Source: a bacterium
GTDB taxonomy: Bacteria; Bacteroidota; Ignavibacteria; Kapaibacteriales; UBA7675
Length of the DNA: 64,000 nucleotides
Reading direction: 5' to 3'
Assembly (NCBI GenBank): GCA_030430495.1
Contig: JAUIKM010000001.1
Location: forward strand, 202,447 to 266,446
The position numbers and the translations under genes were made by a program. Within the stretch, counting starts at the first letter, position 1, and every line of letters starts with the position of its first letter. Below the pieces are notes generated by a model that saw only the letters and a list, made by a program, of their open reading frames with translations, did no database searches and was not told where the DNA came from. Below are positions 1 through 64,000 of this stretch, one piece after another.

Positions 1-840
1 CGCAGGCATGGTCGCGGGCCAGGGAGCGATCAGAGTCGTACACTCTGCCACAATCTCAGTCGCAAATATTGCCGTGCGCCAGGGAGCGATCAGAGTCGTG
101 CACTCAGCCGCACACTCAATCGCAAATATTGCCGTGCGCCAGGGAGCGATCAGAGTCGCACACACTGCGGCAATCTCAGCCGCACACTCAGCCGCAAATA
201 TTGTCGTGCGCCAGGGAGCGATCAGAGTCGCACATACTGCCACAAACTCTGCCGCAGGTATTGTCGTGCGCGAGGGAGCGATCAGAGTCGTGCACTCAGC
301 CGCACACTCAATCGCAAATATTGCCGTGCGCCAGGGAGCGATCAGAGTCGCACACACTGCGGCAATCTCAGTCGCACACTCAGCCGCAGGTATTGTCGTG
401 CGCGAGGGAGCTATCAGAGCCGCACACACTGCCACAAACTCAGCCGCAAATATTAACGTGCGCCAGGGAGCTATCAGAGTCGCACACTCTGCCGCACACT
501 CAGCCGCAAATATTGCCGTGCGCGAGGGAGCGATCAGAGTCGTGCACTCAGCCGCACACTCAGCCGCACACTCAGCCGCACACACTGCCGCACACTCAGC
601 CGCACACTCAGCCGCACACTCAGCCGCAAATATTAATATGCGCCAGGGAGCGATCAGAGTCGCACACACTGCGGCAATCTCAGCCGCAAATATTGCCGTG
701 CGCCAGGGAGCGATCAGAGTCGCACACTCAGCCGCAGGTATGGTCGTGCGCCAGGGAGCGATCAGAGTCACACACTCTGCGGCAATCTCAGGCGCAAGCA
801 TTGTCGGGTGCAAAGGAGCGATCGAAAACTCTCAACGTAT
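1..840. repeat. Higher-order tandem repeat running to the window edge: a conserved ~34-nt core (aatattgccgtgcgccagggagcgatcagagtcg) alternating with variable numbers of a 12-nt sub-repeat (cgcacactcagc and variants)
   Basis: Direct reading. The core recurs about 14 times at spacings of 60 nt or more. The intervening segments are built from 12-mer units. Some are identical to each other (tgcactcagccgcacactcaatcgca at 99-124 and 291-316), so they are not unique spacers. Confidence 0.8.
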
Positions 841-1261
841 CTGCATTCAGAGTCGCAAGCATCGTCGCACGCAAACCTGCAATCATTCTCTCTCAATTAC
901 AGCTGCAAAAAATGGCCGCATGCTGTGCCGAAAACGATCAGGCATCCTGATCAACGACGTGAAGTACACCGCTGCATCCAGGCTCCAAAGCTTGCCACTG
1001 ACTTCCGGCGAATCCAATCAAAACATTCAAAGCGCGCGCTGCAACTCACAATCTGCTGCTGCGGGGCGATCAATTTTGCGCGCGGAGCCCCGCCATTGCA
1101 GCGTCCGGCTGCTGCGCTTGTGTGATAATACCGTATTTATCACTATACTTGTAGGCCGTGATGCGAATTAAAGTCGAAGCTGCGATGATGCAAGACCTGT
1201 TGATTGACAACCTCTTGGCGCGCGACCTTCACGGTCCTCTGTATACTCTGAATCTGGAAGT

Positions 1262-4054
1262 ATGAGCAAAACACGGAAAAAAAGCGACGTCGCCGATACC
1301 GGTAAAGACGCCGCGGTCGAAGATTCTCCCGCCGATCAAACCCCAACCAAACGAACCAGCAAACGCACCGCAGCCAAAAAGGCGCCGAGCGCGGCGTCCA
1401 AACGCGCCGCTGCAAAAGCGGACGACGGCGACGCAGTTGAAAAAGCTCCGCCCAAAAAGCGCAAAGCCGCTCCGCGCAAAAAAGCTGCCGCCAAAGCGCC
1501 AGCCAAGGCCAAGGCTGCTGCAACCGACTCCAAATCCCGCTCTGCAAGCGAGGTTAAGGACGCGCAGGATGAACTGTTCGGCGCTGGTGAATCGAGCGGT
1601 ACAAACAAAAAAGCCACGCCTGCACGGAAAAGCAGCACACGCCGCAAAGCTCCGGCCAAAAGCACTGCCGCCAAAGAAAAGCCGGCCGTAGCTGAAACCG
1701 CTGCCGACTTGGACGACAGCGCTGCGGAGACGCCGAAACCCAAAGCCAAACGCGCACCGCGCAAAGCCGCCCCGAAAGCGAAAGCCGCGCCCAAAAAAGC
1801 CGCGAGCCGAGCGAAAAAAGCTGAACCAGCCGACGTCGATACGGCCGATGCTGCCGAGAGCGCCGAGGAAACGCCCGCTAAAGCACCCGCCAAAAAACGT
1901 CCGGCCGCAAAGTCCAAAGCCGCGAGTACGTCCCGCAGCCGCAAGAGCAGCGCCAAAACCGCGCCGCAAGAGACGCCGGACGAAGCGCCCGAAGCCGCTG
2001 TGACCGAAAGCGATGAAGCCGAAAGCGCACCGAAACGCAGTACGCGTCGCAAAGCCGCGCCGAAAAAGTCTCCGGCTAAAACGACAAAAGACAAAGCGGT
2101 CGAAGAAACCGCGGCGATCGAAGCGGAACAGGCTGAAAGTGCGGGCGACGGCGAATCCGACGAACAGGCCGATCAAAGCCAAACCAGATCGCGTCGCTCA
2201 GGCCGTGGACGCCGTGGCGGCCGAGGTCGTCGTGGTGGAGAACGTTCCGAAGAGCGGGAAGCCGCCGGAGACGATCAACGCGACGAAGAGCAGGACCAGG
2301 ACAAAGAACAGCGCAAACCGCTGCGTCGCAAAGGCGAAGTAGATCCGAAAAAAGACGAGGCCGAGGGAGGCGAAGATTCAGCTCCCGAGCAAGCTCCCGC
2401 GCGCAAAAAATACGACCACGGTTTTGGCGAAATCGATCTGCGTCCGCAGTTGAATGAATCCGGCCCGGATGAGTCGGTTAACACGCTGGACGAGATCGAA
2501 TTGGACGAGCTGCCGCCGCGTATGCGCCAGGCCGTCGAAAACTTCGGCTGGGACAGTCTGATGCCGGTCCAGAGCCGCTCGATTCCCTACATGTTGGCGG
2601 GTCGCGACCTGATGGTGCAATCCAAAACGGGCAGCGGTAAAACGGCGGCATTCCTGCTGCCGATTCTCGAGCGAATCGATACCTCGCTGCCGCAGTGCCA
2701 GGCACTGGTGCTTGTGCCGACGCGCGAGCTGGCGCACCAGGTTGAAACGGAAGCACAGACCCTGGCGCAGGGACTTGGCGTTCGCATTGTCGCCGTCTTC
2801 GGCGGCGTCGGCTACGGCTCGCAGTTGCAGGCTTTCCGCGAAGGAGCGCAGCTCGTCATCGGAACGCCGGGACGCATTCTGGATCACATGCTGAAGCGCT
2901 CGCTGACGCTCGAAGCGCTGCAGATGCTGGTGCTGGACGAAGCCGATCACATGCTGTCGATGGGTTTTTATCCCGACATGAAACGCGTGCAGACCTTCCT
3001 GCCGCGCAGCAACTACAACGCCTACATGTTTTCGGCCACCTTTCCGCCGCGCGTGGTGCGCCTTTCCGACGAATTTCTTTGGAAGCCCGATTTTGTTAGT
3101 CTCAGCAAAGATCAGGTTCACGCCATCCAGACTGAGCACGTCATTTACGCCGTGCCGGACATGGACAAGGACCGCAGTTTTGTCAGGATTCTCGAAATCG
3201 AAAACCCGGCCAACGCCATTATTTTCTGCAACACCAAGGTCCAGGTCAACTACGTGGCCGTTGTGTTGCAGCGTTTTGGTTTCGACGCGGATGCGCTCAG
3301 TTCCGACCTGTCGCAGGGCGAACGCGAGCGTGTGCTGTCGCGCGTCCGTGCCGGCAATCTGCGCTTTCTGGTAGCCACGGATGTGGCGGCGCGCGGGATT
3401 GATATTCCCGAGCTCTCGCACGTATTTCAGTTCGACGTACCGGAAGATCCCGAGTCTTATATCCACCGTTCGGGCCGCACGGGCCGCGCCGGATCGACGG
3501 GACGCGCCATTACGCTGGCCGACTTCCAGGACCGCATCAAACTCGAGCGCATCGGCGCGCGTTATCAGATTGAATTTGTGGAGCGCCCGCTGCCGACGGA
3601 TGACGACATCGCCACGGTGGTGTCGCAGCGCGTCACGGTGCTGCTGGAATCGCGTTTCCGTTCGCGCGACAATGTGCAGCTCGAAAGTCTGGAGCGCTTC
3701 ACTAAACTGGCGGCAGCACTCGGCTCCGACGAAGACGGCTCGCGCCTGCTGGCAATGATGCTCGACGACTTCTATAAGTTTTCGCTGCATACGCCGCCGC
3801 CGCCACGTCGCGGCCGCGACGACCGACGTCAGGAGCCTCGCTCCGGCGGCGGACAACAGGACGCCCCGCGCGACCAGTACGCCGAGCAGGCGGAACAAGC
3901 CGAACAGGAGCATGACACCGACCGTGAGCGGGACCAGGACCACGACAATCGCGACGGCGGTGGAGATCGTCGCGACGGCGGCGGAGATGGTCAGGGCGGT
4001 CGCGGTCGAGGCGGACGTCGACGCCGCGGAGGCAGGAGACGGCGGAGGAACTAG
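1262..4054 (+). CDS. DEAD-box ATP-dependent RNA helicase (DeaD/RhlE-like) with ~370-aa N-terminal K/A/P-rich histone-H1-like low-complexity extension and C-terminal RGG/RD-rich tail
   Basis: Motifs in the translation: SKTGSGKTAAF (Walker A), PTRELA, VLDEADHM (DEAD), FSATFP (SAT), HRSGRTGRAG (motif VI). The N-terminus is made of AAKKAP/KRKAAPRKK repeats. The C-terminus is GGRGRGGRRRRGG. Confidence 0.9.
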   Translation: MSKTRKKSDVADTGKDAAVEDSPADQTPTKRTSKRTAAKKAPSAASKRAAAKADDGDAVEKAPPKKRKAAPRKKAAAKAPAKAKAAATDSKSRSASEVKDAQDELFGAGESSGTNKKATPARKSSTRRKAPAKSTAAKEKPAVAETAADLDDSAAETPKPKAKRAPRKAAPKAKAAPKKAASRAKKAEPADVDTADAAESAEETPAKAPAKKRPAAKSKAASTSRSRKSSAKTAPQETPDEAPEAAVTESDEAESAPKRSTRRKAAPKKSPAKTTKDKAVEETAAIEAEQAESAGDGESDEQADQSQTRSRRSGRGRRGGRGRRGGERSEEREAAGDDQRDEEQDQDKEQRKPLRRKGEVDPKKDEAEGGEDSAPEQAPARKKYDHGFGEIDLRPQLNESGPDESVNTLDEIELDELPPRMRQAVENFGWDSLMPVQSRSIPYMLAGRDLMVQSKTGSGKTAAFLLPILERIDTSLPQCQALVLVPTRELAHQVETEAQTLAQGLGVRIVAVFGGVGYGSQLQAFREGAQLVIGTPGRILDHMLKRSLTLEALQMLVLDEADHMLSMGFYPDMKRVQTFLPRSNYNAYMFSATFPPRVVRLSDEFLWKPDFVSLSKDQVHAIQTEHVIYAVPDMDKDRSFVRILEIENPANAIIFCNTKVQVNYVAVVLQRFGFDADALSSDLSQGERERVLSRVRAGNLRFLVATDVAARGIDIPELSHVFQFDVPEDPESYIHRSGRTGRAGSTGRAITLADFQDRIKLERIGARYQIEFVERPLPTDDDIATVVSQRVTVLLESRFRSRDNVQLESLERFTKLAAALGSDEDGSRLLAMMLDDFYKFSLHTPPPPRRGRDDRRQEPRSGGGQQDAPRDQYAEQAEQAEQEHDTDRERDQDHDNRDGGGDRRDGGGDGQGGRGRGGRRRRGGRRRRRN

Positions 4055-4128
4055 GCCGCAAAACGCCCGGTTGTTTTTCCGCAATACGCGTGTTGCAAGA
4101 ACTCCGGAAATTGAATCTTTCAATTACA

Positions 4129-4157
4129 CAAGAGCCGCTGTTTAACAGCGGCTCTTG
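4129..4157. terminator. Perfect 12-bp hairpin (caagagccgctg-ttta-acagcggctcttg) followed by a T-rich tract; bidirectional terminator between convergent genes
   Basis: Inverted repeat read directly. It lies 75 nt after the helicase stop and downstream of the minus-strand small ORF. Confidence 0.6.
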
Positions 4158-4191
4158 TAGTTTTAAACTATGTGTTGAGTTCGTGGAGTTT

Positions 4192-4419
4192 TCACTCCTC
4201 ACACGGGCACACCCGCCCCGGGGCGCTGCGCCAGAACGTCCGCTCCGGCTCCGAGCCGCCGGCCGGAATCACAACCTTGATGCAGGCCGAATCGTTGTCG
4301 CAGGGGTTTTCGTCGTCGTCCGAGCAGGAGGGAGCCAGACCGATAATCATTAAACAAAGCAGCGACCACATCGCCGCTCGCAGACTGAGTGTGTTGGACT
4401 TGAACTTAAACACCGGCAT
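4192..4419 (-). CDS. Hypothetical small secreted/lipoprotein-like protein (75 aa)
   Basis: N-terminal hydrophobic segment followed by Cys (LLCLMIIGLAPSC), then an acidic Cys-containing tail. No family recognised. It could be spurious. Confidence 0.3.
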   Translation of the reverse strand: MPVFKFKSNTLSLRAAMWSLLCLMIIGLAPSCSDDDENPCDNDSACIKVVIPAGGSEPERTFWRSAPGRVCPCEE

Positions 4420-4464
4420 TCAGTTGTTTTGTTGTGCGATTCTGTTAACATGCTCCACGCAAAC

Positions 4465-5130
4465 CTAAAGCCCGGAGCCGCCGCGCTGTCGGCGCAGCAC
4501 TTCCCGCAGTCCCTCTTCGACTTCCTCGCGCGGCAGTCCGCCGGCGGTGAGTTCCGCGTCGTCGAGGCGCAGCATGCGATAGTAAAACTGTTCGGCGGCT
4601 TGCGGTGCACCTTCCACGTCGCGGTCGAGCAGCATAAAGAGAGCGTCTTCCGCCCGGGCGAATTTACGTCCTTTTTCGAACAAAAAAGCCGCCGCTTCGG
4701 CTACGGCCAGTGTCCAGCGCGCAAGGGGAAGTGATTCCAGGACCACGAGCGCGCGGTACAGTGATTTTGTATCGGCAAACTCGGGATCGCGACGCATGGC
4801 CGCGGCGTAGAGTTCGATGCTCAGACGCCTCAGGTGGTCGGAGCGGTCGACGCGGCCGCTGTTCAACAGGTTTTCCGCCATAAACGACCAGATTTCAGCG
4901 GCGACGAGCGCCTTGCCCGCACCCTCCGCGCTGTCGCTGAAAATTTCCAGCAGATCCATGCCGTCAAGCCTTTCCGCAAAGCCGGCTTCCAGGCCCGTGT
5001 AACGCAGGAACAGGCCCTCCAGATCCTGCATCACATCGAAGTCCCGCTCGCTCTGATTGCGGTTGATCAGGCGCGCCAACTCCTGCGCAAAACGCGTAAA
5101 CATACGGACGACATAGTCGCGCTCGAACAT
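4465..5130 (-). CDS. Hypothetical protein (221 aa, predicted all-helical), no family recognised
   Basis: ORF with genome-typical codon usage, divergent from fbpA. No recognisable motifs. Confidence 0.5.
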   Translation of the reverse strand: MFERDYVVRMFTRFAQELARLINRNQSERDFDVMQDLEGLFLRYTGLEAGFAERLDGMDLLEIFSDSAEGAGKALVAAEIWSFMAENLLNSGRVDRSDHLRRLSIELYAAAMRRDPEFADTKSLYRALVVLESLPLARWTLAVAEAAAFLFEKGRKFARAEDALFMLLDRDVEGAPQAAEQFYYRMLRLDDAELTAGGLPREEVEEGLREVLRRQRGGSGL

Positions 5131-5310
5131 GGTAAAAATCCCTTCCCGGCTTTGCAGGCAACGCTTTTGAACTCATGCAACGAATGTACCGGTTCCGGCG
5201 TGGATTCAGCCGCTTTTTTTCCTCGCTACAATTCGCTAATTTGGATTTGGTTCAAATAAGCTTTTGTGATTGCCGGCCCTCCGCTGCCGGCAGATTTGTA
5301 AGGATTAACT

Positions 5311-6351
5311 ATGTTTCGTCGTTATCTCATCCTGTCGCTCGCGATTGGTTCGGGCCTCATTTTCTTCGCGTGCGGTGCCGAACAAAAAGAAGCCGAGCCG
5401 ATGGAGGAAGCAGCAGAACAAACTGCCCTTGAGTCCGGCATTGTCAACGTCTACACACATCGCCATTATCCGGCCGACAAAGAGCTGTACGCCGAGTTCA
5501 CCAAACAAACCGGTATCGAAGTCAACGTCGTATCCGCGGGAGCCGATGAGCTGATCAAACGCCTGGAAACGGAGGGCGACAAAAGCCCGGCCGACCTGCT
5601 GATTACCGTTGACGCCGGTCGTCTGCATCGCGCGATGGCGCTCGGTCTGCTGCAACCGGTTTCGACGCCGACGCTGCAGGAAAACGTACCGGCACATCTG
5701 CGCGACAAGGACAATAACTGGTACGGCCTGACCGTGCGTGCGCGCATCGTAGCTTATGCGCCGGATCGCGTAGATCCGAAGAAGCTGGAAACCTATTCGG
5801 CCCTGGCCAACAAAGAGTGGAAAGGCAAGCTGCTTGTCCGTTCGTCCTCGAACGTCTACAACCAGTCGCTCATGGCTGCCATGATTGAACACAAGGGCGC
5901 GGACAAAGCCGCCGAATGGGCCAAAGGCATCGTCGATAATATGGCGCGCACTCCGGCGGGCAACGACCGCGATCAGATCAAAGGTATTGCGGCCGGCCTG
6001 GGCGATATCGCCGTCGTCAACTCGTACTACTACAACATGATGCAGCATTCCGACGACGAAGCGGAGCGCGAAGCGGCCTCGAAAGTTGAAATCACCTTCC
6101 CGCATTTTGATGGCGGCGGCATTCACATCAACGTCAGCGGCGCGGGCGTGACCAAAAGCGCGGCGAACGCCGAAAACGCAATCAAACTGCTGGAATTCCT
6201 GACGTCCGAAGCCGCACAGCGCAAATTCGCGGAAGCCAACTTTGAGTATGCCCTGAAAGACGACATTAAATACGACGGCATCTCGCTTGGTAAACTCGGC
6301 GAAAACAATGAAAAAGCCGTGATGATCTTCGATCAGGTCGGGTGGAAGTAA
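5311..6351 (+). CDS. fbpA: Fe3+ ABC transporter periplasmic substrate-binding protein (FbpA/AfuA/FutA family)
   Basis: Signal peptide with Cys (LIFFAC). Blocks align to Haemophilus FbpA: VNVYTHRHY ~ VYNGQHK, EGDKSPADLLIT ~ EGDKTPADVFYT, EWKGKLLVRSSSN ~ KWKGKIGYVSTSG, VVNSYYYNMM ~ LINNYYWYNL. Confidence 0.85.
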   Translation: MFRRYLILSLAIGSGLIFFACGAEQKEAEPMEEAAEQTALESGIVNVYTHRHYPADKELYAEFTKQTGIEVNVVSAGADELIKRLETEGDKSPADLLITVDAGRLHRAMALGLLQPVSTPTLQENVPAHLRDKDNNWYGLTVRARIVAYAPDRVDPKKLETYSALANKEWKGKLLVRSSSNVYNQSLMAAMIEHKGADKAAEWAKGIVDNMARTPAGNDRDQIKGIAAGLGDIAVVNSYYYNMMQHSDDEAEREAASKVEITFPHFDGGGIHINVSGAGVTKSAANAENAIKLLEFLTSEAAQRKFAEANFEYALKDDIKYDGISLGKLGENNEKAVMIFDQVGWK

Positions 6352-6384
6352 GCGGCGCACGGCGCGGCATCACGGGCTCCGGGT

Positions 6385-8082
6385 ATGCAGCAACACTCCG
6401 TTCGCGGAACCAATTCGTCTGAAAAGCCGACAAACAGGGAAGGCTCCCGCTCCTGGCGACACATGATCCGTCCCGGGAGACATGCGCGTTCCTGGTTTGT
6501 AAGCACGGCCCTGCTCGTGATTGCCGTCTCAATGCCGGCAATCTACGTGGCGCTGCACGTATTCGGCGGCTCCAACCCCGTCTGGGACCACCTGGCCGCC
6601 ACGGTGCTGACCGACTATATCGTCAACACGTTCATTCTGATGCTGGGCGTCGCCGTTCTGGTGACGCCCGTCGGCGTGCTCTGTGCCTGGCTGATTTCGG
6701 CTTACGATTTTCCGGGGCGCGCCTGGCTGGAATGGGCGCTGGTACTGCCGCTGGCCATGCCCGCCTACATCACCGGCTACGCCTGGTCGGGAATTTTTGA
6801 ATACGGCGGACCGGTTGACTCGCTGGCCGCATTCCTGGGTTCTGGTTCCTCGCTCGGGATCGACATTTTCTCCGTTTATTTCCTCGCTGCGCTGTTTGCA
6901 TTTGTCCTGTATCCCTACGTCTACCTTGTGGCGCGCAGCTCCTTTGCGCGTCAGTCGGCCGGATTGATCGAGGCGGCGCGTTTGACGGGCGCCGGCAATT
7001 GGGAAGTGTTTCGTCGCGTGGCGATGCCGCTGGCGCGTCCCGCGGTGGCCGGCGGTCTGGCGCTCTGCCTGATGGAGGTGCTGAACGACTACGGCGCGGT
7101 TAAATACTTCGGCGTTTCGACCTTCACGACCGGGATATTTCGCGCGTGGTTTGCCCTGGGCGACACGGGCGCCGCCGTTCGCCTTGCCGCCGTCCTGATG
7201 CTCTTTGTCTTTGTTTTGATCGTGCTGGAACGCCGCGGTCGCGCGCGAACAGCCGTCTCATCATCCGCCACAATGCGCCGTCAGACTCTGCGGGGAAAAA
7301 AGGCCCTTCTGGCCCTGATTTTCTGTTTAGTCCCGCTTTCGCTCGGATTTGTCTTTCCCGTAGTGCGACTGTTGACCTGGGCCTGGCGCACGGCGTCCGA
7401 TGTGTTGGACCTGCAGTTTGTCTATCTGGTGCTCAACAGTTTTGCACTTGCGCTCGGCAGCGCGGTTCTGTGCTGTGCCGCGGCGATCTTGGTGCTGTAT
7501 ACGGCGCGCCTGCAGCGCACGCGCCTGGCCGGTTTCCTGGCGCAGAGCGCCACACTCGGTTATTCGATTCCTGGAGCGGTCATTGCCGTCGGCGTCATGA
7601 CGCCCTTTGCGGCCATCGACCACGGAATCGACGGTCTTGTGCAGTCGCTCACCGGCAGCGGAACCGGACTTCTGTTGAGCGGCACGCTGATTGCGTTGTT
7701 GTATGCCTATTTATCGCGTTATCTTGCGGTGGCTTTTCAGCCTGTCGACGCCGGATTTGAGCGCACGGCCGCGTCGATGGACGAAGCCGCGCGTTCGCTT
7801 GGCGCTTCGCCCTTGCGTGCTTTGCTGCAGATCAACATTCCGATGGTGCGCACGGCCATCCTCAGCGCAATTATCCTGGTCTTTGTCGACGTGCTCAAGG
7901 AATTGCCTCTGACGCTGATTTTACGTCCGTTTAACTTTGAAACGCTGGCGACGCGCGCCTTTGAATTCGCCGGCAACGAACAACTGGCGGAGGCGGCCAA
8001 TCCGGCTCTGCTGATCGTAGCCGTCGGCGTCATTCCCATCGTTTATCTCAATCGTCTCATGAATGCAAAACAGGCGCGATGA
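6385..8082 (+). CDS. fbpB: Fe3+ ABC transporter permease, fused double-membrane-domain type (FbpB/FutB-like)
   Basis: 565-aa polytopic membrane protein with two repeated permease halves. Located between the fbpA-like and fbpC-like genes. The true start may be the internal ATG near 6463 (MIRPGRH...). Confidence 0.8.
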   Translation: MQQHSVRGTNSSEKPTNREGSRSWRHMIRPGRHARSWFVSTALLVIAVSMPAIYVALHVFGGSNPVWDHLAATVLTDYIVNTFILMLGVAVLVTPVGVLCAWLISAYDFPGRAWLEWALVLPLAMPAYITGYAWSGIFEYGGPVDSLAAFLGSGSSLGIDIFSVYFLAALFAFVLYPYVYLVARSSFARQSAGLIEAARLTGAGNWEVFRRVAMPLARPAVAGGLALCLMEVLNDYGAVKYFGVSTFTTGIFRAWFALGDTGAAVRLAAVLMLFVFVLIVLERRGRARTAVSSSATMRRQTLRGKKALLALIFCLVPLSLGFVFPVVRLLTWAWRTASDVLDLQFVYLVLNSFALALGSAVLCCAAAILVLYTARLQRTRLAGFLAQSATLGYSIPGAVIAVGVMTPFAAIDHGIDGLVQSLTGSGTGLLLSGTLIALLYAYLSRYLAVAFQPVDAGFERTAASMDEAARSLGASPLRALLQINIPMVRTAILSAIILVFVDVLKELPLTLILRPFNFETLATRAFEFAGNEQLAEAANPALLIVAVGVIPIVYLNRLMNAKQAR

Positions 8083-9152
8083 TCAATCCGCAGTTGAGTA
8101 TTGTCGAGTTTAATGGCGTTACCAAGCGCTACGTCACATCCGAAGCTCCGGCGGTGAACGAGGCCACGTTTTCCATTCAGCGCGCCTGCATCACGGCTCT
8201 GCTGGGCGGCAGCGGCAGCGGCAAAAGCACCGTCCTGCGCCTGCTGGCCGGTCTGGAAACGCCCGAAGCGGGATCGATAGTGCTGGCCGGAAATACCGTC
8301 AGCGACGGCCGGACTTTTGTCCCGCCCGAGAAGCGCAACATCGGCCTGGTATTTCAGGATTACGCGCTTTTTCCGCATCTGACGGTTAAACAAAACATTG
8401 AATTTGGTCTGGGTAAAAAGAGTAAACAGGATGGGCAACGCGCCCGCTCCATGCTTGAGCTTGTTGAACTCGATCAACTGGGACATCGTTATCCGCACGA
8501 GCTGTCCGGCGGGCAGAGACAGCGGGTGGCGATTGCACGTGCGCTGGCGCCGCAGCCGGATATCCTGTTGCTCGACGAGCCGTTTTCCAACCTGGACGAT
8601 GCGCTAAAAGCGCATGTGCGCCGCGATTTGACGCGTATTATTCGCACGGCCGAGATGACCGCCGTCTTTGTCACGCACGACGTCCGCGATGTCTTTGCCG
8701 CCGCAGATCGACTGATTGTTCTGGACGATGGACATGTGCGCCAGGCGGGCCGTCCCGACGAGGTGTACCAACAACCGGCCAATCCCGGCGTTGCCCGCAT
8801 TTTTGGCGAAACGACAATCATCAAAGCGCAGTCCCACGGCAACATGGCGCATACCGCCTTTGGCGAAATTGATCTCGGCGTGCCGGAAATCCCCTCCAAC
8901 ATGTTAATCTGTTTAAGACCGGGCGATCTGCAAATTGCCGCGCAAACCGAATCGGGTTTACAGGCCGTTGTTGAATGCACGACCTTTTTTGGCATGTACA
9001 ACGAGCTATTGCTGCGTTTAACACCCGCCGATTCAACGACGGAGCCCGTCCATCTCACTCTTCCACTGTCCTGCGACGAATCATATTCTCCCGGCGCCCG
9101 ACTGACGCTGACGCGGGCAGTGCGACGCATCCACTTCTGGCCGGCCGACTGA
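8079..9152 (+). CDS. fbpC: Fe3+ ABC transporter ATP-binding protein with C-terminal TOBE-like domain (FbpC-like)
   Basis: GGSGSGKST Walker A, LSGGQRQRVAIARAL signature, LLLDEPFSNLD Walker B. The start overlaps the permease stop (ATGA). Confidence 0.9.
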   Translation: MINPQLSIVEFNGVTKRYVTSEAPAVNEATFSIQRACITALLGGSGSGKSTVLRLLAGLETPEAGSIVLAGNTVSDGRTFVPPEKRNIGLVFQDYALFPHLTVKQNIEFGLGKKSKQDGQRARSMLELVELDQLGHRYPHELSGGQRQRVAIARALAPQPDILLLDEPFSNLDDALKAHVRRDLTRIIRTAEMTAVFVTHDVRDVFAAADRLIVLDDGHVRQAGRPDEVYQQPANPGVARIFGETTIIKAQSHGNMAHTAFGEIDLGVPEIPSNMLICLRPGDLQIAAQTESGLQAVVECTTFFGMYNELLLRLTPADSTTEPVHLTLPLSCDESYSPGARLTLTRAVRRIHFWPAD

Positions 9153-9722
9153 GACTGAATCGTTGTCGGGACAGGGACTGTAACATTCTCACAAAGGCAT
9201 CGCCGCTATTTCATGCGCGGCTCTTTTCTTTTTGTTCGTCACGCAGATAGAAGTGACAAGCATGACAAACAGGAGTACTTCTTGCAGATGATCTGTCAAC
9301 GCCAGGTCTGCATCAAACAAAACTGTCACCGGGTGCGGAGTCGGTTTTTGAGTATTATCATCAATTCGGATTCGATTATTTCCGAAACCACCTGAATGGT
9401 TTCAAGTCCCTGTTAACTTCGAACGCCACGCGGTCGGCGGATCAAAGTTTGAGACACCGTACTTTCAAAGACAAACCCACTGTCTGATCACATTGGACAC
9501 CGGCCTGCATTGCACATTCATTCGGTGATCTCGTTCAACTGCTCTCGGATTGCGATGCAAACATGGTTTGCCGATTGTCCGCGCCGGCGCCGGCTTCCGA
9601 GCGACAACTGAGCAGGCGCTGTATCCAAATCCGCAATAGAAATCATCGATTGAGAATCCTCTGGCGCCAATAGGTACTTCACCGCTCCGAACGCAAATCA
9701 ACGAAAATCCGACCGTTCAGAG

Positions 9723-9932
9723 GCGAAAACTGCCCGTTCGCGTTTTTCCGCTTTTGTGTTCGAAGTTTCATTGTCACTTTGCACGCGTGACGGCCGCACA
9801 GGTACAGGGACAAACGGAGTCAATTTTCACTTACCAGACTCGCAACAGGTAAAAGTTGCGAGGCGGCGGAGCGTGGCGGGCGGAAAAAAATGGCAGGTTG
9901 GCAGGAGGGGGTGGGGGCCCGGTTTCGGGCCT
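9723..9932. other. Conserved intergenic structured element, family A copy 1 (candidate sRNA): 5' gcgaaaactgcccgttcgcgtttttccgc ... 3' ggcaggagggggtgggggcccggtttcgggcc
   Basis: It shares ~35-nt 5' and ~40-nt 3' blocks with 45608-45842. There is an internal perfect hairpin ctcgcaac-aggtaaaa-gttgcgag. It is not adjacent to any gene start. Confidence 0.4.
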
Positions 9933-10369
9933 GAAGTCCATTTAAACCAAACTGTTTAAATCTTAATCGAAAGACAAGAGCGATGTTTCACCGATGACAG
10001 AAACAGAAGTATACTACCGACACAACTACAACTGCCATGCAAATTCAGACTCTTCGTTGTGTCTTCATCTTTCAGTGTTTCACAGATTCAAACAATATTC
10101 AACAACTGAATCATTGGAAGTTTGCTCGTTCTTCACAACGACAGTTCGTCGACTCCACAATTTTCAACGCGGATCAACCAACTGTTTTATGCTGACTTTT
10201 TGCTCAAACCGGCTGCGCACATTTTTACATTGTGACCGTTTGGAACACATTCCAGACCGTTGGACAACAAAATCAACTACGTTCAATTTTTTGCCGTGGG
10301 AAAGGCGCTGAAGTTTAACTATGCTTGTTATTGCGACGCGCAGGCATGCAACGCGTCGCTCCGCGGACA

Positions 10370-10495
10370 AGACTCTAAAAAATCTGCACTGAAGCAGGGT
10401 GGGAGGAGTGCGTCTGATAGCGGAGGAATTACACCGTGGCGGCGGCGGGGTGGCCCCCTGGATCAAGCCGGAAGTACGCCCAAACCTCAACACCG
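10370..10495. repeat. Dispersed conserved intergenic element, family B copy 1 (core atctgcactgaagcagggtgggaggagtgcgt...gtggcggcggcgggg...ccggaagtacgcccaaa)
   Basis: About 105 nt nearly identical to the copies at 31468-31640 and 52902-53070. Confidence 0.6.
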
Positions 10496-10610
10496 GCTCC
10501 CAGGCATCCCTCTAAACCATTGCCCCACAAGCACTTACAGCCTTCGACCAATCACATCTTTCCACCACATTCGCAGCTTCAACCTCAAAATAATCGCACC
10601 ACGCAACGGT

Positions 10611-11732
10611 TTACTGCTTCAACTTCTCAACCTGATACACCAGCAGCTCGTCCGACTTGCCGTGAACATTCACCGGCTCCCAGGCATGTGCTTCGACCTT
10701 GTCCCTGATCTTGTCGAACACGCGTTCGTGAACCAATATCGCGTTGTGATGTTTCTTCGTCAATGTCTCTATTCGTTTACCGGTGTTTACCGTATCGCCC
10801 GTAATCGAAAACTCGATCCGGTCCTCGGAGCCGAGATTTCCCGCGACCACTTCGCCCGAGTTAATACCGATGCCGATGGCAAAGGGACGCCCGAACGCTG
10901 CGCCATACGTCTGGTCCAGCTCCCCAATGCGCTCCAGCATTTCCAGCGCGCACAGTACAGCTTTTAATTCGTTGTTGTACGTCGGCATTAAAGCGCCGAA
11001 GGAGGCAAATACTTCGTCGCCGACGAACTGGTTGACCGTGCCGTCGTGGCGTTTAACACACTCGCTCATTAAACGGTAGTAGTGATTCAGGCAGGCGACG
11101 ACTTCCTTGGGCGAGGAGCGTTCACTGAAACGCGTGAAGCCGCGAATATCGCAGAACAGCACGGCGACGTCGCGCAGCTCGCCTTCAAAAATCGAATCTT
11201 CACTCGTTGACAGCGCTTTTTGTACAACTTCCTGCGGCACGTAGCGCTCAAACAGACGCAGCGTTTTTTCCTGCTCTTCGACTTTTTGCCGCAGATCGCG
11301 CACCAGCTGTTTATTGCGCTGCTGCAGGCCGTACAGGTGAAACGCATTTTCAATTGTCATGCGCAGTTCCGTTTCGTCCCAGGGTTTGGTGACGTAGCGA
11401 AATACGCGCCCGGTGTTGATGGCGCTGATGATGGCTTCAACATCGCTGAAACCCGTCAGAACCATGCGCACCGTGTCCGGATACGAGGGAATAATGTGTT
11501 CGAGAAATTGAACGCCGGTCATTTCCGGCATGCGCTGATCCGTGATGATCAACGCCACGTCCCGCGTCTTCAGGAGTTCAATCGCCTCGCGCGCGCTGTT
11601 GGCGGTAAGAATATTGTAGTCGCGCCGGAAAGCCGCCTTGAATGAAACGAGGTTCTGGTGTTCGTCATCGACGTAGAGAATGGCCGGGAGATCTCTGCGG
11701 GATTTGTTCATGTGCCTCTGTCCAGTGTACAT
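10611..11732 (-). CDS. Response-regulator receiver domain fused to class III nucleotidyl (adenylate/guanylate) cyclase domain
   Basis: REC: ILYVDDEHQNLVSF...ALIITDQRMPEMTG. Cyclase CHD: FCDIRGFTRFSE...FVGDEVFASFGA...GINSGEVVAGNLGSEDRIEFSITGDTVNTGKRIE. Possible start at MNKSRR (11711). Confidence 0.85.
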   Translation of the reverse strand: MYTGQRHMNKSRRDLPAILYVDDEHQNLVSFKAAFRRDYNILTANSAREAIELLKTRDVALIITDQRMPEMTGVQFLEHIIPSYPDTVRMVLTGFSDVEAIISAINTGRVFRYVTKPWDETELRMTIENAFHLYGLQQRNKQLVRDLRQKVEEQEKTLRLFERYVPQEVVQKALSTSEDSIFEGELRDVAVLFCDIRGFTRFSERSSPKEVVACLNHYYRLMSECVKRHDGTVNQFVGDEVFASFGALMPTYNNELKAVLCALEMLERIGELDQTYGAAFGRPFAIGIGINSGEVVAGNLGSEDRIEFSITGDTVNTGKRIETLTKKHHNAILVHERVFDKIRDKVEAHAWEPVNVHGKSDELLVYQVEKLKQ

Positions 11733-11737
11733 CGGTG

Positions 11738-13753
11738 CTACAGCGGCTGTCCGTCGCCGCCTTCGGCAAACAGGTCCGCCGTCAGCGCTATGGCGTCCGC
11801 CGAGCCCATCACCACCGCCACATCGTTGCCGCGCAGTTTTGCGTGCGGGTCAGGAGTTGTTGAAACGTTTTCGCCGCGTTTTATTGCCAGAATCGTGGCA
11901 TTGAATTTTCCACGCACGTCAAGTTGAACCAGTGATTTCCCGGCCGCCTCCGAGTTGTCAAAAATGCGTAGCACGCGAATCTCCATATCCGGCAGCACCG
12001 TCTGAAGGTCCGCTGTGCGAGTCATGCCGTTGGTCGGCCTGCGGAACCTGCGATATCTGTCCGCGCGGATGTGATCCGCAAAACGGTGAATCTCGTCGAC
12101 GGGCAGCAGATAGTGCGCCAAAACGCGCGAGAATATTTCCACCGCAGTCTCAAACTCAGCAGGTATGACTTCGCTTGCACCGATGGCCGCCAATTTGTCG
12201 ACGTCGGCTACAAATCGCGTGCGGACAATCAGATGCACGCCCGGGTTCATCGTTTTAACCTGGCGGATGGCGCGCTGTGTTGCATCAGCGTCGGATATTG
12301 CCACGACTACCACGCGCGCCTGGAGGATGTGTGCGTGATGCAGTACTTCACTCTTGGAAGCGTCGCCGTAGAGAATCGGCTCGCCGCGTTCCTTCTCGCG
12401 TTTAACAGTCTCCGGGTTCATCTCCAGGATGATGTAGGGAATGTGCGCCGACTTTGCTGCGCGCGCAACGAGTTCGCCGTTAATTCCATAGCCTATGACG
12501 ATGACGTGGCCCTTTAACTCCTGTTTCGCTTCGCTGCTTTGCTGCGCCTCACCTACTTTGTCGAATCGCTTTTGCAGTCGGCTCATCAAAGGAATACGGC
12601 TGTGTTTCTCGGCGGCCTGCGGCGCGGCGGCAATCAAAAAGGGTGTCGCCGCCATAGTCAGAATAGAAACCGCCAGGAAAATCTGGTAGTGTTCAGCGCT
12701 CAGTATCTCAACGCTCAGTCCCGCCTTCGAGAGGATAAACGAAAATTCACCGATCTGGCTCAGTGAAAAACCAACCATGATCGCCGTGCGCAGCTGCCAG
12801 CCCAATATGCGCGCCACGGCTATGATCACGCCCAGTTTGATCAGTACCACGCCAAGTACCAGGCCAACAATCAACAACGGCTCGTGCAAGAGCAACGACC
12901 AGTCGAACAACATTCCGATCGAGACAAAAAAGAACGAGCCGAAAACATCGCGGAATGGCAACAGCCCGCCCAGAGCGTCCACGCTGTATTCCGACTCGGA
13001 TATGATAAGTCCCGCCAGGAATGCGCCCAGTCCCAGTGAGAGGCCGACGGCCGACGTGCCCCAGGCCACGCCGATTCCGATTGCGACGACGAGCAAAAGA
13101 AACAACTCCTGCCGGCGCGTGCGAACCACCCGGTCCAGAATAAACGGAACCACCGTCCGCGCGCCGACAATCACGACCGCGACGATTACAACGCCTTTAA
13201 CCAGCAGCATCAGCAGCGCTTCGCCGGGATCGGCCGCCACTCCCGCCAGGATCGGCGTCAATAACATCATCGGAACAATGGCGATGTCCTGGAAAATCAG
13301 AATGCCCAACGTGCCCTGACCGTGCGGCGCTTCAATTTCACCGCGGCTCTGCAAAAGCGATAAAACAATGGCGGTGGAGGAGAGAGCGGCAAGGAATCCA
13401 AAAAACGCGGAAGAATTCAGATCAAATCCGGCCAGTGCGCCGCAGCCCATGACGACGGCGATCGTCAGAACAACCTGCAGACTGCCGCCCAGCAGAACGG
13501 TTTTTTTGATGCGCGCCAGTTCTTTAAATGAAAACTCAATGCCGATGGTAAACAGCAGCAATACCACGCCGACTTCGGCCAGGATCTCAACGCTGTGTTC
13601 ATCGTGTACCAGTCCCAGACTGTACGGCCCGATTAACACGCCGGTCATCAGGTAACCGATGATCGTCGGCACCCGGACTTTCGTCGTCAGGTACAGAACG
13701 ACAATCGACAGTCCAAAAATGATCGCAATGTCGCGAAGAAGGGGAATTTCCAT
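11738..13753 (-). CDS. CPA2-family monovalent cation:proton antiporter / K+ efflux protein with C-terminal RCK (TrkA-N + TrkA-C) domains (KefB/KefC/YbaL-like)
   Basis: About 12 TM helices, then Rossmann HVIVIGYGINGELVARAA and a TrkA-C-like tail. 5 nt upstream of the cyclase gene. Confidence 0.85.
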   Translation of the reverse strand: MEIPLLRDIAIIFGLSIVVLYLTTKVRVPTIIGYLMTGVLIGPYSLGLVHDEHSVEILAEVGVVLLLFTIGIEFSFKELARIKKTVLLGGSLQVVLTIAVVMGCGALAGFDLNSSAFFGFLAALSSTAIVLSLLQSRGEIEAPHGQGTLGILIFQDIAIVPMMLLTPILAGVAADPGEALLMLLVKGVVIVAVVIVGARTVVPFILDRVVRTRRQELFLLLVVAIGIGVAWGTSAVGLSLGLGAFLAGLIISESEYSVDALGGLLPFRDVFGSFFFVSIGMLFDWSLLLHEPLLIVGLVLGVVLIKLGVIIAVARILGWQLRTAIMVGFSLSQIGEFSFILSKAGLSVEILSAEHYQIFLAVSILTMAATPFLIAAAPQAAEKHSRIPLMSRLQKRFDKVGEAQQSSEAKQELKGHVIVIGYGINGELVARAAKSAHIPYIILEMNPETVKREKERGEPILYGDASKSEVLHHAHILQARVVVVAISDADATQRAIRQVKTMNPGVHLIVRTRFVADVDKLAAIGASEVIPAEFETAVEIFSRVLAHYLLPVDEIHRFADHIRADRYRRFRRPTNGMTRTADLQTVLPDMEIRVLRIFDNSEAAGKSLVQLDVRGKFNATILAIKRGENVSTTPDPHAKLRGNDVAVVMGSADAIALTADLFAEGGDGQPL

Positions 13754-13788
13754 CCGGAGCCAGTGTTGGTTGCGCGTGTTGTACCGCG

Positions 13789-15099
13789 TTAATTGCGTGG
13801 AATTTTCAGGACCTGCCCGATGTAGATCCGATCAGGTCGCCGAATATTGTTAAATCCCATAATACGGCTTATTGAGGAACCGTGGCGCGCGGCAATGCGC
13901 GAAAGTGTGTCGCCGCTCCGCACGCGATACGTTATGACCGGCGGGGCGGAACTTTTGTCGGCGGCTGGAATGCGGTCTATGGCGTAGGCCACCTCGGCCT
14001 CAGTTAACTCGCTCGGCACGCGGATGCGCGTTCCCTTGGGAATCATCAGATCCTGGCTGAATACACGACTGCGTACCGCCGGGTTGATCAGACGCATCGT
14101 CTCAAGGTCCATGCCGAGATACTTGACCAGGACCGACGGTTTGATCCAGTGCTCCAGTACCAGTTCGCGAAATTCGCGTTTGGGCCTGAAATCAATCTCG
14201 TCAAAGTATTCTTCCGGGTTTTCAGCGATGTCCGACGCCGCGATAAAACAGGCGTAGAAATTGCGCGAGGAAAACTTGAAGGTGCGGCTGGAGTGTTTGG
14301 TGAGCACCGTTTCAAAATCGTTGCTGCCCAGGGTTGTCACGGCGCGGCGGATGCCGTTGATCCCGTAGTTGTAGCCCGTAATCGCCAGCGGCCAGTTGTC
14401 CACCTGAGCAAAATTGCCGGCCAGCATTTCGGCCGCGGCATACGTCGAATAAATCGGGTCGAGACGTTCGTCGACGTAATCGTTAATCTCCAGGTATTCG
14501 CGTCCGGTTCCACGCATAAACTGCCACATGCCCGCCGCGCCGGCGTGCGACATCGCATTCGGCAGGAACGACGATTCAACATGCGGCAGATACGCCAGCT
14601 TTTCGGGCACGTCAAACTTGCGCAGAATAAATTTAATCGTGTCCAGGTACATTCCGCTCAGGCGCAGCCCCTCCATAAACCGCTCTTTCTGTCCATTCTG
14701 AAAACGAATGCGATCAATGGCATCGTCCAGCGCGCCCTCTTCGCCGTGCTCCTCAAACAGCTTGGCAATCTTTTTGTCCAGATCGCTCCACTTTTCACTG
14801 GGTGAAGACTTTATGCGTTTTATCGACTCTTCGATCGGTTTGCGAATGGCGCGAATATACTGGCGGCGTTCGTCGCCTTCGCGCTCGCCTATTTCGTATT
14901 CGCCGTAAATCACCATCGGGTATTCGTGGTCGTGCAGCAGCCCCTTGTTCAGCGGAACCTCGGAATAGATCTTTTTCCAGAAGGCGACGTTGTCTTCAAT
15001 GATACCCGGCTTGGTAAAAACTTCGGCCTGTGCGCTCAGGCACAAACAAAAAAACAGGCACAGTGCCAGTGCCTGTCCGCGGTAATGTATATGCTGCAT
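13789..15099 (-). CDS. Membrane-bound lytic murein transglycosylase D-like (SLT domain + C-terminal LysM)
   Basis: SLT signature ESSFLPNAMSHAGAAGMWQFM. LysM: YRVRSGDTLSRIAARHGSSISRIMGFNNI...IYIGQVLKIP. Signal peptide after MQHIHYRG, so the start was moved in from the ORF-track 15144. Confidence 0.8.
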   Translation of the reverse strand: MQHIHYRGQALALCLFFCLCLSAQAEVFTKPGIIEDNVAFWKKIYSEVPLNKGLLHDHEYPMVIYGEYEIGEREGDERRQYIRAIRKPIEESIKRIKSSPSEKWSDLDKKIAKLFEEHGEEGALDDAIDRIRFQNGQKERFMEGLRLSGMYLDTIKFILRKFDVPEKLAYLPHVESSFLPNAMSHAGAAGMWQFMRGTGREYLEINDYVDERLDPIYSTYAAAEMLAGNFAQVDNWPLAITGYNYGINGIRRAVTTLGSNDFETVLTKHSSRTFKFSSRNFYACFIAASDIAENPEEYFDEIDFRPKREFRELVLEHWIKPSVLVKYLGMDLETMRLINPAVRSRVFSQDLMIPKGTRIRVPSELTEAEVAYAIDRIPAADKSSAPPVITYRVRSGDTLSRIAARHGSSISRIMGFNNIRRPDRIYIGQVLKIPRN

Positions 15100-15850
15100 G
15101 TTGCTTCCTGTGTCGTAACGTCTTGCGTCCGCCGGCCGGGTCATTCCTTCCTCTTAACCCGCCCGCGTGAATTTATAAAATTCCGGGAAACTTCAATGGC
15201 TGACGAGCGCAACAAGTTTGTGTTGTGCTTTGTTCCACCCGTTTTGACTCGATTATGGTCTTTTTACCTTCTTTTTTGGGTCCGACTGCCAAGTCGTTTA
15301 CAACATTGTACCGCAGGTAATTTTCCGGCGACTGCCTGATTATTTTGTTTGTCATGCGGATAGAAGCGGCAGGTCCCCGCACAGCCGCGTGTCCCGGGGT
15401 GAACAGGGACAATGCCCTTGCAGGCCGCGGAGATTGCCCGCGCCTGCGGCGCGTCGCTTAACGCCGGGTTGCCGGAGGGAACACCATCCGGAAATACGTC
15501 GCAACTTTGAACCTTCACCGTTGAACTCCGCCGCTTAACCGCACAACGGCTTCCGTGATGATTGCGCGATACAACCGCAGCCGAAAATTCACTTCGCTGC
15601 CGTCGGCGGCGCAGAAGCGGAATCATTGATCGCTGGAACGCGCGAACGTCTGAATGCGACAATTCCGCAGCGCACGTCTGTCGTTTACCGGGTAAACAGA
15701 GTTCACCGGGTAAACAGAGTGCACCGGCGAATAAACTGCGCCGCATCAGATAAAGCGCGGGGAATGCGGTCGGGCAATCCGGCTTCAGCCTGTTGAACAG
15801 CCCGGCGCTGTAACATTTGAACATCAAATTGCATGCTGCGGCGCTCAGCA

Positions 15851-16212
15851 TTCACCGGTGAACTGTGAATTCAACACGGATCCGAAAGGGAAGAACACCC
15901 CTTGCGGCCGCGCCGCGTCAGGCCGGGCGACGCCTGCCAATACGCGCAGCGTGAATTGCGTCGCGGCCGAATGTGAAAACGGCCGCTTCACAATTTCACA
16001 GCTTCACATCGGCGCAATGTGTTCACAAGTGGAAGTGAAAATGAGGAGTGTTTAGCCGGGAATGAAGCGGCGGAATTATCACCTAAAGTGAATATATGAA
16101 CGTGTGAAACAGCAAAAGCCCGCTGTTGAAGAAGTGAATCAAATCGCGTTTCACATTCCGCCGCTGCTGTTTACAGTCTGATTCACTGCGTTAAAAGCGT
16201 GAAAAAGTTCAC
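15851..16212. promoter_or_regulatory. Array of about 17 GTGAA/TTCAC (TGTGAA/TTCACA) half-sites, followed (16213-16396) by a strongly AT-rich tract; oriC-like DnaA-box cluster or operator array
   Basis: Counted directly. Palindrome TTCACCGGTGAA (15851-62). Three phased TTCACA copies (15987-16008). TTCAC-N8-GTGAA (16022-39). GTGAA-N11-TTCAC (16134-54). The pentamer is expected about once by chance in this length. Confidence 0.5.
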
Positions 16213-16396
16213 TTTTTACACATTTCGGGTCAAAAAACGGTACTTTTTCCAATTAATTAACTCATTAGCTATTGCATCGGCCTGTTTAATGTTGTAGATT
16301 TGAAACAGTTTTTTAGGTTAAGTCCAATTTCGCAGCAGCAATTTTCTTTAATACAACAGTATCTCTTTTCTTTAACGATTGAATTGGTAGTCAACT

Positions 16397-17074
16397 ATGG
16401 ATTCGAACACAGTAGCTGATCGTTTGCGTGAATTCGGTCAGGAGAAGTACGGCAACATGACGCAATTTGCCGGCGCTCTCGGAATGTCCCCCCAGGCGCT
16501 TTCGCCGTACCTTAACGGACGTCGCAACCCCGGCAAACGCATGCTTGCCAAACTTGAACAACTCGGTGCGAATCCGGGCTATATCTCCGGTGAAGGCGAA
16601 GGCGGCAGTGCACCTGCGGCTTCCGCAGCCCCGGCGGCAGCAGCTCCGGCTAAAAAGCGCCGCGGCCGTAAACCCAAAGCCAAACCCGCCGCTGAAGCAG
16701 CGCCGAAAAAGGCAAAAGCTCCGGCCGCCAAAAAAGCTAAAGCCAAAACCAAGGCAAAAGCTAAACCCGCAGCAGCAGCCAAACCCGCTGCTGAAGCCGC
16801 TCCCAAGAAAGCCAAAGGTCGTCCCGGCCGCAAAAAAGGTTCCACAGCAGTTAAAGCCGCGCCGAAGAAACGCCGCGGTCGTCAGCCCAAAGCTGCTGTT
16901 GCCGCAACCAGCGCCGTTTCGGCTGCCGAAATGCAATTGCTCGAATACCTGCGCAAAATTGGCCTGGCCAGCGTAGATTCGGTCGTTAACCTGCTTGAGT
17001 CGATCAAAACCGTTTCCGACGAAGACTACATGAAGAAATTCCGCCGCGCCAAGCCGCGTAAGATCGTCAAGTAA
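16397..17074 (+). CDS. HTH_XRE (Cro/C1-type) DNA-binding domain fused to K/A-rich histone-H1-like region with AT-hook-like motifs (KRRGRKPKA, KGRPGRKKG, KRRGRQPKA)
   Basis: The N-terminus MTQFAGALGMSPQALSPYLNGRRNPGKRMLAKL is a typical XRE HTH. The middle 120 aa are AAAPAKK repeats. There is a short structured C-terminal tail. Confidence 0.7.
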   Translation: MDSNTVADRLREFGQEKYGNMTQFAGALGMSPQALSPYLNGRRNPGKRMLAKLEQLGANPGYISGEGEGGSAPAASAAPAAAAPAKKRRGRKPKAKPAAEAAPKKAKAPAAKKAKAKTKAKAKPAAAAKPAAEAAPKKAKGRPGRKKGSTAVKAAPKKRRGRQPKAAVAATSAVSAAEMQLLEYLRKIGLASVDSVVNLLESIKTVSDEDYMKKFRRAKPRKIVK

Positions 17075-17110
17075 GTCCGTCCGACACGACATTGCGAAAG
17101 CAATCCTTAA

Positions 17111-17137
17111 CGCACCGTGTGAACTTCACACGGTGCG
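17111..17137 (+). terminator. Perfect hairpin cgcaccgtgtgaa-ct-ttcacacggtgcg followed by ttgtatgttttaaa
   Basis: It lies 37 nt after the stop of the 16397-17074 gene. The stem itself contains the TGTGAA/TTCACA motif. Confidence 0.6.
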
Positions 17138-17628
17138 TTGTATGTTTTAAAGCGCGGCCCTGAACACCGGTCCACGTGCGTTGACAGCGCGGAACGCGAT
17201 ACTACCACCGAACTCCAGGCCTTGCGTTCAATTCGTCTAAGGCATTTCAACACAATAAGTTGTGAGTGGTGTATTCACAAGTTGCTGCAAGCGCTGTGGA
17301 GTGAATCAGACGCCGTTTTGCTCTAGTTTCTACTGTGTTAATTCGGGCCTTTAACAGCTTCGTGACGAGGCGACGGGCATTTCCGGACCTGATCCATGTA
17401 AACTTCGAGCAGTGCGCCTGAATGCGATGCACGGACCTTGATACGGCACGTCCGGTGCGTTGCAGATCTACGCAGACATTGAACAGGGGATTGAGCGGCA
17501 TACAACTGATTCTACGGCTCCAGACATGCCGAACCCAGCCCGCGGGGGGATTTCACCATCATATGCTTTTGTGCGGCACACTGAAGGGCGGGGCTAAACA
17601 GAAAATCATGCCTGGAGAAGCAGCAGGA

Positions 17629-19032
17629 TCAGACCGGGAATTTCAAGGTGAAGGTCGAACCTTTGTCGAGTTCACTTTCGACGCTGACTGAGCCCTTGTA
17701 CATTTCCATGACGTGTTTCACGATGGCCAGGCCAAGACCGCTGCCGCCGAGTTCACGTGAACGCGCTTTGTCGACGCGGTAGAAACGTTCAAAAATACGG
17801 CCCAGATCTTCCTTCTTGATGCCGCGGCCGGTGTCGGCAACCTTGATGATGCACTTGCCGCCTTCGAGGAAAGAATGCACCGTAACGGAGCCTTTTTCCG
17901 TGTATTTAACAGCGTTGTCCATCAGGTTAATAATGGCTTTGTCGAGGTGGTAGGTGTCGACGAGCAGCCTGAAGTCCACGGGCAGTTTATTGTCGTAGTT
18001 AAGCGCCAGGCCTTTGTCGCGCGCCTTGCGGTTGAAGTCTTCCAGCAGGTTGCGAATGTAGTCTTCCAGGCGAATATAACGCTCGTCGCGGCTCTGCTGA
18101 TAGGATTCCAGACGCGAAAGGTCGAGCATGTCGTTGACGATTATTTCCAGGCGTTCAACGTTGGAAAGGGCGCGTTCCAGGAAACGGCGATTAACCTGTT
18201 TGTTTTCGAGCGCGCCGTCCAGCAGTGTTTCAACGTATCCCTTGATGGCGCTTACCGGCGTTTTTAACTCGTGTGAAGCGTTGGCGATAAAGTCGCGGCG
18301 CACTTCCTGCACGCGTTCGTATTGCTCGATGTTTGAGCGAAGTTTCTCGCCCATCGATTTAATCGAGCGGCCCAGTTCGCCGATTTCGTTGCGCTGATTG
18401 ATGTCCGGCGTCGTCGAGTAGTTTCCGTCGGCAATCCGTTTGGTCATGCCGATGAGATGTGAAATCGGCCGCGTTAAATAACGCGAGAGATTAAGAATGG
18501 AAAGCAGGGCAATGAGTGAGGAGACGGTGGCGGCGATTACGAGAATGAAGCGGATCTTGAGCACGTTGTCATCGATAAAATCGAGGTCGTGAGCGATCCG
18601 GATAATATAACCGCTGGGAGCGTCGTAGGCGGTGTAAAGCAGGTTCTGCTGTAGCGTCTGACTGTATCGACGCGAGTTGCCGAAGTGATCCGGGCTGTTG
18701 AGCGCCTGAACGACCTCGTCGCGTTCGATGTGATTTTCCAGCGGTGTTTCATTAACATCGACGCGCGTATCCAGGATCACATTCCCGACGCTGTCGATAA
18801 GCGTAACACGGGCCCCGACGTAACCGGCCAGTCGATCGACAACGGCGTAGGAGTTGCCGTTGTACTGCAGCAGCGACTCATCAATGAGCTGGCACTGCGT
18901 TTTCATGTTTTCGACCAACTGGTCCTGCATATTTTGCTGCAGCAGATTTTCCGCCGTCAGCAGCAGAACCAGTGAACAGACCAGATAGAGACCGATGAAG
19001 ATTATCGAAAGCTGGGAATGGACTTTGCGCAT
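17629..19032 (-). CDS. Sensor histidine kinase (PhoR/EnvZ-like; 2 TM, HAMP, HisKA, HATPase_c)
   Basis: H-box ASHELKTPVSAIKGY. ATPase GGSGLGLAIVKHVMEMYKGSVSVESELDKGSTFTLKFP. It is immediately downstream of the response regulator. Confidence 0.9.
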   Translation of the reverse strand: MRKVHSQLSIIFIGLYLVCSLVLLLTAENLLQQNMQDQLVENMKTQCQLIDESLLQYNGNSYAVVDRLAGYVGARVTLIDSVGNVILDTRVDVNETPLENHIERDEVVQALNSPDHFGNSRRYSQTLQQNLLYTAYDAPSGYIIRIAHDLDFIDDNVLKIRFILVIAATVSSLIALLSILNLSRYLTRPISHLIGMTKRIADGNYSTTPDINQRNEIGELGRSIKSMGEKLRSNIEQYERVQEVRRDFIANASHELKTPVSAIKGYVETLLDGALENKQVNRRFLERALSNVERLEIIVNDMLDLSRLESYQQSRDERYIRLEDYIRNLLEDFNRKARDKGLALNYDNKLPVDFRLLVDTYHLDKAIINLMDNAVKYTEKGSVTVHSFLEGGKCIIKVADTGRGIKKEDLGRIFERFYRVDKARSRELGGSGLGLAIVKHVMEMYKGSVSVESELDKGSTFTLKFPV

Positions 19033-19770
19033 TTAGTCAATCAACTGAACAAATTTGTAGCCGACGCCCTGAACGGTTTGAATGTGCCGGGCATAGTTGT
19101 TGAGTTTCTTGCGAATCTTCGTGACATGCACGTCGACCGTCCGTTCAATCTGATAGGCGTCTTCACCCCAGACATTATACAGGAGGTCCTTGCGGGAGAA
19201 GACAATACCCGGACGTTTCATCAGAAAATACAACAAATCGAACTCTTTGGGCAGAAGTTTGATCTCGACTTCGGCGACTTTGACGGTATAACTGAGGCGA
19301 TCTATCTCAACTTCGCCGATTTTGATGATTTCCTTGTCTGCGCCGCGGAACTTGTTAAGGCGCTCTTTCTGGCGGAAAATAGCGCGCACTTTGGCGGTGA
19401 TAACGCGCGGGCTGAATGGTTTGGTCAGGTAGTCATCCGCACCCAACTCAAGGCCGAGCACTTCGTCCACTTCTTCGGATTTGGCCGTCAGGAACACAAC
19501 GGATGCGTTCTTCAGCTTGGAATTCTGGCGCAGGGCCTTGCACACTTCGTAGCCGTCGAAGCCTGGCATCATGATGTCGAGCAGGATTACTTCGGGCATC
19601 ACGCGGTCCGCTATCGTCAATGCGTCCTTGCCGTTGTCCGCGGTGTAGACCTTGTATCCTTCGTTGCCGAGATTATACGAAAGGATCTCAAGAATATCGC
19701 GTTCGTCGTCGACGCAAAGAATGATTTTGTCTTTTTTCACGACTGCTGCACTCCTGCTGTATAAAAGCAT
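19033..19770 (-). CDS. OmpR/PhoB-family response regulator (REC + winged-helix)
   Basis: KIILCVDDERDILEILSYNL...ILLDIMMPGFDGYEVC. Winged helix LLPKEFDLLYFLMKRPGIVFSRKDLLYNVWG...VDVHVTKIRKKL. The ORF-track N-terminal 68 aa are probably not translated; the start is the ATG at 19770 or the GTG near 19738. Confidence 0.85.
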   Translation of the reverse strand: MLLYSRSAAVVKKDKIILCVDDERDILEILSYNLGNEGYKVYTADNGKDALTIADRVMPEVILLDIMMPGFDGYEVCKALRQNSKLKNASVVFLTAKSEEVDEVLGLELGADDYLTKPFSPRVITAKVRAIFRQKERLNKFRGADKEIIKIGEVEIDRLSYTVKVAEVEIKLLPKEFDLLYFLMKRPGIVFSRKDLLYNVWGEDAYQIERTVDVHVTKIRKKLNNYARHIQTVQGVGYKFVQLID

Positions 19771-20420
19771 GATTTGAGACGTTCGTGCCCGATTTGCCGT
19801 GCACAAACTGAATTTGTTGATCGCCTGTGCGCGAATTTCCGGCTTAAACAGATCCGTCTGACGGGCTGCTCGCTCGCTGAAATCCGTCGTTTTTGCTGTG
19901 ACCTGGAAGAATCTGTGGTGGCGGGGAATGTGCGGAAGTAACCAGGAGGGGTGTTTAAAGACGATGCGCTGCATTGCAGACGCAGTTCTGCCGGCGGACG
20001 CGTTGCCGCCGTCGGATTCGACGCATTGCGCCCATTCTCACCTGAATCGGCCTGCCGCGTCCGCACCTGCCGAAAGGAAGGCGCGAGTCGCTCTGACTTT
20101 TGTCGATCGGACAGGTCCAATCCAATGCGGGCTGACGTCATAGATTCCTTACCGCCGGACAATCATTGTCTTTCTGCTGCAAAAATATGTCCTTTATGTA
20201 AACCTCATGTTTGTCACATATTAATAAGGTGTAAAATGGCCGGAACGCAAAACGGCGGCGCAGATTGTTGCGTCGCCGTTTCAGCTTCGTTTCGCTGTGG
20301 AGCAAGGCCCGCCGTCGGGTGGAGATCGGCGCAAGCTGCGTCTGCACGGCTCATCCGGCACCGAAATTGCCGCGTCCGAATCACCGATCAGGCGCCCTTG
20401 GCCGGCCGGGCCGATTGACC

Positions 20421-21347
20421 TCAATTGTGGTTGAGTCCACTGTTTGCGCGCACCGCCGTCTGCAGCTGCTGAATTCCGAGTTTTTTGCCGGCAGAGGCAT
20501 TAAACTCCAGTGTTTTGATCGGATAGGGAATCGTGATGTCATGTTGACTGAATGCACTGCTTATGCGCATGATTGCTTCCGACTTGGCTTCCATCCACAA
20601 GCCGATGTTGTCATCTTTTAACCAGAAACGCGCGACGAGTTCGATTGCACTGTCGCCGTAGTCGAGGAAGAGCACTTCGATTTCGCGATCGCGGTCTCGC
20701 ATACCAATATTTTGCAGCGCCTCGTTGAGTACGCTTTGCACTTTTTCCAGGTCTTCACCGAAAGCGACGGCCAGTCCGATGTCGATGCGGCGTTGTTTGC
20801 TGGAGTCGAAATTTACGACCACATCGTTGTACAGCAGTTTATTTGGAATGATGACGTCGTGACCGTGGTAGGAGCGAATCGTTGTTGTGCGCATGTGCGT
20901 GCCGCGCACCCAGCCCTCAAATTCACCGATGCGCACGAGGTCGCCCGGTAAAATCGGCTCGCGCACGGCAATTCCGATTCCGGCTATGACGTTGACAATC
21001 GTTTCCTGAAACGCGAGACTGACGGCCAGACCGAGTATCCCCGCACCGGCAAGCAGTGAAGTCACCGTTTTGTCCAGCTCCAGAATGCCGAGCGCGGCGA
21101 ACAATCCCAGGACCATTACCGCAAAGAACGTCAGCGTTTCCAGCAGTTTTCGCAGGCTGGAATTCAGCTTGTTTAATCGGTCCAGCAATCCGTGCAGGCC
21201 CGTGCGCGAAAGGCGCGCCAGGAAATAAAAACACAGCAGCGTAACGATCGCAAATACGATGCGCGGAAAAAAGTCGGATATGTCCCCGATTAACTCAAGG
21301 CCCGAGTTGAAAGACTGTTGTACAACGTTGGACAAGTCGTTCAGCAT
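20421..21347 (-). CDS. Small-conductance mechanosensitive channel (MscS family)
   Basis: TM helices plus the conserved MscS beta-domain: GDLVRIGEFEGWVRGTHMRTTTIRSYHGHDVIIPNKLLYNDVVVNF. Confidence 0.85.
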   Translation of the reverse strand: MLNDLSNVVQQSFNSGLELIGDISDFFPRIVFAIVTLLCFYFLARLSRTGLHGLLDRLNKLNSSLRKLLETLTFFAVMVLGLFAALGILELDKTVTSLLAGAGILGLAVSLAFQETIVNVIAGIGIAVREPILPGDLVRIGEFEGWVRGTHMRTTTIRSYHGHDVIIPNKLLYNDVVVNFDSSKQRRIDIGLAVAFGEDLEKVQSVLNEALQNIGMRDRDREIEVLFLDYGDSAIELVARFWLKDDNIGLWMEAKSEAIMRISSAFSQHDITIPYPIKTLEFNASAGKKLGIQQLQTAVRANSGLNHN

Positions 21348-21711
21348 GAAACTCCCCGACGGTAAAGCAAGGTGAACAAAAACGAATGTTGCGCCGGAAC
21401 GGCGACTGTGGGTGGATCTGCGGTCGGTGGGACAAAACAGATCGAAGTGGGGGAGTCGGACTGCGCCGCGCGGCGTGCGCCGGCGGCAGCCCTGGCGGCA
21501 TTAAGTGAAAAGTCAAACGGAATATGTTCGAGATTCGAACGCCTGATAACTCTCCTCCGACTCTGGAAAAATACAAACAGAAAGATAAACGTATCCGGCC
21601 TCGTTAATATTGTAATTCAGACATATTTGGCGTAACTTCGGTCGCCTTAACCTGACAAAATACTTGTTTAAGTCTTGCGTGGCTGCACGCCGCATCAATA
21701 GCGGAAAACGG

Positions 21712-22914
21712 GATATGACGGAGCTGACGCCTGCGCAGGCGCGTATGATATTTCTGGACTCGCAGACCCTGCGACTTAAACATCGCCGCTGGAAAGGACA
21801 TGCGGGCCTGGTGGAATGTGTTAAACATCTGGGCTACGTGCAGATCGACACGATCAGCGCCGTGCAACGCGCACACCACCACGTTTTCTGGACGCGCGTC
21901 GGCGCATATAAACCGGAGATGATCGACCGGGCGCAAGCCGATAAAAGACAGATCTTTGAATACTGGAGCCATGCGGCGTCATATCTGCCGATGGATGATT
22001 TCAGGTATTCCTTGCCGCGCAAGCGCCGCCTGCACGACAAGTGGCGCGCAGGCTGGTCGCGGGAGCACATGAAGGTGCAAAGTTATGTGCTCGACAGAAT
22101 CAGAGCCGAAGGCGAACTCTCGGCGCGCGAATTTGAAGCGCCGCCGGACTGGAAGTCGGGCAACTGGTTTGACTGGAAACCGGCCAAATCGGCACTGGAA
22201 AATCTGTTTCACACCGGCGATCTGATGATCAGCAAACGCGTCGGTTTCCAGAAGTATTTTGATCTGCCGGAACGCGTCGTGCCGTCGCGGATCCAAAGTG
22301 AGTTCCCGACAGAAAATGAGCAGATCCGACACCTTATACTGTCAATGCTGCGGGCCCACGGCCTGGGCTCGGCCGCGGAAATGTCGTATCTGCGCAAGGT
22401 GGCGCGAGCGACTATGAATGAAGTTCTGTGCGGCATGCGGGAAAGCGGCGACATTGCCGCGGTGTGCATCCACGGCATCGACGAGGAGTACTACACGCTG
22501 CCGGCCTTGTTGTCCAATCTGCCGGCGCGTCCGGCGCACGCGCGTCTGCGCATTCTCTCGCCATTCGACAACCTGGTGATTCAGCGCAAAAAGTTGCAGC
22601 GCCTGTTCAACTTTGACTACACGATTGAATGTTACGTTCCCGCGCCGAAGCGACAGTTCGGCTACTTTTGTTTGCCCTTGTTGTACAGGTCGAACATCAT
22701 CGGGCGGCTTGACGCCAAAGCGGCGCGGGCTGAACGCGTTCTTATTGTGAAGTCGCTGTGGCTGGAGCATCCGGAGCGCGCGGACGGACTTCTGGCTGCG
22801 AGCCTGGCCGAGGAGTTGAGAGACTTTGCGACGTTTAACGGGTGCGACGACATCAAACTTGAAGACTGCAATGATGCAAACTTGAAACAGGCGCTCCGTC
22901 GCAGTCTGAAGTGA
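21712..22914 (+). CDS. Winged-helix DNA glycosylase YcaQ/AlkZ family (DUF1006), interstrand-crosslink repair type
   Basis: Blocks align to E. coli YcaQ: YVQIDTISAVQRA ~ LLQIDTINIVARS, EYWSHAA, WFDWKPAKSALENLFHTGDLMISKR ~ WWEWKPHKRHLEGLFTAGKVMVIER, LSPFDNLVIQRKKLQRLFNFDYTIECYVPAPKRQFGYFCLPLL ~ [43 protein letters not shown]. Confidence 0.85.
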   Translation, partial: DMTELTPAQARMIFLDSQTLRLKHRRWKGHAGLVECVKHLGYVQIDTISAVQRAHHHVFWTRVGAYKPEMIDRAQADKRQIFEYWSHAASYLPMDDFRYSLPRKRRLHDKWRAGWSREHMKVQSYVLDRIRAEGELSAREFEAPPDWKSGNWFDWKPAKSALENLFHTGDLMISKRVGFQKYFDLPERVVPSRIQSEFPTENEQIRHLILSMLRAHGLGSAAEMSYLRKVARATMNEVLCGMRESGDIAAVCIHGIDEEYYTLPALLSNLPARPAHARLRILSPFDNLVIQRKKLQRLFNFDYTIECYVPAPKRQFGYFCLPLLYRSNIIGRLDAKAARAERVLIVKSLWLEHPERADGLLAASLAEELRDFATFNGCDDIKLEDCNDANLKQALRRSLK

Positions 22915-23173
22915 TTCCGATACTATCAATCAGCGGCTCAGCTATTGTTTAAAACAGCAAATCCGACCGTCTTGCGACGGCCGGACCTGATGTCACTGTG
23001 TGTCGTGGTTGCCCTGACTGTTTCCCGTTCTACCGTATCTGCGTCTTCATCCTATCCACTGCTGTCAATCCATTCAACTTGTATTCTGTCTGGTGCGGGC
23101 AACCGCGGTTCACGGAGTCGTGAACAAATTCGTTCGTTGCATTCGATTGAACCACGCCGAACTATTTGTGTCG

Positions 23174-23584
23174 TTATTCACCGGCAATTTCAATCGTGCG
23201 CGCTTTGGCCTGGTCCGTCTTCGGCGCGGTAATATGCAGGCTGCCGTGTTTGAACCTGGCTTTGATGCCGGTCGCGTCAACCGTGCGCGGCAGGCGGAAC
23301 GTGCGTTCAAAGTCGCCGAAGATGCGTTCGTGCCGCACAAAGCGCGGTTTGTTCTCGCCGTCTTTGCTGCGCTCGCGGCGCGCTTTTACCGTCAGGACGC
23401 CTTCAACCATCTTGATCGAGATGTCGGCCGGTGCAATGCCCGGCAGGTCGAGGATCAAGGTGACGTTGTTGTCGTTTTCAACAATGTCGGTCGCGGGGCC
23501 GTAGGTGCGCGTTGCGGGTGCAGGCTGGTTGTGCGGGCGCGTTGCATAACGGCGGACCTGGGTCGGAGTGCAATTTGCATTCAT
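23174..23584 (-). CDS. Small heat-shock protein, Hsp20/alpha-crystallin family
   Basis: ACD: TDIVENDNNVTLILDLPGIAPADISIKMVEGVLTVKA...FERTFRLPRTVDATGIKARFKHGSLHITAPK. The start was moved to the ATG at MNANCT. Confidence 0.85.
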   Translation of the reverse strand: MNANCTPTQVRRYATRPHNQPAPATRTYGPATDIVENDNNVTLILDLPGIAPADISIKMVEGVLTVKARRERSKDGENKPRFVRHERIFGDFERTFRLPRTVDATGIKARFKHGSLHITAPKTDQAKARTIEIAGE

Positions 23585-23723
23585 GATATGTATTCCTGTT
23601 AAGATGTTGTTCAATATTTCAGTTGAGCGGCGTGGGAGCGCCCTGTAGGTGTGTCGCGGTAGCACCCCTCGCCGCAGCGAGGGGCATATCCGCATCTATG
23701 TTAAACCGGACAGATGCCGGCGA

Positions 23724-24185
23724 TTATCCTTCGGAAACGTTGATTGCGATTTCACGTGCGGCCGCGGCAGTCGGCTTCGGAATGTTAACCGTCAGAACGC
23801 CGTGTTTAAAGTCGGCTTTGATGTCTTCCGGATTGGCGCCCTCCGGCAGGGAAAAGGTGCGCAGGAACTTGCCGTAGCTGCGTTCACTGCGATGCACGCG
23901 ATCGCTGTTGTTCTCCGAATGGGAATTGCGCTCACCGCTGATCGTCAGCTTGCCGCCGTCGACCGCGAGTTTTACGTTGGACGGCTCGACGCCGGGGATG
24001 TCCGCGTGAATCTCGTAGGCGTTTTCCTGTTCGACGACGTCGATGCGCGGCCACCATGCCGCCGCAGAAGTCGAAGCAGTACCGCGATCCGAAAAGATCG
24101 GTTTGCCGAACACGCTGCTGACGAGATCGTTCACACTGGTTTCAAAGTTGCGCCAGTCGTTTGCGGGTAAAAGAGGAGTCAACAT
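23724..24185 (-). CDS. Small heat-shock protein, Hsp20/alpha-crystallin family (second tandem copy)
   Basis: WWPRIDVVEQENAYEIHADIPGVEPSNVKLAVDGGKLTISGER...FLRTFSLPEGANPEDIKADFKHGVLTVNIPK. Confidence 0.85.
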   Translation of the reverse strand: MLTPLLPANDWRNFETSVNDLVSSVFGKPIFSDRGTASTSAAAWWPRIDVVEQENAYEIHADIPGVEPSNVKLAVDGGKLTISGERNSHSENNSDRVHRSERSYGKFLRTFSLPEGANPEDIKADFKHGVLTVNIPKPTAAAAREIAINVSEG

Positions 24186-24557
24186 TTCAGTACCTCATTG
24201 CTGTTTGATGATTGGAGTATCACTATTGAGTCTTGATTTCGATGTTGTGTGCCGCTCATCGCGGTACGCCGACCATTGTACAAACGACGTGCCAAAAGTG
24301 AATTCGGCCTGATCTGTTGATTATCTCTGCCATCATGACAGCGCGACAGACAAAACTGCCAAGGCATTCTGCCACAATTGTCGGTCGCTGCGATTTTGAC
24401 AGACTGAATTTGGCGCTTGCTGTCGATGTGACAGGTAAATCCTGCGCTTCGACGAGAAAACGGTCATGTTGACAACTGATCCATTTCGAAGCCGCGAAAA
24501 TTTGTATTTTGACGGTTTTGATGTGGGCAAGAGAACAACAAACGGAAGAGGGAAGGG

Positions 24558-26438
24558 ATGGCTGTGCAGCATGGCTATACCGAAGAGAGCATCAGGTCGC
24601 TTGACCCGATGGAGCATATCCGCCTGCGCCCGGGTATGTATATCGGCAAGCTCGGGGATGGTTCTTCTGCGGATGACGGCATTTATGTGCTCATCAAGGA
24701 GGTGGTCGACAATTCGATCGATGAGCACGTTATGGGCTTCGGCAAGACGATTGAAATTGCGGTGGACGAGCGCCGCGTAACGGTGCGCGACTACGGGCGC
24801 GGCATTCCGCTGGGGAAGGTGGTGGAATGTGTGTCGCAGATTAACACCGGCGGCAAGTTCGACAGCAAGGCCTTTAAGAAATCGGTCGGACTTAACGGCG
24901 TCGGCACCAAGGCGGTTAACGCCCTGTCGGAATATTTCATGGTGCAGAGCGTACGCGACGGCAAAATGAAGGTCGCCGAGTTTGCCGGCGGCAAATTGAC
25001 TGCCAATAAACGCCTGCAGTCGACCTCCTACCGCAACGGCACCAAATTTGTCTTCGAGCCGGACCAGGAAGTGTTTAAGAACTTCCGCTTTGTGCCGGAA
25101 TTCCTCGAAAATCAGATCAAGTACTACACCTACCTGAACGCCGGTCTGACGATTGTGTTTAATGGTCAGAAGTACCATTCCAGGGAAGGATTAAAAGACC
25201 TGCTGACGCATTCGGCCGACGTCGAGGAGTTGCGTTATCCGATCATTCACATGCGCGACGAAGACATCGAATTTGCGCTGAGCCACGGCAGTCACTACGG
25301 CGAGCAATATTACTCCTTTGTTAACGGCCAGCATACCACACAGGGCGGCACTCACCTCAACGCATTCCGGGAAGCTCTTGTTAAGACCGCACGGGAGTTT
25401 TTCAAAAAAGATTTTGATGCCTCCGATGTGCGCGCTTCCGTGCTGGGAGCTGTAAGCGTGCGCATCCAGGAACCCATCTTTGAGTCGCAGACCAAGACAA
25501 AACTGGGTTCGCAGACAATGTCGCCCAACGGCGTGTCCGTGCGCGGTTTTATTGTTGATTATGTGCAGAGTAAACTCGACGATTTCCTGCACAAAAATCC
25601 GCAGACGGCGGACGCTATGTTAAAACGCATCGTGCAGTCCGAGCGCGAGCGCAAGGAAATGGCCGGAATCAAAAAACTCGCCAATCAGCGCGCTAAAAAG
25701 GCCAACCTGCACAACAAAAAACTGCGCGACTGCAAGTATCACCTGAGCGATCCCAAAGCGCCTGAAGACAAGGCGCGCGAGTCCACCTTGTTTATCACCG
25801 AGGGCGATTCCGCCAGCGGCTCGCTCACCAAGTCGCGCGACGTCGGCACACAGGCCGTCTTTTCACTGCGCGGCAAACCCCTGAATTCCTTCGGTATGAA
25901 AAAACGCGTGGTGTACGAAAACGAAGAGTTTAATCTGCTGCAACACGCGCTGGACATCGAAGACGGCCTCGACAGCCTGCGTTACAACCGCGTTGTAATC
26001 GCAACCGACGCCGACGTCGACGGCATGCACATCCGCCTGTTGATGTTGACCTTCTTCCTGCAGTTCTTTCCCGAACTGGTCCGCAAGGGACACGTTTACA
26101 TTCTGGAAACGCCGCTTTTCCGCGTGCGCAACAAAAAGGTGACGGAGTACTGTTACAATGAACAGGAAAAACAGGCGGCGCTCGGACGGCTCGGCAAAAA
26201 CGCCGAGATAACGCGATTTAAAGGTCTCGGAGAAATTTCGCCGGACGAATTCGGCGCGTTTATCGGCGAAGAAATACGTTTAAGTCCGGTAACGCTCAGA
26301 AGCGAAACTCACCTGACGCGGCTGCTTAGTTATTACATGGGCAAAAACACGCCCGTGCGCCAGGAGTTTATCGTAAAAAACCTGCGCGTGGAACAGGACC
26401 TGATCGAGACGGAGGAGGCCGAACATGTCGAAGCGTAA
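24558..26438 (+). CDS. parE: Type IIA topoisomerase B subunit, most likely topoisomerase IV ParE (626 aa, lacks the long GyrB insertion)
   Basis: [17 protein letters not shown] (Bacteroidota ParE-type N-terminus). GHKL ATPase. [14 protein letters not shown] and [12 protein letters not shown]. Adjacent to and overlapping the A subunit gene. Confidence 0.75.
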
Positions 26439-29124
26439 CAAAAAAGGTGAAGACACGCCGGACCTTTTTGCCGAAAATGCGGATGACCAGGCGACCGACC
26501 CGCAACCTCAATCTGAACAACAAACAAGAGGATCAGGCAAAGTGCAAGGGGAAGCAGCCGATTCACAGGATCAGGAACATAACGACGACACGGTTCAGGC
26601 GGAAGGCGACAGCGCAGAAACGACCGATGGACAGGACGAAGACGGGCAGCACAACGGCTTGAGCGGGCACGGTCTGGTTTCGGTCAGCGGTATGTACGAG
26701 AATTATTACCTCGACTACGCTTCTTATGTGATTCTGGAGCGCGCCGTTCCCGCGCTGGAAGACGGACTTAAACCGGTGCAGCGCCGCATTCTGCATTCGA
26801 TGCGCCGCATGGAAGACGGACGTTTTCACAAAGTGGCCAACGTGATTGGGCATACAATGCAGTTTCACCCACACGGCGACGCGGCCATAGGCGATGCGAT
26901 TGTTAACCTCGGTCAAAAAGAATTGTTGATCGACACGCAGGGAAACTGGGGCGATACGCGTACGGGCGACCGCGCCGCAGCGCCTCGTTATATTGAAACG
27001 CGTCTTTCCCGCTTTGCCCTGGAAGTGGTGTTTAACCCGCAGACGACGGAATGGCAGATGTCCTACGACGGGCGCAACAAAGAGCCTGTCGATCTTCCCG
27101 TTAAGTTCCCGCTCCTGCTGGCGCAGGGCGTCGAGGGAATTGCCGTTGGTCTGGCAACCAAAATCATGCCGCACAACTTTGTTGAACTGTGCGAGGCGTC
27201 GATTGCCTGGCTGAAAGGGCGCAAACCCAAGCTGCTGCCGGACTTTCCCAACGGCGGCATGATGGATGCGAGCAATTACAACGGCGGGCAAAAGGGCGGA
27301 CGCATCCGCCTGCGCGCACACATTGAAACGGTCGACAAACGCACGCTTAACATTACGAGCATCCCCTACGGCGTCACGACGCAGAACCTGATCGACTCGA
27401 TCATCAAAGCCAACGACTCCGGGAAAATCAAGATCAAAAAGGTGGAGGATCAGACGGCGCGCGATGTTAACATTCTGGTGCACCTGGCGCCGAATACATC
27501 GCCAGACGTCACGCTCGACGCGCTCTACGCCTTTACGCATTGTGAGGTGTCGATCTCGCCCAACTGCTGCGTCATCGTCGATAGTCACCCGCAGTTTATC
27601 AGTGTCAACGAGTGCCTGATGCGTTCGACCGACCAGACTGTGGACCTGCTTAAACGCGAACTGGAGATTCGTCTGGCCGAACTGGCGGAGCGTTGGCATT
27701 TCAGTTCGCTCGAAAAGATCTTCATCGAGAATCGCATCTATCGCGACATCGAAGAGTGCGAAACCTGGGAGTCGGTGATCTCCACGATCGACGCGGGTCT
27801 GGAGCCGTTTAAGGCCCGGTTGCATCGCGAGGTTACGCGCGACGACATCATCAAACTGACCGAAATCAAAATTAAACGCATCTCGCGCTACGATTCGTTC
27901 AAAGCGGATGAAGTCATTGCCGACATCGAAGATGAAATGGCCGACGTGGAGCACAATCTGGAGGAGCTGACCGAATACGCGATAGAGTACTTCCGCGCTT
28001 TGCTCAGCAAATACGGCAAGGGCCGCGAGCGCCGCACGGAAATCCGCACGTTCGACACAATTGAAGTCGCCACCGTGGCGGCCGCCAACCAGAAACTCTA
28101 CGTCAATCGCCAGGATGGATTTATCGGCTACGGCCTCAAAAAGGACGAATTTGTCGAAGAGTGCTCCGACATCGACGATATTATTGTTTTCCGGCGCGAC
28201 GGCGGATATCAGATTACCAAGGTGTCCGAAAAGGCATTTGTCGGCAAGGACATTCTGCACGTGGCCGTCTGGAAACGCAGCGACGAACGCATGGTGTACA
28301 ATGTCTTGTACCGCGACGGCGCTACCGGCAAGTCATTTGCCAAGCGTTTTAACGTTACGGCCGGCACGCGCGATCGCGAATACAATTTAACGACGGGTTC
28401 CAAGGGCTCGAAAATCCTGTACTTCACGGCCAACCCCAACAGCGAGTCGGAGATTGTGACGATTTCACTCGACGCGCGTTCGCGGGCACGTATCAAGGAA
28501 TTCGACTTCGACTTCGGCGAACTCGACATCAAGAATCGCAATGCCAAGGGCAATACCGTGACGCGCTATACGGTGCGCAAAGTGGTGCAGAAGTCGCAGG
28601 GCGCTTCAACCCTGGGCGGGCTGGACCTTTACTATGACGATGCCGTCGGCAAGTTGAACAGCGACGAACGCGGCATGTACCTGGGCAGTTTCGAGGGCGA
28701 CGATCGCATTCTGGCCGTGTACCGGGACGGCAGCTACGAGCTGACGCAGTACGAAGTCAGTAAACGCTTTGAAGCCGATAAACTCTCGCTGATCAGGAAG
28801 TTTGATCCGGCCGACGTGCTCAGCGTGATTTATCTGGACGGCGAGAGCAAAAACTACTATGTTAAACGTTTCCAGATCGATACCGTAACCGTCGACAAGC
28901 GCTTCAGCTTTGTGACGGACCACAAACAAACCAGGCTCGAATTTGTCGACGCAGCCGAAGAACCGGTTGTGACGTTCAAGTTCAGCGGCATGAAACGCGG
29001 TGAACGCGGCGAACAAACCGTCAACCTGGCGGACTTTATCGATGTGCGCGGACGCCAGACGCAGGGCAACAAACTCGGCAACTACAAAAAAATCAGCGGC
29101 CTGAAAAAGGTCCAGTCCGAGTGA
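26425..29124 (+). CDS. parC: Type IIA topoisomerase A subunit, most likely topoisomerase IV ParC (899 aa) with an acidic N-terminal extension
   Basis: [14 protein letters not shown] and the catalytic Tyr region [10 protein letters not shown]. There is a long C-terminal beta-pinwheel-type region. It overlaps the parE stop by 14 nt. Confidence 0.75.
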
Positions 29125-29164
29125 GCTGTTAACACATCGAATCGCAGATACTGAGCTGAAAAAG

Positions 29165-29199
29165 AAAACCCGACGGCGAATGATTCACCGTCGGGTTTT
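29165..29199. terminator. 12-bp perfect hairpin aaaacccgacgg-cgaatgattca-ccgtcgggtttt between convergent parC and the FKBP gene
   Basis: Inverted repeat flanked by A-run/T-run; a bidirectional terminator. Confidence 0.6.
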
Positions 29200-29239
29200 G
29201 TGTTTTTACAGGCCTGTTAAACAACAGACTCAGAGGCGA

Positions 29240-29974
29240 TTATTGGCCGGCGGGCGCATCGCCGATGCCGAGCAGCTCGACGTCAAACACCAGCACGGAG
29301 TTGGCCGGGATGGCGCCGTTGCCGACTTCACGCGCACCGTAACCGAGTTCCGACGGGATCGTGAAGCGATATTTGGAACCGACGCTCATGAGTTGCAGAC
29401 CTTCCGTCCAGCCTTTGATGACCTGATTCAGGCCAAAGGAGGCGGGCTGGCCGCGATCGACGGAGGAGTCGAATTTCTCGCCGTTGGTCAGCGTGCCGGT
29501 GTAGTGCACGGTGACTTTGTCGGTTGCGGTCGGTTTCGGGCCGTCGCCTTCAACAAGCACTTCGTATTGCAGGCCGGAGGGCGTCGTCGTCACGCCGGCT
29601 TTGGCGCCGTTTTCGGCCAGGTATTTTTTGTTGTCTTCCAGCGCTTTTTGGGAGGCGCGCTCGCGGGCGGCCTGCATAAAGGCCTGGCGGATCGAATTGG
29701 CTTCCTCCGGCGTCAGGCGCGCCTGGCGGCCGTTGAGCGTGTCGGTCAGACCGGCCATGAAGGCGTCCATGTCAAAGTTTTCGGCTTCGCCCATGCGGAC
29801 GATGGAGGTTCCGACGTCAAGGCCGAGCGAGTACGCGAATTTCGACGAGTCAGTTTTGATTTCCACTTTGCTGTAGTCCGTTTTTTGAGCAGCGCCGCCG
29901 GCATCCGAGCAGGCTGAAATCAGCATGAAAATTCCAATTGTGGCGACGATCGCCCACTGTGAATAATTCCTCAT
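29240..29974 (-). CDS. FKBP-type peptidyl-prolyl cis-trans isomerase (FkpA/Mip-like, probable lipoprotein)
   Basis: FKBP domain GLQYEVLVEGDGPKPTATDKVTVHYTGTLTNGEKFDSSVDRGQPASFGLNQVIKGWTEGLQLMSVGSKYRFTIPSELGYG. Signal peptide MRNYSQWAIVATIGIFMLISAC, so the start was moved in from 30052. Confidence 0.85.
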   Translation of the reverse strand: MRNYSQWAIVATIGIFMLISACSDAGGAAQKTDYSKVEIKTDSSKFAYSLGLDVGTSIVRMGEAENFDMDAFMAGLTDTLNGRQARLTPEEANSIRQAFMQAARERASQKALEDNKKYLAENGAKAGVTTTPSGLQYEVLVEGDGPKPTATDKVTVHYTGTLTNGEKFDSSVDRGQPASFGLNQVIKGWTEGLQLMSVGSKYRFTIPSELGYGAREVGNGAIPANSVLVFDVELLGIGDAPAGQ

Positions 29975-30295
29975 AAAGTTCTGTCCTTGAGTCAGTGCAC
30001 GGGGCTGTGCGCCGCGCCTCTGGTTGGAAAATGAATCAGCGGCAATCGACATCTTTTATCAGCATCCGCCGAAATCCTGTGCGCCGGTGACTGTGTACGA
30101 TGTCGCAGTTCGGGAAGAGTCAACATGAACTTCCGGCGTCGGCGCCTCTGATGATGTATTGTCGTCGCATCCGATGAGGAAAGCAACGGAAACCACGAAA
30201 CTACGAAAAAAGCAGGTGACGCCCGCACGTGCTTTGCATCGGCCTTTGCGCTCGCCTGTGTATCTTTGTGTTTTTGCTCCGCAAATTTGAGGTTC

Positions 30296-31087
30296 ATGGT
30301 GCAGGAAAAGGATCGCGAGGGCGCACTGCCGCTCTCGGTGGCCATCATTACGTTGAACGAGGCGGCCAATCTGCCGCGCACGCTGGAGTCCATTCGGTCG
30401 CTGGCAAGCGAGATTATTGTGGTTGATTCGGGGTCACAGGACGAGACCTGCGCACTTGCCGCCTCGTACGGTGCACGGGTTGAGTTCCGCGCCTGGACGG
30501 GGCACATCGATCAAAAAAATCACGCACTTGGACTTTGTTCGCAGGAGTGGGTCCTTGCACTCGACGCCGATGAGGAGCTCACGCCGGAGTGCGCCGCCTC
30601 CATTCGTCGCGCCGTCACGGACAATCGGGGCGCTGCGTGGCGCATCAATCGCCGCACGTTTTATCTGGGGAAACTGTTGAGATATTCCTGGCAGCCGGAC
30701 CGCAAACTGCGGTTGGTACGGCGCGATACGGGCGCGCGCTGGAGCGGCTACGATCCACACGACAAATTGGTGGTGGAGAACACAACTGTCGGCGATCTTA
30801 GCGGCGATGTGATCCACTATTCCTATCGCGACCTGCAGGACCACATGGAACGCAGCGTGCGCTACGCCAAAATCAGCGCGACGAGTTACGCGCGCATGGG
30901 CCGCCGTTTTTCCTTTGCCCGCCTGCTGATCAATCCCTTGTTTGCTTTTGTGAAAAAATACTTCCTGCGTCGCGGATGTCTGGACGGCTGGCGCGGTCTG
31001 CTTGTGGCCGGCAGCGCGGCCTGGTCCGTGGCGCTCAAATACTGGTTTCTGCGGGAGCTGGAGCAGCGCGACACACTGAACGATTAA
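30296..31087 (+). CDS. Family 2 glycosyltransferase (LPS-core-type, KdtX/WaaE-like)
   Basis: LSVAIITLNEAANLPRTLESI...IIVVDSGSQDET...LALDADEEL (DxD). The ATG at 30296 is preferred over the TTG at 30266. Confidence 0.8.
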   Translation: MVQEKDREGALPLSVAIITLNEAANLPRTLESIRSLASEIIVVDSGSQDETCALAASYGARVEFRAWTGHIDQKNHALGLCSQEWVLALDADEELTPECAASIRRAVTDNRGAAWRINRRTFYLGKLLRYSWQPDRKLRLVRRDTGARWSGYDPHDKLVVENTTVGDLSGDVIHYSYRDLQDHMERSVRYAKISATSYARMGRRFSFARLLINPLFAFVKKYFLRRGCLDGWRGLLVAGSAAWSVALKYWFLRELEQRDTLND

Positions 31088-31467
31088 CCGCGCGCGACTC
31101 ACTTAAACATATCTCTGTTTAACCCTGATGACTTTTTTGTTAACCATCGGGTGCGAAACGCCGATTCATTGCGGGAGAAGTCTGCGGCGCTCCGCGCCGC
31201 CTTGTCGGCGGGCTGGAAGCAGCCGAGTCTGTTTTCCAGCCGGGAAACCTGAATGCCGGTAGTCCAGTTAATCCACATAAAAACATTGAGATCCGGATTG
31301 GATCTATTGCACACCGAACTGCCGCGACGTGATTGTCCTGTGCACGTAATTCCACGAAATGATGTCCGTTTAACAGCGAAAATCAACCGTTCACACAGAT
31401 TTCCGGCTACGTTCAGTTTTTCAGCACTTGAATTGAAAGATGTTGCTTGTATACTGCAGGCGATAGA

Positions 31468-31640
31468 TCGCGCGCCGGCAGCGAGAATCCGCGACCGAAT
31501 GACTCAAAAAAATCTGCACTGATGCAGGGTGGGAGGAGTGCGTTTGAGCGTGGAGGTATCACCCGTGGCGGCGGCGGGGAGGTCCCCTGATCTAGCCGGA
31601 AGTACGCCCAAAAATGTTCAAGCTCCCGCTCAACACAAAC
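31468..31640. repeat. Dispersed conserved intergenic element, family B copy 2 (long form with shared 40-nt 5' extension cgcgcgccggcagcgagRatccgcgaccgaatgactc)
   Basis: Near-identical to 52902-53070 over ~165 nt and to 10370-10495 over ~105 nt. Confidence 0.6.
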
Positions 31641-31956
31641 AAACGCCCGCACAGCCACCTATACCGCCCGCTGATCGACTCTCTCAGTTTCACCGGACAA
31701 CGCGGCGTTCAAAATCTGCACCTCACCCGAACGGCCGGTCGTTCGCGATTAACTCCGCGACAAAACCTGCGAGCGTCTCGTTGGTTCCGACGTCCGGACA
31801 TACCTGAGCGATGCCGAAGCTCCGGCGCAGATGAAAAAGGCGCTACAGCGGCCGAGACACAAACGCGAATACATCAAACGCGATGACCCATTCCCTTAAT
31901 CAATTGATTTGAACGCGTCGCCGACCCGGGGCGCGGGGGATTTATGTGTTGCGTTG

Positions 31957-32130
31957 GATTTGGGCTCGATGACTTTGGGCTCGACGGCTGGTTCCGGGAC
32001 TCGGCCGCTTCGCACCGGTCACGCACGCGGGACCTGGAGGTTTTGGGCTCGACGGCTGGTTCCGGGACTCGGCTGCTTCGCACCGGTCACGCACGCGGGA
32101 CCTGGAGGTTTTGGGCTCGACGGCTGCCCG
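31957..32130. repeat. Tandem direct repeat, 68-nt unit (ttgggctcgacggctggttccgggactcggcYgcttcgcaccggtcacgcacgcgggacctggaggtt) x ~2.4
   Basis: Two full units differ by a single C/T, plus a truncated third. It lies in the 1.2-kb non-coding region upstream of the 32276 kinase gene. Confidence 0.75.
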
Positions 32131-32275
32131 ATGACTCTGAACTTCTGACTCTGTGGCAAACAAGAAGCGGCTGTTGCATAATCAGAAAGAATGATCGGGC
32201 GTGTTTGACAATGTCAGGTGAGTTGCGTTTATTGCCGCGCAGTCCGGTTTCGGCACCAGGTGGAATCCAATTTCC

Positions 32276-34573
32276 GTGAATAAACCACAAAAGAGACTTA
32301 TCGATCGGGCGGCATCCCTGTTTGAAGCCGATGAGCCTGCGCATCTGTGTATCGCCGCCGACGGAAGAGTATTGGAGGCGGACGACGCTGCGGTGGAAAT
32401 GCTGGGGCGGCCGCGGTCCGATCTGACCGGCCGCGTCTATCGCGATATTCTTGTCTTACTCGATCCGCAGAGCCGCAGCTACATCCAGCATATCGTCGAA
32501 GAGTGTCTGTGCGGTGCGCCCGACAACAGCTTGCGACGCGCGTGCATGCTGGCCCTCCAGAGCGGTCGCGAACTGGCTGTCCGCGTAGAGTTGCGCCTGC
32601 TGTGCGAATCCGGTGCGCGCGTGGCCTTTGTGCGACTGCGACGCATTGAGCGAATTGAAGCGGCAGCAGAGCCGCGGATTGCACGACAAATCAGTCATTA
32701 CAGCGCCTCGCTGGACCTCATGCCGGACAGCATCTGTGAACTGGATCGCAACGGAACGATCCTGTTTCACAATCATCCGCCGCTGGGGCTGCCGGCCATC
32801 GATTATCGCGGCCGCAATCTGTTTGACCTGCTCGAAGAAAATATGCGCCACATTCTGCGGCGCGCACTCGATCAGGCGCATGCCGGCGGCAAAGCCGCGC
32901 CGTTTGAAATCCGCAGCAAGGTGGACGGCCGCACGCGCTGGTGGAACGGCATTGTGATTCCGCACGAAGTCGACAGCGGCATCCGCCGGTTTGTCTGTCT
33001 GGGACGCGACGTCAGCGCCGCCCGCCAACTTCAGGAAGAACGCGAGCGGCACCTGCGCGCGCTGCAGGAACTGGACCGGCTGAGTCGCCGGATGGCGGCG
33101 ATGCAGGACGTGGACGATATCGACGACACCATTGCGGATGCGCTGCGCTCGATGCTTGACTGCGATCGCGTTTACCTGCTGGCGCTCGACCGCGACACAA
33201 TGCGCGAGGCGGACGTGGTGGCCGAATCGCGCGGCGAACAAATGGAAACGCTGACGCCGGACCGCCGACTACACCTGACTGACGCGGTGGCCGCGCGCTT
33301 CCGCCAGGTGTTTTCATCGGGTGTGACGCTGCGCTTTGATCCGGAAACCGGTCGGCAGATTCAGCACCCCGCACAGGAAGACGCGGCCGGCAGCGAGATG
33401 CCTACCTGCGTCACGGAACAGCCAAACGGCATCTGGTTTCTGGGCGCGCACAGTTCCGATGCGGCGCGTGTCTGGCGCACCTGGGAGTTCAGGCTGATTC
33501 GCAATGTGGCCGAGCGCCTTGATAATCATATTCAGCGCATGCTGCTGCTGCGCGCCCTGCGGCGCAACGAACACCGCTTTCGCGTGCTGGCGGAGATTGC
33601 GACCGATTTCTGTTTTCACGTGGTCATTGACAAAACCGGTGCGGAGAACATCCTGTGGCACACGGATGCGGTGCGGGAATTTACGGGGTTTTCAGCCGCC
33701 GAACTGGCCGCCAACGGATTGCTGAAAACGCTGTTCGGCGCGGAGAGCGAGCGCGTGGTGGAACATCTGCGCGTCGGACGTTTTCCGGAGCGTCGCGAGC
33801 GCACATGGCGGCCGGAACGCGCGCGCAAACGCCAGGTTGTCGACATGCTGCGGGCGCGCAGGCAGGACGACGGCTTTCACATTTTTGGCGCGATCCGCGA
33901 TGTCTCGGCGCACTATGCCATCCAGGAGCGGCTTCAGGCGGGAATGATTGAGCAGGAAGCAATGGTGCGGGAGATTCATCACCGCGTTAAAAACAACCTG
34001 CAAATTGTTTCCAGTTTGTTGAATATCCAGATGCGAACAATCAAAGAAGAGCATTATCGTTCGATCTTTCGCGAAAGCCGCTCCAGGATTCGCAGCATGG
34101 CTCTGATTCACGACAAACTGTACCATTCAGACAACCTTGCCCGCATCGACTTCAGCACCTATGTGCACAGCCTTGTGCGCGAACTGCGCCGCAGCTTCGG
34201 ATTGCGCGAAGGCAGCGTGGCGACCGACGTTGACATCGACCATCTTTACCTGGGTGTACAACAGGCCGTACCCTGCGGACTCGTAATCAACGAATTGGTC
34301 AACAATTCCCTGAAGTACGCGTTTCCGGAGGAGTGGCGCGGCGGCGGCCGCCAGGCGCGAATCAACATCGCCATGCGAGTCGATCCCGACGAAGCCGGCC
34401 GCACGTATCGCCTGACAATTTCCGATAACGGGGTGGGGCTGCCCGCAACGGCCACGACGACGCCCAGGCATACCGCCATCGGACTGCAATTGGTGAACAT
34501 GTTACTCAAGCAGATCGACGGCACGCTGCGTGTTGACAGACAACATGGCACATCCTGCGAGATTCGATTTTGA
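32276..34573 (+). CDS. PAS/GAF sensor histidine kinase of the HisKA_2 (HWE/'IHHRVKNNLQ') family
   Basis: Phosphoacceptor box EIHHRVKNNLQIVSSLLNIQ. ATPase: GLVINELVNNSLKYAF...ISDNGVGLP...GLQLVNMLLKQIDGTL. N-terminal PAS-like segments. Confidence 0.85.
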   Translation: MNKPQKRLIDRAASLFEADEPAHLCIAADGRVLEADDAAVEMLGRPRSDLTGRVYRDILVLLDPQSRSYIQHIVEECLCGAPDNSLRRACMLALQSGRELAVRVELRLLCESGARVAFVRLRRIERIEAAAEPRIARQISHYSASLDLMPDSICELDRNGTILFHNHPPLGLPAIDYRGRNLFDLLEENMRHILRRALDQAHAGGKAAPFEIRSKVDGRTRWWNGIVIPHEVDSGIRRFVCLGRDVSAARQLQEERERHLRALQELDRLSRRMAAMQDVDDIDDTIADALRSMLDCDRVYLLALDRDTMREADVVAESRGEQMETLTPDRRLHLTDAVAARFRQVFSSGVTLRFDPETGRQIQHPAQEDAAGSEMPTCVTEQPNGIWFLGAHSSDAARVWRTWEFRLIRNVAERLDNHIQRMLLLRALRRNEHRFRVLAEIATDFCFHVVIDKTGAENILWHTDAVREFTGFSAAELAANGLLKTLFGAESERVVEHLRVGRFPERRERTWRPERARKRQVVDMLRARRQDDGFHIFGAIRDVSAHYAIQERLQAGMIEQEAMVREIHHRVKNNLQIVSSLLNIQMRTIKEEHYRSIFRESRSRIRSMALIHDKLYHSDNLARIDFSTYVHSLVRELRRSFGLREGSVATDVDIDHLYLGVQQAVPCGLVINELVNNSLKYAFPEEWRGGGRQARINIAMRVDPDEAGRTYRLTISDNGVGLPATATTTPRHTAIGLQLVNMLLKQIDGTLRVDRQHGTSCEIRF

Positions 34574-34610
34574 GTGACCATTCGCACACGGAATTCCGGA
34601 GAAGCCAGTT

Positions 34611-37600
34611 ATGCCGGACACCAGCATTCTGCTCGTAGAAGACGAAGCGATTATCGCGCACGATATCAGCGATTATCTGCGTTCGCGCGGCTTCCGCGTC
34701 AGCGGCCCGGCGGACAGCTACGGCGATGCCCTGAACCTGGCGCGGGCTGAACGGCCCGACGTAGCCTTAATCGACATCAGGCTGAAACACTCCGGCCGCG
34801 ACGGCATCGATCTTGCCGGCGCCCTGGCGCAGTACGACATACCAACCGTCTTTCTGACTTCGCATTCAGACGACAATACTCTTGAGCGCGCCCGGCAGAC
34901 GCGGCCCTACGCCTACGTCCTGAAACCCTATAACGAACGCGAACTCGAGCTGGCGCTCACAACGGCCGTGCAGCGCAGCAAAGCCGACCGGGAAGGGCGG
35001 CGTCTGCAGCAACTCATGTTTGCGGTCCTGGGCAGTGTGTCCGACGCGCTGATCGCCCTGGCGAGCGACGGCAGCATAGTGTTTTCCAACGATGCGGCCT
35101 GCGCCCGCTTCGGGCTCAATTCAGACGCCATCGCCGGTCGTCGCATCGTCGACATCATCGAGTTTGGCCCGATGGAGGGCGGCGCGCGTCGTGCGCCGGA
35201 TCCGGACTTCCTGGCGCGCAGCGCCGCCGGCTCGGAACCACAACGCGGCCTGCTGTTTTGCGGAACATCTCCGGGCGTGCCGGTCGAACTGAGCGTTAAA
35301 GCGGTTCAAAACTCGGAGCCGCTCTCCTTCATGTTGTCCATAGCGGACATCAGCGCCGAACACCAGGCCAACCTGGAACTCAAGCGTCGCAGCGCGTTTC
35401 TGCGCACGGTGGTCGACGGAATCCTTGACTCTTTGCTTGTCATCGAGGTTGATGCCGATCAGCGCCTGAAATGCTCCTACGTCAACCCGGCTTATACCGA
35501 ACTCACCGGACAGCGCGCGGACGAAATCGAAGGCGGAATGCTCGAAGATTTCATGCCCAAGCAAGACCTCGAACGACTGCGCCCCCAGGTCCTGAACCTG
35601 GTGGAAACCGGCGTCCCACGAAAATTCGAGACGGAGGTGCTGACTCCATCCGGCCCCAAACCGATGATTACCCAGCTGACGCGCGTGGAAGTACGCGACG
35701 GCATCACGACCATCGTCGCGGCGCGACGCGATATCAGCGCTCAGCGACAGGCTGAAACCACGTTGCAGTATCGCTTCAGGCTGGAACAGCTAATCTCCGC
35801 CATATCAAAGGGTTTCGTCAGCTCAGAGCTGCACATGCTCGACCGCGAAATCGTCAACGCGCTGGAAAATGTGTCGCGTTTCATGGGTTTTTCGGTCGCC
35901 GCCGTCTTCCAGCTGGACCCCGAGTCCGAGACGCTGCGCAACCAACACCGCTGGGCGGCCGAAACCGCCGGTGCCGGCGCGCTCGAGTTCGATGACGGGA
36001 TTTGTCGCGAACTCACGGCAAACATGGACAGCAACAGTCCCGTTCTCCTGCATGCCGGCGATTTGGCGGACTCCGCATTGCTCCACGCCTGGATGCGGAC
36101 ACATGACATCCAGCGTGTCCGGCTGCTGCCGCTCAAAGCCGAGCAAGGCATCTTCGGCATGCTGCTCTTTGGTGAAAACAGCCCCGACGTCAGCCTCGAC
36201 ACACATGCCAACGCCGGAATCGAAATTATTGCCGAGCTCATCGCCAATGCCGAAACGCGCCGACGCATCCACATGAACCTCCGCAAAAGCGAGGACTACC
36301 TGACTCTGGCTCAGAACGTCGCCGGCATTGGAAGCTGGGAGTACAGCCCCGGCAGCAACATCACGACCACCGGTGAAGAACTGGACAAACTTTTTGGACT
36401 GACGCGCAAAAACAAACCGCAGACATTCCGCGCCTGGCGCAAGGTCATCCACGAAGAAGACCGCAACCGCGTGGTGACCGGGATTATCAATGCCCTGCGC
36501 GACGGCAAACACTACTCCACCATGTACAGGATTGTCCGTTCCGACGGCGAGTCGCGCTGGCATCAACTGAAGGCGCGCGTTGTGCGCGACATTTTCGGCG
36601 AAAACAAACTCATCGCCGTCAACTATGACATTACCGACAGAAAAGTCAGCCGAGACAAACTCCAGGCCAGCGAGCGGCGCTACCGTCAGCTGGTTGAAGC
36701 GACGCCCGACGGCATCATCGTGCACCGCCGCAATCGCATTCTCTATTCCAATCCGTCCGCGGCCCGCATGCTGGGGGCGGACAAACCGGCCGATCTCGTG
36801 GGCATGGCCGTCATGGATTTTGTGCACCCCGACTATCGCGAGTTCGTCGCCAGACGCGTCGCCGAAGTGCAAAACAGCAGTGTTGCCGCGCCGCTGGCGG
36901 AAGAAAAACTGCTGCGGATGGACGGCACGCCCATCGACGTGGAAATTGTCGGTATTGCCGTTCGATACGATGAAGAATCGGCCACTCAGGCGATCATCCG
37001 CGATATTACCGAACGCAAACTGACGCAGCTGCGCCTGCGCGAAAGCGAGGAAAAACTGCGCCTGATGGTCGAGCACGCCAACGATACGATCTTCACGCTG
37101 CGCCCCGACTACGAAATCAGCTACATCTCGCCGGCTATCCAGAATCAGCTCGGTTTCGAGCCCGAATTTCTGATCGGTCGGCCGCTGCAACGCTGGGTGC
37201 ACGGCGAGGACATGACCGCCCTGGAAGCCGCCCTGGAGACGCTGGAAGCGCGGCCCGAAGAACGCATCGAAGTCGAATATCGCATCCGCAATGTCATGCG
37301 CGAATGGCGCTGGCACTCGACGACGCTCTCGGTTATCACCGACGGTGTCGAGTACATTCAGGGATTTGTCGGCGTGTCCAAGGACATCACGCTGCGCAAG
37401 GAAATGGAGGTGGCCCTGCGCTCCTCCGAGCAGGAAATGCGCAATGTGTTTGAGCATGCCCATGACGCCATCCTGATTCTCGATGAACAGGGCGAGTCGA
37501 TCCTGGATGTCAACGAACGCGCCTGCGAGCTCTACGGCTATACGCGCCGCACATTCAAACTCATGACCCCGGCAGGCCTCGTCGCCGCCTCCGGCGGCGG

Positions 37601-38996
37601 CGACGAGTATTTCAGCGCCACCGTGGCCGGCAAGTCTTTCAACTCCTGCGTCACGACGCACCTGCGAGCCGACGGCGCGGAAGTTGTGCTCGAAGTGCAC
37701 TCGTCCATGATCAGCTTCAGAGGGCGGCCCGCCGTGCTCTGCTCGCTGCGCGACATCACCGAGCGAATGGCGGCCCAGGAGGAAATCCGCAAACTCTCGC
37801 TCGTGGCCAGCAACACCAGCAACGGGGTTGTGATCGCCGGCAGGGAAGGTCGCGTCGAATGGGTCAACGAGGGTTTTACGCGCATCAGCGGCTACCGCCT
37901 GGACGACGTCATCGGTCGTCACCTCGGCGACCTGAAGGCGGGCGCCGCCACCGATCCCGCGGTGCTCACCGACATCGCCGCGGCCGTCAGGCAGGGACGT
38001 CCGTTCGATGCTGAAATCCTGAACTACAATGCCGACGGCGGCACGTATTGGGCGCAGCTCCAGATTGCGCCGATGGAAGGCGTCGAAGATACCGGCGGCG
38101 GCAACTTTGTGGTCGTTCTCACCGACATCACGGACCTCAAACACCACGAAGCCGAGTTGAAAGCCGCCAAACGCGAGCTGGAAGCGTCCAACCAGATACT
38201 CGAAATTCGCGTGGCCGAGCGCACGAACGATCTGCACATGGCCATGCGCAAACTCAGCGAAGCACTCGAAAAGGAAAAACTGCTCAACGACCTCAAATCG
38301 CGCTTCGTCAGCATGGTGTCTCACGAATTTCGCACGCCGCTCTCCAGCATTCTGGGCAGCGCCGAACTGCTCGATCGTTATCTGCTGCGCCTCGACGACA
38401 AAAGCCGCAAGGATCGTTTTCAGCAGATTTATATCGCCGTGGATCGCATGACCGAGATTCTCGACCAGGTCGTTTCGCTGAGCCAGTCGGAAGCTCTGTC
38501 GCAGTCGTTTGAGCCGCGGTCGGTTCCCATGCAGCGCTTTGTGCAGTCCACCGTCCAGCAGTTCAGGTCCGAGCACGCGCCGGAGCGCCGGATCGATTTT
38601 GTACTTTCGGGCGGCGCTACCGATACCGACGAGGCCCAGGTGGACGTCAAACTGCTCGAACCTGCGCTCATCGGCGTGCTGAAAAATGCCGTGCAGTATT
38701 CTCCGCCCGAAACTCGCGTTCTCGTCAGCCTCTACCTGGAGCGCGACGACGTCATTATCCGCGTTTCCGACAGCGGCGTCGGCATTCCGCAGGACGAGGT
38801 CAATCTGATTTTTGAGCCTTTTCACCGCGCGGCCAATGTGGAAATTGTTCCCGGCACCGGACTTGGGCTGGTTTTTGTCAAGCAGTGCGTTGAGCGCCAC
38901 GGCGGCGAAATCACCGTCGAAAGTTCGCTCGGGCAGGGTACCACGATCATTCTGAAACTGCCGCGCCACCTGGCCGAATTGCGCCACTCACCCTGA
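34611..38996 (+). CDS. Giant hybrid sensor kinase: N-terminal REC domain, then multiple PAS/GAF domains, then HisKA + HATPase_c (1461 aa)
   Basis: REC ILLVEDEAIIAHDISDYL...ALIDIRLKHSGRDGIDL. H-box MVSHEFRTPLSSILGSAELL. ATPase GTGLGLVFVKQCVERHGGEITVESSLGQGTTIILKLP. Several PAS-like repeats (e.g. RDITERK motifs recur). Confidence 0.9.
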   Translation: MPDTSILLVEDEAIIAHDISDYLRSRGFRVSGPADSYGDALNLARAERPDVALIDIRLKHSGRDGIDLAGALAQYDIPTVFLTSHSDDNTLERARQTRPYAYVLKPYNERELELALTTAVQRSKADREGRRLQQLMFAVLGSVSDALIALASDGSIVFSNDAACARFGLNSDAIAGRRIVDIIEFGPMEGGARRAPDPDFLARSAAGSEPQRGLLFCGTSPGVPVELSVKAVQNSEPLSFMLSIADISAEHQANLELKRRSAFLRTVVDGILDSLLVIEVDADQRLKCSYVNPAYTELTGQRADEIEGGMLEDFMPKQDLERLRPQVLNLVETGVPRKFETEVLTPSGPKPMITQLTRVEVRDGITTIVAARRDISAQRQAETTLQYRFRLEQLISAISKGFVSSELHMLDREIVNALENVSRFMGFSVAAVFQLDPESETLRNQHRWAAETAGAGALEFDDGICRELTANMDSNSPVLLHAGDLADSALLHAWMRTHDIQRVRLLPLKAEQGIFGMLLFGENSPDVSLDTHANAGIEIIAELIANAETRRRIHMNLRKSEDYLTLAQNVAGIGSWEYSPGSNITTTGEELDKLFGLTRKNKPQTFRAWRKVIHEEDRNRVVTGIINALRDGKHYSTMYRIVRSDGESRWHQLKARVVRDIFGENKLIAVNYDITDRKVSRDKLQASERRYRQLVEATPDGIIVHRRNRILYSNPSAARMLGADKPADLVGMAVMDFVHPDYREFVARRVAEVQNSSVAAPLAEEKLLRMDGTPIDVEIVGIAVRYDEESATQAIIRDITERKLTQLRLRESEEKLRLMVEHANDTIFTLRPDYEISYISPAIQNQLGFEPEFLIGRPLQRWVHGEDMTALEAALETLEARPEERIEVEYRIRNVMREWRWHSTTLSVITDGVEYIQGFVGVSKDITLRKEMEVALRSSEQEMRNVFEHAHDAILILDEQGESILDVNERACELYGYTRRTFKLMTPAGLVAASGGGDEYFSATVAGKSFNSCVTTHLRADGAEVVLEVHSSMISFRGRPAVLCSLRDITERMAAQEEIRKLSLVASNTSNGVVIAGREGRVEWVNEGFTRISGYRLDDVIGRHLGDLKAGAATDPAVLTDIAAAVRQGRPFDAEILNYNADGGTYWAQLQIAPMEGVEDTGGGNFVVVLTDITDLKHHEAELKAAKRELEASNQILEIRVAERTNDLHMAMRKLSEALEKEKLLNDLKSRFVSMVSHEFRTPLSSILGSAELLDRYLLRLDDKSRKDRFQQIYIAVDRMTEILDQVVSLSQSEALSQSFEPRSVPMQRFVQSTVQQFRSEHAPERRIDFVLSGGATDTDEAQVDVKLLEPALIGVLKNAVQYSPPETRVLVSLYLERDDVIIRVSDSGVGIPQDEVNLIFEPFHRAANVEIVPGTGLGLVFVKQCVERHGGEITVESSLGQGTTIILKLPRHLAELRHSP

Positions 38997-39740
38997 TTTT
39001 TTATGAATTCTCTTGTTAGTCGCGCGGTGATCGGGACTGTGTCGCCGCGCTGTTTCGGGTAGTACCGCCGCAAACGCTTAACACACTGTTGGACCTCGTT
39101 CATCCGCCGCTGGTGACCGTTCACACCGATTGTACTTGACAACGAGCGCACAATTTTGTAAATCAGAAGCCGCAAAACACAGGTCTCCACCGCACGTGGC
39201 CCGCTTGAAATCCTGATGGCGAACGACGCAGCGCAACACCCGGCGTGACCTGCGCATCGGTGGACCTCTAACATACATCTCAGCCTGGAACCCACGTTAT
39301 GTTGCATACATCAAACCAACAAAGCCTTGACGGCGAATCGAACGTCCGCAGGATCATCAGTCCAAATTCCGACCAGAATCACATCATAACCTCTATACGC
39401 GGCCGCCGCAGTACCGGCTTTCTGTTGACAAGGCGCAATGCCGACGGTTTGCTGACTACGAACTATCACCTGCGTGACGAACAAGGAAATGTCAGGAAAG
39501 GGCGCGTGGATCAGCAGGCGTCGGACGTAACGTCACCGCCACGCCAATCCGGATCAGATCCCGCGGGGGGAATGAACAGGCAAGAATTTTCGTAACTTGA
39601 TCTCGGTACAGATTCTTTGCGATTGAGTCGTGGCGACAGTGCGGAGTAACAGTCGTATCCGCGTTGCCGTTGTGTGTTTTGATTCCCTGGCTCGATTTTT
39701 GAGCAGTTGCAGCTTTTCGACCGAAGCGGTACATACCTGA

Positions 39741-41639
39741 ATGCGGGACAACGGGCACTACCTGACTGTGGATTCGGCTCTTGCGCGGGCCGAAGTGTTG
39801 CTTGCATCGGAGGACCTTGCGTCCGCCGAGAACATGGCGGCGCACGCCCTGCGTTCACACACCGCGGCATCACCCGCCACCGAAGACCGCATATCCCACG
39901 TGCGCACTCAGGCTCGCATCCTGCTGGTTATCAGCCGTTGTCGACGTCGCAACGACTACAAGGCCGGCTTTGATCTGATGCGCGACATTTGCAATCTCTA
40001 CACATCAATCGGTCGCCGCGATGAAGCGGTCGAAGTCCTCAGGTCCGAGGCGCAACTCATTGAAAAATTTGGTGATACGGAGATTGTCTCCAGTTATTAC
40101 GCTCTGCTTCTGCAGATTCTGACCGAGCTGGACGACCGCGAGACGCTCACTCGAATTCATCTGAAAGCCGGTAATTTTGTCTTTAACCGCGGGCGGTATC
40201 CCGAGTCACGCGCGCACTACGTAGCGGCCCTGAAACTGGCGCGCGACAACCAGTTCGTCCGTCTGGAAGCCGACGCCCACCTCAACATGGGCAACGTTCA
40301 TTGGGCCGGCGGCGATTACGACGAGGCCCTCCAATGTTATCTGCAGGCGGAAGAACACTACAGTCGAATCGGCGAAATACGCGCCCGCGGCGATGTGTAT
40401 AACAATGTCGGTGCGATCTACCTTTACCAGGGCGAATACGCGCTTGTCCTCGAATATTTCCTCAAGGCCCTCAACATCCGCCAGGAAGCGGGCGACTGGA
40501 AACGCGTCGCCGGCTCGCTGCTGAACATCGGCAACGTGTATTTTCACCTGGGGCACGAGGCTTCCGCTTTTGAATACTACCTGCAGAGTAAAAATCTCTA
40601 CGAACGGCACGACGACCGTCCCGGTCTGGCCGAGTTGCTGGTCAATATCGGGGCGGTGTACGAACGCACCAATAACCGCGATCTGGCGCTGCAAGCTTAT
40701 CGCAAAAGCGTTGAACTGCGCAGGGAATGCGGACTGGAAGCGCTGCTGGCCACAACACTGATCAATATTGCCATTGTTCACATGAACAGCGGCGACTACC
40801 AAAGCGCCGTGGAGCACGCGCAGCAGGCGCTGGCGAAAGCGCGGGAGAACAATGATCTGCGCGTGCAGAGCTACGCCATCCATTGCATCGGCGAAGCCAA
40901 AATGAAAAGCGGCGAGCGCCGCGCCGCGCGCGAGCATCTGGAACAGGCGCTCGAAATCCGGCGGCGGCTGGGATACCGCTCCGGCGAGGCCGAAACGCTG
41001 AATGCCATCGCCGAACTGGAAATGATCGAAGACGATCCGGAATCCGCGCTGTCAACAATAGATGAGGCGCTTCTGACCGCGCGCGAGCTGCACGAAAAAC
41101 CGCGCGAACTGGAGCTCCTGCTCAAATCCGCGCGCTGCCGCGAGCAATGCGGCCGGCTGCGCGAAGCTCTGGACGATCACCACAAAGCCAATGAATTGCG
41201 AACGCAGATCGAACGCGACAAAAACAGTCAGCTGCTCACAAACCTGCAGGTGGCGCATCAGATGGAAGACATGCGGCGCAACAAAGACGGCGCTCACCGG
41301 CGCGTGCAGGAGCTGGAACAGGAGATCGGCGCGCTGGAGACACAACGGCGTGCATTGGAAGCGCGCGAGCGGGACCGCAGCGAGTCCTTGCGCGTCATCT
41401 CACACGACCTGCGCAAGTCGCTCAAGAACATCAGCGACGCGCTGCGCCGCCAACCGGAGTCCGTGGAAACCGGCCGAACGACGGCGGCGGGAAAGGACAA
41501 TCGCCATCTGGCCGAGTCGATTCGGCAGACGGGCAAGGTGGTGGCCGGACTGGAAGAACTGTTGATTCCGCCTGTCGCAACCGGCGACAATGGCCTGGAT
41601 GAAAGCGACCGAATTGACACAAAACAAAAAAAGTCTTAA
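39741..41639 (+). CDS. TPR-repeat protein with C-terminal coiled coil and HisKA-like DHp box (RVISHDLRKSLKNIS) but no ATPase domain
   Basis: Multiple TPR units (YNNVGAIYLYQGEYALVLEYFLKALNI..., LLNIGNVYFHLGHEASAFEYYLQS...). An H-box-like motif sits ~70 aa before the stop. There is no HATPase_c, and there are only 130 nt before the next gene. Confidence 0.75.
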   Translation: MRDNGHYLTVDSALARAEVLLASEDLASAENMAAHALRSHTAASPATEDRISHVRTQARILLVISRCRRRNDYKAGFDLMRDICNLYTSIGRRDEAVEVLRSEAQLIEKFGDTEIVSSYYALLLQILTELDDRETLTRIHLKAGNFVFNRGRYPESRAHYVAALKLARDNQFVRLEADAHLNMGNVHWAGGDYDEALQCYLQAEEHYSRIGEIRARGDVYNNVGAIYLYQGEYALVLEYFLKALNIRQEAGDWKRVAGSLLNIGNVYFHLGHEASAFEYYLQSKNLYERHDDRPGLAELLVNIGAVYERTNNRDLALQAYRKSVELRRECGLEALLATTLINIAIVHMNSGDYQSAVEHAQQALAKARENNDLRVQSYAIHCIGEAKMKSGERRAAREHLEQALEIRRRLGYRSGEAETLNAIAELEMIEDDPESALSTIDEALLTARELHEKPRELELLLKSARCREQCGRLREALDDHHKANELRTQIERDKNSQLLTNLQVAHQMEDMRRNKDGAHRRVQELEQEIGALETQRRALEARERDRSESLRVISHDLRKSLKNISDALRRQPESVETGRTTAAGKDNRHLAESIRQTGKVVAGLEELLIPPVATGDNGLDESDRIDTKQKKS

Positions 41640-41772
41640 TATCGCCGCGTTTTGACCGTCCTCGCGGTATAGCTTTTTGCTGTCGCCGTGTAACTGACGC
41701 GGTCGAATTCCTATCCCGGCATCAACGATTTTGATTTGATAACTGTAACACAAAACCTCAGTTGGAGGAAGA

Positions 41773-42396
41773 ATGCGTAAACTCATCATTTTGGCATTGG
41801 CGATGACGCTGGCTCTGCCCGCTGCGTTCAATGCACAAACCTCGGGTAAATCGAAGAATATGCTCACAGCTCTGATCAAGACAACTGCCGGCGATATCAA
41901 GCTGGAATTGTACGGCAAGGAAACGCCGCTTACCGTAGCGAATTTTGTCAACCTGGCGCGCCGCGGATACTACGACGGCATCGTTTTCCATCGCGTTATC
42001 GCCAACTTCATGATCCAGGGCGGCGACCCGACGGGCACCGGCAGCGGCGGCCCCGGTTATCGTTTTGAAGATGAATTTGTGCCGCAGCTGCGTCACAACA
42101 GCGCCGGCATCCTGTCCATGGCCAATGCGGGCCCGGGCACAAACGGCAGCCAGTTTTTCATTACACACCTGCCCACGCCGCACCTTGACGATCATCATAC
42201 GGTCTTCGGCAAAGTTGTGGATGAAGCGAGCCAGGACGCGGTCAACGCCGTTCGCCAGGGCGCTAAAATCGTTTCGGTGACGATTGAAGGCGATGTTCCG
42301 GCCGAAGTCAAAGCAGTTCAAAAACGCGTTGACGAGTGGAACAAAGTCCTCGATCAGAAATTCCCGGACAAACTGAAGCCGGCGACGCCGCTCTGA
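41773..42396 (+). CDS. Cyclophilin-type peptidyl-prolyl cis-trans isomerase, periplasmic (PpiA-like) with signal peptide
   Basis: [31 protein letters not shown]...[36 protein letters not shown]-terminal [22 protein letters not shown]. Confidence 0.9.
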
Positions 42397-42435
42397 TAGT
42401 TTGAGTCGCGGGTGCTGTAGATACCCGCACCAGTC

Positions 42436-42483
42436 AAAACAACAAAGTCCCGCAGCATTGAAGCTGCGGGACTTTGTTGTTTT
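42436..42483. terminator. 18-bp perfect hairpin acaacaaagtcccgcagc-attgaa-gctgcgggactttgttgt with flanking A/T runs, between convergent cyclophilin and LTXXQ genes
   Basis: Inverted repeat read directly. It is preceded by a second short hairpin gcgggt-gctgtagat-acccgc. Confidence 0.65.
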
Positions 42484-42595
42484 AACCCATTTCGATTTTC
42501 CATCGTGCTTGATCACACCCTTGTTCTCTTGCATCATCCTGTTTTACTCTTTCAGGCCACGAATACCGCAGGGGAGTTCAGCGGGCTGCCGCGCA

Positions 42596-43705
42596 TCAGC
42601 CGCGGTCGCGTCCGTGACCGTGGCGGCGGACCGGACGATCGTCGCAGGGCCATTCACCGGTTTCCTGCCAGGAGTTCCAGATTTCAAGCTGCTCGTCGGT
42701 CAGGATGCTTTCGATGTCCGCCAGCAGAGCGTCGCGGGCGGCGGCGATTGCGTCGGCCAGTTCCTGGCGAGCGGCGGCCAGCGCTTCTTCATCAATTTCA
42801 GCGCCGCGCAGCTTGGCGAGCAGGTCGTGCAGTTCCGCTTTCAGCTCGCGCGCTTCGGCATTGTTGTCCGCCTGGGCGTCGCTGATAGCCTGGCGAATTT
42901 CGCGCAGCTGGGCGTTGAGTTCTTCGATGTCGGCGCCGGTACTTTGGCGCAGGGCGGCCAGCAGGTCGTGGTACTCTTCGCGTGTAATGTCGCCGTTGCG
43001 CAGTTGCATTTGCAGATCGCGCGCCTGTGACTGCATTTCGCGTTTCAGTTCGTTGATCTCAGTGATCAGTTCGGACATTTGTTCGCGGTACTCCGCGGCA
43101 ATCTCGTCGTTGGCCGCTTTGATTTCCTCCAGGCGCTCGCGGATTTCTTCCATGCGCGCCTGCTCTTCTTCGGTCAGTTCGGAGGCATCGGTTTTTAAGC
43201 CACGGACGGTTTCCTGATAAGAAGCGTATGCTTCGTGCACAGCTTCGCGGTACGTTGCCAGGAATCCGGCAATCGTTTCTTTCTGCGTGTCATCGATGTC
43301 GAGGCAGGGGAAGGGAATAGCCGCGAAGCGCATGGCCACATCGCCGCCTTTTCCGCGGTCATTGTCTTTTCCGCGGTCATTGCCTTTTCCGCGGTCATTG
43401 TCTTTTCCGCGTCCACGATCGTCGCCGTTGCCGTCGCGATCGCGCTCATCGCCGTCGTAGCCGATTCCGCCGCCGCCGAAGCCAAGCGGCAGGTCGTCGG
43501 CGACTTCACCGATCAGTTCATCGAGCGAGATGTCCTGGAGGTCGTTTTGTTGAACTACAATTCCAGAAGCTTCGTCGCCGCTCATCAGATTGGAGCTGTC
43601 GTCGCAGGCGGTCGTAAACATGACGCCGCCGCCCAGGAAAGCAATCAGCATCAGCCGAATGCCGGTCCGTGTTCCACGTTTCGTTCTCATAATATGCTGG
43701 TCCAT
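42596..43705 (-). CDS. Periplasmic LTXXQ-motif (Spy/CpxP-like) coiled-coil lipoprotein with internal (DNDRGK)n repeat
   Basis: Lipoprotein signal LIAFLGGGVMFTTAC. LTEEEQ and LTDEQ motifs in a long helical region. The repeat is encoded by an 18-nt tandem ttttccgcggtcattgYc x3.5 at ~43348-43420. Confidence 0.6.
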   Translation of the reverse strand: MDQHIMRTKRGTRTGIRLMLIAFLGGGVMFTTACDDSSNLMSGDEASGIVVQQNDLQDISLDELIGEVADDLPLGFGGGGIGYDGDERDRDGNGDDRGRGKDNDRGKGNDRGKDNDRGKGGDVAMRFAAIPFPCLDIDDTQKETIAGFLATYREAVHEAYASYQETVRGLKTDASELTEEEQARMEEIRERLEEIKAANDEIAAEYREQMSELITEINELKREMQSQARDLQMQLRNGDITREEYHDLLAALRQSTGADIEELNAQLREIRQAISDAQADNNAEARELKAELHDLLAKLRGAEIDEEALAAARQELADAIAAARDALLADIESILTDEQLEIWNSWQETGEWPCDDRPVRRHGHGRDRG

Positions 43706-43929
43706 TCTCGTTAAACAATCCGCGCCGTATTCTGGAAGCGCTCGGGGAAAGAAATGCGCGATAGATTTTGCTTGTTACAGCAAATTTGAACAAAAATTGA
43801 TTCGGCTCGATTTTCAGTCCGGTTTTGCCGTTGAACAGCATTCAGTATTTTTGTCTGGCCTGAACGCCCGAAGCATCACACAGGATGCACAAACTCAACC
43901 TATAGACAATTGCATGCCGTTCATCCCGA

Positions 43930-44553
43930 TTGACCCCGGTTTTTTTTCGTGTAACATCGATATGCCGTCGTGCATTTCTGCTGGAGTCGATGATGAAGTC
44001 AATTGATTATCCGGCTCTGAGTGACGAAGACCTGTTTGAACTGGTCAAGCGTCACAACGACAAAGTCGCCTTCGATGTGCTCTATAAACGCTACGATCGC
44101 CGTCTGTTTTCCTACTGCCTGCGGGCGATGGAAGACCGGGACGAAGCCAAAGATGTGTACCAGCAGGCAATCATGAATATCTATGCCAAGCGGGACACCT
44201 TCAAAGGCGGTAGCTACGTAGCCTGGTTAATGACCATCGTTCGCAATCAGTGCCTGATGGCCAAGCGCGGCAAAAAGTACACGCGCGACGTCGATGAAAT
44301 GCAGAACGTCCTCGTGGCGAGCGACTCCGTCGGCGCGACCGACCACGGACTCAACGAAGCGGTACACAAAGCCGTTGACTCATTACCGGCGGATTTCAAA
44401 GAAGTTGTCGCGATGCGCTACTTCGATGAATTTTCTTACGAACAGATCGCCCAGACACTGGGAATTTCGATGTCTCTTGTCAAAGTGCGTCTGTTTCGAG
44501 CTAAAAAACTGTTGCTTGAAGCACTGTCTCCATATCGGGAGGAGCTTCTATGA
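43930..44553 (+). CDS. ECF-type sigma-70 factor (RpoE-like)
   Basis: Region 2 (YQQAIMNIYAKRDTFKGGSYVAWLMTIVRNQC). Region 4 HTH (VVAMRYFDEFSYEQIAQTLGISMSLVKVRLFRAKKLL). The probable true start is MMKSIDY near 43990. Confidence 0.85.
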   Translation: MTPVFFRVTSICRRAFLLESMMKSIDYPALSDEDLFELVKRHNDKVAFDVLYKRYDRRLFSYCLRAMEDRDEAKDVYQQAIMNIYAKRDTFKGGSYVAWLMTIVRNQCLMAKRGKKYTRDVDEMQNVLVASDSVGATDHGLNEAVHKAVDSLPADFKEVVAMRYFDEFSYEQIAQTLGISMSLVKVRLFRAKKLLLEALSPYREELL

Positions 44554-45479
44554 ATCGCGATGAACTCATGGCAAAATATCTGGACGGCAGCCTCAATGCC
44601 GACGAACAGGCGCATCTGCAGTCACTGCTGGATTCGTCGCCTGAGATGGCCGAAGAGTTGCGCGCGCTGGAAGGGCTGGAACAGGCTCTGGCCGCGGGCG
44701 CGCCGTCGCTGGCCGCCGTCGATCTCGGCTTTCTTGACGAGGTCGGTCGTCGCGCAACGGATATGATTCCGGCTGCGCCGCCCGCGGGAGGCGGTCTGGA
44801 ATCGATCGGCGCCAAACTGGGCGGAAGCATTGCCGCCAAAATCGCCGGTATCGGCGGCGCGATCATCGTCGCCGGCGGCGCAGGTGTCGCCGTCTGGCAG
44901 ATGCAGTCGACCGACGATCTTTCCGCTCCGGCGCAGGCGACGGAGCAAATCGTCACCGACATCGACGAGGCTCCCTCGACGCTGCGGGACCTGGAACAGC
45001 CGCCGGACGAATTGCCGCCGGATGCAACGACACAAGCCGACGACGAGTCGTTTGAACCGCAAGCCGACGTCGAACACAATGCGGCGTCGAATTCACACTC
45101 CGATGCTGACGGCGTCGAAAACATGGATAAAAGCCAGGCGGAAACGCAGTCCGGTTTGACAGATCTGCCGCAAGCGGACGCTCCGACCAACGCAACCACG
45201 GAAGATGCCGAGTCCGGTACGGTGCACGGCGATGTGGAGAGCGAGGCGGCCCTGTTTAATCGGGATCTGCAGCGGCTGAACCAGAAGTTCCGCGCGGCGC
45301 AGACGGCGGGGGACAAAGCGACGCTGGCGCAGACGGCGCTGCAACTGGGCAAGCTGCTGGAAGGGCGCAATGCGGCGGACAGCCGAAAATACTACGAGTT
45401 GGCCGTCAGTTTTGCCGGCAAGGCCGGGCTGCGGGAAGTGGAACAGGCTGCGCGGCTGGCGCTCGACGGCATGAAGTAA
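44550..45479 (+). CDS. Putative anti-sigma factor (N-terminal anti-sigma helix, low-complexity acidic linker, C-terminal TPR-like segment)
   Basis: Its start overlaps the sigma gene stop (ATGA). N-terminus MNRDELMAKYLDGSLNADEQAHLQSLLDSSPEMAEELRALEGLEQAL is typical of RskA/ChrR-type anti-sigma N-domains. Confidence 0.6.
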   Translation: MNRDELMAKYLDGSLNADEQAHLQSLLDSSPEMAEELRALEGLEQALAAGAPSLAAVDLGFLDEVGRRATDMIPAAPPAGGGLESIGAKLGGSIAAKIAGIGGAIIVAGGAGVAVWQMQSTDDLSAPAQATEQIVTDIDEAPSTLRDLEQPPDELPPDATTQADDESFEPQADVEHNAASNSHSDADGVENMDKSQAETQSGLTDLPQADAPTNATTEDAESGTVHGDVESEAALFNRDLQRLNQKFRAAQTAGDKATLAQTALQLGKLLEGRNAADSRKYYELAVSFAGKAGLREVEQAARLALDGMK

Positions 45480-45607
45480 ATTCGGGCACACTTCTGCACA
45501 CCGTCGTATGCAAAATACGGATGCAAACGGGACTCAATTTTGGGTCCCGTTTTTTGTTTAAGCGCCGTGCGGGCGACCGCTTGTACACGTGAACGGCTAC
45601 GTTCATG

Positions 45608-45842
45608 CGCGAAAACTGCCCGTTGGCGTTTTTCCGCTTGTGTGGCCGGCGACGTGAGTGCATGTTACCGGGGTCGAACCTGCCGGAGGGTTCGGCCGCG
45701 CCACGCCGGGGAAGCCGCAAGGAGGCAGGCTCTGCTCAAAAAAAATACCGCGTCGCACGGGGCGGATGGACCGTGGTTTGATGTCGAAAAAAGTGGGAAA
45801 AGTGGCAAGGCGGAGGAGGGGGTGGGGCCCATTTATTGGGCC
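45608..45842. other. Conserved intergenic structured element, family A copy 2 (5' gcgaaaactgcccgttggcgtttttccgc ... 3' ggcggaggagggggtggggcccatttattgggcc)
   Basis: Shares 5' and 3' blocks with 9723-9932. Its internal imperfect hairpin ggtcgaacc...ggttcggcc and A-run are placed as in copy 1. Convergent intergenic location. Confidence 0.4.
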
Positions 45843-46299
45843 AAACTTTCACCCAAATTGTTGCCTAGGCAACATTCTCCGCTTAAAAACTGCTCAATAT
45901 TGCCGAATTTCGCCTGTTTATTAACCCCGCAGTTTTGGTCTCTTTCATCCAGACCGGACGTTCCAGCGCATCAAAATGGCATTTCGGTCCAATGTTCCTG
46001 TGTAGCACGCTGTTTTGAGCACTTTTTGTTCGTTCGGCGCCGGCCGACCACGATTACTCTGCCCTTTTGCTTTCGCTTTTTACTCGCCTTGACCGCTATT
46101 TTACCGGACGCTGAATGCCACATCGCCCTGACCGCTTTGAGCTCTCACTGCCGTTCGGCTCAGGCTCTTTTGACTCTTTTGTTTGTCATTGAGCTTTAAA
46201 CTTCGGGTTCACAGTTGTCTTGAGTTAAACAGACGCAAAACCGAAAACCCGTCCCACAGTGACAAACAAAAGAAACAAACAAGCCGCCGAACAAGTGAG

Positions 46300-46425
46300 G
46301 AGGCGAAGTGTCAGGAGACAAGAAGTGAAATGTCAGGCGTCGGAAATCGAAGTGTCAGGAGACAAGAAGTGAAATGTCAGGCGTCAGAAGGCAAACGTCA
46401 GAAGGCAAACGTCAGGAGTTAAACA
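46300..46425. repeat. Tandem repeats: ~42-nt unit (gaagtgtcaggagacaagaagtgaaatgtcaggcgtc) x2 then agaaggcaaacgtc x2; GTCAGG recurs 6 times
   Basis: Read directly. It lies immediately downstream (3' side) of the 46430-48358 gene. It is preceded by a 16-nt inverted repeat cttttgtttgtcaYtg (46176-91 / 46260-75). Confidence 0.6.
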
Positions 46426-46429
46426 CGCG

Positions 46430-48358
46430 TCATTCCTCAACGCTGAAAACCAGAAGGCCCTGACGCGGCGCCGGAGCCTGAATCCTGCGTTTTGTGTCCA
46501 GCAAAGTCGTTTCCAGTTCGGCGGCGTTTAAAGTATGCCGGCCCAGTTCGCCACGGCGCGGAAATTCCTGCATGTTAAACGCGCCGGACAGCTCGCTCAG
46601 GAAGGTGTGAGCCTGGTTGAACGCCTCGATCGACGGTAAATTTTCAGCGCCGAACAGAATCAGCTCGCGCCGCCGCTGTTGCACCACCTCGTTGCCGCTT
46701 TCGCCCTGACGAAATCGCAACACGCCGCTGCCGATAATCTCCTGGCGGCCGCTGGAATCGACTACGCTGAACTCGTAAAGCGTCTGCTGGTCTACCAGTG
46801 CGCTCATGTCGTAGGCAAAGTCGATCGGCACGTCGAGACGCGAAGGTGGAATGCCCTCGCCGCCGATGGAATCGACCGCAAAACCGTTAAAACGCAGCAC
46901 GATCGACCAGGATGTTAAACCCGCCTCCGAAATAATGTCGGACGCAAAACGAACCACCGGCGTCGGGCCGAGTGAAATTGTGTCGCTCGTGCGCAGGAAG
47001 CGCGAGCCGTCCGCAAAAACGGCGTTGATGCGCAGGGCGTCGTCCAGTTTAACTACGTTGCTGTTTAAGGGCCGCAGTTCGATCGCATTGCCGCCGGCGC
47101 GCTCCACCATGTCCCTTAACATCTGCGCCTGGACCAGCGCCGATGCGCCTTTTTGGCCCAGCGAGTGATAACTGATGGAAATGTGCCCGCCCTCTTTCAA
47201 GGCCTGTCCGATATTCCGCGGCAGCTCCCTGTACTGCGCGTAGAGCGGGTCGAGCCGCGCCATCATTGTGTTGAAGTCGCTCGTGCGCATCGGTGTAAAT
47301 GAGGTTGGAACCTGGACAAGGCGCTCCACAAGCGTCGGTTTGAGTTCGAGCGTCAACGCGTCGCTTTCACTGCCGTCGCTGCCGACAAACTTTGCCGCGA
47401 CGCTGCCCGTCAGCAGTGGTTCCGGCGCGGGAATTTCCTGCAGCCACTCCTCGAAGACCTGGATTAAAACATAGCGTTCCGTCTCGCCTTCGACCGAGGT
47501 TTGTTCCTCGCGCCGCAAGCGCAGTGTCATGCGTTCGCCCGCGATCCCGTAGGTCAGCGACATCGATGTGTCGCGCTGAAAAATCGTGTCGCGGCGGATG
47601 TGTTTATCGGGCCGGGCGCCGAATGCCAGCGCCACGCCGCCGCGGATCGACCAGGTTTTCCATTCCGTTTCTTCGACGATGTTGTTAAGTCCGATCAGCA
47701 GATCGACGGAAGGGCGCAGCACCGCGTCGGCGCCGCCAATCGGAATGTCGTAGCCGAGTGCGGCGTGCAGCGAAGCCTGTACGTTCATCGATTCAACCGC
47801 GCCGGTTTTTTCCGGGAATTCGTAGACGAGTCCGGTGCCCGTCGGCAGGCGCTGCTGCTGGTCGTAAAATGTCGAAGTAAAAAAGGACAAGTGTGCGCCG
47901 AGCGTCAGCCAGGGCCAGTAGGGCTCGCGCCAGGCCAGATAGGGCTCAAGAGCAAAGGCGTCGAGTTCCGTCAACAGATCGTGCGTGAAAAAGGTGTTGA
48001 ACGGCGCGTCGCTGACCAGAATGGTCGTGGCTTCCAAGGCGCGGAACTGCGGCTGATAGCGCTGGTACTCCGCGCGCAGTCCGGCGTGAAACGGCACGCC
48101 AAGCGGAAATTCAACAAAACCGTGCAGCGCAAAATTGACTTCGCTCGTGTCGCCGAAAGGCGCTTCCGGCTTGGGTACGCCCGGCAGATTGTTGAAGTCG
48201 GCGGAGTGTGAGACTTCGCCGACGGAGATGCCGCCGCCGTACTGCGCGTCCCCCGAACGCGCCGACGCGCGCGAAGTTGACAGGACCGCACACAAACAGC
48301 CGATTAAACAGCCGAACAGAATATTGCGAATGGGGAAACTTGGCGTCGGTGCCGGCAT
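46430..48358 (-). CDS. Hypothetical secreted/outer-membrane protein (642 aa) with signal peptide; N-terminal half beta-rich
   Basis: MPAPTPSFPIRNILFGCLIGCLCAVLSTSRASA signal. No family recognised. 24 nt downstream of the T9SS cargo gene. Confidence 0.6.
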   Translation of the reverse strand: MPAPTPSFPIRNILFGCLIGCLCAVLSTSRASARSGDAQYGGGISVGEVSHSADFNNLPGVPKPEAPFGDTSEVNFALHGFVEFPLGVPFHAGLRAEYQRYQPQFRALEATTILVSDAPFNTFFTHDLLTELDAFALEPYLAWREPYWPWLTLGAHLSFFTSTFYDQQQRLPTGTGLVYEFPEKTGAVESMNVQASLHAALGYDIPIGGADAVLRPSVDLLIGLNNIVEETEWKTWSIRGGVALAFGARPDKHIRRDTIFQRDTSMSLTYGIAGERMTLRLRREEQTSVEGETERYVLIQVFEEWLQEIPAPEPLLTGSVAAKFVGSDGSESDALTLELKPTLVERLVQVPTSFTPMRTSDFNTMMARLDPLYAQYRELPRNIGQALKEGGHISISYHSLGQKGASALVQAQMLRDMVERAGGNAIELRPLNSNVVKLDDALRINAVFADGSRFLRTSDTISLGPTPVVRFASDIISEAGLTSWSIVLRFNGFAVDSIGGEGIPPSRLDVPIDFAYDMSALVDQQTLYEFSVVDSSGRQEIIGSGVLRFRQGESGNEVVQQRRRELILFGAENLPSIEAFNQAHTFLSELSGAFNMQEFPRRGELGRHTLNAAELETTLLDTKRRIQAPAPRQGLLVFSVEE

Positions 48359-48381
48359 AGTGTGCTGGTATTGTGGTCGAA

Positions 48382-49599
48382 TTACTCGATGATCAGCAGG
48401 CGCGTGATCGAGTTGGCGTTAATGGACAGGCGCAGATAGTACAGGCCGCTCGCAAGCTGGTCGAGGTTGTTAAGCTCAAATTCAACAACCGCGTCTTCGC
48501 GCGGCAGCAGGTCCGTCAGATTGCGCAGAACTTCACCGCGCGAGTTGTACAGCACCAGCAGGACGTCGTTTAATCTGTTCGAGTCGTCGTCCTGCGGCAC
48601 GCTTGTGGCGCGTATCATCGCAGTGGCCGAAGCCGGATTGGGCGACACATCCAGTTCCAGATCGGCCTGGTTGACGTTGAGCAGCCGCGGAATGCCGTTC
48701 TCGTAGTAGATGTCTTCTATGGCAAATGAGCCGTGACCGAGCGCCACCGGACTTAACAGCGTATCGCGCGGCACCAGCGGCAGCGGGACATTCCAGGTCA
48801 ATTCAACCATCTGAATCTGCGACTGCTGCAGATCGCCGAGCATGACCACCATGGGAATATTAAACAGGGTGTCGCCGACATCGATTCGGCTGTCGCGCGT
48901 TACCTGCAGCGATTTCTGCACCGCCTGGATTCCGTGCACGATCGGCGCGCGGTCGCTGATATTGGCCGGCGCAAGCACCGTGGCGTTAATGGTAAAGGTG
49001 ACGCGCGCAAAATTGACGCGCGTCAGCGCATAGGGCCGCGAGTCAAAGCGCTTGAGAATGACGGGCACGTTGATGGTATCGCCGACTTTTCCCGACAAGG
49101 CCGGAATATACACGCTGTCGATCGGCACGCGATCCTGAATCATGTTTGCGCGCAGCTCGACGCGAATCGTGTCGCTGCGGCTGACGAAGGTCGCAAACGC
49201 GGTTTTTATGCCGTTCGGCTCCATTTCCTGCGGCGGAGGCGGGCGGAAAAGGATGTTGATCGCCTCGCGATTATCACGCTGCACCACGAAGCGATTGCGC
49301 AGCACGCGGAACAGTTTTGCATCGGGACCCGTGAGCGGCTGGGCGTTAAAATTGACGTTGATGCTGCGGCAATTGGTGAACACCAGAACCTGGGTGCGTC
49401 CCTCGGAATCGCGGTTGACGTCGCCGAAATCCAGCACCTCGGGAGCGGTGACGGCATTCTCGGTTAACACCCTGTCGCCCGTGGACTTGCCGTCCGGCGG
49501 CGCGGCCAACGACGTTGTCGACGCCGCAACTGCCCACAGCACGACGAACAAAATGGTCATCGGGCAGGGGCCGCCGGGAAAGATAGGACGTTTGATCAT
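48382..49599 (-). CDS. Hypothetical secreted protein with T9SS C-terminal sorting domain (Por_Secre_tail type)
   Basis: Signal peptide after MIKRPIFPGG. The C-terminus LLVLYNSRGEVLRNLTDLLPREDAVVEFELNNLDQLASGLYYLRLSINANSITRLLIIE matches the T9SS CTD pattern. Confidence 0.7.
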   Translation of the reverse strand: MIKRPIFPGGPCPMTILFVVLWAVAASTTSLAAPPDGKSTGDRVLTENAVTAPEVLDFGDVNRDSEGRTQVLVFTNCRSINVNFNAQPLTGPDAKLFRVLRNRFVVQRDNREAINILFRPPPPQEMEPNGIKTAFATFVSRSDTIRVELRANMIQDRVPIDSVYIPALSGKVGDTINVPVILKRFDSRPYALTRVNFARVTFTINATVLAPANISDRAPIVHGIQAVQKSLQVTRDSRIDVGDTLFNIPMVVMLGDLQQSQIQMVELTWNVPLPLVPRDTLLSPVALGHGSFAIEDIYYENGIPRLLNVNQADLELDVSPNPASATAMIRATSVPQDDDSNRLNDVLLVLYNSRGEVLRNLTDLLPREDAVVEFELNNLDQLASGLYYLRLSINANSITRLLIIE

Positions 49600-49779
49600 A
49601 AGGACTTCCGCGGAATGCGACGCAAACTGAAGCGCCGATAATACAAAAAGCGGGCGGCTTGCACAAATGCGACGCGCCGGGACGGGCGGCCGCAATTTGA
49701 TTGCCAGGAAACCGCGAAGTATTTTTGCGGTTGCGTTCCTCGCAAATCTCTTCCTGCTCTACCAACCTGCGGATACTTC

Positions 49780-52518
49780 ATGCACTCTTCCGTTCAGTTG
49801 AATGCCCGGTCGTACGTTTCCACGACCAACACCTCCGTGCCGCGCGCGTGGCACGCATTTCTCCTGATTGTTTTACTGAGTTTCTTTTGTTTGTCATCGG
49901 GAGTTCAGGCTCAGGACTCCAATTCAGGAGTTTTTTCGGGTCGTGTTCTCGATGCCGAAGACAGCGAGCCGGTTCCCGGCGCGGTCGTCGCCGTGCTTGG
50001 AATCCGCCGCGGAGCCATCAGTCGGTCGGACGGTTCGTTCCGCATTATTTTGCCTCCCGGCGCCTATACGGTGCGCATTTCCGCGCTGGGATACGGCATG
50101 GTGCAGGAAGACATATCCGTGTTTCCGGGTGAAAGCACCGAACAGGATTTTATGCTGGAGAGCAGCGTTGTGCAACTGGGTGAGGTGACGGTGACCGTCG
50201 GCTCGCGTGCGGACCGCACCGCCATCGAGACGGCCGCGCCGATCGACATCATCGACGCCCGCGACATTGCGCGCAGTGGATACACGGAACTGGGTGAGGC
50301 GCTGCAACAACTGGCGCCGTCCTTCTTTTCGGCCAATCAGACCGTTGCCGACGGCACGGATCACGTCGATCCCGCCAGCCTGCGCGGCCTCGGCCCGGAC
50401 CAGGTTCTCGTGCTGGTGAACGGCAAACGCCGCCACAATTCGGCCCTGGTCAACGTCAACGGCACGGTGGGCCGCGGATCCGTCGGCACGGATTTTAACG
50501 CCATCCCGATCGCGGCAATCGAACGCATTGAGATTTTACGCGACGGCGCGGGCGCGCAGTACGGCTCGGACGCCATCGCCGGCGTCATCAATATTCAACT
50601 GAAAACGGATCCGCACAAGCTGGAAACCGGCGCGCTGGCCGCCACGACGGCGGAGGGCGACGGCGAAGAGATCATGGCCTACGCCAATCTGGGCGCGGAA
50701 CTGGGCGACATGGGCTATGCCACCGTCACCGCTGAAATTCGCGATCGCCAACCGACCAACCGCGCGGGAACCTACACCGGCGCGGTGTTCAGCGATGATC
50801 CGGCCACGGACGAAGCGCTGATAGCCGAACGCAATTTTGACCGCAATTCGATGCACATCGGTCGCTCGGAGCAGAGCAGCGCCGCACTCTTTTTCAATGC
50901 GCTCACGCCCATATCGCGCGAAGTCGACTTCTACGCCTTCGGTGGTCTCAGCTATCGCGAAGGCCGTGGTTTTGGCTTTTACCGCTACCCGATTCAGGAA
51001 GAACGCGGCAACCTGATCCTCTATCCGGACGGATTTCTGCCGGAGATTTCAACGACTATTCTGGATCAGTCGCTGGCGCTGGGAATGAGCGCGTATTACG
51101 GCGACTGGATCAGCAACTTCAGCCTGAACCACGGCGGCAACACATTCATTTTCGGCGTGGACAATTCCATCAACGCTTCGATGGGACTGGACAGCCCGAC
51201 CGAATTTGACGCCGGAACACTCATCTACGACCAGACCAGCCTGAATGTGGACCTGCTGCGCTACTACAGCGATGAAGAGGCCGGCATTCCGCTGACCCTG
51301 GCAGTCGGCGGCGAATTCCGCGTGGAGCACTACGCCATCGAAGCCGGCGATCCCGAGTCCTGGCAGTTCGGCGGCGACACAACCTCAACGGGCGCGCCCA
51401 AATCGCCCGGAGCGCAGGTGTTTCCCGGCTTCCAGCCCGGCAACGAAGTAAACAAACGCCGCACGAACCTGGCGCTCTATGCCGAACTGGAGAGCGACCT
51501 GAATGAGATGCTTTTTCTTGGTGTCTCGTCGCGCTACGAAAATTACAGCGACTTCGGCGATCAGCTGAGCGCCAAGTTTTCCGGGCGTTTTGCACCGGTC
51601 GAACACCTGGCGTTCCGCGCCACGATCGGGACCGGTTTCCGCGCGCCTTCGCTGCAACAGCGCTATTTCAATAACATCAGCACGCAGTTTGTGGAAGACC
51701 CGACGACGGGAGAACTCGTGGCGCGTCAGGTGCTGACGAGTGAAAACAACAGCCCGGTGACGCGCGCCTTCGGCATTCCTTCGCTCAAGGAAGAAACCAG
51801 TTTGAACATCAGCGCCGGGGTTGTGGTGCAACCGACCGAGAATTTCTCGATCACACTGGACGCCTACCAGATCGACATCGACGACCGCATTGTTCTGTCC
51901 GGCCGTTTTGCCGACAGCGATCCGGCCGCGGCGGCACTTCTTGCGCCGTTCACGTCGGTCTCCGCCGCGCAGTTTTTCACCAACGCCGTCGACACGCGCA
52001 CGCGCGGCATCGACCTGGTACTGGCATACAACATTCGCTTCGGCGGCGGCGAGTTGCTTTCGAGTCTGGCGCTCAACGTCACGCAGACGGAGGTGCAGGC
52101 CATCCACGTTCCCGACGAACTCGTCGGCCTGGAAGAAACGCTGTTTAACCGCGAGGAACAATCGCGTCTGGAGACGGTGACGCCCGGTCAGCAGGCCGTG
52201 CTGGGAATATCGTACCGTTTGAAAGACTGGACGGCCACGGGACGAGTAAACTACTACGGCGAGGTCGAGTACGTACATCCGAGTATTGCCGCGAACGACC
52301 AGACTTTTGCAGCCAAAACCACCGTCGACGCGGAAGTACAGTATCGACTTTTCCAGGGCGTGAGTTTTGGACTGGGCGGCAAGAACGTTTTTGACGTGTA
52401 TCCGGACGAGAACATCGTAGCAAACCAAAGCGATGGCCGCTTTCTGTACAGTCGCCGCGTAACGCAATTCGGTTTTGAGGGCGCCAACTACTATTTGAAG
52501 CTGCACCTGGACCTTTAG
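49780..52518 (+). CDS. TonB-dependent outer-membrane receptor with N-terminal carboxypeptidase-regulatory-like domain
   Basis: CarbopepD_reg-like FSGRVLDAEDSEPVPGAVVAVLGIRRGAISRSDGSFRIILPPGAYTVRISALGYG. Plug DIIDARDIARSGYTELGEALQQLAP. A long beta-barrel follows. Confidence 0.85.
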   Translation: MHSSVQLNARSYVSTTNTSVPRAWHAFLLIVLLSFFCLSSGVQAQDSNSGVFSGRVLDAEDSEPVPGAVVAVLGIRRGAISRSDGSFRIILPPGAYTVRISALGYGMVQEDISVFPGESTEQDFMLESSVVQLGEVTVTVGSRADRTAIETAAPIDIIDARDIARSGYTELGEALQQLAPSFFSANQTVADGTDHVDPASLRGLGPDQVLVLVNGKRRHNSALVNVNGTVGRGSVGTDFNAIPIAAIERIEILRDGAGAQYGSDAIAGVINIQLKTDPHKLETGALAATTAEGDGEEIMAYANLGAELGDMGYATVTAEIRDRQPTNRAGTYTGAVFSDDPATDEALIAERNFDRNSMHIGRSEQSSAALFFNALTPISREVDFYAFGGLSYREGRGFGFYRYPIQEERGNLILYPDGFLPEISTTILDQSLALGMSAYYGDWISNFSLNHGGNTFIFGVDNSINASMGLDSPTEFDAGTLIYDQTSLNVDLLRYYSDEEAGIPLTLAVGGEFRVEHYAIEAGDPESWQFGGDTTSTGAPKSPGAQVFPGFQPGNEVNKRRTNLALYAELESDLNEMLFLGVSSRYENYSDFGDQLSAKFSGRFAPVEHLAFRATIGTGFRAPSLQQRYFNNISTQFVEDPTTGELVARQVLTSENNSPVTRAFGIPSLKEETSLNISAGVVVQPTENFSITLDAYQIDIDDRIVLSGRFADSDPAAAALLAPFTSVSAAQFFTNAVDTRTRGIDLVLAYNIRFGGGELLSSLALNVTQTEVQAIHVPDELVGLEETLFNREEQSRLETVTPGQQAVLGISYRLKDWTATGRVNYYGEVEYVHPSIAANDQTFAAKTTVDAEVQYRLFQGVSFGLGGKNVFDVYPDENIVANQSDGRFLYSRRVTQFGFEGANYYLKLHLDL

Positions 52519-52901
52519 GAGTTCGCTGGGGCGGAGGCGTCGGCAGGTGATTCGGACTATTCCCTCGGCAGCGACAATGTCAGTTCAACAAGCCGCGGTC
52601 AAAATGACTGCGGCTTTTTTGTGCCCGCACCTCACGGGCATCGAATAATGGCAGCACCAGTGGACAAGCCACGCTACCTGAAAATCCCGGGCGGTGAATA
52701 GTCCGCACAATCGTTATTCCGATGTTTTCGCGCAGAGATAAAAGCTGGCACCGGGCGCGTTTGCGATGACCTGTAAACGCATTGCGATAGACTTGACTAC
52801 CGTTGGCAACGGAATTTGCTACGTTTAACCACGTTCTGGCGCCGCTCAGTTTTTTACAGCTTGCGGAGTGGCCTGCGCTGATTAAACTGTCGCTGATGAC
52901 T

Positions 52902-53070
52902 CGCGCGCCGGCAGCGAGGATCCGCGACCGAATGACTCAAAAGAATCTGCACTGAAGCAGGGTGGGAGGAGTGCGTTTGAGCGTGGAGGTACGTCACGTG
53001 GCGGCGGCGGGGAGGTCCCCTGATCTAGCGGGAAGTACGTCAAAAATTTCGATCACTCCCGCTCAACACC
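52902..53070. repeat. Dispersed conserved intergenic element, family B copy 3 (long form)
   Basis: Near-identical to 31468-31640, including the 40-nt 5' extension and the 3' ctcccgctcaacac. Confidence 0.6.
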
Positions 53071-53415
53071 TCAAACCGGCCGTTCAAGCCATGTTAACCA
53101 GCGATCATTCACATCAGCCCCAAAGCCTGAAAACTCCGCACCAAATTTCTTCAATAACTCAAAGCGATTTGAAATTGCCCCCCCAACGGAGCCAATTTCT
53201 GAATGAATGCCCGAGTTTTTCAGTTTAACGTGCCGGTGTTCAAAACAGACTCACACACATGGGAACCCGGAGCCTTCCGACCGACCTGACGTTTAACGAC
53301 CGGACGACGCACTTGTGACTCAATGACTGAAAGCCTGACGTTGCCTGTGCGATGACCACTGTTGTACGGACTTTCCGCCGGCGGACTTCAAACAGACTCG
53401 CATCTTTCAACTCGA

Positions 53416-55659
53416 TTACTTGAGGTTGTAACTGCAACGCACCGTCCACGACCTCCCCGGATACGCCAGCGCTCCCACCGACATCCGATCCGTGTAATAC
53501 ACATCAAACGCGTTCTTGATTCCCAGATTTACGCGCAGCCCATCAGTCACAAGTCGGCCGGCCGAAAGATCCACGACCGTCGCCGCGTCCGCAGGCATCG
53601 AGTCGGGCCACGAGTTCGCCGTCTCGTGGCGGGCAAACAGGTGACGCAACTCCAACCGGCCCGTCCAGACCTCGTCGCGAAAAGTCAGCGCGGTCCGCGC
53701 CTCGCTTTGCGGCAAAAATCCCAGAACTTCATCCAGGCTGGTGTTGCGGCCGTAAAAAGCCTGAAACCGCCCGCTCAACGCCAGCGTCCTGTTTAACTTA
53801 AACCTGGATTCCAGATCAAATCCGGCGCGCAGCGCGTTGCCGATATTCGCATAACGCCGCAGCTCCGGCGTCAGTTTTTCGCTGCCGACAAGATTTGATA
53901 TGACGTAGCTGAAAACATTGGCCGAAATCGAAAAACCTTCCGTTTCCAGGTCCGTCCGCACATTAAACTGCAAGGCCCGCTCCGGATCGATGGACGGATT
54001 GCCCAGATAGAAATAGCCGTCCGAGACCTCAAACAAAAGGTTGCCGTAGAGTTCCAGCTCCGTCGGCGCCCGTTCAACGTAAGCCGCGCCTGCATGCAGC
54101 GCGATGCGATCCTGCACCTCCCACGTAACGCCCGCACTTGCTCCGCCCGTAATAATGTTTCGCGCGGCGGCCGAAACGCCCGTCGAGGCCTCCAGCGAAC
54201 GCCGACCGGCGTCGTCGTTTAATCTGCTGACACTTGTCTCCAGACGCGAGGCAAGCTGCAACAGAATCCGATCTGAGATCGCCCAGGGAATTGTCATGGA
54301 AAGGCCGAAATTATCCGATTGATAATCGCCGATTGTTTTAACATATGCCTGGTCGTTGGCGTCGTCCAGGTTGATCATGCGCATGTCCGCGTCGAGAAAA
54401 TGCCGGATATAGTCCAGTTTAATCCGCGGCAGCAGCGTCGGTCCAATCTGCAGGCGGCCCAGCATGTTAAACCCCAGCGTCGTCGAAATCCCGCGCATCG
54501 GCATGTTCATATTCGGCATGGCGCCGCGCTCGCGTATCTCGGCTTCACTGCGGTCGTAGTCGTCCATACTGTGATCGATGCGATTGGCGTAAACCTGCGA
54601 CTCCACTCCGTAAAACACGTCGCCGGGCGACGTCCATTCGTGTTTAAGTGAAAAGATCCAGGCGTCGGCGCGGCGGGCGTCCATAATCAGAGCCGGATAT
54701 CCAACATCGCGCGCCATGTCCAGTACCAGAGAGGAACGCAGCACATTGCGCGTGTTTAACTTCAGTGTCGTTGCCAGGTAACTGTTGAATTTGTGGTAAG
54801 CCGATCCTTCCACCACGCTATTGTCGCCGGCGCGGAAGTCGCCGCTGCTGCGCATTGAAGCCGAGAGGTGCAGGGCGGCCGTGCTGTCGCCGCCCGCCAG
54901 ACTCAGCAGGGCATCGCCGCCGCTTCCATTGCTGTTGTAAGCGACATCCGCTTTGGCGCGCCACGGTCTGTCCAAAGCTGCTTTTAACATTTTCAGGTCG
55001 ATGCTGCCGCCGACCGTCGTGCCGTTTTCAAGCTGCGGCGCATCGCGCGAAATCTCGGCCTCGTCCAGGTTGTGCGCTTCAACGTAAGCTGCGGCGGGAT
55101 CCATGTGATCCACACAGGCGCCGTACATGCGCATGCCGTCAATCGTCAGTCCCTGCCGTCCCGTGCGCATGCCGTTTACCGTTGGTTCGGCGGCAAAATT
55201 AGAGCGGCGCAGCAGGTGCACGCCGCTGTTTTCCTCCAACACTGCTTCGATATTCTTGTTTGTCCCGCGGGCTGCGCCGCCGCTGTGGGAGTCAAACACA
55301 AGTACTTCCGCGGTGCGGAATTCCGACCGCAACTGCAGGGCGATGTTGTGGCGCTGAATGTTGCCGGTCGTTTCCGACAGCTGCCCGACATTCAGATCGA
55401 TCAGCCGTGTTTTATACGTATCGCAGGCGCATTCCAGACGAACGCGGCCGGGCGGCAGATTGAGTCGACAGAGGCCGCTCGCATCGCTCGTGTAAATGCT
55501 GTCGCTGTTAAACACGCGGATCGTCGCGCCCGGCAGTGCCAGTCCGCTTGTGCTGTCCCGCACCGCAAGGTGAACCTCAACGCCGTAGATTTGACAGGGC
55601 GCAAGCAGGCAGAGCAGCAGAAAAACTGCCGCTCTGTTTCTTGATATTTTCAGTTGCAT
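53416..55659 (-). CDS. TonB-dependent outer-membrane receptor with N-terminal carboxypeptidase-regulatory-like domain
   Basis: VEVHLAVRDSTSGLALPGATIRVFNSDSIYTSDASGLCRLNLPPGRVRLE. Plug EAVLEENSGVHLLRRSNFAAEPTVNGMRTGRQGLTIDGMRMYGAC. Its start codon overlaps the upstream lipoprotein stop. Confidence 0.85.
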   Translation of the reverse strand: MQLKISRNRAAVFLLLCLLAPCQIYGVEVHLAVRDSTSGLALPGATIRVFNSDSIYTSDASGLCRLNLPPGRVRLECACDTYKTRLIDLNVGQLSETTGNIQRHNIALQLRSEFRTAEVLVFDSHSGGAARGTNKNIEAVLEENSGVHLLRRSNFAAEPTVNGMRTGRQGLTIDGMRMYGACVDHMDPAAAYVEAHNLDEAEISRDAPQLENGTTVGGSIDLKMLKAALDRPWRAKADVAYNSNGSGGDALLSLAGGDSTAALHLSASMRSSGDFRAGDNSVVEGSAYHKFNSYLATTLKLNTRNVLRSSLVLDMARDVGYPALIMDARRADAWIFSLKHEWTSPGDVFYGVESQVYANRIDHSMDDYDRSEAEIRERGAMPNMNMPMRGISTTLGFNMLGRLQIGPTLLPRIKLDYIRHFLDADMRMINLDDANDQAYVKTIGDYQSDNFGLSMTIPWAISDRILLQLASRLETSVSRLNDDAGRRSLEASTGVSAAARNIITGGASAGVTWEVQDRIALHAGAAYVERAPTELELYGNLLFEVSDGYFYLGNPSIDPERALQFNVRTDLETEGFSISANVFSYVISNLVGSEKLTPELRRYANIGNALRAGFDLESRFKLNRTLALSGRFQAFYGRNTSLDEVLGFLPQSEARTALTFRDEVWTGRLELRHLFARHETANSWPDSMPADAATVVDLSAGRLVTDGLRVNLGIKNAFDVYYTDRMSVGALAYPGRSWTVRCSYNLK

Positions 55660-56477
55660 CAGGGCACCTGAACGAACATTTCAATGCCTTCGAGCCGGAC
55701 GGTCGATTCCTGGCCGATCGGAATCTCGACGTCGAATGTTAAACGCCAGCGGCCGCTCATGGTGAAGTTGGCCTGCCCCTTAAACAAACCCGGCGTTTCG
55801 CTCGCAACCGGGGATACATTGTTGTTGGAGCCGTGCCCCATACTCGGCATGTCCGGCTCCATTGCAACCGTGGCAACGCTGACGGGGTGGAATTGCATCA
55901 GCGACTTCTGATCGTAGAGCACAAATTCAATGTCGTTTAAACCCACTTTCCAGTCCGCTTTTTTCAACGCCACGGCGTAGTTGTCTTCCGCTCCGCCCGT
56001 ATTCGGCCCGACGATTTTACAGTAGTCGGCCGGCAGCACGTCCAGCCTGAAATCCTGCTTCAGTTCCACGCCGTTTACCTGTACGGTGAGCGCGAGATTC
56101 CATTTGCGATTGCCCATCGACGGCATAATGAACACCAGATCAAACTTGTCGCCGTCCGGCCCCGTGCGCGGCGCGGAATGCATCAGGTCGTTGTCCATCT
56201 GCATCGTCGGCAGGTATTGCCAGAAGTCGGGCGTCACAACTTTATTCGTCGACAAATCAATCACTTCCAGGCGCAATTGATTGTAGCCGACATACAGTTG
56301 CTCCAGTCCCCAGATGTTAATCAGGTAACCGTCCAGTTCAATCCAGGTAATGCGCGTCGTGTAGTTCTGGTCGTCCGTGGGTGTATTGTCGGGGCCGCTT
56401 GTACTGTCGTCATCACACCCCGTGACAAACAAAAAGCTCATGCAGAGCGCAGCGATCAGAGTAGTTCGTAACAGCAT
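55659..56477 (-). CDS. Lipoprotein with Met/His-rich motif (MEPDMPSMGHGSNN); possible metal/ligand-binding partner of the downstream TonB receptor
   Basis: Lipobox FLFVTGCDDDS. Translationally coupled (1-nt overlap) with the TonB-dependent receptor gene. Confidence 0.65.
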   Translation of the reverse strand: MLLRTTLIAALCMSFLFVTGCDDDSTSGPDNTPTDDQNYTTRITWIELDGYLINIWGLEQLYVGYNQLRLEVIDLSTNKVVTPDFWQYLPTMQMDNDLMHSAPRTGPDGDKFDLVFIMPSMGNRKWNLALTVQVNGVELKQDFRLDVLPADYCKIVGPNTGGAEDNYAVALKKADWKVGLNDIEFVLYDQKSLMQFHPVSVATVAMEPDMPSMGHGSNNNVSPVASETPGLFKGQANFTMSGRWRLTFDVEIPIGQESTVRLEGIEMFVQVP

Positions 56478-56831
56478 ATATTCACCATCTGCGTTGTTTT
56501 GACAGGCTTAAAAGGTCAGAGATTATTCTGATCGGACCCCGGCCGTGACCTGCATCAATGGCTATGCGACGCAAAACGTTCCCATCCGCGTCCAATGAAC
56601 ACTCGGAATGGTACGAAGCTTCGGCACAATAGCAAAACACAGGTGCAGGCACAGCGGATCCGTTTGCACGCGGCGGAAAGTACTCCGGCGGCAAATCAGA
56701 TGTGGTTCGGACAACAAGGCGGGCGTTCGGAAGGGGGCAAGGCGCTGCGCCGACATTGCGAAGCGCACGCATTTACTCTCTTTTAAACAGCCGCTTTTGT
56801 TTGTTAACGGGTTTGAATCAGCTGTGTAAAC

Positions 56832-57191
56832 TTAAACGCGCGGAGGTTGTTCGGGCAGGCGTAAAAAACCCTTGAGTGCGGCGGCGCTTGAATCCACCCG
56901 GTAGGAATGATGTGACAGACCGGGAGTGTGTTCAATCTGGGCGATGCGCGCAGGCGGTGCGAGTTGAATCGTGTGATTTTCCTGTTGAAAGCCGCCTTTG
57001 TCCTCGCCGCGCTGCTCCTTGTCGACTTTTACGATATGACATTTACCTTTGCAGCAGTCCGATTGCGGGTTGACGCAGTAGGTCGCGGCAACCCAGTCGC
57101 TGCAACCATAGTAAACGGTCCAGAGCACGGCGGCGCCGTGGAAGTGAACTCCCAGCAGGATGAGGACAAGAATGGAAACGAGTTTTTTCAC
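56832..57191 (-). CDS. Small Cys-rich secreted/membrane-anchored protein (119 aa; CVNPQSDCCKGKCH)
   Basis: N-terminal hydrophobic helix MKKLVSILVLILLGVHF, then a CX7CCX3CH cluster. No family recognised. Confidence 0.4.
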   Translation of the reverse strand: MKKLVSILVLILLGVHFHGAAVLWTVYYGCSDWVAATYCVNPQSDCCKGKCHIVKVDKEQRGEDKGGFQQENHTIQLAPPARIAQIEHTPGLSHHSYRVDSSAAALKGFLRLPEQPPRV

Positions 57192-57256
57192 GGGCGCAAA
57201 TTACTGCCGTATTCACAACTATGCAAGAAAATGTTAAACAAATTTGGTCCGCGGAC

Positions 57257-57709
57257 TTATCCGGCGCGGCGCTTCTCCAGCCATTCTTCCACGGAGTATT
57301 TGCCGGCTTTGTGATGCAGGAAGTGGAAACAGGCGCCGAGCAGACAGAGGTTCTTAAACAAATTGCTGCGCTGGTAGACGTCCCACAGCCAGGCGCAGTC
57401 CGCATCGATCTCCGGCGACATGGCAAAAACCGCCGGCAGGTGAACAACAACATTGACGACTACGAGAAACAGTCCCAGAATCACCGCACCCCAGCGAATC
57501 CGAAAACCGACCATGATCGAGACGCCGCCCAGCAGCAGAACGATGCCCGTCAGAATCGAGATGGTGCGCTCAAAGCCGATCCAGTGCGGCATCAGGTGTT
57601 GCAGTAGTTCGTCGGCAAACAGATGCTCAAGTCCCAGGCCGACAAATATCAGGCTGAACAGAAAGCGGAAAACAAGACAGGACAAATCGTAGGAAATCCA
57701 GTTAAGCAT
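57257..57709 (-). CDS. DoxX-like small integral membrane protein (4 TM)
   Basis: Four hydrophobic helices of DoxX-type spacing. Overlaps the SDR gene by 8 nt. The family call is tentative. Confidence 0.45.
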   Translation of the reverse strand: MLNWISYDLSCLVFRFLFSLIFVGLGLEHLFADELLQHLMPHWIGFERTISILTGIVLLLGGVSIMVGFRIRWGAVILGLFLVVVNVVVHLPAVFAMSPEIDADCAWLWDVYQRSNLFKNLCLLGACFHFLHHKAGKYSVEEWLEKRRAG

Positions 57710-58667
57710 CTTGGTCCACCCATGACTTGATGTTCGGCAATCCGCGGTACAGCACCGCGTGGTACAGCCGGCGCGGCAGGAATTTGCGCAGATAAAAAAA
57801 GAACCAGGCGTCCAGCGTCGCCGGAACGCGCAGCGGCGGCTTCCCGCTGTTCATCGTGCGCACGATGCGCCGCGCGATATTCTCCGGGCGGGTAGGCGAA
57901 AACTTCATCATGCGCTCGATAAAGGGCAGCATGTTGCTGTAATAGTGATAGTAGGTGCTGCAGTCGTCCGCCAGGGAGTCGCGGCAGCGCCGCGTGATGC
58001 GCGCATGCCGGAAGGAGTCCGAATGCACAAATCCCGGCTCAAACAGCGTGACGTTGACGCCCCAGGGCTTCAGTTCGTAGTACAGCGCCTCGCTGCCGCC
58101 CTCCAGCGCAAACTTGGACGCAGAATACGGACCCATCGTCGGCATCGCCATCATGCCGCCCACGGATGAAACGTTGATGATGTGGCCGCTGCGTTTGGCC
58201 CGCATCCGAGGAAGCACCAGACGCGCCAGTTCCATCGGACCAAAGTAGTTGACGTCAAACTGTTTTTGTTCCTCGTCCGGGCTGATGTCTTCCATCACGG
58301 CGCGCACCGTCAGGCCGGCGTTGTTGACGAGCACATCCACGCCGTTCCACATCATGCTGATTTCATTGATGAGACTTTTGCGCTCAACCGGGTTGGTGAC
58401 GTCCAGCGGGCGAATGAGAAGCCGTTCGTTGTCGACCAGGCCCTCGCTCCCGAAGCGCGGCAGGGAGGAGTCCCGTGCGGTTGCAACGATGCGCATGTCC
58501 GTTTTCAGGAGTTCGCGCACCAGCGCCAGGCCGATGCCCGTGCTTGCCCCAGTTACCAAGACCACCCGTCGCCGGCTTGCTACAGCTTGCTGCATTGTCC
58601 CCTTCCTCATGAACTTCGTGATGCGGCCTTGCGCCGCTCGCCAAAAATACAACCGCGGCGTTAGCAT
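57702..58667 (-). CDS. Short-chain dehydrogenase/reductase (SDR family oxidoreductase)
   Basis: VVLVTGASTGIGLALVREL (TGxxxGxG) and YSASKFALEG (YxxxK). The probable start is MQQAVASRRR near 58592. Confidence 0.85.
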   Translation of the reverse strand: MLTPRLYFWRAAQGRITKFMRKGTMQQAVASRRRVVLVTGASTGIGLALVRELLKTDMRIVATARDSSLPRFGSEGLVDNERLLIRPLDVTNPVERKSLINEISMMWNGVDVLVNNAGLTVRAVMEDISPDEEQKQFDVNYFGPMELARLVLPRMRAKRSGHIINVSSVGGMMAMPTMGPYSASKFALEGGSEALYYELKPWGVNVTLFEPGFVHSDSFRHARITRRCRDSLADDCSTYYHYYSNMLPFIERMMKFSPTRPENIARRIVRTMNSGKPPLRVPATLDAWFFFYLRKFLPRRLYHAVLYRGLPNIKSWVDQDA

Positions 58668-58799
58668 ACAAGCTCCGCCGCGCGTTCAATCTTCGCGTCC
58701 GTCTTCGAGGCGCTTCACAAACAAAAGGCCCTGCCTCCGCGGGGAGACAGGGCCTGTCATTATCACGAGGTCGGTCGTTGGCCGCCTTTGGCGTCGGTA

Positions 58800-61700
58800 T
58801 CAACGCACTTTGATGACCTGTACGTCGAAGGAGCCGCGCTGCGTGAATACGCGCACGGTGTACGCGCCGGAAGCGAGCGAACTCAGCTCAAGCGGCAGTT
58901 GCTGCACGCCGGCCGTCTGGAAGCCGCTGAAAACACGTGCGACCGGGCGACCGCTCTGGTCGAACAGTTCCACGCGCACGTCGCCGGATTCCATCAGCTC
59001 GTAGCGCAGTGCCGCGCTGCCGGCAGCCGGTTGCGGGTAGACAGTTACGCTCTCGGCTTTGACGTCCGTCGGCGTTTCAATCACCGAGGAGACGACGTCA
59101 AAGTCGCGCACGCTGCCGTCGTCCAACACCAGACAGAGGCGCAGGTTGTAGTCGCCGGGAACGGTGCCGGGTTCGTCGCCGGGCGTCAGGAAGCCGCAGG
59201 CCATCATGACGCCGGCCTGTCCGGTCAGTCCGGTCAGATCGACGAAGTACTGGCCGGCCACGGTTTCCGGGTCGCCGGCGGCTGTGACTTCAACGTCGTA
59301 CACTGCGGGCGCCAGCGAGGTGTAGCTGCTGAAGTCGCCGTAGGCCAGGTTGGCGATAAAGGGTGAACCTTCATCGGTCAGTTTGATGTCTACGTCGGGC
59401 GCATCCGTCGAGCCGTGGAAAGCAATGAACTCGAAGTTGTTGGGATTGTCCTCGGCTTCGGGGCGCACAGCCGTCACGTTGACGTCAAGCGTGATGTCGC
59501 GGCTGCCTTCGTTGCCGTTGTTGAAGCCTTCGCCCGCCACGCCGGAAACGATCGCAACGTAGCGCTCCTCGCTGTTGAGCGCAGGCAGCGTCGTGCTCAT
59601 GATTACTTCGGAATCGACGCCGGTGCTGGTGGCGCCGGCAATCACCACGTTAATCGCCTGACCCGCAGGCACGCTCAGGAAGGGCGTTGCACCGCGGAAA
59701 GAAATGTTGTCCAGATCGGCCGTTTTGGCGCCGTTGATGTAGACGTCCACTTCCGCTGCTGCCGGATCGGGTGAATTGTGGATCAATTGCAGCCTGCTTA
59801 CTTCGGGTTGGTCTTCCTGCAACTGCACAATCGTGCCGTCCGGCATCGCCATGTACACGCCGAAAATCGACGAAGCGGGCACGGTGCCCGGTTCGTTGTT
59901 GAGCGTGACAAAACCGGATGCGAATATCAGTCCCGCTCCGCCTGCGGGCAGCAGTCCGGCGCGGTACAACCCAATGATATTGTTGACGTTACCGGCTTCC
60001 GTTATCGTGAGAATGTACTGGCCTGCGGGCAGCGAAAGGAAACCCGGCGTTGTACCGTAGTCGATGTTTTCAAAGATGGCCGGTTCGGAGACGTCCGCAC
60101 CGAACACGTCGACCGCGGGCGCGTCCGTCGCACCGTGGAAGGTCAGGAAGTCGAAGCTGTTGGCGTCGGTTGCAACCTGACGTGCATCCAGCAGATAAAA
60201 CTGCAGGTCGATGTCGCGATTGCCCGGATCCGGGTTTTCGTAGTCGCCGTCTTCCGCACCGTTGACGATCAGATAGTAAGACGCGTCGGTCGTGAGCGGG
60301 CCGATCGTGCGGCGATTCAGAACGCGGTCGTCGCTGCGCGTGCTGGCGCCTTCCGCAATCACAATGTCCAGCATTTCGTTGGCCGGCACATTGATGAAGG
60401 ACGTGGCTTCGCGGAAGCCAAGATTATCCGTGCCGGACAGGCGTTTGCCGTTGACGTAGATGTCGATCTCGCCGGCTTCCACCAGCCCCGCATTGTTGAG
60501 GAACTGCACCTGCGCGGCGTCTTCCACCGCAATCGAGAGCGGCGTCACCGTGCCGTCCGCGGCGGCCATCGACAGGCCGAAGTTGTACACTTCGCCCAGA
60601 ACGGCGGGTTCGTTTTCAGGCGTCACAAATCCGTGCGCAAAAATCGTCACGGATTCGCCGGTCAGGCCGCTCAGGTCCGCGTCGTAGCTCTGAATGATCG
60701 CATCTTCGTTGCCGGCCGCCGTGACGCGCAGAACGTATCCGTTCGGCTCCAGCGAGACGTAGTTGCTGAACTCCGAGTAATCGAGGTTGGCAACAGGCGG
60801 TATTCCGACGCCATCCTGGCGGATGTCGATCGGACCGGCGTCCGTTACACCGTGGAAAGCCACAAACTCAGCGTTGATATCCACTTCCGCCGAGGAGCGC
60901 GCTTCGGAGATGCTGACGCCCAGGTTCAGGTCGCGGTTGGCCGCGTCCGGATTTTCGTAGTCGGTCGGATCGTTGATGCCGATTGCCACGCCGGCGTACT
61001 CTTTGTAACGCGTCAGCTGGCCGGCATTCACTTCTTTGATTACGCGATTGGTCGGTCCCGAGCTGCTCGGCTGCGCAAAGGTCACCGTCAGGTCCACTTC
61101 GGCGGGCAGGTCCATGTAGGGCGTCGCGCCCAGGAAACCGAAGTCGTCGGTGGCCTGCGGTTTGTAGCCGTTGAAGTAGATGTCCACCTCGCCGGCGGCG
61201 GGGTCGCCTGCGGCGTGAATGAGCTGCATGCGCGCCACGAAAGGCAGCGAGATAACTTCGCCGCTGCCGAGCGCCGCGTACAATTTCATTTCAAAGGACG
61301 GGGGAATGATCGTCGGTTCGTTCTGCGTCGTCATGAAGCCCGAGGCAAAGACAACCACGCTCTGGCCGCCCAGATCGCTGAAGTCGGCAAACCAGCGACC
61401 GAGCAGGTCGATTTTGGAGTTGAATTCCGTCACGGAAAGACTGTAGACGCCGGCCGACACGGAGACCGGGTCGCCGCCGACGCCGTAGTCGACATCTTCA
61501 AAGAGGGGAGTGCCTTCCAGATTTGTGTAGATGTCGACGGCGGGAATGTCGGTGACGCCGTGAAAACCGTACAGATCCACCACATCGTTGGAAGCCGACG
61601 TTTTGTTGACTTCCACGGCGACCATGCCCAGCGCCAGGTCGCGGTTGACCGGATCGCCGTTCTCAAATCCGCCCGGCGACTGAAGGCCGTTGATCACCAC

Positions 61701-62756
61701 GGCGTAGTCCTGCCCCGGAATCAGTTCGCCCAGGTTGAACGTGGCTATGACTCCGTCGTCCGAATCGGCGCTCTCCGCACCGGCCAGTTTGGCCACAAAA
61801 GGATCGCCGGAACGGATCGATACATAGGGCGATGCATTGCGGAATTCCAGGTCGTTGAGTTCGTCGGGTTTCACGTCGTTGACGTACACGTCGACGATGC
61901 GGTTGTCCGGAAAGCCGCTGTTGTGAATGATCTGAACATCGGAGCCGATTTCCGGGAAAGGTACCACGCTGCCGCTCTTGCGCACAGCGTACATGCCGAA
62001 CTCGTGGTCCGCTGCGATGTCTTCCGGTTCGTTGTCCGTCGTGTAGAATCCCGATGCAATCACTACAAAGGGATCGTTGAAGTTGTTGAGGTCGGCGTCA
62101 AAACCGCGAATGATGTCGGCGTCGTCCTGAGAGTCGGTCAGCGTCAGGATGTAGTTGCCCGGATCGACCGAGACATAAGCGGAGAACTCGTCGTATCCAA
62201 GGTCGTCCACAGCTTTGCTGCCGTCGCGGTAATTCGTGAACAGGTCGAATTCCTGCACGTCCGTACCGGTGTGGAACACCACAAATTCGGCTTTGGCATT
62301 GTTCTGGCGCGTCGGGCGCACCTGCTGTTTCAGGATCGTAAAATTGATGTCGCGACCGTCGTTGGGCTCTTCAAAATTGTGACCCGCATCGTCGTGGACG
62401 CCGCTGATCACAAAGACGTAGTATGCGTCGGCCTGCAGAAATCCCGTGTTGACGAACGCCGTACCGATTTTGCCTTCGCCGACATTTGTACTGGTCGGGT
62501 CGGCAACCGTGATTTCGTAGATGCCTGCCTCCACCTCGATAAACGGCGTGGCGCGGCGATAGCGCAAATCATTCATCGCAGCCGGTTTGCTGGCGTTCAG
62601 ATACACATCCACCACCGCGTGATCGGCAGAATGAAAATTGTGCACAAACTGCACATATGCATCCTGGGCGTGCGCGGGCATCGCACACAGCAAGGCCGCC
62701 AGAACGAGACCTGCAATAGAAAAACGTGACATCACATTCATAGTTAATTCCTTCAT
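58800..62756 (-). CDS. Large secreted protein made of ~10 DUF4397-like repeats with T9SS C-terminal sorting domain
   Basis: Signal peptide MKELTMNVMSRFSIAGLVLAALLCAMPAHAQ. Recurring ~110-aa modules (QFVHNFHSADHAVVDVYLNA..., IQIIHNSGFPDNRIVDVYVND..., LQLIHNSPDPAAAEVDVYINGAK...). CTD VTVYPQPAAGSAALRYEL...YTVRVFTQRGSFDVQVIKVR. Confidence 0.8.
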   Translation of the reverse strand: MKELTMNVMSRFSIAGLVLAALLCAMPAHAQDAYVQFVHNFHSADHAVVDVYLNASKPAAMNDLRYRRATPFIEVEAGIYEITVADPTSTNVGEGKIGTAFVNTGFLQADAYYVFVISGVHDDAGHNFEEPNDGRDINFTILKQQVRPTRQNNAKAEFVVFHTGTDVQEFDLFTNYRDGSKAVDDLGYDEFSAYVSVDPGNYILTLTDSQDDADIIRGFDADLNNFNDPFVVIASGFYTTDNEPEDIAADHEFGMYAVRKSGSVVPFPEIGSDVQIIHNSGFPDNRIVDVYVNDVKPDELNDLEFRNASPYVSIRSGDPFVAKLAGAESADSDDGVIATFNLGELIPGQDYAVVINGLQSPGGFENGDPVNRDLALGMVAVEVNKTSASNDVVDLYGFHGVTDIPAVDIYTNLEGTPLFEDVDYGVGGDPVSVSAGVYSLSVTEFNSKIDLLGRWFADFSDLGGQSVVVFASGFMTTQNEPTIIPPSFEMKLYAALGSGEVISLPFVARMQLIHAAGDPAAGEVDIYFNGYKPQATDDFGFLGATPYMDLPAEVDLTVTFAQPSSSGPTNRVIKEVNAGQLTRYKEYAGVAIGINDPTDYENPDAANRDLNLGVSISEARSSAEVDINAEFVAFHGVTDAGPIDIRQDGVGIPPVANLDYSEFSNYVSLEPNGYVLRVTAAGNEDAIIQSYDADLSGLTGESVTIFAHGFVTPENEPAVLGEVYNFGLSMAAADGTVTPLSIAVEDAAQVQFLNNAGLVEAGEIDIYVNGKRLSGTDNLGFREATSFINVPANEMLDIVIAEGASTRSDDRVLNRRTIGPLTTDASYYLIVNGAEDGDYENPDPGNRDIDLQFYLLDARQVATDANSFDFLTFHGATDAPAVDVFGADVSEPAIFENIDYGTTPGFLSLPAGQYILTITEAGNVNNIIGLYRAGLLPAGGAGLIFASGFVTLNNEPGTVPASSIFGVYMAMPDGTIVQLQEDQPEVSRLQLIHNSPDPAAAEVDVYINGAKTADLDNISFRGATPFLSVPAGQAINVVIAGATSTGVDSEVIMSTTLPALNSEERYVAIVSGVAGEGFNNGNEGSRDITLDVNVTAVRPEAEDNPNNFEFIAFHGSTDAPDVDIKLTDEGSPFIANLAYGDFSSYTSLAPAVYDVEVTAAGDPETVAGQYFVDLTGLTGQAGVMMACGFLTPGDEPGTVPGDYNLRLCLVLDDGSVRDFDVVSSVIETPTDVKAESVTVYPQPAAGSAALRYELMESGDVRVELFDQSGRPVARVFSGFQTAGVQQLPLELSSLASGAYTVRVFTQRGSFDVQVIKVR

Positions 62757-63261
62757 CTGTCTATGATCAATAGCTGGAATGTCGATGGGAGTAAGCCGGA
62801 ACGCTGTGCGCCCGGCGCAGCGCGCGGGGTCGGGATTGTTTGGATTGGATGTGTTCCGGCGTTCTGCCGGAAGATTCGAACAAGTATGCATGTCTTTTGG
62901 TCTGCATGCTGAACGTTTTCAGTCGATGTGTCCGGACGGACGCGAATATGGTGCGCCGTCTCGCATGCCCTATTGTGCAATGACCCCTGACAATTCAAAA
63001 GGACACAAAGCGCGCATTCTGCCGTTCGCCTGCGGAAAAGATCGATTCGGACGCGCAGCCTGTGCCCCGCTGTCATTGCGACGTGTTGCCGTCATGTTAT
63101 TGCAATGTAACACTTTGTACGATCAGAGCTGCGCATGATTTTATTCCAAACCCGCTTTTGTTTGTTTTCGGGAGAGAAACAATGCGGCGCCCGCCGGCGC
63201 CGCGTTCAGTTAACAGATTGGCTCCGGACGTCGCGTCATGCGCCGCACCGCCGTCCGGCGC

Positions 63262-63957
63262 TCAGTTAACAATTTGTATCAATGTGTTGCGTACGCCGCT
63301 TGGAGTTCGCAGCCGCAGGCCGTACACGCCGGGCGTCAAACCTTCCGTCGCAAACCCGATCGCCTGTTCGCCGGCCGGATAAAACCGGCTGCCGCTGAGC
63401 ACCGTGCGCAGGCCGCGCTGGTCGACAATTTCCACCTGCACAAATGCGCCGCTGTTTAACTCGAATTCTACCCGCCCGAACCGTTGCAGCGGCGTCGGGA
63501 ATACCCGTACGCCGTCCGCCGCAATTTCGCGCGCAGGGTTCGCCACCGAGAACGGCAGGCGCGTATCGATGGTGTTGCCGTTTTCCAGTACGAGAATCAG
63601 CTGCGAGTCAAATGTCGGCGGCGGGACGCAGGGCTGGTCGCCCCGGTTTTCAAAACCTGTGATAAACGCCAGAAAGACCTTTCCGGCCGGATCGCTGTTG
63701 AACCCGAATTGGAACAACAACATTGGGAACTTTTCTTCTCCGTTCCGTGGAAAAACGCCGCCTTGCAGTTCGCTTTCGGGGTTGGGGACGCGCCAGGCCG
63801 GTGAGAGAACCGCGTAGTCAAGATTTTCCGCGATGGCATGTTCTCTGATAAAATAATCCGGGTAAACGTTCAGAGCGCCGGCGTCCGTCAGGCCGTTAAA
63901 CAAACGAAGTTCGGTATACTCGGGATCGGAGGCCGCCGGACTGAATTCCGACGTCAC
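63262..63957 (-). CDS. C-terminal part of a secreted protein with T9SS C-terminal sorting domain (N-terminus probably beyond the window end)
   Basis: C-terminus VEIVDQRGLRTVLSGSRFYPAGEQAIGFATEGLTPGVYGLRLRTPSGVRNTLIQIVN. It is followed by two GC-rich hairpins (ggcgcc-cgcc-ggcgcc; gcgccg...cggcgc). Confidence 0.6.
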   Translation of the reverse strand: MTSEFSPAASDPEYTELRLFNGLTDAGALNVYPDYFIREHAIAENLDYAVLSPAWRVPNPESELQGGVFPRNGEEKFPMLLFQFGFNSDPAGKVFLAFITGFENRGDQPCVPPPTFDSQLILVLENGNTIDTRLPFSVANPAREIAADGVRVFPTPLQRFGRVEFELNSGAFVQVEIVDQRGLRTVLSGSRFYPAGEQAIGFATEGLTPGVYGLRLRTPSGVRNTLIQIVN

Positions 63958-64000
63958 AAATCGCAGACTGATGTCGCGCCCGGCCGCGCCCGACGGCCAG

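Follow-up and report, generated by a model that had tools for sequence, protein, structure and literature searches.

The 64 kb stretch of bacterial DNA analysed here, referred to throughout as the window, contains two look-alike intergenic elements on the forward strand, A1 (9712-9961) and A2 (45598-45874), each flanked by convergent genes, the intergenic spacers measuring 1458 nt and 950 nt respectively. This agrees with an earlier note made from the letters alone, which had placed them in long intergenic regions and not at the 5' ends of genes. The copies have in common a 45 nt 5' block of 89% identity (9714-9758 in A1, 45600-45644 in A2), a 29-mer of which matched only A1 and A2 when up to three mismatches were allowed, 0.00 matches being expected from shuffled sequences. 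Approximately 190-215 nt downstream, on the same strand, each has one exact occurrence of the 3' block 13-mer GGAGGGGGTGGGG (9904-9916 and 45815-45827), followed in both by a GC hairpin; by itself this 13-mer is weak evidence, with 0.95 chance matches expected at up to two mismatches. The 45 nt block, the 13-mer and the hairpin together bear out the note's description of two paralogous elements sharing 5' and 3' blocks. Its further statement, that the middle diverges while keeping A-runs at matching positions, holds as to the divergence and the presence of the runs, but the orthologue alignment sets the A7 run of A1 against GGGAAAA in the 3' module of A2, not against the A8 run of A2. An nhmmer profile of the 3' module recovered no extra copy in the window or in approximately 170 kb of related loci. 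An ECF sigma factor gene is found just upstream of A2, and A2 is separated from the convergent gene by a long inverted repeat (46163-46285) that is itself conserved.

Orthologues of both elements are present in related uncultured genomes at 83-89% nucleotide identity, these coming from two other species-level relatives. The lineage is rare, a protein-based search for relatives having yielded only 2-3 related genomes, and one related locus (L015) stops before the position of A2. A2 is syntenic in three genomes, and A1 is present at its locus in a more distant relative; as A1 occurs there, the replacement in a closer relative of a 1356 nt stretch, carrying A1 and the unit B1 described below, by 113 nt is read as a lineage-specific deletion. 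Conservation in relatives, which the earlier note had named as a check on its proposal, was found: between 45660 and 45842, A2 is 94% identical to its orthologue in L011, against 51-71% for the flanking intergenic DNA and 87-95% for the neighbouring genes, suggesting that the A2 body is under purifying selection. For the A1 orthologue, identity within the 3' module is 88-93%. A pattern scan for the 5' block returned no match in 185,579 representative genomes and five in JGI metagenomes, which were judged to be chance, nothing being alike beyond the 21-24 nt match; the scan missed an A2-carrying relative because the box spacer differs by 3 nt.

Table 1. Features of the A elements and of the other box-bearing units in the window; promoter hexamers and RNA bodies are predicted.
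Feature	Position	Strand	Sequence and remarks
A1 distal direct-repeat box	9712-9720	+	ACCGTTCAG; 9/9 to LytTR consensus; CCCGCTCAG in orthologue L016
A1 proximal box	9733-9741	+	CCCGTTCGC; 12 nt after distal box; 7/9 to consensus; ACCGTTTGC in orthologue
A1 linker and predicted -35	9742-9757	+	10 nt T-run linker GTTTTTCCGC, then TTTTGT (9752-9757)
A1 predicted -10	9775-9780	+	CACTTT; 17 nt after -35, 33 nt after proximal box; CAGATT in orthologue
A1 predicted non-coding RNA body	9787-9931	+	~145 nt; putative start, +/- a few nt; islands conserved in L016
A1 3' family module and GC hairpin	9882-9931	+	GGAAAAAAAUGGCAGGUUGGCAGGAGGGGGUGGGGG, then GGCCCG-GUUU-CGGGCC (9916-9931)
A1 second hairpin	9940-9961	+	AUUUAAAC-CAAACU-GUUUAAAU; GUUUAAA-ACAC-UUUAAAC at the same place in L016
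B1	10235-10484	+	three phased boxes 10235-10286; -10 TATGCT 10320-10325; family-B body 10371-10484
B2	31365-31613	+	three phased boxes 31365-31416; promoter TTGAAT-16-TATACT 31428-31455; family-B body
Unit C	39095-39260	+	boxes CTCGTTCAT and ACCGTTCAC; promoter TTGACA-17-TAAATC 39136-39164
A2 distal box	45598-45606	+	TACGTTCAT; 9/9 to LytTR consensus; identical in L011; ACCGTTCAG in L012
A2 proximal box	45619-45627	+	CCCGTTGGC; 12 nt after distal box; 7/9 to consensus; ACCGTTGGC in L011, AGCGTTGAC in L012
A2 linker and predicted -35	45628-45643	+	10 nt linker GTTTTTCCGC, then TTGTGT (45638-45643)
A2 predicted -10	45661-45666	+	CATGTT; same in all three orthologues; preceding 17 nt spacer diverged, length kept
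A2 predicted non-coding RNA body	45672-45842	+	~171 nt; putative start
A2 second hairpin	45858-45874	+	UUGUUGC-CUAG-GCAACA, then UUCUCC; kept in both relatives
B3	52799-53046	+	boxes 52799-52849; promoter TTGCGG-16-TAAACT 52861-52888; family-B body

Phased repeat boxes of the A, B and C units

The 5' block had previously been taken for a conserved hairpin end, in place of which we find phased direct repeats and a predicted -35 hexamer, upstream of a conserved -10. Both members of family A have two 9-mers 12 nt apart, a 10 nt linker, a -35 of the form TTKTGT, exactly 17 nt and a -10 of the form CAnnTT. In the orthologues the boxes and hexamers are kept and the spacers drift. Across five A sequences (A1 from the window and L016; A2 from the window, L011 and L012), the boxes are 70-78% and the linker with the -35 approximately 80% identical; the inter-box spacer is 54-61% identical, and the 17 nt spacer 33-49% identical but constant in length. 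The -10 hexamer is CATGTT in three of these sequences and CACTTT or CAGATT in the others, these hexamers being weak and having C, not T, as first base. The A1 orthologue in L016 has a third phased box, TCCGTTCAA, upstream of the distal one. A canonical terminator (45525-45552) with a T-run lies between A2 and the upstream operon, and with conservation at just 51% across the 37 nt from this terminator to the A2 boxes, that interval offers no conserved promoter; A2 would then be an independent transcription unit, set off from the operon by the terminator.

The same arrangement is found in four other units, namely three copies of a different repeat (family B) and unit C. CGTT-core 9-mers, spaced 21-22 nt from start to start and always on the + strand, precede every A and B copy and unit C. 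In all six units a -35 comes 10-11 nt after the proximal box and a -10 a further 16-17 nt on, with 33 nt between box and -10 in five and 34 nt in C. Strong hexamers occur at that offset in B and C units (TTGAAT-16-TATACT; TTGACA-17-TAAATC). B1 shares its intergenic spacer with A1 and has an orthologue in L016, and the approximately 100 nt after the unit C promoter are 93-100% identical to a relative. At most one of the six units, C, is upstream of a same-strand protein gene, approximately 580 nt away, and the B2 and C regions gave nothing relevant in Rfam at E <= 10.

An assignment of the boxes is suggested by the sites of LytTR regulators, which lie before the -35, follow the consensus [TA][AC][CA]GTTN[AG][TG] and have a spacer of 12-13 bp (PMC5600425), the repeats usually ending 10 bp (range 4-11) ahead of that hexamer (PMC6193735). 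The distal boxes of A1 and A2 agree with this consensus at every position and the proximal boxes at all but two (Table 1), the boxes of the orthologues scoring 7-9/9. Between the repeats lie 12 bp in every A sequence, orthologues included, and either 12 or 13 bp in B and C units; from box to predicted -35 we count 10 bp for A1, A2 and B1, as against 11 bp for B2, B3 and C. Under a strict two-box pattern, no A or B pair passes at both boxes. A relaxed pair pattern, written after the data had been seen, had nine matches in the window against 0.39 expected, and seven of the nine fall at A, B and C units. We consider it most likely that the 5' block is a promoter with LytTR-type response-regulator binding sites, and not the end of an RNA; A transcripts would, again most likely, begin approximately 60 nt downstream of the 5' end placed by the earlier note.

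Bacteroidota-like bacteria are believed to encode many LytTR regulators. In the literature we found no described target of such a regulator for these organisms, and the search for a protein with the LytTR domain (PF04397) gave none in the window, where 32 ORFs were scanned, nor among the genes tabulated for five related loci (L003, L005, L011, L012 and L016), making the regulator hypothetical. With no LytTR gene seen in the window, the same phased-repeat promoters might drive sRNAs through a different binder, for instance a response regulator of another family or a factor peculiar to the lineage, or the repeats might be general promoter elements of the clade. An OmpR-type two-component pair is encoded at 17629-19974, the proximal boxes depart from the strict consensus at two of nine positions, and six units in 64 kb are unusually dense for the regulon of one specific response regulator. 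However, OmpR/PhoB sites normally repeat every 10-11 bp, as opposed to the 21-22 found here, and the combination of CGTT core, 9-mer pattern, 12-13 bp spacer and 10-11 bp to the -35 specifically matches LytTR sites, leaving another binder a minority prospect. An ECF sigma promoter was also considered for the 5' block and rejected: the usual ECF consensus has 16-17 nt from AAC to CGTT, which the 5 or 21 nt measured here do not fit.

Predicted RNAs and other possible products of the putative promoters

Downstream of the -10 hexamers, A1 and A2 are probably sRNA genes, paralogous functional elements of a non-coding kind. Counted to the GC hairpin, the predicted RNAs have approximate lengths of 145 nt (A1) and 171 nt (A2); counted to the second hairpin, these become 175 and 205 nt. 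In the modelled fold of A1 (G 40%, U 14%), the 5' GUGACGGCCGC pairs with GCGGCGGAGCG, and an internal hairpin is predicted at 9839-9862. A2 would comprise a 5' hairpin (45672-45697), the A8 run (45738-45745), a G-rich module (45795-45827) and the GC hairpin GGCCC-AUUUAUU-GGGCC (45826-45842). The A1 3' module is the best-conserved transcribed part across the paralogues (67%), and the 3' hairpin keeps its stem while its loop and stem length vary (GGCCCG/CGGGCC, GGCCC/GGGCC, GGGCCC/GGGCCC). RNAalifold predicted 60 pairs from three A2 sequences, four of them with compensatory changes; for A1 two sequences only were available, and support from covariation is thin. Fold energies on the + strand are the same as those of shuffles (z = -0.3 and -0.8), and the A1 minus strand has z = -2.7; such scores were set aside as structural evidence, being uninformative for sequences so rich in G (39-41% G and 14-16% U in all four RNAs tested). 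The orientation of the promoters supports the + strand, as do this base composition and several predicted G-U pairs that would be A-C mismatches on the other strand; likewise the U10-G17 pair becomes U-A in relatives, consistent with a + strand reading.

A small-ORF reading was rejected: L011 carries a 1 nt G indel, L012 has a stop, and the substitutions do not follow codon phase. Rfam 15 gave no relevant match for the whole window at gathering thresholds; at E <= 10 there was none for the A1 region, and the A2 region had chance matches only, all outside the element. A search for tRNA and tmRNA genes found neither. The earlier note's failure to match the elements to a known RNA class is thereby upheld, no 6S or other family having been retrieved, and its candidate pair of novel sRNAs stands in so far as the elements are conserved, without a conserved ORF or an Rfam match; the part left unsupported is the inclusion of the 5' block in the RNA. 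Two modes of action were discounted. A sponge of the CsrB/RsmZ type is not indicated, the 5-8 GGA motifs per RNA being the composition-matched expectation (P = 0.27-0.70), and a Shine-Dalgarno mimic or anti-SD sponge is unlikely in view of the change of GGAGG to GGCGG in L012 and L016. Scanning the window for duplexes with the 3' module returned only self-antisense matches and a few unremarkable C-rich sites.

The 3' ends bear on whether the promoters might have another output. This could be a transcript that continues into the downstream convergent gene, as a long antisense or read-through RNA, or it could be a gene for a short peptide, with pheromone and bacteriocin precursors as examples. 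Both units point at the 3' end of a convergent gene, and the terminator scan found no intrinsic terminator on the + strand downstream of A1 or A2, neither 3' hairpin being followed by a U-tract: the GC hairpin is followed by UGAAGUCC in A1 and AAACUUUC in A2, and the tail of the second hairpin is only weakly U-rich. Protein genes of this genome, by contrast, do carry canonical terminators. Peptide genes are also common in LytTR regulons (PMC6193735). Against such an output, no ORF is conserved among the orthologues, conservation collapses past the second hairpin (A2 falls to 62%, and A1 has no alignable sequence) and the conserved inverted repeat intervenes between A2 and its convergent gene; we regard it as improbable. 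The second hairpin is a possible 3' end for A1, orthologue conservation stopping just past it, and similarly a candidate 3' end for A2, where in L012 it lies within a 47 nt tandem triplication.

Less probable still is the reading in which the whole block of approximately 220 nt, 5' sequence included, is one structured sRNA with a 6S-like closing stem formed by the 5' GUUUUUCC and a 3' A-rich stretch. The earlier note had pointed to pairing between the 5' and 3' sequences of copy 1, and a 9 bp complement (GUUUUUCCGC / GCGGAAAAA) does exist in A1, but in the register that it proposed neither the A1 orthologue nor any A2 sequence has it. Its 6S-like stem fares no better: 71% of cells in the alignment pair, which does not exceed the shuffle control, and four of the nine pairs are broken in four of the five sequences. 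Moved by +2, the UUUUCC of the T-run linker finds its complement in GGGAAAA, a conserved part of the 3' module, in all five A sequences (91% of cells), so that a transcript including the 5' block retains a small share of the probability. Both arms are, however, invariant low-complexity runs, and there is therefore no covariation. The 5' arm is placed between the repeat boxes and the conserved -35 and -10, where the footprint is of the kind expected for elements acting as DNA, the B and C units carry these boxes too, followed at the same offset by strong sigma-70 hexamers, the gap from terminator to boxes holds no conserved promoter and no 6S or other Rfam family was matched even at E <= 10.

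That the elements are remnants or ends of mobile DNA (IS terminal regions, a MITE or an integrated cassette) can practically be dismissed: the presence of two copies whose ends are conserved and whose middle is not, and the exchange of the 1356 nt A1 and B1 stretch for 113 nt in one relative, would suit it, but the ends are not mutual inverted repeats, the 5' 29-mer and 3' 13-mer match the + strand only, no pair flanking an A element is among the inverted repeats listed, neither a flanking target-site duplication nor a nearby transposase gene was seen, the positions are kept in relatives (A2 syntenic in three genomes, A1 at its locus in the more distant one), plasmid and phage collections gave no match for the A1 and A2 stretches respectively, and the scans for the 5' block revealed no wider similarity elsewhere. 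An origin as IS remnants, which the earlier note had named as refuting its proposal, is accordingly not supported.

A putative LytTR-type RNA regulon and its relation to known systems

With moderate confidence, we propose that A1 and A2 are paralogous genes for trans-acting sRNAs belonging to a LytTR-type regulon together with the B units and C. Each would be transcribed on the + strand from an activator-dependent promoter of the sigma-70 type, the upstream half of which is the shared 5' block, with its two imperfect 9 bp repeats 12 bp apart, 10 bp T-rich linker and -35. A LytTR-domain response regulator, encoded outside the window, would occupy the repeats in dimeric or oligomeric form and bring in RNA polymerase, switching on A1 and A2 alongside the three family-B units and unit C. 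The resulting G-rich RNAs (approximately 40% G) would share only the 3' module GGGAAAAnUGGCAnGnnGGnAGGnGGGGGUGGGG(G) and a 5-6 bp GC hairpin; this module may be the functional platform, acting as a seed for C/U-rich targets or as a protein-binding site, and the divergent bodies would give each paralogue a structure of its own.

VirR, of the VirS/VirR system in Clostridium perfringens, is a member of the LytTR family. Of the five direct targets of its boxes, three are sRNAs (PMC4877802). As at the units described here, two imperfect direct repeats are found upstream of a promoter and several unrelated sRNA genes (vrr/VR-RNA, virT and virU) are direct targets; in the window, five or six of the box-bearing units look non-coding. 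The predicted RNAs differ in having no similarity to VR-RNA, VirT or VirU (no Rfam match) and in being G-rich with a common 3' module, while the host is Gram-negative and similar to the Fibrobacteres-Chlorobi-Bacteroidetes (FCB) group, some units have three phased boxes and the regulator is hypothetical. In Staphylococcus aureus, P3 is the promoter making RNAIII, a 514 nt RNA that encodes delta-haemolysin. P3 is driven by AgrA boxes (PMC4227749), and resembles the present units in the consensus, the 12-13 bp spacer and the position of the boxes just upstream of the -35, as well as in a suboptimal core promoter needing an activator and a regulatory RNA output, the latter two being predictions in our case (PMC5600425, PMC4227749). 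By contrast, the -35 and -10 of P2 and P3 are 18-20 nt apart, rather than 17 nt, the RNAs predicted here are approximately 150-200 nt without an ORF, and the window has no agr-like locus.

Further likenesses extend to systems controlling protein-coding genes, unlike the non-coding units of the window. Among the 9-mers, CCGTTCAGA, CCGTTCGCG and CCGTTGGCG are similar to CCGTTCGTC and CCGTTCATC, which are AlgR sites of Pseudomonas aeruginosa (PMC4787818), although those are often single or widely spaced where ours are tandem and phased, and the promoters of the HdrR/BrsR LytTR regulatory systems likewise have repeats 10 bp upstream of the -35 with a 12 bp spacer (PMC6193735). 6S RNA is similar in size range and intergenic location, but differs in that A1 and A2 have no Rfam 6S match, no conserved closing stem and no predicted central bubble.

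If confirmed, A1 and A2 would constitute a new sRNA family and, with B and C, a small RNA regulon of readable logic in a poorly sampled uncultured lineage, extending the relay from response regulator to sRNA known from Staphylococcus and Clostridium to Gram-negative environmental bacteria; the signature of boxes plus sRNA would also allow LytTR regulons to be predicted from sequence alone. The conserved '5' end' of paralogous intergenic elements can be a promoter cassette instead of RNA.

More speculatively, the output of LytTR-type signalling in this uncultured lineage may be routed almost wholly through RNA, at least three unrelated families of G-rich sRNAs (A in two copies, B in three, and C) lying in 64 kb behind the same phased-box cassette. 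Families A and B share a long single-stranded G-run and a short all-GC hairpin without a U-tract, and an RNA-binding factor might, tentatively, use this as a novel signal for recognition or termination in a clade without Hfq-type paradigms.

The A1 and A2 elements and their relatives

The earlier note had described a pair of related intergenic elements, A1 and A2, and both are present, each between convergent genes, with a shared 5' block, a diverged middle and a common 3' block with a hairpin. The 5' blocks (9714-9758 and 45600-45644; repeat family D7) are 89% identical over 45 nt, and a 29-mer from them matches only these two places in the window at up to three mismatches, against 0.00 expected. 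At the other end, both copies carry the 13-mer GGAGGGGGTGGGG without mismatch, followed by a GC hairpin. An Rfam scan, as the note had suggested, gave no match for either element at gathering thresholds or at E <= 10, and ARAGORN found neither tRNA nor tmRNA.

Positions of the elements, their neighbours and other repeats in the window
Feature	Position	Strand	Predicted promoter	Remarks
60-nt periodic repeat	1-816			~12 copies, apparently within an ORF
ABC-transporter ATPase gene	8079-9152	+		Upstream of A1
A1	9712-9961	+	TTTTGT-17-CACTTT	
B1	10371-10484	+	10235-10325; TGGGAA-17-TATGCT	Family B
Response-regulator/adenylate-cyclase gene	10611-11732	-		Downstream of A1
B2	31450-31613	+	31365-31455; TTGAAT-16-TATACT	Family B
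68-nt unit	31974-32109			Tandemly duplicated, 99% identity
PAS/HisKA_2 histidine kinase gene	32276-34573			Downstream of the 68-nt duplication
Unit C	39095-39260	+	TTGACA-17-TAAATC (near-consensus)	Two phased boxes
18-nt tandem repeat	43346-43411			Within ORF 42596-43705
Putative anti-sigma gene	44550-45479	+		Upstream of A2; preceded by an ECF sigma gene
A2	45598-45874	+	TTGTGT-17-CATGTT	
642-aa gene without known function	46430-48358	-		Downstream of A2
B3	52883-53046	+	52799-52888; TTGCGG-16-TAAACT	Family B

Pattern scans of public collections yielded no relatives; walking out from the flanking proteins reached three related genomes. The closer relative (GCA_964445695.1; loci L003 and L011) has ~89% nucleotide identity and the more distant, from metagenome ERZ27271384 (loci L012 and L016), ~83%; Logan contigs L001, L002, L013 and L014 belong to the genome of the window itself. 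Very few members of the lineage have been sampled: for the cyclase, the relative that follows one at 97% has only 68% amino-acid identity. Both relatives have an A2 orthologue in the syntenic position, and A1 is kept, together with B1, at L016. In the closer relative, 113 nt (L003 11100-11212) replace 1356 nt of the window (9257-10612) comprising A1, an AT-rich spacer and B1; the same replacement is found in ERR13847729 (L017). As L016 retains a ~1.5-kb spacer with both units, this represents a lineage-specific deletion of an ancient A1, which rules out a recent insertion. Over the 183 nt of A2 that start at the -10, identity to the closer relative is 94%, compared with 87-95% for neighbouring genes and 51-71% for the intergenic DNA on either side, and conservation falls away past a second hairpin (A2 45858-45874; A1 9940-9961). 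A1 and A2 are very probably selected non-coding elements. The pair is real and conserved, has not been described before, and probably represents sRNA genes.

A probable promoter cassette with phased boxes

The same short motif seen in the A 5' block can be read upstream of every family B unit. A scan for CGTT-core hexamers on the + strand, 21-22 nt from start to start, found it upstream of A1, A2, B1, B2 and B3, with three phased boxes each for B1 and B2, and at a sixth intergenic site, unit C, at 39095; the degenerate third box of B3, GCCGCTCAG, was recognised through direct reading. As 9-mers, the boxes include ACCGTTCAG, CCCGTTCGC, TACGTTCAT, CCCGTTGGC, TACGTTCAA and ACCGTTCAC, separated by 12-13-nt spacers. 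Each of the six units has 10-11 nt between the proximal box, that nearer the -35, and a -35-like hexamer, then 16-17 nt and a -10-like hexamer; the distance from box to -10 is 33 nt except in one unit, where it is 34 nt. B and C hexamers match sigma-70 well; those of A are weaker, with the -10 retaining A at position 2 and T at position 6.

Mean pairwise identity per segment in an alignment of five A sequences is 70-78% in the boxes, ~80% in the linker plus -35 and 67-100% in the -10 hexamer (CATGTT in three, CACTTT and CAGATT), against 54-61% in the inter-box spacer and 33-49% in the -35/-10 spacer, which is 17 nt long in every one. A third phased box is present at both A promoters of the ERZ27271384 relative. 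Judged from this alignment, the footprint is that of an activator-dependent promoter and not of an RNA helix, and the 5' block is likely to be promoter and operator.

The 6S-like closing stem proposed in the earlier note, GUUUUUCCGC with GCGGAAAAA, is not supported by the comparison: it pairs in the first copy only, four of its nine pairs are broken in four of the five sequences, and the 71% of alignment cells that pair are the same as in shuffles. Sliding the 3' partner by +2 brings UUUUCC opposite a GGGAAAA that does not vary, with pairing in 91% of cells; this is probably coincidence, since neither run varies, both are of low complexity, and the 5' partner lies upstream of the predicted -35.

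The boxes match published sites of regulators with a LytTR domain, such as AgrA, AlgR and VirR, in three respects. Such sites conform to [TA][AC][CA]GTTN[AG][TG], are spaced 12-13 bp apart and precede the -35 (PMC5600425); the distance from the repeats to the -35 is 4-11 bp, in most cases 10 bp (PMC6193735), and AlgR sites are CCGTTCGTC and CCGTTCATC (PMC4787818). A relaxed two-box pattern, designed after the data were seen, has nine matches in the window against 0.39 expected, seven of them at box-bearing units. None of the A and B pairs fits the strict consensus in both boxes, and a scan of 32 ORFs of the window found no LytTR domain. The best interpretation of the common 5' block is a LytTR-box promoter cassette, used as well by two other nearby non-coding families, and the balance leans towards a LytTR regulator as the protein binding the boxes.

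Predicted transcripts and competing readings

With the start set ~6-7 nt past the predicted -10, the RNAs would extend from ~9787 to 9931 (A1) and from ~45672 to 45842 (A2), or ~30 nt further if the end falls past the second hairpin. No U-tract follows either hairpin, although local protein genes do have canonical terminators. The predicted RNAs are non-coding: in the closer relative the G-run of A2 carries a 1-nt indel, in L012 a stop interrupts the frame, and substitutions follow no codon phase. All four RNAs tested are ~40% G and ~15% U, a strand asymmetry that fits an RNA-level function. The folds differ between the copies: A2 has a 10-bp 5' hairpin, in which a U-G pair becomes U-A in relatives, and a long-range helix with one G-C to U-A change, and in A1 a conserved 5' GUGACGGCCGC pairs with GCGGCGGAGCG, enclosing a variable hairpin. 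Common to both is a 3' module of GGGAAAAnUGGCAnGnnGGnAGGnGGGGGUGGGG(G) and a 5-6-bp GC hairpin of variable loop and stem length.

The AgrA-dependent promoter P3 drives RNAIII. Under the proposed mechanism, a LytTR-type regulator encoded elsewhere would activate A1, A2, B1-B3 and C, and the A RNAs would act in trans via their common G-rich module; that the A genes produce a trans-acting sRNA is only slightly favoured, and no RNA target was found locally. The closest precedents are the VirR boxes that precede vrr, virT and virU (PMC4877802) and the AgrA boxes at P3 (PMC4227749, PMC5600425), which are functional analogies only, as the A units have no sequence or structure homology to these systems.

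The earlier note had also raised the reading of the elements as IS remnants. An IS or MITE origin is rejected: A1 is too old for a recent insertion, the two ends are not mutual inverted repeats, no target-site duplication was seen at the flanks, and neither a plasmid collection (A1 stretch) nor a phage collection (A2 stretch) gave a match. GGAGG is not conserved and GGA is not enriched, which makes a Shine-Dalgarno mimic and a CsrA-type sponge, respectively, unlikely.

Other repeats and gene content

The second non-coding repeat, family B, has three copies that are 84-89% identical; upstream of each lie a sigma-70-like promoter and three phased CGTT boxes. The family is G-rich (GGGTGGGAGGAG ... 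GGCGGCGGCGGGGAGG) and ends, resembling family A, in a GGGG-AGGU-CCCC hairpin without a U-tract; orthologues occur in L011 (91% identity) and L016. Contigs L001 and L002 (ERR3428547/8) end at window position 10410, inside the repeat, indicating that such repeats fragment short-read assemblies and are under-represented in contig collections. Unit C may represent a third sRNA or an extended 5' leader. For ~100 nt past its promoter it is 93-100% identical to the relative; a gene for a 1461-aa hybrid histidine kinase lies upstream of it, and a TPR protein gene follows ~580 nt downstream. Neither family B nor unit C matched Rfam.

Between A2 and the convergent gene, an imperfect inverted repeat (46163-46285; 29-nt arms, 83% complementary, 65-nt loop), partly kept in both relatives, could be a bidirectional terminator. 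Just past the stop of the 642-aa gene lies a short tandem array (46304-46420), missing from both relatives, with a 22-nt period over 46304-46389 (GAAGTGTCAGGAGACAAGAAGT / GAAATGTCAGGCGTCGGAAATC) and then two short GGCAAACGTCAGAA-like repeats; a 42-nt stretch at 39485-39526 is akin to it. In the more distant relative, a 47-nt unit (GGGCCCGATTCCAGCTYCAGATTGTTGCCTRGGCAACAAT...) comprising the 3' arm of the A2 GC hairpin, spacer and second hairpin is tandemly triplicated (L012 ~3655-3790).

The window also encodes TonB-dependent receptors and two proteins with T9SS C-terminal sorting domains (48382-49695 and 58800-62891), and nearly all named homologues of its cyclase are from Bacteroidota; on these grounds the label 'uncultured Hyphomicrobiales bacterium' carried by the closer relative's MAG looks wrong.

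Follow-up and report, generated by a model that had tools for sequence, protein, structure and literature searches.

What kind of genetic element recurs, almost letter for letter, in three separate intergenic regions of the 64-kb stretch of DNA analysed here (the window)? The earlier note on this sequence had described a repeat of 105-170 nt with a near-identical core and a variable segment of about 10 nt, and had leaned towards a small-RNA gene or a regulatory module rather than a miniature transposable element (MITE). The reading that we favour, with slightly better than even confidence, goes further and is drawn from sequence comparisons: the copies would form a new family of co-regulated sibling small-RNA (sRNA) genes, read from the + strand under LytTR-type promoters and, having no intrinsic terminator, ended by Rho-type termination.

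The repeated unit and its copies

Sequence search and alignment over the 64-kb window confirmed three copies, all in + orientation, with the 20-mer GCAGGGTGGGAGGAGTGCGT starting at 10394, 31524 and 52957 (three occurrences against 0.01 expected by chance) and the block CGTGGCGGCGGCGGGG starting at 10435, 31564 and 52997. The alignment also bore out the near-identity of the core and the variable segment of about 10 nt, but the size first given proved too small, since the conserved unit measures about 400 bp: it opens about 160 bp 5' of the core, where three phased boxes lie next to a promoter, and extends 3' into a C-rich tail. Additional similarity upstream and downstream had been ascribed to copies 2 and 3 only; it was recovered for those two, but copy 1 also has the upstream module and a shortened version of the downstream one.

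The order of parts within the unit is as follows. Three 9-bp boxes in direct orientation (NCCGTTYAR) are followed by a T-run, a weak -35 and a -10-like TAnnCT hexamer. A few bases past the -10 stands P1, a GC-rich 5' hairpin whose loop contains, in all copies, one of two palindromic hexamers (GCATGC or GCCGGC); an A-run leads from it to P3, a hairpin of 4-5 bp (CUGCA/UGCAG), which is followed by the invariant stretch GGGUGGGAGGAGUGCGU and then by the variable segment. After the latter come a GG-N-GG-N-GG-N-GGGG run, a GGGG(C)/(G)CCCC hairpin, a ...CGYCCAAA sequence and the tail. Both small hairpins already noticed are thus present, and in related copies their stems are kept while the loops differ. 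The boundaries of the copies are gradual, the flanking modules being conserved at the motif level only. The parts of the three copies in the window are located as follows.

10235-10286, + strand: copy 1, boxes ACCGTTTGG (10235), ACCGTTGGA (10256) and TACGTTCAA (10278), 21 and 22 bp apart; putative LytTR-type activator sites
10287-10325, + strand: copy 1, promoter, with T-run, weak -35 TGGGAA at about 10297 and -10-like TATGCT at 10320-10325; box 3 starts 42 bp before the -10
10332-10485, + strand: copy 1, predicted RNA; covariance-model match 10330-10484 (61.5 bits), 5' end placed from the promoter
10333-10359, 10384-10397 and 10394-10413, + strand: copy 1, P1 (loop GCATGC), P3 (after the A-run) and core of the predicted RNA
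10436-10450 and 10447-10458, + strand: copy 1, G-run and GGGG..CCCC hairpin of the predicted RNA
10486-10610, + strand: copy 1, C-rich, G-poor tail (G 11%, C 39% over 120 nt from about 10496), ending at the stop codon of a convergent cyclase gene
31365-31416, + strand: copy 2, boxes TCCGTTTAA (31365), ACCGTTCAC (31386) and TACGTTCAG (31408)
31417-31455, + strand: copy 2, promoter, with T-run, -35 TTGAAT at 31428-31433, 16-bp spacer and -10 TATACT at 31450-31455; box 3 to -35, 11 bp
31462-31613, + strand: copy 2, predicted RNA, with P3 (31514-31527), core (31524-31543), G-run (31564-31579) and GGGGAGGTCCCC (31576-31587)
31614-31760, + strand: copy 2, C-rich tail with box CCCGCTCAA (31625) and a weaker box (31646), in the same 21-bp lattice and orientation
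52799-52849, + strand: copy 3, boxes ACCGTTGGC (52799), TACGTTTAA (52820) and GCCGCTCAG (52841)
52850-52888, + strand: copy 3, promoter, with T-run, -35-like TTGCGG at 52861-52866 and -10-like TAAACT at 52883-52888
52895-53046, + strand: copy 3, predicted RNA, with P3 (52947-52960), core (52957-52976) and G-run (52997-53012)
53047-53200, + strand: copy 3, C-rich tail with boxes CCCGCTCAA (53058) and GCCGTTCAA (53079), 21 bp apart

The ParE protein encoded in the window is 98% identical to that of the metagenome-assembled genome (MAG) GCA_964445695.1 (CAYULF01), and over 17 kb the two DNAs agree in gene order and show about 89% nucleotide identity, which indicates that they come from sister species. 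The record of this MAG carries the label 'Hyphomicrobiales', but the next named ParE matches (about 73%) are from Hymenobacter, Pontibacter and Caldithrix. The cyclase gene has homologs that bear Bacteroidota names, and among the proteins encoded in the window are one sorted by T9SS and TonB-dependent receptors of the CarboxypepD_reg type.

When a collection of genomes was scanned with a 17-mer from the core, 17 copies were found in the MAG, all other matches being chance or coding ones, and synteny revealed two further MAG copies with a variant core, so that the sister species holds at least 19 copies on 13 contigs. This agrees with the expectation of many copies genome-wide and rules out a local segmental duplication; some clustering is seen (three copies in the 64 kb of the window, four on one 104-kb MAG contig). 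Two subtypes, separated by indels of 1, 2 and 16 nt, can be told apart: type A comprises 15 MAG copies, which have 16 extra nt, and type B the three window copies together with those on L021, L046 and L129. The same 17-mer matched 81 loci in a metagenome scan, all of them chance or coding matches and none with the flanks of the family, and a scan of viral contigs gave no copies; a covariance model built from 15 MAG copies detected no extra copy in the window or in two loci, L045 and L136, of a relative whose ParE is 77% identical. Within the reach of these searches, members of the family occur in a single genus-level lineage only. Five short-read contigs (L047 and L130-L133) break off within the element, which is what a repeat that disrupts assembly should cause.

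Two of the three window copies have syntenic orthologs. That of copy 2 lies at L046:16899-17066 of the MAG, and copy 3 has counterparts at L129:12616-12774 of the MAG (- strand) and, cut by a contig end, on L131 of a third species, whose TonB-dependent receptor is 71% identical to that of the window. From box 1 to the first tail box the ortholog of copy 2 is about 92% identical, compared with about 55-65% in the flanking intergenic DNA (a rough estimate, by eye), and the ortholog of copy 3 is likewise better conserved than its flanks, with box 1 retained amid differing sequence. The orthologs differ at 4 of 70 core positions, and two of the core changes set both MAG copies apart from both window copies, a pattern that points to concerted evolution or to co-adaptation within each genome. 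Copy 1, together with a neighbouring unit at 9712, lies within a stretch of about 1.25 kb that is missing from the MAG, where the flanking genes stand 215 bp apart; units are thus gained or lost over time.

The promoter module

The upstream boxes keep a fixed register, starting at -85/-84, -64/-63 and -42 relative to the TAnnCT hexamer in 22 of 22 copies. Measured from start to start, the first spacing is 21 bp in every one of the 22, and the second is 22 bp in 18 and 21 bp in four. Promoters activated by LytTR response regulators carry imperfect 9-bp direct repeats of the consensus [TA][AC][CA]GTTN[AG][TG], with gaps of 12-13 bp (21-22 bp start to start) and the proximal repeat 4-11 bp, mostly 10 bp, 5' of the -35; published repeats include ACCGCTTAG and CCCGCTTGG, in arrangements such as ACCGCTTAG-12-ACCGCTTAT (PMC5600425, PMC6193735). 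When the 66 boxes of the family were compared with the consensus taken from these two papers, 8 matched exactly, 28 with one mismatch and 24 with two, so that 36 of 66 showed at most one mismatch as opposed to 4% in shuffled sequence. The -35 is weak in most copies (TTGAAT, TTGCGG and GGATAA are examples), and in copy 2 the promoter reads TTGAAT-16-TATACT with 11 bp separating box 3 from the -35. In box sequence, in spacing and in distance to the -35, the module matches, as a sequence, the published architecture of LytTR-regulated promoters, and all copies appear to be switched on by one LytTR-type regulator, which we infer from this match. A phmmer search for a LytTR protein encoded in the window or in the examined MAG loci returned receiver-domain matches only. 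The relative at 77% ParE identity encodes a Response_reg-LytTR protein.

A scan of the whole window for the box lattice, in which about two such pairs are expected by chance over both strands, located it also at three units outside the family: at 9712/9733, at 45576/45598/45619 and at 39073/39095/39116, the last followed after 11 bp by a perfect TTGACA and, 17 bp further on, by TAAATC. The occurrence of the same lattice at these units suggests that the boxes behave as transcription-factor sites with a local regulon and are not merely part of the repeat. Other assignments of the promoter were discarded. TGGCAC, which would suit a sigma-54 promoter, occurs in MAG copies, but the -12 position lacks TTGC and the motif is missing from the window copies; the Bacteroides-type TAnnTTTG -7 box does not fit the family copies; and a promoter served by the downstream boxes was ruled out because no -10 stands at the expected +42.

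Each copy would accordingly constitute a self-contained transcription unit on the + strand, its product being a non-coding RNA about 160-180 nt long. The three imperfect 9-bp direct repeats just 5' of the weak -35 would be bound by a LytTR-type response regulator, which would activate the promoter and so serve as one common on-switch, shared by all copies and by at least three other units in the window.

The predicted transcript and competing readings

An alignment of the 15 type A copies was folded with RNAalifold, which predicted seven helices. In P1, compensatory changes affect four pairs, and the observed covariation score was reached in only 4 of 500 shuffles; the remaining six helices are invariant or vary on one side, and hence have no covariation support. 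Between orthologs the P3 stem is kept while its loop has changed (CUGCACUGAUGCAG versus CUGCUGAAAAAUUGCAG; CUGAAG versus CUUUAG). Folding energies were not below those of shuffled sequences on either strand (z from -0.6 to +0.2), which makes the thermodynamic case for an RNA a weak one. As for the strand, P1 would contain 10 G-U pairs if read from the + strand and 5 if read from the - strand, and the whole structure, itself predicted on the + strand, 64 and 8, respectively.

The tail is 120-150 nt long and strongly asymmetric, with mean G of 10-20% and mean C of 31-41% between +80 and +230 in 21 copies, compared with about 25-30% G in the flanks. It carries one to three further boxes at fixed positions, in the same 21-bp lattice and the same orientation as those upstream. 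An excess of C over G fits the loading of Rho at rut sites, and the tail provides what is looked for in Rho-dependent termination, that is, at least about 80 nt of C-rich, G-poor, poorly structured RNA downstream. Since a terminator scan revealed no intrinsic terminator on the + strand after any of the three copies, transcription probably ends through Rho within this C-rich, G-poor tail. Promoter geometry, the C>G tail and the G-U counts in P1 are the features that favour the + strand.

The gene downstream of the element is convergent in 16 of 20 copies, and the upstream genes show no orientation bias. The idea that the copies might accompany particular gene classes was not borne out, because the neighbours (histidine kinases, MutS, RNase R, NadE, TonB-dependent receptors, the cyclase, TPR proteins) are functionally unrelated and show no pattern, and a functional association with them was ruled out. 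Neighbours that are unrelated and mostly convergent argue against a cis-regulatory leader and weaken the proposal that the variable 10-mer pairs with nearby mRNA leaders. The convergent bias fits stand-alone genes that are tolerated where read-through enters no co-directional gene. The same bias is also the main argument for an RNA made from the other strand.

According to that alternative, which we consider rather unlikely, the functional RNA would be a C-rich, anti-Shine-Dalgarno-like element of the - strand (CACUCCUCCCACCC, CCUCC motifs) that finishes in a small hairpin and a U-run and lies within the 3' UTR of the gene preceding it on that strand, either an sRNA derived from this 3' UTR or a terminator module. 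In 16 of 20 copies a gene on the - strand does end before the element, at a distance of 44-840 nt, but in the other four no co-directional gene precedes it. The terminator scan marked the hairpin CTGCATCAGTGCAG, with ATTTTTTT after it, as terminator-like on the - strand, although the hairpin forms just 4-5 pairs and was picked up in none of the three copies but copy 2. The succession of CUCCUCCC motifs, hairpin and U-run looks like a conventional sRNA, and pairing with an anti-Shine-Dalgarno sequence is conceivable, Shine-Dalgarno-like 4-mers being found before 8 of 32 genes. Rfam 15 gave no hits at its gathering thresholds and, at E<=10 over the whole window, nothing on the elements, and a tRNA/tmRNA search of the window found none; the best match in Rfam searches of small regions was ar14, the alphaproteobacterial 'cuckoo' sRNA family (RF02344), which is likewise multi-copy and whose loop motifs resemble the CUCCUCCC of the - strand. 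That match, however, reached 11.6 bits where the gathering score is 58.8, contained many non-standard pairs and left the structure unmatched, on what is probably the wrong strand and in another phylum. A conserved promoter on the - strand was not seen, the phased + strand promoter module of every copy would be left unexplained, and both the C>G tail and the number of G-U pairs speak for the + strand.

An RNA of the favoured kind, a + strand sRNA, would start with the GC-rich hairpin, continue through an A-rich linker to the small hairpin, and probably present as its working surface the invariant G-rich GGGUGGGAGGAGUGCGU and the GG-N-GG-N-GG-N-GGGG run, which would bind a C/U-rich RNA target, and so act in trans, or a protein. 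Within the 64-kb window no target candidates were found, and matches to the complement of the core numbered seven, three of them the copies themselves, against 3.8 +/- 2.1 expected. The tail boxes may bind the same regulator, with a roadblock, DNA looping or insulation as candidate roles. A more elaborate scheme, which we judge quite unlikely, would make each copy an inducible, self-insulating sRNA cassette in which the regulator on the downstream array and the Rho-loading tail halt polymerase before the convergent gene; read-through from the convergent genes would, in addition, leave about 16 unrelated mRNAs with the core's complement in their 3' UTRs, and G-rich RNAs pairing with these tags could co-regulate dispersed genes in trans.

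The boxes on both sides of the core also suggest a reading, unlikely in our estimate, in which the element works as DNA: two site arrays for one protein would bracket a G-rich segment of about 290 bp and assemble a nucleoprotein complex for looping, insulation or chromosome organisation, any RNA being a by-product. The same 9-mer does stand on either side in the same orientation and 21-bp lattice, lattice pairs occur nowhere else in the window at a strict threshold, and the palindromic hexamer of the P1 loop could equally be a protein site. Nevertheless, the best-conserved part is the central segment and not the boxes, the -35 and -10 hexamers are conserved at a fixed distance from the boxes, P1 shows compensatory changes, the strand asymmetry of the tail points to transcription, and the same boxes also stand before ordinary promoters at other places in the window.

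Many LytTR-controlled genes encode small peptides, and a gene for a bacteriocin- or pheromone-like precursor with a Gly-rich TRGGGG motif was weighed as a further, very unlikely reading. An RBS-like stretch, GGGAGGAG, is followed 6-7 nt later by TTG or CTG, open frames run through core and tail, several differences are synonymous or conservative in one frame (such as NIIE/DVVE and CGC/CGT/CGG), and two or three of the four changes between ortholog pairs are synonymous. Coding potential was assessed through six-frame translations, codon-position counts, dN/dS-like ratios on both strands with a column-shuffle control, and the ortholog pairs. Frame, start and stop are not common to both subtypes, one copy has an in-frame stop, the ratio of 0.61 in the best frame was matched by 167 of 300 column shuffles, the tail gave 0.92-1.05 in all frames, and G-poor sequence yields long open frames by chance. 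The coding reading was rejected because no common frame, start or stop exists and the signal does not exceed chance. Variation of period 3 in the G-run is equally explained by the GG-N-GG-N-GG-N repeats, in which only N varies.

A non-autonomous mobile element, either MITE-like or a cassette spread by recombination, is highly improbable: the copies are multiple, intergenic and somewhat clustered, and copy 1 lies in the 1.25-kb stretch absent from the sister species, with a 17-nt perfect direct repeat at its edge, but copy boundaries are gradual, copies 2 and 3 have kept their orthologous positions in two to three species, viral contigs hold no copy, and the absence of copy 1 is part of a 1.25-kb indel and not a precise excision. 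Like MITEs and Correia-type repeats, the unit is short, multi-copy, intergenic and able to carry promoters, whereas it has no terminal inverted repeats, target duplication or sharp ends, and two of three copies occupy orthologous sites across species. In agreement with the earlier note, neither terminal inverted repeats nor target-site duplications were found at the three copies, consistent duplications being lacking, and no transposase gene was annotated beside them. Identity with REP/BIME or attC sites was rejected because the unit, of about 400 bp, is asymmetric, no long inverted repeat spans it, and its boxes are direct and not inverted. The preference for a small-RNA gene or regulatory module over a MITE is thus supported by the lack of terminal repeats, of target duplications and of Rfam, REP or attC identity, by the conserved promoter-like module and by the compensatory changes in P1.

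Related systems and significance

The family is most likely undescribed and, as judged from its sequence, a member of none of the systems with which it was compared. The csRNA1-5/CiaR, Qrr1-5/LuxO and LhrC1-7/LisR systems consist of paralogous sRNA genes that each carry sites of one response regulator; they have 4-7 members, C-rich or otherwise defined seeds and Rho-independent terminators. The present family differs from them in its at least 19 members, its G-rich stretch, the lack of a terminator and the boxes on both sides.

At the agr P3 promoter of Staphylococcus aureus, AgrA, a LytTR protein, binds imperfect 9-bp direct repeats 12-13 bp apart, 5' of a weak -35, and drives RNAIII (PMC5600425). 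The box consensus, the spacing and the distance to the -35 match those of the present units, which differ in having three repeats where agr has two, at least 19 RNA genes instead of one, and a second box array 3' of the RNA. Moreover, RNAIII measures 514 nt as compared with about 170 nt for the predicted RNA, without sequence or Rfam similarity between them, and the host of the latter is Bacteroidota-like and its regulator a putative one. The FopS family of Bacteroides thetaiotaomicron consists of 14 paralogous sRNAs of about 65-70 nt that have the canonical Bacteroides sigma-ABfr promoter and terminators and bind RbpB (PMC11697453, which also lists the csRNA, Qrr and LhrC sibling families). 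FopS members resemble the present copies in being high-copy, dispersed and mostly intergenic siblings with their own promoters and a conserved seed, kept across related species of the same superphylum (PMC11697453), but no sequence relationship was detected, and the copies described here have an activator-box promoter and a G-rich conserved stretch. By analogy, the family would come closest in its working mode to the csRNA, Qrr and LhrC siblings and to AgrA-P3-RNAIII, and closest in phylogeny and copy number to FopS.

A practical consequence is that short-read assemblies of these genomes are interrupted at the repeat. The downstream box arrays and the missing terminators raise a testable question about how transcription ends beside convergent genes. 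If the favoured reading is true, the elements would represent an RNA family not described before, whose at least 19 copies per genome would rank among the highest numbers reported for sibling sRNAs and whose host lineage is known from metagenomes alone; they would provide a case of a LytTR regulator driving regulatory RNAs outside the Firmicutes, and they would define a LytTR regulon so compact that 64 kb contain at least six of its promoters.

Variable motifs within the copies

Two short motifs were compared among the three plus-strand repeat units of about 400 bp that we read as putative sRNA genes (copies 1-3):

10342-10347, 31471-31476 and 52904-52909 (plus strand): palindromic hexamer in the loop region of P1, the 5' hairpin of the predicted RNA, at the same aligned position in every copy
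10436-10450, 31564-31579 and 52997-53012 (plus strand), with L021:3800-3815, a copy outside the window: G-run

The hexamer was GCATGC in copy 1, in the type A copies (the 15 copies of the sister-species assembly GCA_964445695.1, hereafter the MAG, that carry 16 extra nt) and in L021; copies 2 and 3, like their orthologs, had GCCGGC. This palindrome may serve for dimerisation of the RNA through a kissing loop or, at the DNA level, as a protein site. Variation in the G-run was confined to the single bases separating the GG pairs (GGTGGCGGCGGGG, GGCGGCGGCGGGG and GGTGGTGGAGGGG), and the extra GGGGCGGGCGATGGGGCAGGCGGG of the type A copies is a canonical G-quadruplex motif.

Comparison with the sister species

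When L046:16978-17047 and L129 (minus strand) were compared with copies 2 and 3 of the window, the two MAG copies had in common, against both window copies, the substitutions GTGCG to GTGTG and TCTA to TCAA, a pattern that suggests concerted evolution, or co-adaptation, of the paralogs within one genome. The C-rich, G-poor tail 3' of the predicted RNA contained, in one MAG copy (L018:7720-7830), four tandem 21-nt repeats of CAACTGCACCTTCCTCGCAAT, whose period is that of the lattice of the boxes, i.e. the 9-bp direct repeats spaced at 21-22 bp that are putative LytTR-type regulator sites.

The MAG lacked a stretch of about 1.25 kb (window about 9365-10610) that contains copy 1 and a box-bearing unit at 9712, and at the MAG locus L134 the cyclase gene lies just 215 bp from the ABC ATPase gene. 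The 17-nt sequence CACCGGCTCCCAGGCAT is present twice as a perfect direct repeat, once at the 3' boundary of copy 1 (10491-10507) and once in the convergent cyclase gene, within its 3' end (10671-10687). This repeat may be a remnant of the event by which the stretch arose or was lost. The GenBank title of the MAG (CAYULF01) is "uncultured Hyphomicrobiales", a label that looks wrong because both its best protein hits and its gene content, which includes T9SS sorting domains and CarboxypepD_reg TonB-dependent receptors, indicate an affiliation with Bacteroidota or the FCB group.

Other box-bearing units in the window

Boxes were also present at three further places:

9712-9935: second kind of unit, 500 bp upstream of copy 1
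45576-45760: unit with three boxes on the same lattice, not a family member
39073-39164: textbook LytTR-type promoter, by box geometry and TTGACA/TAAATC

The first unit has boxes ACCGTTCAG at 9712 and CCCGTTCGC at 9733, then GTTTTT, followed by a G-rich sequence unlike that of the family (GGCGGCGGAGCGTGGCGGGCGG...GGAGGGGGTGGGGG) and a 3'-terminal hairpin, GGCCCGGTTTCGGGCC; it is probably a further RNA controlled by the same putative regulator as copies 1-3. The boxes of the second (ACCGCTTGT, TACGTTCAT and CCCGTTGGC) precede GTTTTTCCGC, and this unit showed 89% identity to 9714-9758 across 45 nt, its downstream part being unlike both the 9712 unit and the family.

Separately, positions 42375-42480 contain a strong hairpin, GUCCCGCAGC...GCUGCGGGAC, that resembles a terminator and has a U-run after it. 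Its match to Thr_leader was sub-threshold (28.6 bits, below the gathering score of 55), and it is probably merely an intrinsic terminator.

The promoter at 39073 is laid out as AACGCTTAA-13-CTCGTTCAT-12-ACCGTTCAC, 11 bp, TTGACA, 17 bp and TAAATC. Downstream lie an ORF (39299-39595) and then a TPR gene at 39741, and this unit would be a protein-coding member of the putative regulon.

Follow-up and report, generated by a model that had tools for sequence, protein, structure and literature searches.

The 64-kb stretch of bacterial DNA analyzed here (the window) carries a 1252-nt noncoding spacer that separates a gene for an SLT-LysM lytic transglycosylase from a gene for a small protein with an HTH_3 domain. 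The spacer contains a dense array of the pentanucleotide TTCAC and its complement GTGAA, followed by an AT-rich tract that leads into the HTH gene (Table 1). An open reading frame called on the minus strand at 15264-15851 is probably spurious, given its Cys- and Arg-rich predicted translation with no Pfam or family match, and was treated as such. The wider neighborhood includes genes for a response regulator/cyclase (three genes from the array), a K+/H+ exchanger, a PhoB/PhoR-like two-component pair (regulator at 19033-19740), an MscS channel, an AlkZ glycosylase, HSP20 proteins, topoisomerase IV subunits, TonB-dependent receptors with CarboxypepD_reg domains, and a protein with a T9SS sorting tail. 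The best homologs of the SLT-LysM protein come from Chitinivibrionales and Chitinispirillales, which, together with these neighboring genes, suggests a member of the FCB group, probably of the Fibrobacterota; one metagenome-assembled genome that contains the locus is labeled Hyphomicrobiales.

Table 1. Features of the spacer and its flanking genes (window coordinates)
Feature	Coordinates	Strand	Description
SLT-LysM lytic transglycosylase gene	13789-15144	minus	left of the spacer
Remaining spacer	15145-15850		SLT-LysM-start side (15145-15300) conserved, followed by a ~70%-identical stretch
Pentamer array, 17 sites	15851-16212	8 plus, 9 minus	irregular spacing, no helical phasing
Distal sub-cluster, 3 sites	15851-15869		TTCAC-CG-GTGAA palindrome, then GTGAA 7 nt further
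Middle sub-cluster, 7 sites	15951-16039		includes TTCACA direct triplet (15987-16008) and TTCAC-N8-GTGAA (16022-16039)
Promoter-proximal sub-cluster, 7 sites	16088-16212		includes GTGAA-N11-TTCAC (16134-16154) and cGTGA-N6-TCACt (16198-16213)
TGTTTAGCC motif	16049-16057	plus	single copy within the array; 5 copies upstream of the orthologous promoter in the distant genome L006
AT-rich tract, 31.5% GC	16213-16396	plus	upstream region and core of the HTH-gene promoter, then a 5' leader of ~90 nt
Bacteroidetes/FCB-type sigma-A promoter, TTGC-N19-TAGATTTG	16272-16302	plus	predicted; start inferred near 16307
HTH_3 protein gene, 225 aa	16397-17074	plus	right of the spacer; XRE/CI-type HTH (residues 4-55), Ala/Lys/Pro linker, C-terminal three-helix domain (176-216)
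Intrinsic terminator of the HTH gene, AACGCACCGTGTGAA-C-TTCACACGGTGCGTT	about 17108-17140	plus	15-bp stem

The HTH domain encoded to the right of the array, which had been recognized in the initial annotation, matches the HTH_3 profile PF01381 above its curated cut-off (26.6 bits versus 23). The Ala/Lys/Pro tract of ~110 residues that follows it has no profile match but contains the sequence KGRPGRKK and the near matches to AT-hooks RRGRKPK and RRGRQPK; in the ortholog from L006, the only AT-hook-like residues are TRGRK. A single-sequence AlphaFold2 model of low confidence (pLDDT of 57), used for secondary structure alone, predicts a four-helix N-terminal HTH, a disordered AKP tract, and a C-terminal three-helix domain. 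Among solved structures, the HTH domain has only weak XRE matches (DdrO-like, E = 0.006), and no significant match was found for the C-terminal domain. A comparison with 1.84 billion representative proteins gave only two clusters of close relatives; beyond them come S24-peptidase CI/LexA-like repressors and proteins that carry 3 to 12 tandem copies of the domain; since the same type of HTH is common to both, it may be capable of acting as a self-contained reading head. In attempts at family extension, a search with the full-length protein yielded 2 hits and was swamped by the low-complexity tail, a linker-less construct yielded no matches, and scans for the protein recovered only the sister species among genomes and one weak hit among metagenomes. 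Judged by its predicted sequence, the protein is an undescribed type of bacterial chromatin-like protein from an uncultured lineage of the FCB group.

The array consists of 8 copies of TTCAC and 9 copies of GTGAA, 17 pentamers in ~360 nt, where 0.82 would be expected from the rate in the remainder of the window. In 2000 local dinucleotide-preserving shuffles, the number of pentamers averaged 1.2 and never exceeded 6 (Poisson P of ~2e-14), and there is no second cluster of TTCAC/GTGAA of similar density elsewhere in the 64 kb. The recount (17 versus 0.8 to 1.2) agrees with the initial annotation, which had reported ~17 sites in 360 nt where about one was expected. The gaps between units span 7 to 86 bp, and the same-strand spacings are 7, 8, 8, 16, 19, 22, 26, 30, and 32 nt and larger; a test for phasing at 10.5 or 11 nt found none. 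The arrangements that had been singled out in the array are all present, namely, the 12-nt palindrome at its distal end (TTCACCGGTGAA), the direct triplet with 8-nt spacing (15987, 15995, and 16003), and the inverted pairs with spacers of 8 nt (16022/16035) and 11 nt (16134/16150). The longer motif T(T/A)TTTCACA, to which many of the sites had been said to extend, does not hold up: none of the 17 matches this 9-mer, T precedes the core in only 6 of them, the three bases 5' of the core are near random, and the base 3' of the core is A in only 8.

The locus could be compared with three other versions. The first comes from one sister species (L003 and L007), which is 89.7% identical to the window at the DNA level over 15 kb. 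The second, L006, belongs to a much more distant genome, with an SLT protein 56% identical, in which the gene order is kept (AlkZ, regulator-kinase pair, HTH/AKP gene, 1.8-kb spacer, and SLT), and the third, L004, is a contig of 995 nt that carries a related gene and 320 nt of its upstream region. More distant SLT-LysM homologs (L008 and L009) differ in synteny and are uninformative for the array.

Relative to L003, substitutions affect 2 of the 85 core bases of the array but 47 of its 291 non-core bases (Fisher p = 0.0004). When the sites are oriented alike, the fraction of changed bases is 0 to 6% at core positions 0 to 4 and 24% at the adjacent positions -1 and +5. In L003 and L007, the distance to the start codon is unchanged for 16 of the 17 sites; one loss (the site at 16150) and two gains bring the number there to 18. 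The non-core rate would leave about 7 of the 17 pentamers intact, compared with the 16 observed (binomial P of ~1e-5). In the middle sub-cluster, all 7 cores are unchanged in L003, and the palindrome, whose center has changed from CCGG to CCTG, retains both of its pentamers. No indels separate the sister species within the 362-nt array, whereas the spacer to its left differs by several indels and 25% substitutions; in the TTCAC copies of that part (15145-15839), 8 of 25 core bases are changed. The further sites noted earlier outside the array do exist (at 17274 and 17301), but both have been lost in the sister species and hence are not under selection. Since the sister species has kept the cores and their placement and TTCAC copies elsewhere are unprotected, this comparison indicates that the array is functional in this lineage and that its unit is the five bases TTCAC, under purifying selection. 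The alignment likewise indicates that the number of sites (17 versus 18) and their positions are maintained, with some turnover. Because the array is found in two species-level lineages only, the evidence for selection amounts to one pairwise comparison.

The more distant relatives lack a comparable array. The equivalent spacer of L006 has 8 TTCAC copies in 1839 nt, which is near background, with 3 or 4 of them in the 450 to 500 nt nearest the gene, and a single TTCAC site is found within the 320 nt covered upstream of the L004 gene. At the place equivalent to the array, upstream of its promoter, L006 has instead a cluster of the motif TGTTTAGRC (5 copies versus 0.22 expected), one conserved copy of which lies inside the array of the window.

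The AT-rich tract downstream of the array coincides almost entirely with the lowest-GC 184-nt stretch of the window (16202-16385; 30% GC versus 57% overall), which bears out the earlier description of this region. Promoters of Bacteroidetes follow the consensus TTG-N17-23-TAnnTTTG, with the -7 box at -12 to -5 (PMC9723704; bioRxiv 10.1101/172254), and the segment 16272-16302 conforms to this sigma-A consensus of the FCB group. The same pattern is found 50 to 80 nt upstream of two other plus-strand genes of the window (43930 and 49780). The promoter block, including its spacer CCTGTTTAATGTTG, is kept in L003, L006, and L004, i.e., in every ortholog found (four orthologous loci). From its position, we infer a transcription start near 16307, which would give a leader of ~90 nt and place the array at about -95 to -456. 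The conserved promoter and leader would thus provide an ordinary explanation for the low GC content of the tract, in which inspection by eye revealed neither a sigma-54 promoter (16213-16396) nor a trinucleotide, DnaA-trio-like repeat. The tract differs from that of L003 by 2 substitutions in 181 positions and, together with the first 70 codons of the gene, is ~99% identical between the two species, synonymous sites included; such near-frozen sequence could reflect either strong constraint or a recent recombination tract. At the other end of the gene, the intrinsic terminator does carry the array word, as had been noted: its stem contains GTGAA-C-TTCAC and is kept in L003 with one mismatch.

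With moderate confidence, the array can be interpreted as a lineage-specific cluster of predicted protein-recognition sites, located at -95 to -456 relative to the promoter of a gene for a nucleoid-protein-like protein with an HTH domain, putative AT-hooks, and a Lys/Ala-rich tail. Many copies of a sequence-specific DNA-binding protein would bind along the array and thereby determine how active the promoter is. A 5-bp word present in both orientations at irregular spacing would suit monomeric reading heads on flexible tethers, and the candidate binder would be the product of the gene itself, which has one HTH per chain followed by the ~110-residue disordered basic linker and whose small C-terminal helical domain could join the chains. 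Such an arrangement would provide concentration-dependent feedback, as in the autoregulation of chromatin proteins. Since the irregular spacing and mixed orientation suit a tethered single head, the gene's own product would be the simplest candidate, although the identity of the binder is the weakest step of the explanation: in L006 and L004, the orthologous HTH gene occurs without the array even though the recognition helix is identical (SPQALSPYLNGRRNPG), and the array does not overlap the promoter. The suggestion, made in the initial annotation as its second choice, of an operator or titration array for the HTH gene fits the anatomy of the locus and the selection on its sites, but the orthologs with the identical recognition helix have no such array. 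The actual operator of the HTH protein could be the TGTTTAGRC motif or the conserved promoter spacer.

That orthologs can have the identical HTH and yet no array favors some other binder, specific to this lineage, and it is possible, if unlikely, that the array is an operator or activator platform for another factor, such as the neighboring PhoB/PhoR-like system acting through PHO boxes or a CRP-family protein, the latter suggested by the nearby response regulator/cyclase gene. PhoB/PhoR models give the best scores for the adjacent regulator and kinase, which are still found together beside the HTH gene in L006. The PHO-box core of the gram-positive Bacillus subtilis, TT(A/T/C)ACA, resembles the array motif. 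So does that of Streptomyces coelicolor, GTTCACC (PMC4415409), and PHO-box operators share with the array, in addition to the core word, a variable number of units, with a PhoB/PhoR-like pair encoded next door in this case. However, PHO boxes consist of 11-nt direct repeat units arranged head to tail, at least two per operator (PMC4415409), whereas such phasing, at 10.5 or 11 nt, is absent from the array, no two same-strand sites lie 10 to 12 nt apart, and half of the sites face the other way; it was the spacing that led to rejection of the PHO-box reading. Furthermore, the phased repeats that lie by the phosphate-porin gene of L006 read TGTTAC/TGTTAT and not TTCAC. The CRP/FNR reading (TGTGA-N6-TCACA) was rejected as well: the cGTGA-N6-TCACt element listed in Table 1 has the CRP geometry and scores 8 out of 10, but it represents the only one of the 17 sites with a CRP-type partner.

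It is distinctly unlikely that the array serves mainly to organize DNA rather than to regulate the gene, as a nucleation, bridging, or centromere-like platform, a loading site, or a titration sink for an abundant protein of low specificity. Several properties of the array would suit such a role: a 5-bp word is specific only through its multiplicity, the number of sites is kept despite turnover, the array begins ~95 nt from the promoter and spans 360 nt, and its half-sites resemble GTTTCAC and ATTTCAC, the words of parS and the P1 box A. Nevertheless, there are no par, SMC-loader, or similar genes near the array and no full parS palindrome in it, only one such array is present in the 64 kb, and it lies right beside a promoter whose flanking sequence has hardly changed between the species.

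The first choice of the initial annotation was a chromosomal replication origin or a datA/DARS-like cluster of DnaA boxes, with TTCAC(A) representing variant boxes and the AT-rich tract representing the unwinding element. This is very improbable, as is its variant, a noncanonical initiator-loading site in which 5-bp TTCAC units would make up an origin or an origin-control locus, perhaps served by the HTH/AT-hook protein. The layout is generically that of a bacterial oriC, with many asymmetric sites in both orientations and at irregular spacing beside the most AT-rich stretch, all within a long noncoding region (1.25 kb). TTCACA corresponds to positions 4 to 9 of the relaxed DnaA box TTWTNCACA, for which the region 15972-16222 has one exact and three one-mismatch matches (versus ~0.3 expected), and the cumulative GC skew of the window has its minimum at 17253. 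However, a count of DnaA boxes within the window found no TTATCCACA-like box, allowing for at most one mismatch, in 15000-17500, with 8 of them scattered elsewhere, and 13 of the 17 array sites have at least two mismatches even to the relaxed box. The selected unit comprises five bases, not nine: box positions 1 to 3 are near random, positions 3 and 9 are the least conserved between the species, and 9-mer boxes would overlap at the three sites spaced 8 nt apart. The presumed unwinding element contains the promoter; the tract could be accounted for by the promoter and leader that are conserved with the gene, including in the array-less orthologs. It flanks the array on a single side, and no DnaA-trio-like repeat was seen in it by eye.

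Neither dnaA nor dnaN nor any other replication gene is present in the 64-kb window, and the syntenic spacer of L006 contains neither the array nor DnaA boxes. Within the window, the skew at third codon positions tracks the strand of the genes, and by 56 kb the cumulative curve has returned to -180; no interpretable skew signal emerges. The divergent orientation of the flanking genes, which had been taken as compatible with an origin, is limited to the immediate neighbors, as the genes at 5311-9152 on the left are on the plus strand and those at 17629-21347 on the right are on the minus strand. Literature searches turned up no usable account of TTCACA as a DnaA box or of a Fibrobacter oriC. 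An array of one word beside an AT-rich tract is thus insufficient to call an origin.

That such words can build an origin is suggested by the viral contig L013, found by its triple-repeat pattern, in which 12 TGTGAAG/CTTCACA sites flank a (TA)n tract on both sides, next to a small HTH-encoding open reading frame and a gene for a VapE/PriCT-2 primase-helicase. Origins of this iteron type occur in phages and their satellites, with the SaPI ori as an example. Both loci have TGTGAA-type words in both orientations by an AT-rich tract and a small HTH gene, but in L013 the sites lie on both sides of the tract, the unit is longer (TGTGAAG), and the neighbor encodes a primase-helicase, whereas the locus in the window is chromosomal, syntenic across genera, and without a Rep gene. 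A plasmid or mobile origin was rejected, given the lack of plasmid similarity at the DNA or protein level and of a Rep gene.

A structured RNA (a long leader or a small RNA), in which the GUGAA and UUCAC copies would pair, is scarcely credible: the minus strand of 15940-16230 folds better than shuffled sequences (z = -4.2), but this score is a trivial consequence of one word being present in inverted copies, three uncompensated changes in L003 fall in the main long-range helix (16068-16077 with 16155-16164), the conserved promoter lies downstream of the array, and Rfam has no match at the gathering threshold or at E = 1. Since the predicted helices between the inverted copies are broken in L003 by uncompensated changes, the RNA reading was rejected, and the element would work as DNA.

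The selection on this array is measurable at single-base resolution. If the HTH protein reads its own array, the locus would offer a simple model of how an abundant, weakly specific protein gauges its own free concentration; should another factor be the reader, the array would be a ready-made high-affinity probe for finding that factor. Animal enhancers routinely contain dense clusters with 17 or 18 copies of a single short site, but such clusters are rare in bacteria outside replication origins.

Among the known bacterial operator systems, arrays of short units are represented by the WATCACW heptads of the omega repressor of pSM19035, the hexamer arrays of Fur, and the 8-bp metboxes of MetJ, which are contiguous, overlap the promoter, and comprise 2 to 10 units. 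The array described here shares with them a unit of 5 to 8 bp that is repeated in direct and inverted orientations at or beside a promoter, with specificity and cooperativity derived from multiplicity. The resemblance extends to the omega heptad in the core itself (ATCAC versus TTCAC) and to the metboxes in the 8-bp spacing of one three-unit run. Unlike these systems, the array has 17 units scattered over 362 bp, all of them upstream of about -95, and neither a ribbon-helix-helix gene nor a Fur gene is found near it. The other relevant comparison is with the autoregulated promoters of nucleoid-protein genes, such as fis, hns, and lsr2. Here, too, an extended cluster of sites and AT-rich DNA lies ahead of a gene for a basic, presumably abundant DNA-binding protein, and feedback that senses the free pool of the protein would be plausible. 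What sets the present locus apart from promoters of this type is the much higher density of its sites, which represent candidate binding sites only, and the new combination, in its predicted product, of a CI-type HTH domain with putative AT-hooks, an H1-like tail, and a small helical domain.

Near-identity between the window and its sister species is seen at the start of the HTH gene, where the promoter, the leader and the first ~70 codons are ~99% identical, versus 89.7% in the genome otherwise, so that the synonymous sites of these codons are frozen as well. This near-identity could reflect either constraint or a recent recombination tract. The spacer to the left of the TTCAC array carries a 55-nt block with 100% identity to the sister species, within a spacer that is only ~70% identical around it; the palindrome CTGTTGAACAG and TGTAACATTTGAACA both lie inside this block. 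The same spacer contains a tandem 18-nt repeat, each unit of which includes the palindrome GTTTAC-CGG-GTAAAC and which has one unit fewer in the sister species. This palindromic repeat resembles an operator of a dimeric regulator.

Coordinates of the conserved segments, repeats and candidate sites
Feature	Sequence	Positions
18-nt unit GTTYACCGGGTAAACAGA, 2.5 tandem copies	window	15683-15727
55-nt block	window	15780-15835
TGTTTAGRC, one conserved copy	window	16049-16057
HTH-gene promoter, leader and first codons	window	16200-16610
Tandem repeats, periods 60 and 192 nt, 75-86% matches	window	11-823
ORF enclosing these repeats	window	8-1171
68-nt unit, 2.2 copies, 98% identity	window	31974-32126
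Tandem repeats of 22/44 nt and 14 nt	window	46304-46415
Three units at 11-nt phasing	L006	about 3060-3110
TGTTTAGRC copies (minus strand of locus)	L006	8410-8790
TGTGAAG/CTTCACA sites	L013	8840-9190

The HTH protein may have its true operator in TGTTTAGRC, a motif of which the distant relative L006 has 5 copies (0.22 expected) at -140 to -510 from its orthologous promoter; the copy in the window lies inside the TTCAC array. The viral contig L013 (IMGVR_UViG_3300033169_000019) carries a (TA)n tract with 12 TGTGAAG/CTTCACA sites, in either orientation, on its two sides; a small HTH ORF and a VapE/PriCT-2 primase-helicase gene follow immediately downstream, and the arrangement is probably a phage or satellite origin of the iteron type. 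The HTH domain type of the HTH-gene product also occurs in an unusual architecture of 6 to 12 tandem copies, in proteins of 700 to 2700 residues (P0124, P0125, and P0133).

Tandem repeats are also found elsewhere in the window. Those with 60- and 192-nt periods, at which same-strain short-read contigs terminate, are enclosed by an ORF with no Pfam match; the 68-nt repeat is located upstream of a PAS histidine kinase gene, and the 22/44- and 14-nt repeats occupy the spacer preceding position 46430.

The sister-species MAG contig L003 (CAYULF010000003.1) carries the label "uncultured Hyphomicrobiales," which is probably wrong, since the gene content of the MAG points to the FCB group or Fibrobacterota: it has a T9SS tail, CarboxypepD_reg TonB receptors, TAnnTTTG promoters, and Chitinivibrionales-like homologs.

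In L006, TGTTACAgattTGTTATCgaatTATTGCA is found upstream of a Porin_O_P gene that adjoins a PhoB/PhoR-like pair. This sequence, which differs from the TTCAC unit of the window array, is a candidate for the clade's PHO box.

Follow-up and report, generated by a model that had tools for sequence, protein, structure and literature searches.

A predicted XRE-family regulator with a histone H1-like lysine/alanine/proline-rich linker in a Kapabacteria-like lineage

Eukaryote-like basic regions of bacterial DNA-binding proteins

Lysine-, alanine- and proline-rich (K/A/P-rich) tails of eukaryote-like appearance are known on the DNA-binding proteins of a few bacterial lineages, among them CarD, HupB, Hc1 and AlgP. 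K/A/P-rich tails are found on mycobacterial HupB (MDP1) and Streptomyces HupS, and Chlamydia Hc1 and Hc2 and Pseudomonas AlgP are H1-like. The xenogeneic silencers H-NS, Lsr2 and MvaT possess an AT-hook-like Q/RGR motif that acts in the minor groove, and RodZ consists of an XRE-type helix-turn-helix (HTH), a basic juxtamembrane stretch, a transmembrane helix and a periplasmic domain. The tails of CarD, which are of the HMGA type in M. xanthus and of the H1 type in Anaeromyxobacter, supply the DNA binding of this protein and are interchangeable (PMC2919716).

The window analysed here (the whole stretch of DNA, 64,000 nucleotides) encodes a protein, P0001, in which an N-terminal XRE HTH is joined to a helical C-terminal domain by a long, disordered K/A/P-rich segment (Table 1). 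As in CarD, a folded domain of a regulator is combined with a eukaryote-like basic region (AT hooks or an H1-like K/A/P tail), and the comparison with CarD that was drawn in the initial annotation is apt as an analogy (PMC2919716); the interchangeability of the CarD tail types also matches the loose conservation and shifting position of the tail in the proteins described below. The folded domain of CarD, however, is the RNA polymerase-binding CarD_CdnL_TRCF domain (PF02559), itself devoid of DNA-binding activity, whereas P0001 has an XRE HTH predicted to bind DNA by itself, carries its tail in the linker instead of at the C-terminus, has no acidic region and shows no homology to CarD. Membership of the CarD family was rejected, as Pfam identified HTH families only and not PF02559, and the N-terminal fold is that of an XRE HTH.

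P0001 shares with HupB/MDP1, HupS, Hc1/Hc2 and AlgP a Lys/Ala/Pro-rich disordered polycation that extends, or itself constitutes, a DNA-binding protein, but those proteins have either an HU fold or no folded partner and are established as abundant nucleoid proteins. In function, the nearest parallels would be the myxobacterial CarD tails and the K/A/P-rich tail of mycobacterial HupB. By analogy with these, an H1-like segment on a regulator would be a rare but precedented bacterial route to a non-specific grip on DNA. The locus opens no new category; it adds a case from the FCB superphylum, in which a sequence-specific XRE HTH has acquired the tail.

Other likenesses are more partial. SinR-type regulators are likewise built of an XRE HTH at the N-terminus and a short C-terminal module of helices, but the matches to them are weak, homology of the C-terminal domain of P0001 to SinR or SinI was not detected, and SinR lacks both a basic tail and an H1-like linker. 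The RGR-type motifs of P0001 could enter AT-rich minor grooves as those of H-NS, Lsr2 and MvaT do, and a possible oligomerisation module is a further resemblance, but P0001 has no domain homologous to the DNA-binding or oligomerisation domains of these silencers, and its RGR sequences lie in a disordered segment and not in a folded loop. RodZ, like P0001, begins with an XRE HTH followed by a basic or proline-rich stretch of low complexity; an identity with RodZ was rejected on the grounds that P0001 has no DUF4115, no helix in residues 65-175 of the AlphaFold2 (AF2) model and no hydrophobic stretch on inspection. The one long stretch of P0001 without charge, residues 68-85, is rich in Ala, Pro and Ser and is predicted to be disordered. 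A phage CI/LexA-like repressor was likewise rejected, since Peptidase_S24 is absent and the chromosomal context is syntenic across genera and free of phage genes. A scan of viral contigs returned only three distant matches, and the PHROG matches were to generic regulators, which together with the syntenic chromosomal context argues against a phage or mobile origin.

Coding sequence and transcription unit

The reading frame on the forward strand begins with ATG at 16397 and ends with TAA at 17072-17074, exactly as flagged in the initial annotation, which had also considered that the K/A-rich region might be a translated low-complexity artefact of a frameshifted assembly. Such an artefact, or a chimeric assembly, could be suspected from the long alternative open reading frames (ORFs) that overlap the K/A-rich region in a different frame and on the reverse strand; overlapping long ORFs are the usual by-product of GCN/AAR-rich DNA. 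Several comparisons argue against it. The P0001 sequence is identical on three Logan contigs from independent runs, including ERR3428547 and SRR24442552, and one of these contigs (15.6 kb) matches the window base for base. A 98%-identical copy, L004, is present on a contig of a metagenome-assembled genome (MAG) that serves as a GTDB representative (CAYULF010000003.1). Between the window gene and L004, 29 codons differ, 26 synonymously and three non-synonymously; third codon positions account for 26 of the 30 substitutions, and the only indel, 6 nt long, inserts two codons (KA) within a K/A run and keeps the frame. The HTH and the C-terminal domain, each of which aligns with homologous members of its family, share one frame across the low-complexity stretch, and the ortholog L005 has the same domain layout. 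The gene is evidently a genuine coding sequence that has evolved under purifying selection in the 16397-17074 frame, and the probability that its K/A-rich region is an assembly artefact is negligible.

Table 1. Features of the XRE regulator locus, in window coordinates
Feature	Coordinates	Strand	Evidence
Array of 17 GTGAA/TTCAC cores (consensus about WGTGAAW), both orientations, irregular spacing, upstream of promoter	15851..16212	.	Motif counts; comparison with L004
Probable promoter block TTGCATCGGCCTGTTTAATGTTGTAGATTTG, 31 nt (Bacteroidota-type -33 TTG, -7 TAnnTTTG)	16274..16304	+	Three-way upstream alignment; conserved upstream of orthologs (all three relatives)
Complete CDS, 225 aa, encoding an HTH, a disordered K/A/P segment and a helical C-terminal domain that ends in a short basic tail	16397..17074	+	ORF; same protein (P0001) in independent assemblies; purifying selection against L004
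XRE/Cro-C1-type helix-turn-helix, residues 1-65	16397..16591	+	Pfam HTH_3; AF2; Foldseek
Disordered H1-tail-like K/A/P segment, residues 66-175	16592..16921	+	Composition; AF2; internal repeats; comparison with L004
AT-hook-like motif 1, KKRRGRKPKAK (residues 86-96), non-canonical RGRKP	16652..16684	+	Sequence reading; second copy is motif 3 (repeat D4)
AT-hook motif 2, KGRPGRKK (residues 140-147), sole GRP core among the three	16814..16837	+	Sequence reading; GRP-core definition (PMC11354804)
AT-hook-like motif 3, KKRRGRQPK (residues 157-165), non-canonical RGRQP	16865..16891	+	Sequence reading; repeat D4
Helical C-terminal domain specific to the family, with helices at 176-187 and 193-216 and the short basic tail RRAKPRKIVK at its end	16922..17071	+	Family alignments; AF2
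Intrinsic terminator, perfect 15-bp stem (including TGTGAAcTTCACA) followed by T-run	17108..17150	+	Inverted-repeat scan; kept in L004 with one stem change

The gene is chromosomal and monocistronic. It is preceded by a conserved block that is probably a promoter of the -33/-7 pattern of Bacteroidota, and the hairpin and T-run that follow it constitute a strong intrinsic terminator. The leader of about 90 nt has no significant fold, scoring no better than shuffled sequence (z=+1.26). An Rfam scan of the leader and the 1.25-kb upstream region gave nothing at the gathering score or at E<=1, and no tRNA was found; a non-coding RNA upstream of the gene or in its leader is therefore unsupported.

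Domain anatomy, parent family and tail

The combination of an XRE HTH with an H1-like K/A/P region bearing AT-hook-like motifs, as reported in the initial annotation, is real by Pfam, AF2 and composition, and a Pfam search of the individual segments identified HTH_3 and no AT_hook, H1 or Hc1 domain. Residues 20-55 match HTH_3 (PF01381) with 26.6 bits, against a curated cutoff of 23, and in an AF2 model computed from a 32-sequence family alignment residues 3-64 form a five-helix bundle (pLDDT 85-98). With a Pfam score above the gathering score and a lambda-repressor-like fold of five helices, the domain belongs to the XRE/Cro-C1 class, and all of its Foldseek neighbours in the PDB are of this class as well (ClgR, the N-terminal domain of SinR, C.AhdI and the 434 repressor; TMt 0.7-0.8). 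The recognition helix is identical in P0001, in L005 and in a further relative, P0002.

At the other end of the protein is a conserved helical domain that the initial annotation did not describe. Residues 171-200 are modelled with a pLDDT of 79-91. Relatives of this domain were found neither in Pfam nor among PDB sequences nor by confident fold; the AF2 monomer model of a compact homologue has a pLDDT of 50-67 here, too low for a fold search. With a profile of the whole family, weak full-length alignments were obtained to two proteins, SinR (1b0n, E=0.55) and a 129-aa regulator that is unpublished (9sf2, E=0.0011). As a guess from the architecture, the C-terminal domain is probably an oligomerisation module.

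The family to which these two domains belong was delineated with the closest relative, P0002, in which they are adjacent. A homologue search with the full protein had been swamped by low-complexity words and gave two matches only, whereas a phmmer (HMMER) scan of 1.84 billion representatives with residues 1-125 of P0002 retrieved 979 proteins at E<1e-3, 120 of them at E<1e-10, and recovered P0001 in two stretches (E 5.9e-31). The core of the family consists of proteins of 120-150 aa (typically about 130 aa) with an HTH (RLRxFG...FAxALGxSPQxLxxYLxGxxxPGxKM..KL..LGCDIxWLxTG), a short linker, a helical C-terminal domain (EExxLLxxLxxxGIDSxExLxxxLxP..., with the motif LLxxLxxxG(I/L)xS) and a short K/R-rich C-terminus, for example KYKVKGKGKRK. 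P0001 aligns with the family in both domains and likewise ends in a basic tail. The annotation of family members goes no further than XRE family transcriptional regulator. Two whose context was examined are stand-alone chromosomal genes beside a single-domain response regulator; an S24 peptidase domain is present in some of the distant relatives, and two to seven tandem copies of the HTH are present in others. Alignment evidently places P0001 in a family of chromosomal regulators of uncharacterised function, as a member with an expanded interdomain linker. This relationship, by which the K/A/P segment is an expansion within the linker of an existing family of regulators of about 130 aa, likewise goes beyond the initial annotation.

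The expanded linker (residues 66-175, 110 aa) is composed of 36% A, 23% K, 12% P and 7% R, has a net charge of +29 and contains AAKKAKAKTKAKAK-type runs; AF2 predicts no secondary structure for it (pLDDT about 50). Judging from its internal DNA repeats, D3 (44 nt, two copies) and D4 (39 nt, two copies), the segment has evidently grown in part by internal duplication. Its resemblance to histone H1 and to chlamydial Hc1, as pointed out initially, extends to composition only: the Pfam families for linker histone H1, Hc1 and HC2 gave no match at E<=1, on which ground membership of the H1 or Hc1/Hc2 families was rejected.

All eight arginines of the segment are confined to three RGR-type motifs, which the initial annotation had called AT hooks. 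An AT hook is defined by a GRP core with K/R on its flanks, and motifs that have extra residues inside or beside the core are classed as AT-hook-like (PMC11354804). By this definition motif 2 would be near-canonical, and motifs 1 (core KKRRGRKPK, residues 86-94) and 3 would be AT-hook-like. Most of the supposed hooks are therefore non-canonical, there being one GRP core and two RGR[K/Q]P motifs; Pfam AT_hook (PF02178) has no match in the protein at E<=1, and the motifs are not conserved in relatives, there being a single RGRK in L005 and none in P0002. Because of this lack of conservation within the clade, an AT-hook function of the RGR motifs may be incidental.

The fusion is as unusual as the initial annotation had proposed. 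A long K/A/P region was found in two of the 150 best representatives of the family, P0001 and P0002, and a scan of 185,579 species genomes (one genome each) added two loci, L004 and L005; two scans of the JGI metagenome collection yielded no further close relatives. L005, from a Candidatus Kapaibacterium MAG, encodes 200 aa with an HTH, an 80-aa K/A-rich segment and the C-terminal domain, in the same order as in P0001 but with a diverged K/A sequence. It is flanked as in the window by an SLT-LysM transglycosylase gene upstream, on the opposite strand, and by genes for a histidine kinase and an OmpR-type regulator downstream, the neighbouring proteins being 57-91% identical between the two loci; this common neighbourhood identifies L005 as the positional ortholog of the window gene and indicates that the uncultured bacterium of the window is Kapabacteria-like, which agrees with the presence in the window of type IX secretion system (T9SS) and TonB/CarboxypepD_reg genes. 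P0002 (213 aa, from one 995-bp contig) has its HTH and C-terminal domain side by side and an 85-aa K/A/P tail at the C-terminus, and its HTH is 87% identical to that of L005 versus 76% to that of P0001. From these distributions the long H1-like segment appears to be confined to a small Kapabacteria-like clade, within which the composition of the tail is apparently kept while its sequence, RGR motifs and position vary.

The location of the tail in the linker of P0001 and L005 versus the C-terminus of P0002 suggests that what is selected is the possession of a polycation, wherever it lies and whatever its precise sequence. That a polycationic appendage is favoured, and not a specific fold, is also suggested by the short basic tail in which the proteins of the parent family already end, which P0002 just lengthens, and by the growth of the region in the linker in the other relatives. 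The clade thus offers a natural experiment in which the tail changes position with almost no conservation of sequence, as though charge and composition were selected.

We consider it reasonably likely that P0001 is a sequence-specific XRE regulator to which a polycationic DNA-binding tether has been added in the form of an H1-like 110-aa linker expansion with three RGR-type motifs. The HTH would recognise a specific operator through the major groove, the flanking DNA would be neutralised and gripped non-specifically by the K/A/P tether, the RGR motifs would insert into narrow AT-rich minor grooves, and the C-terminal domain would oligomerise. The gain from the tether would be higher affinity and residence time, with bending, bridging or local compaction of the DNA as possible further effects. 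Binding of DNA by the tail is proposed here by analogy.

The K/A/P region could serve something besides DNA binding. A DEAD-box helicase encoded elsewhere in the window (1262-4054), not brought up in the initial annotation, has an N-terminal extension of about 430 aa that is rich in K, A, P and E and includes an RGG box, from which it appears that such regions are probably a habit of the lineage; the growth of K/A/P regions on nucleic-acid-binding proteins may be a general tendency, and compositional drift could contribute to the segment in P0001. Together with the fast divergence of the K/A sequence and its shifts in position between relatives, the helicase extension favours a segment that functions mainly as a flexible spacer, as a binder of RNA or other polyanions or as a driver of condensates. 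This is quite improbable, however, for a segment that is joined to a DNA-binding domain and whose charged composition is preserved by purifying selection, in a protein whose parent family has short basic tails to begin with; moreover, CarD tails of this type have been shown to bind DNA (PMC2919716). The four natural variants constitute a compact system for studying how a disordered polycation alters the way in which a simple HTH regulator searches for its target and the affinity with which it binds.

The GTGAA array and the question of an origin

The gene had been described initially as embedded in an array of TGTGAA sequences. The clustering is real, with 17 GTGAA/TTCAC cores observed between 15851 and 16212 versus about 0.9 expected, eight of them within a full TGTGAA, and no other 400-bp interval outside the 15.5-17.7 kb neighbourhood has more than four; the array, however, lies upstream of the gene, and of the four cores downstream two form the terminator stem. 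In the comparison with L004 the array is about 98% conserved and 15960-16396 is almost invariant, whereas identity falls to about 70-80% (about 75%) in the adjoining upstream intergenic DNA (15400-15950), which indicates that the array and the leader are under constraint. The array is missing upstream of the syntenic ortholog L005 and upstream of P0002/L003.

Candidate readers of the array are the adjacent PhoR/PhoB-like two-component system, a CRP/FNR-type factor, and the protein itself, for which the array would be a lineage-specific addition. One CRP-like site, GTGA-N6-TCAC, is present at 16199-16212. Interpretation of the array as Pho boxes is unsupported, as the two-component system scores below the NCBIfam cutoffs and a GTGAA cluster was not found upstream of the phosphate-porin gene of L005.

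Were P0001 primarily an abundant, global nucleoid-associated protein, it would coat AT-rich DNA by means of the H1-like segment, with the HTH nucleating at sites such as the GTGAA array. Such a chromatin-like role accords with the H1-tail composition and +29 charge of the segment, with the resemblance of the three RGR motifs to the minor-groove hooks of H-NS and Lsr2, with the strong conservation of the array and AT-rich leader, and with the relatives bearing two to seven tandem HTH copies, which hint at a type of HTH that reads arrays of short sites. It is nevertheless rather unlikely, in that the parent family resembles ordinary local regulators and the ortholog locus is without the array despite an identical recognition helix. 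A small probability is also given to a more elaborate version, in which an XRE regulator has been turned into a lineage-specific chromatin-like protein: HTHs carried on an H1-like linker and an oligomerising C-terminal domain would nucleate on irregular arrays of short GTGAA sites, the conserved one beside its own gene among them, and the RGR/K-A-P segment would coat or bridge AT-rich DNA. Were this true, the protein would be an independently evolved bacterial analogue of linker-histone/HMGA function with a freely relocatable tail module.

The initial annotation also proposed that the protein might be an origin-associated factor. If the locus were the chromosomal oriC, the array would consist of degenerate DnaA boxes and the 176-bp AT-rich stretch that follows it (16220-16396) would be the unwinding element. 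Cumulative GC skew within the window does reach its minimum at about 16-18 kb, and TTCACA corresponds to positions 4-9 of TTATNCACA. Positions 1-3 of the would-be DnaA boxes are random, however, and the array holds a single TTATNCACA site when up to one mismatch is allowed, with no cluster of such sites; the window as a whole has 26 of them where 23.5 would be expected, which is no enrichment. Neither dnaA nor dnaN was found when the larger ORFs of the window (about 30 of at least 200 aa) were scanned against Pfam. The AT-rich stretch includes the conserved promoter block of the gene, the syntenic L005 locus has neither the array nor a change of skew, and the skew in the window, where its change near the array is local and ambiguous, changes sign again at about 34, 44 and 50 kb. 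An origin at this locus is accordingly highly improbable, and the proposed association of the protein with one is unsupported.

H1-like extension of a DEAD-box helicase

The DEAD-box helicase encoded near the start of the window has an N-terminal extension of ~430 aa that is K/A/P/E-rich and disordered-looking, and that contains KPKAKRAPRKAAPKAKAAPKKAA runs along with an RGG box (RSGRGRRGGRGRRGG). This extension shows that, besides the 225-aa XRE HTH protein, other nucleic-acid-binding proteins of the organism also bear H1-like K/A/P regions. Directly upstream of the helicase gene, tandem repeats form an array whose basic period (see table) is accompanied by a higher-order one of 192 nt. One frame remains open across this array (ORF 8-1171), giving VRQGAIRVAHSAAHSAANIA-type repeats.

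Features in the window and at L005, the locus of the 200-aa positional ortholog in a Candidatus Kapaibacterium MAG
Feature	Location	Strand	Remarks
Tandem repeat array	window 11-823		period ~60 nt, 11.6 copies, 75% matches
DEAD-box helicase	window 1262-4054	+	930 aa
18-nt tandem repeat GTTCACCGGGTAAACAGA	window 15683-15727		2.5 copies, within long intergenic region
WGTGAAW motif array	window 15851-16212 and 17108-17305		dense, both orientations
Two-component system	window 17629-19974	-	adjoins the 225-aa gene locus
Type IIA topoisomerase subunit gene pair	window 24558-29124	+	GyrB/ParE-like and GyrA/ParC-like
37-kD nucleoid-associated protein (Pfam NA37)	L005 1459-2505	+	~3 kb upstream of ortholog
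Two-component system counterpart	L005 7026-10623

Intergenic motifs and multi-HTH relatives

The WGTGAAW array, which includes three TTCACAnn units at a spacing of 8 bp (15987-16010), is more strongly constrained than the adjoining intergenic DNA in a comparison of the window with L004 (CAYULF010000003.1, 194373-215053), the MAG locus with a 98%-identical copy of the 225-aa protein; the array is absent from the orthologous locus L005. Every copy of the 18-nt repeat is a near-palindrome (GTTTACCGGGTAAAC), and L004 has one copy fewer. Three proteins recovered by HMMER search of representatives, P0003, P0006 and P0017, carry relatives of the HTH of the 225-aa protein in 3, 6 and 7 tandem copies in single polypeptides of 295, 640 and 1002 aa, respectively. 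This unusual multi-HTH architecture hints that short sites are recognised in arrays.

Taxonomic label of the L004 MAG

The record that holds L004 is labelled 'uncultured Hyphomicrobiales bacterium'. L004, however, shares synteny with the Candidatus Kapaibacterium MAG (neighbouring proteins 57-91% identical), and among the genes in the window are T9SS and TonB/CarboxypepD_reg ones, as is typical of the FCB group. The record is probably mislabelled, or else its bin is mixed.

Neighbouring genes

The two-component system that adjoins the locus is closest to PhoR/PnpS and PhoB, yet falls under the NCBIfam equivalog cutoffs; its counterpart at L005 is followed by a gene for a phosphate-selective porin O/P. 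No counterpart of the L005 NA37 gene is present at the equivalent position in the window. The type IIA topoisomerase gene pair is located ~8 kb from the 225-aa gene locus.
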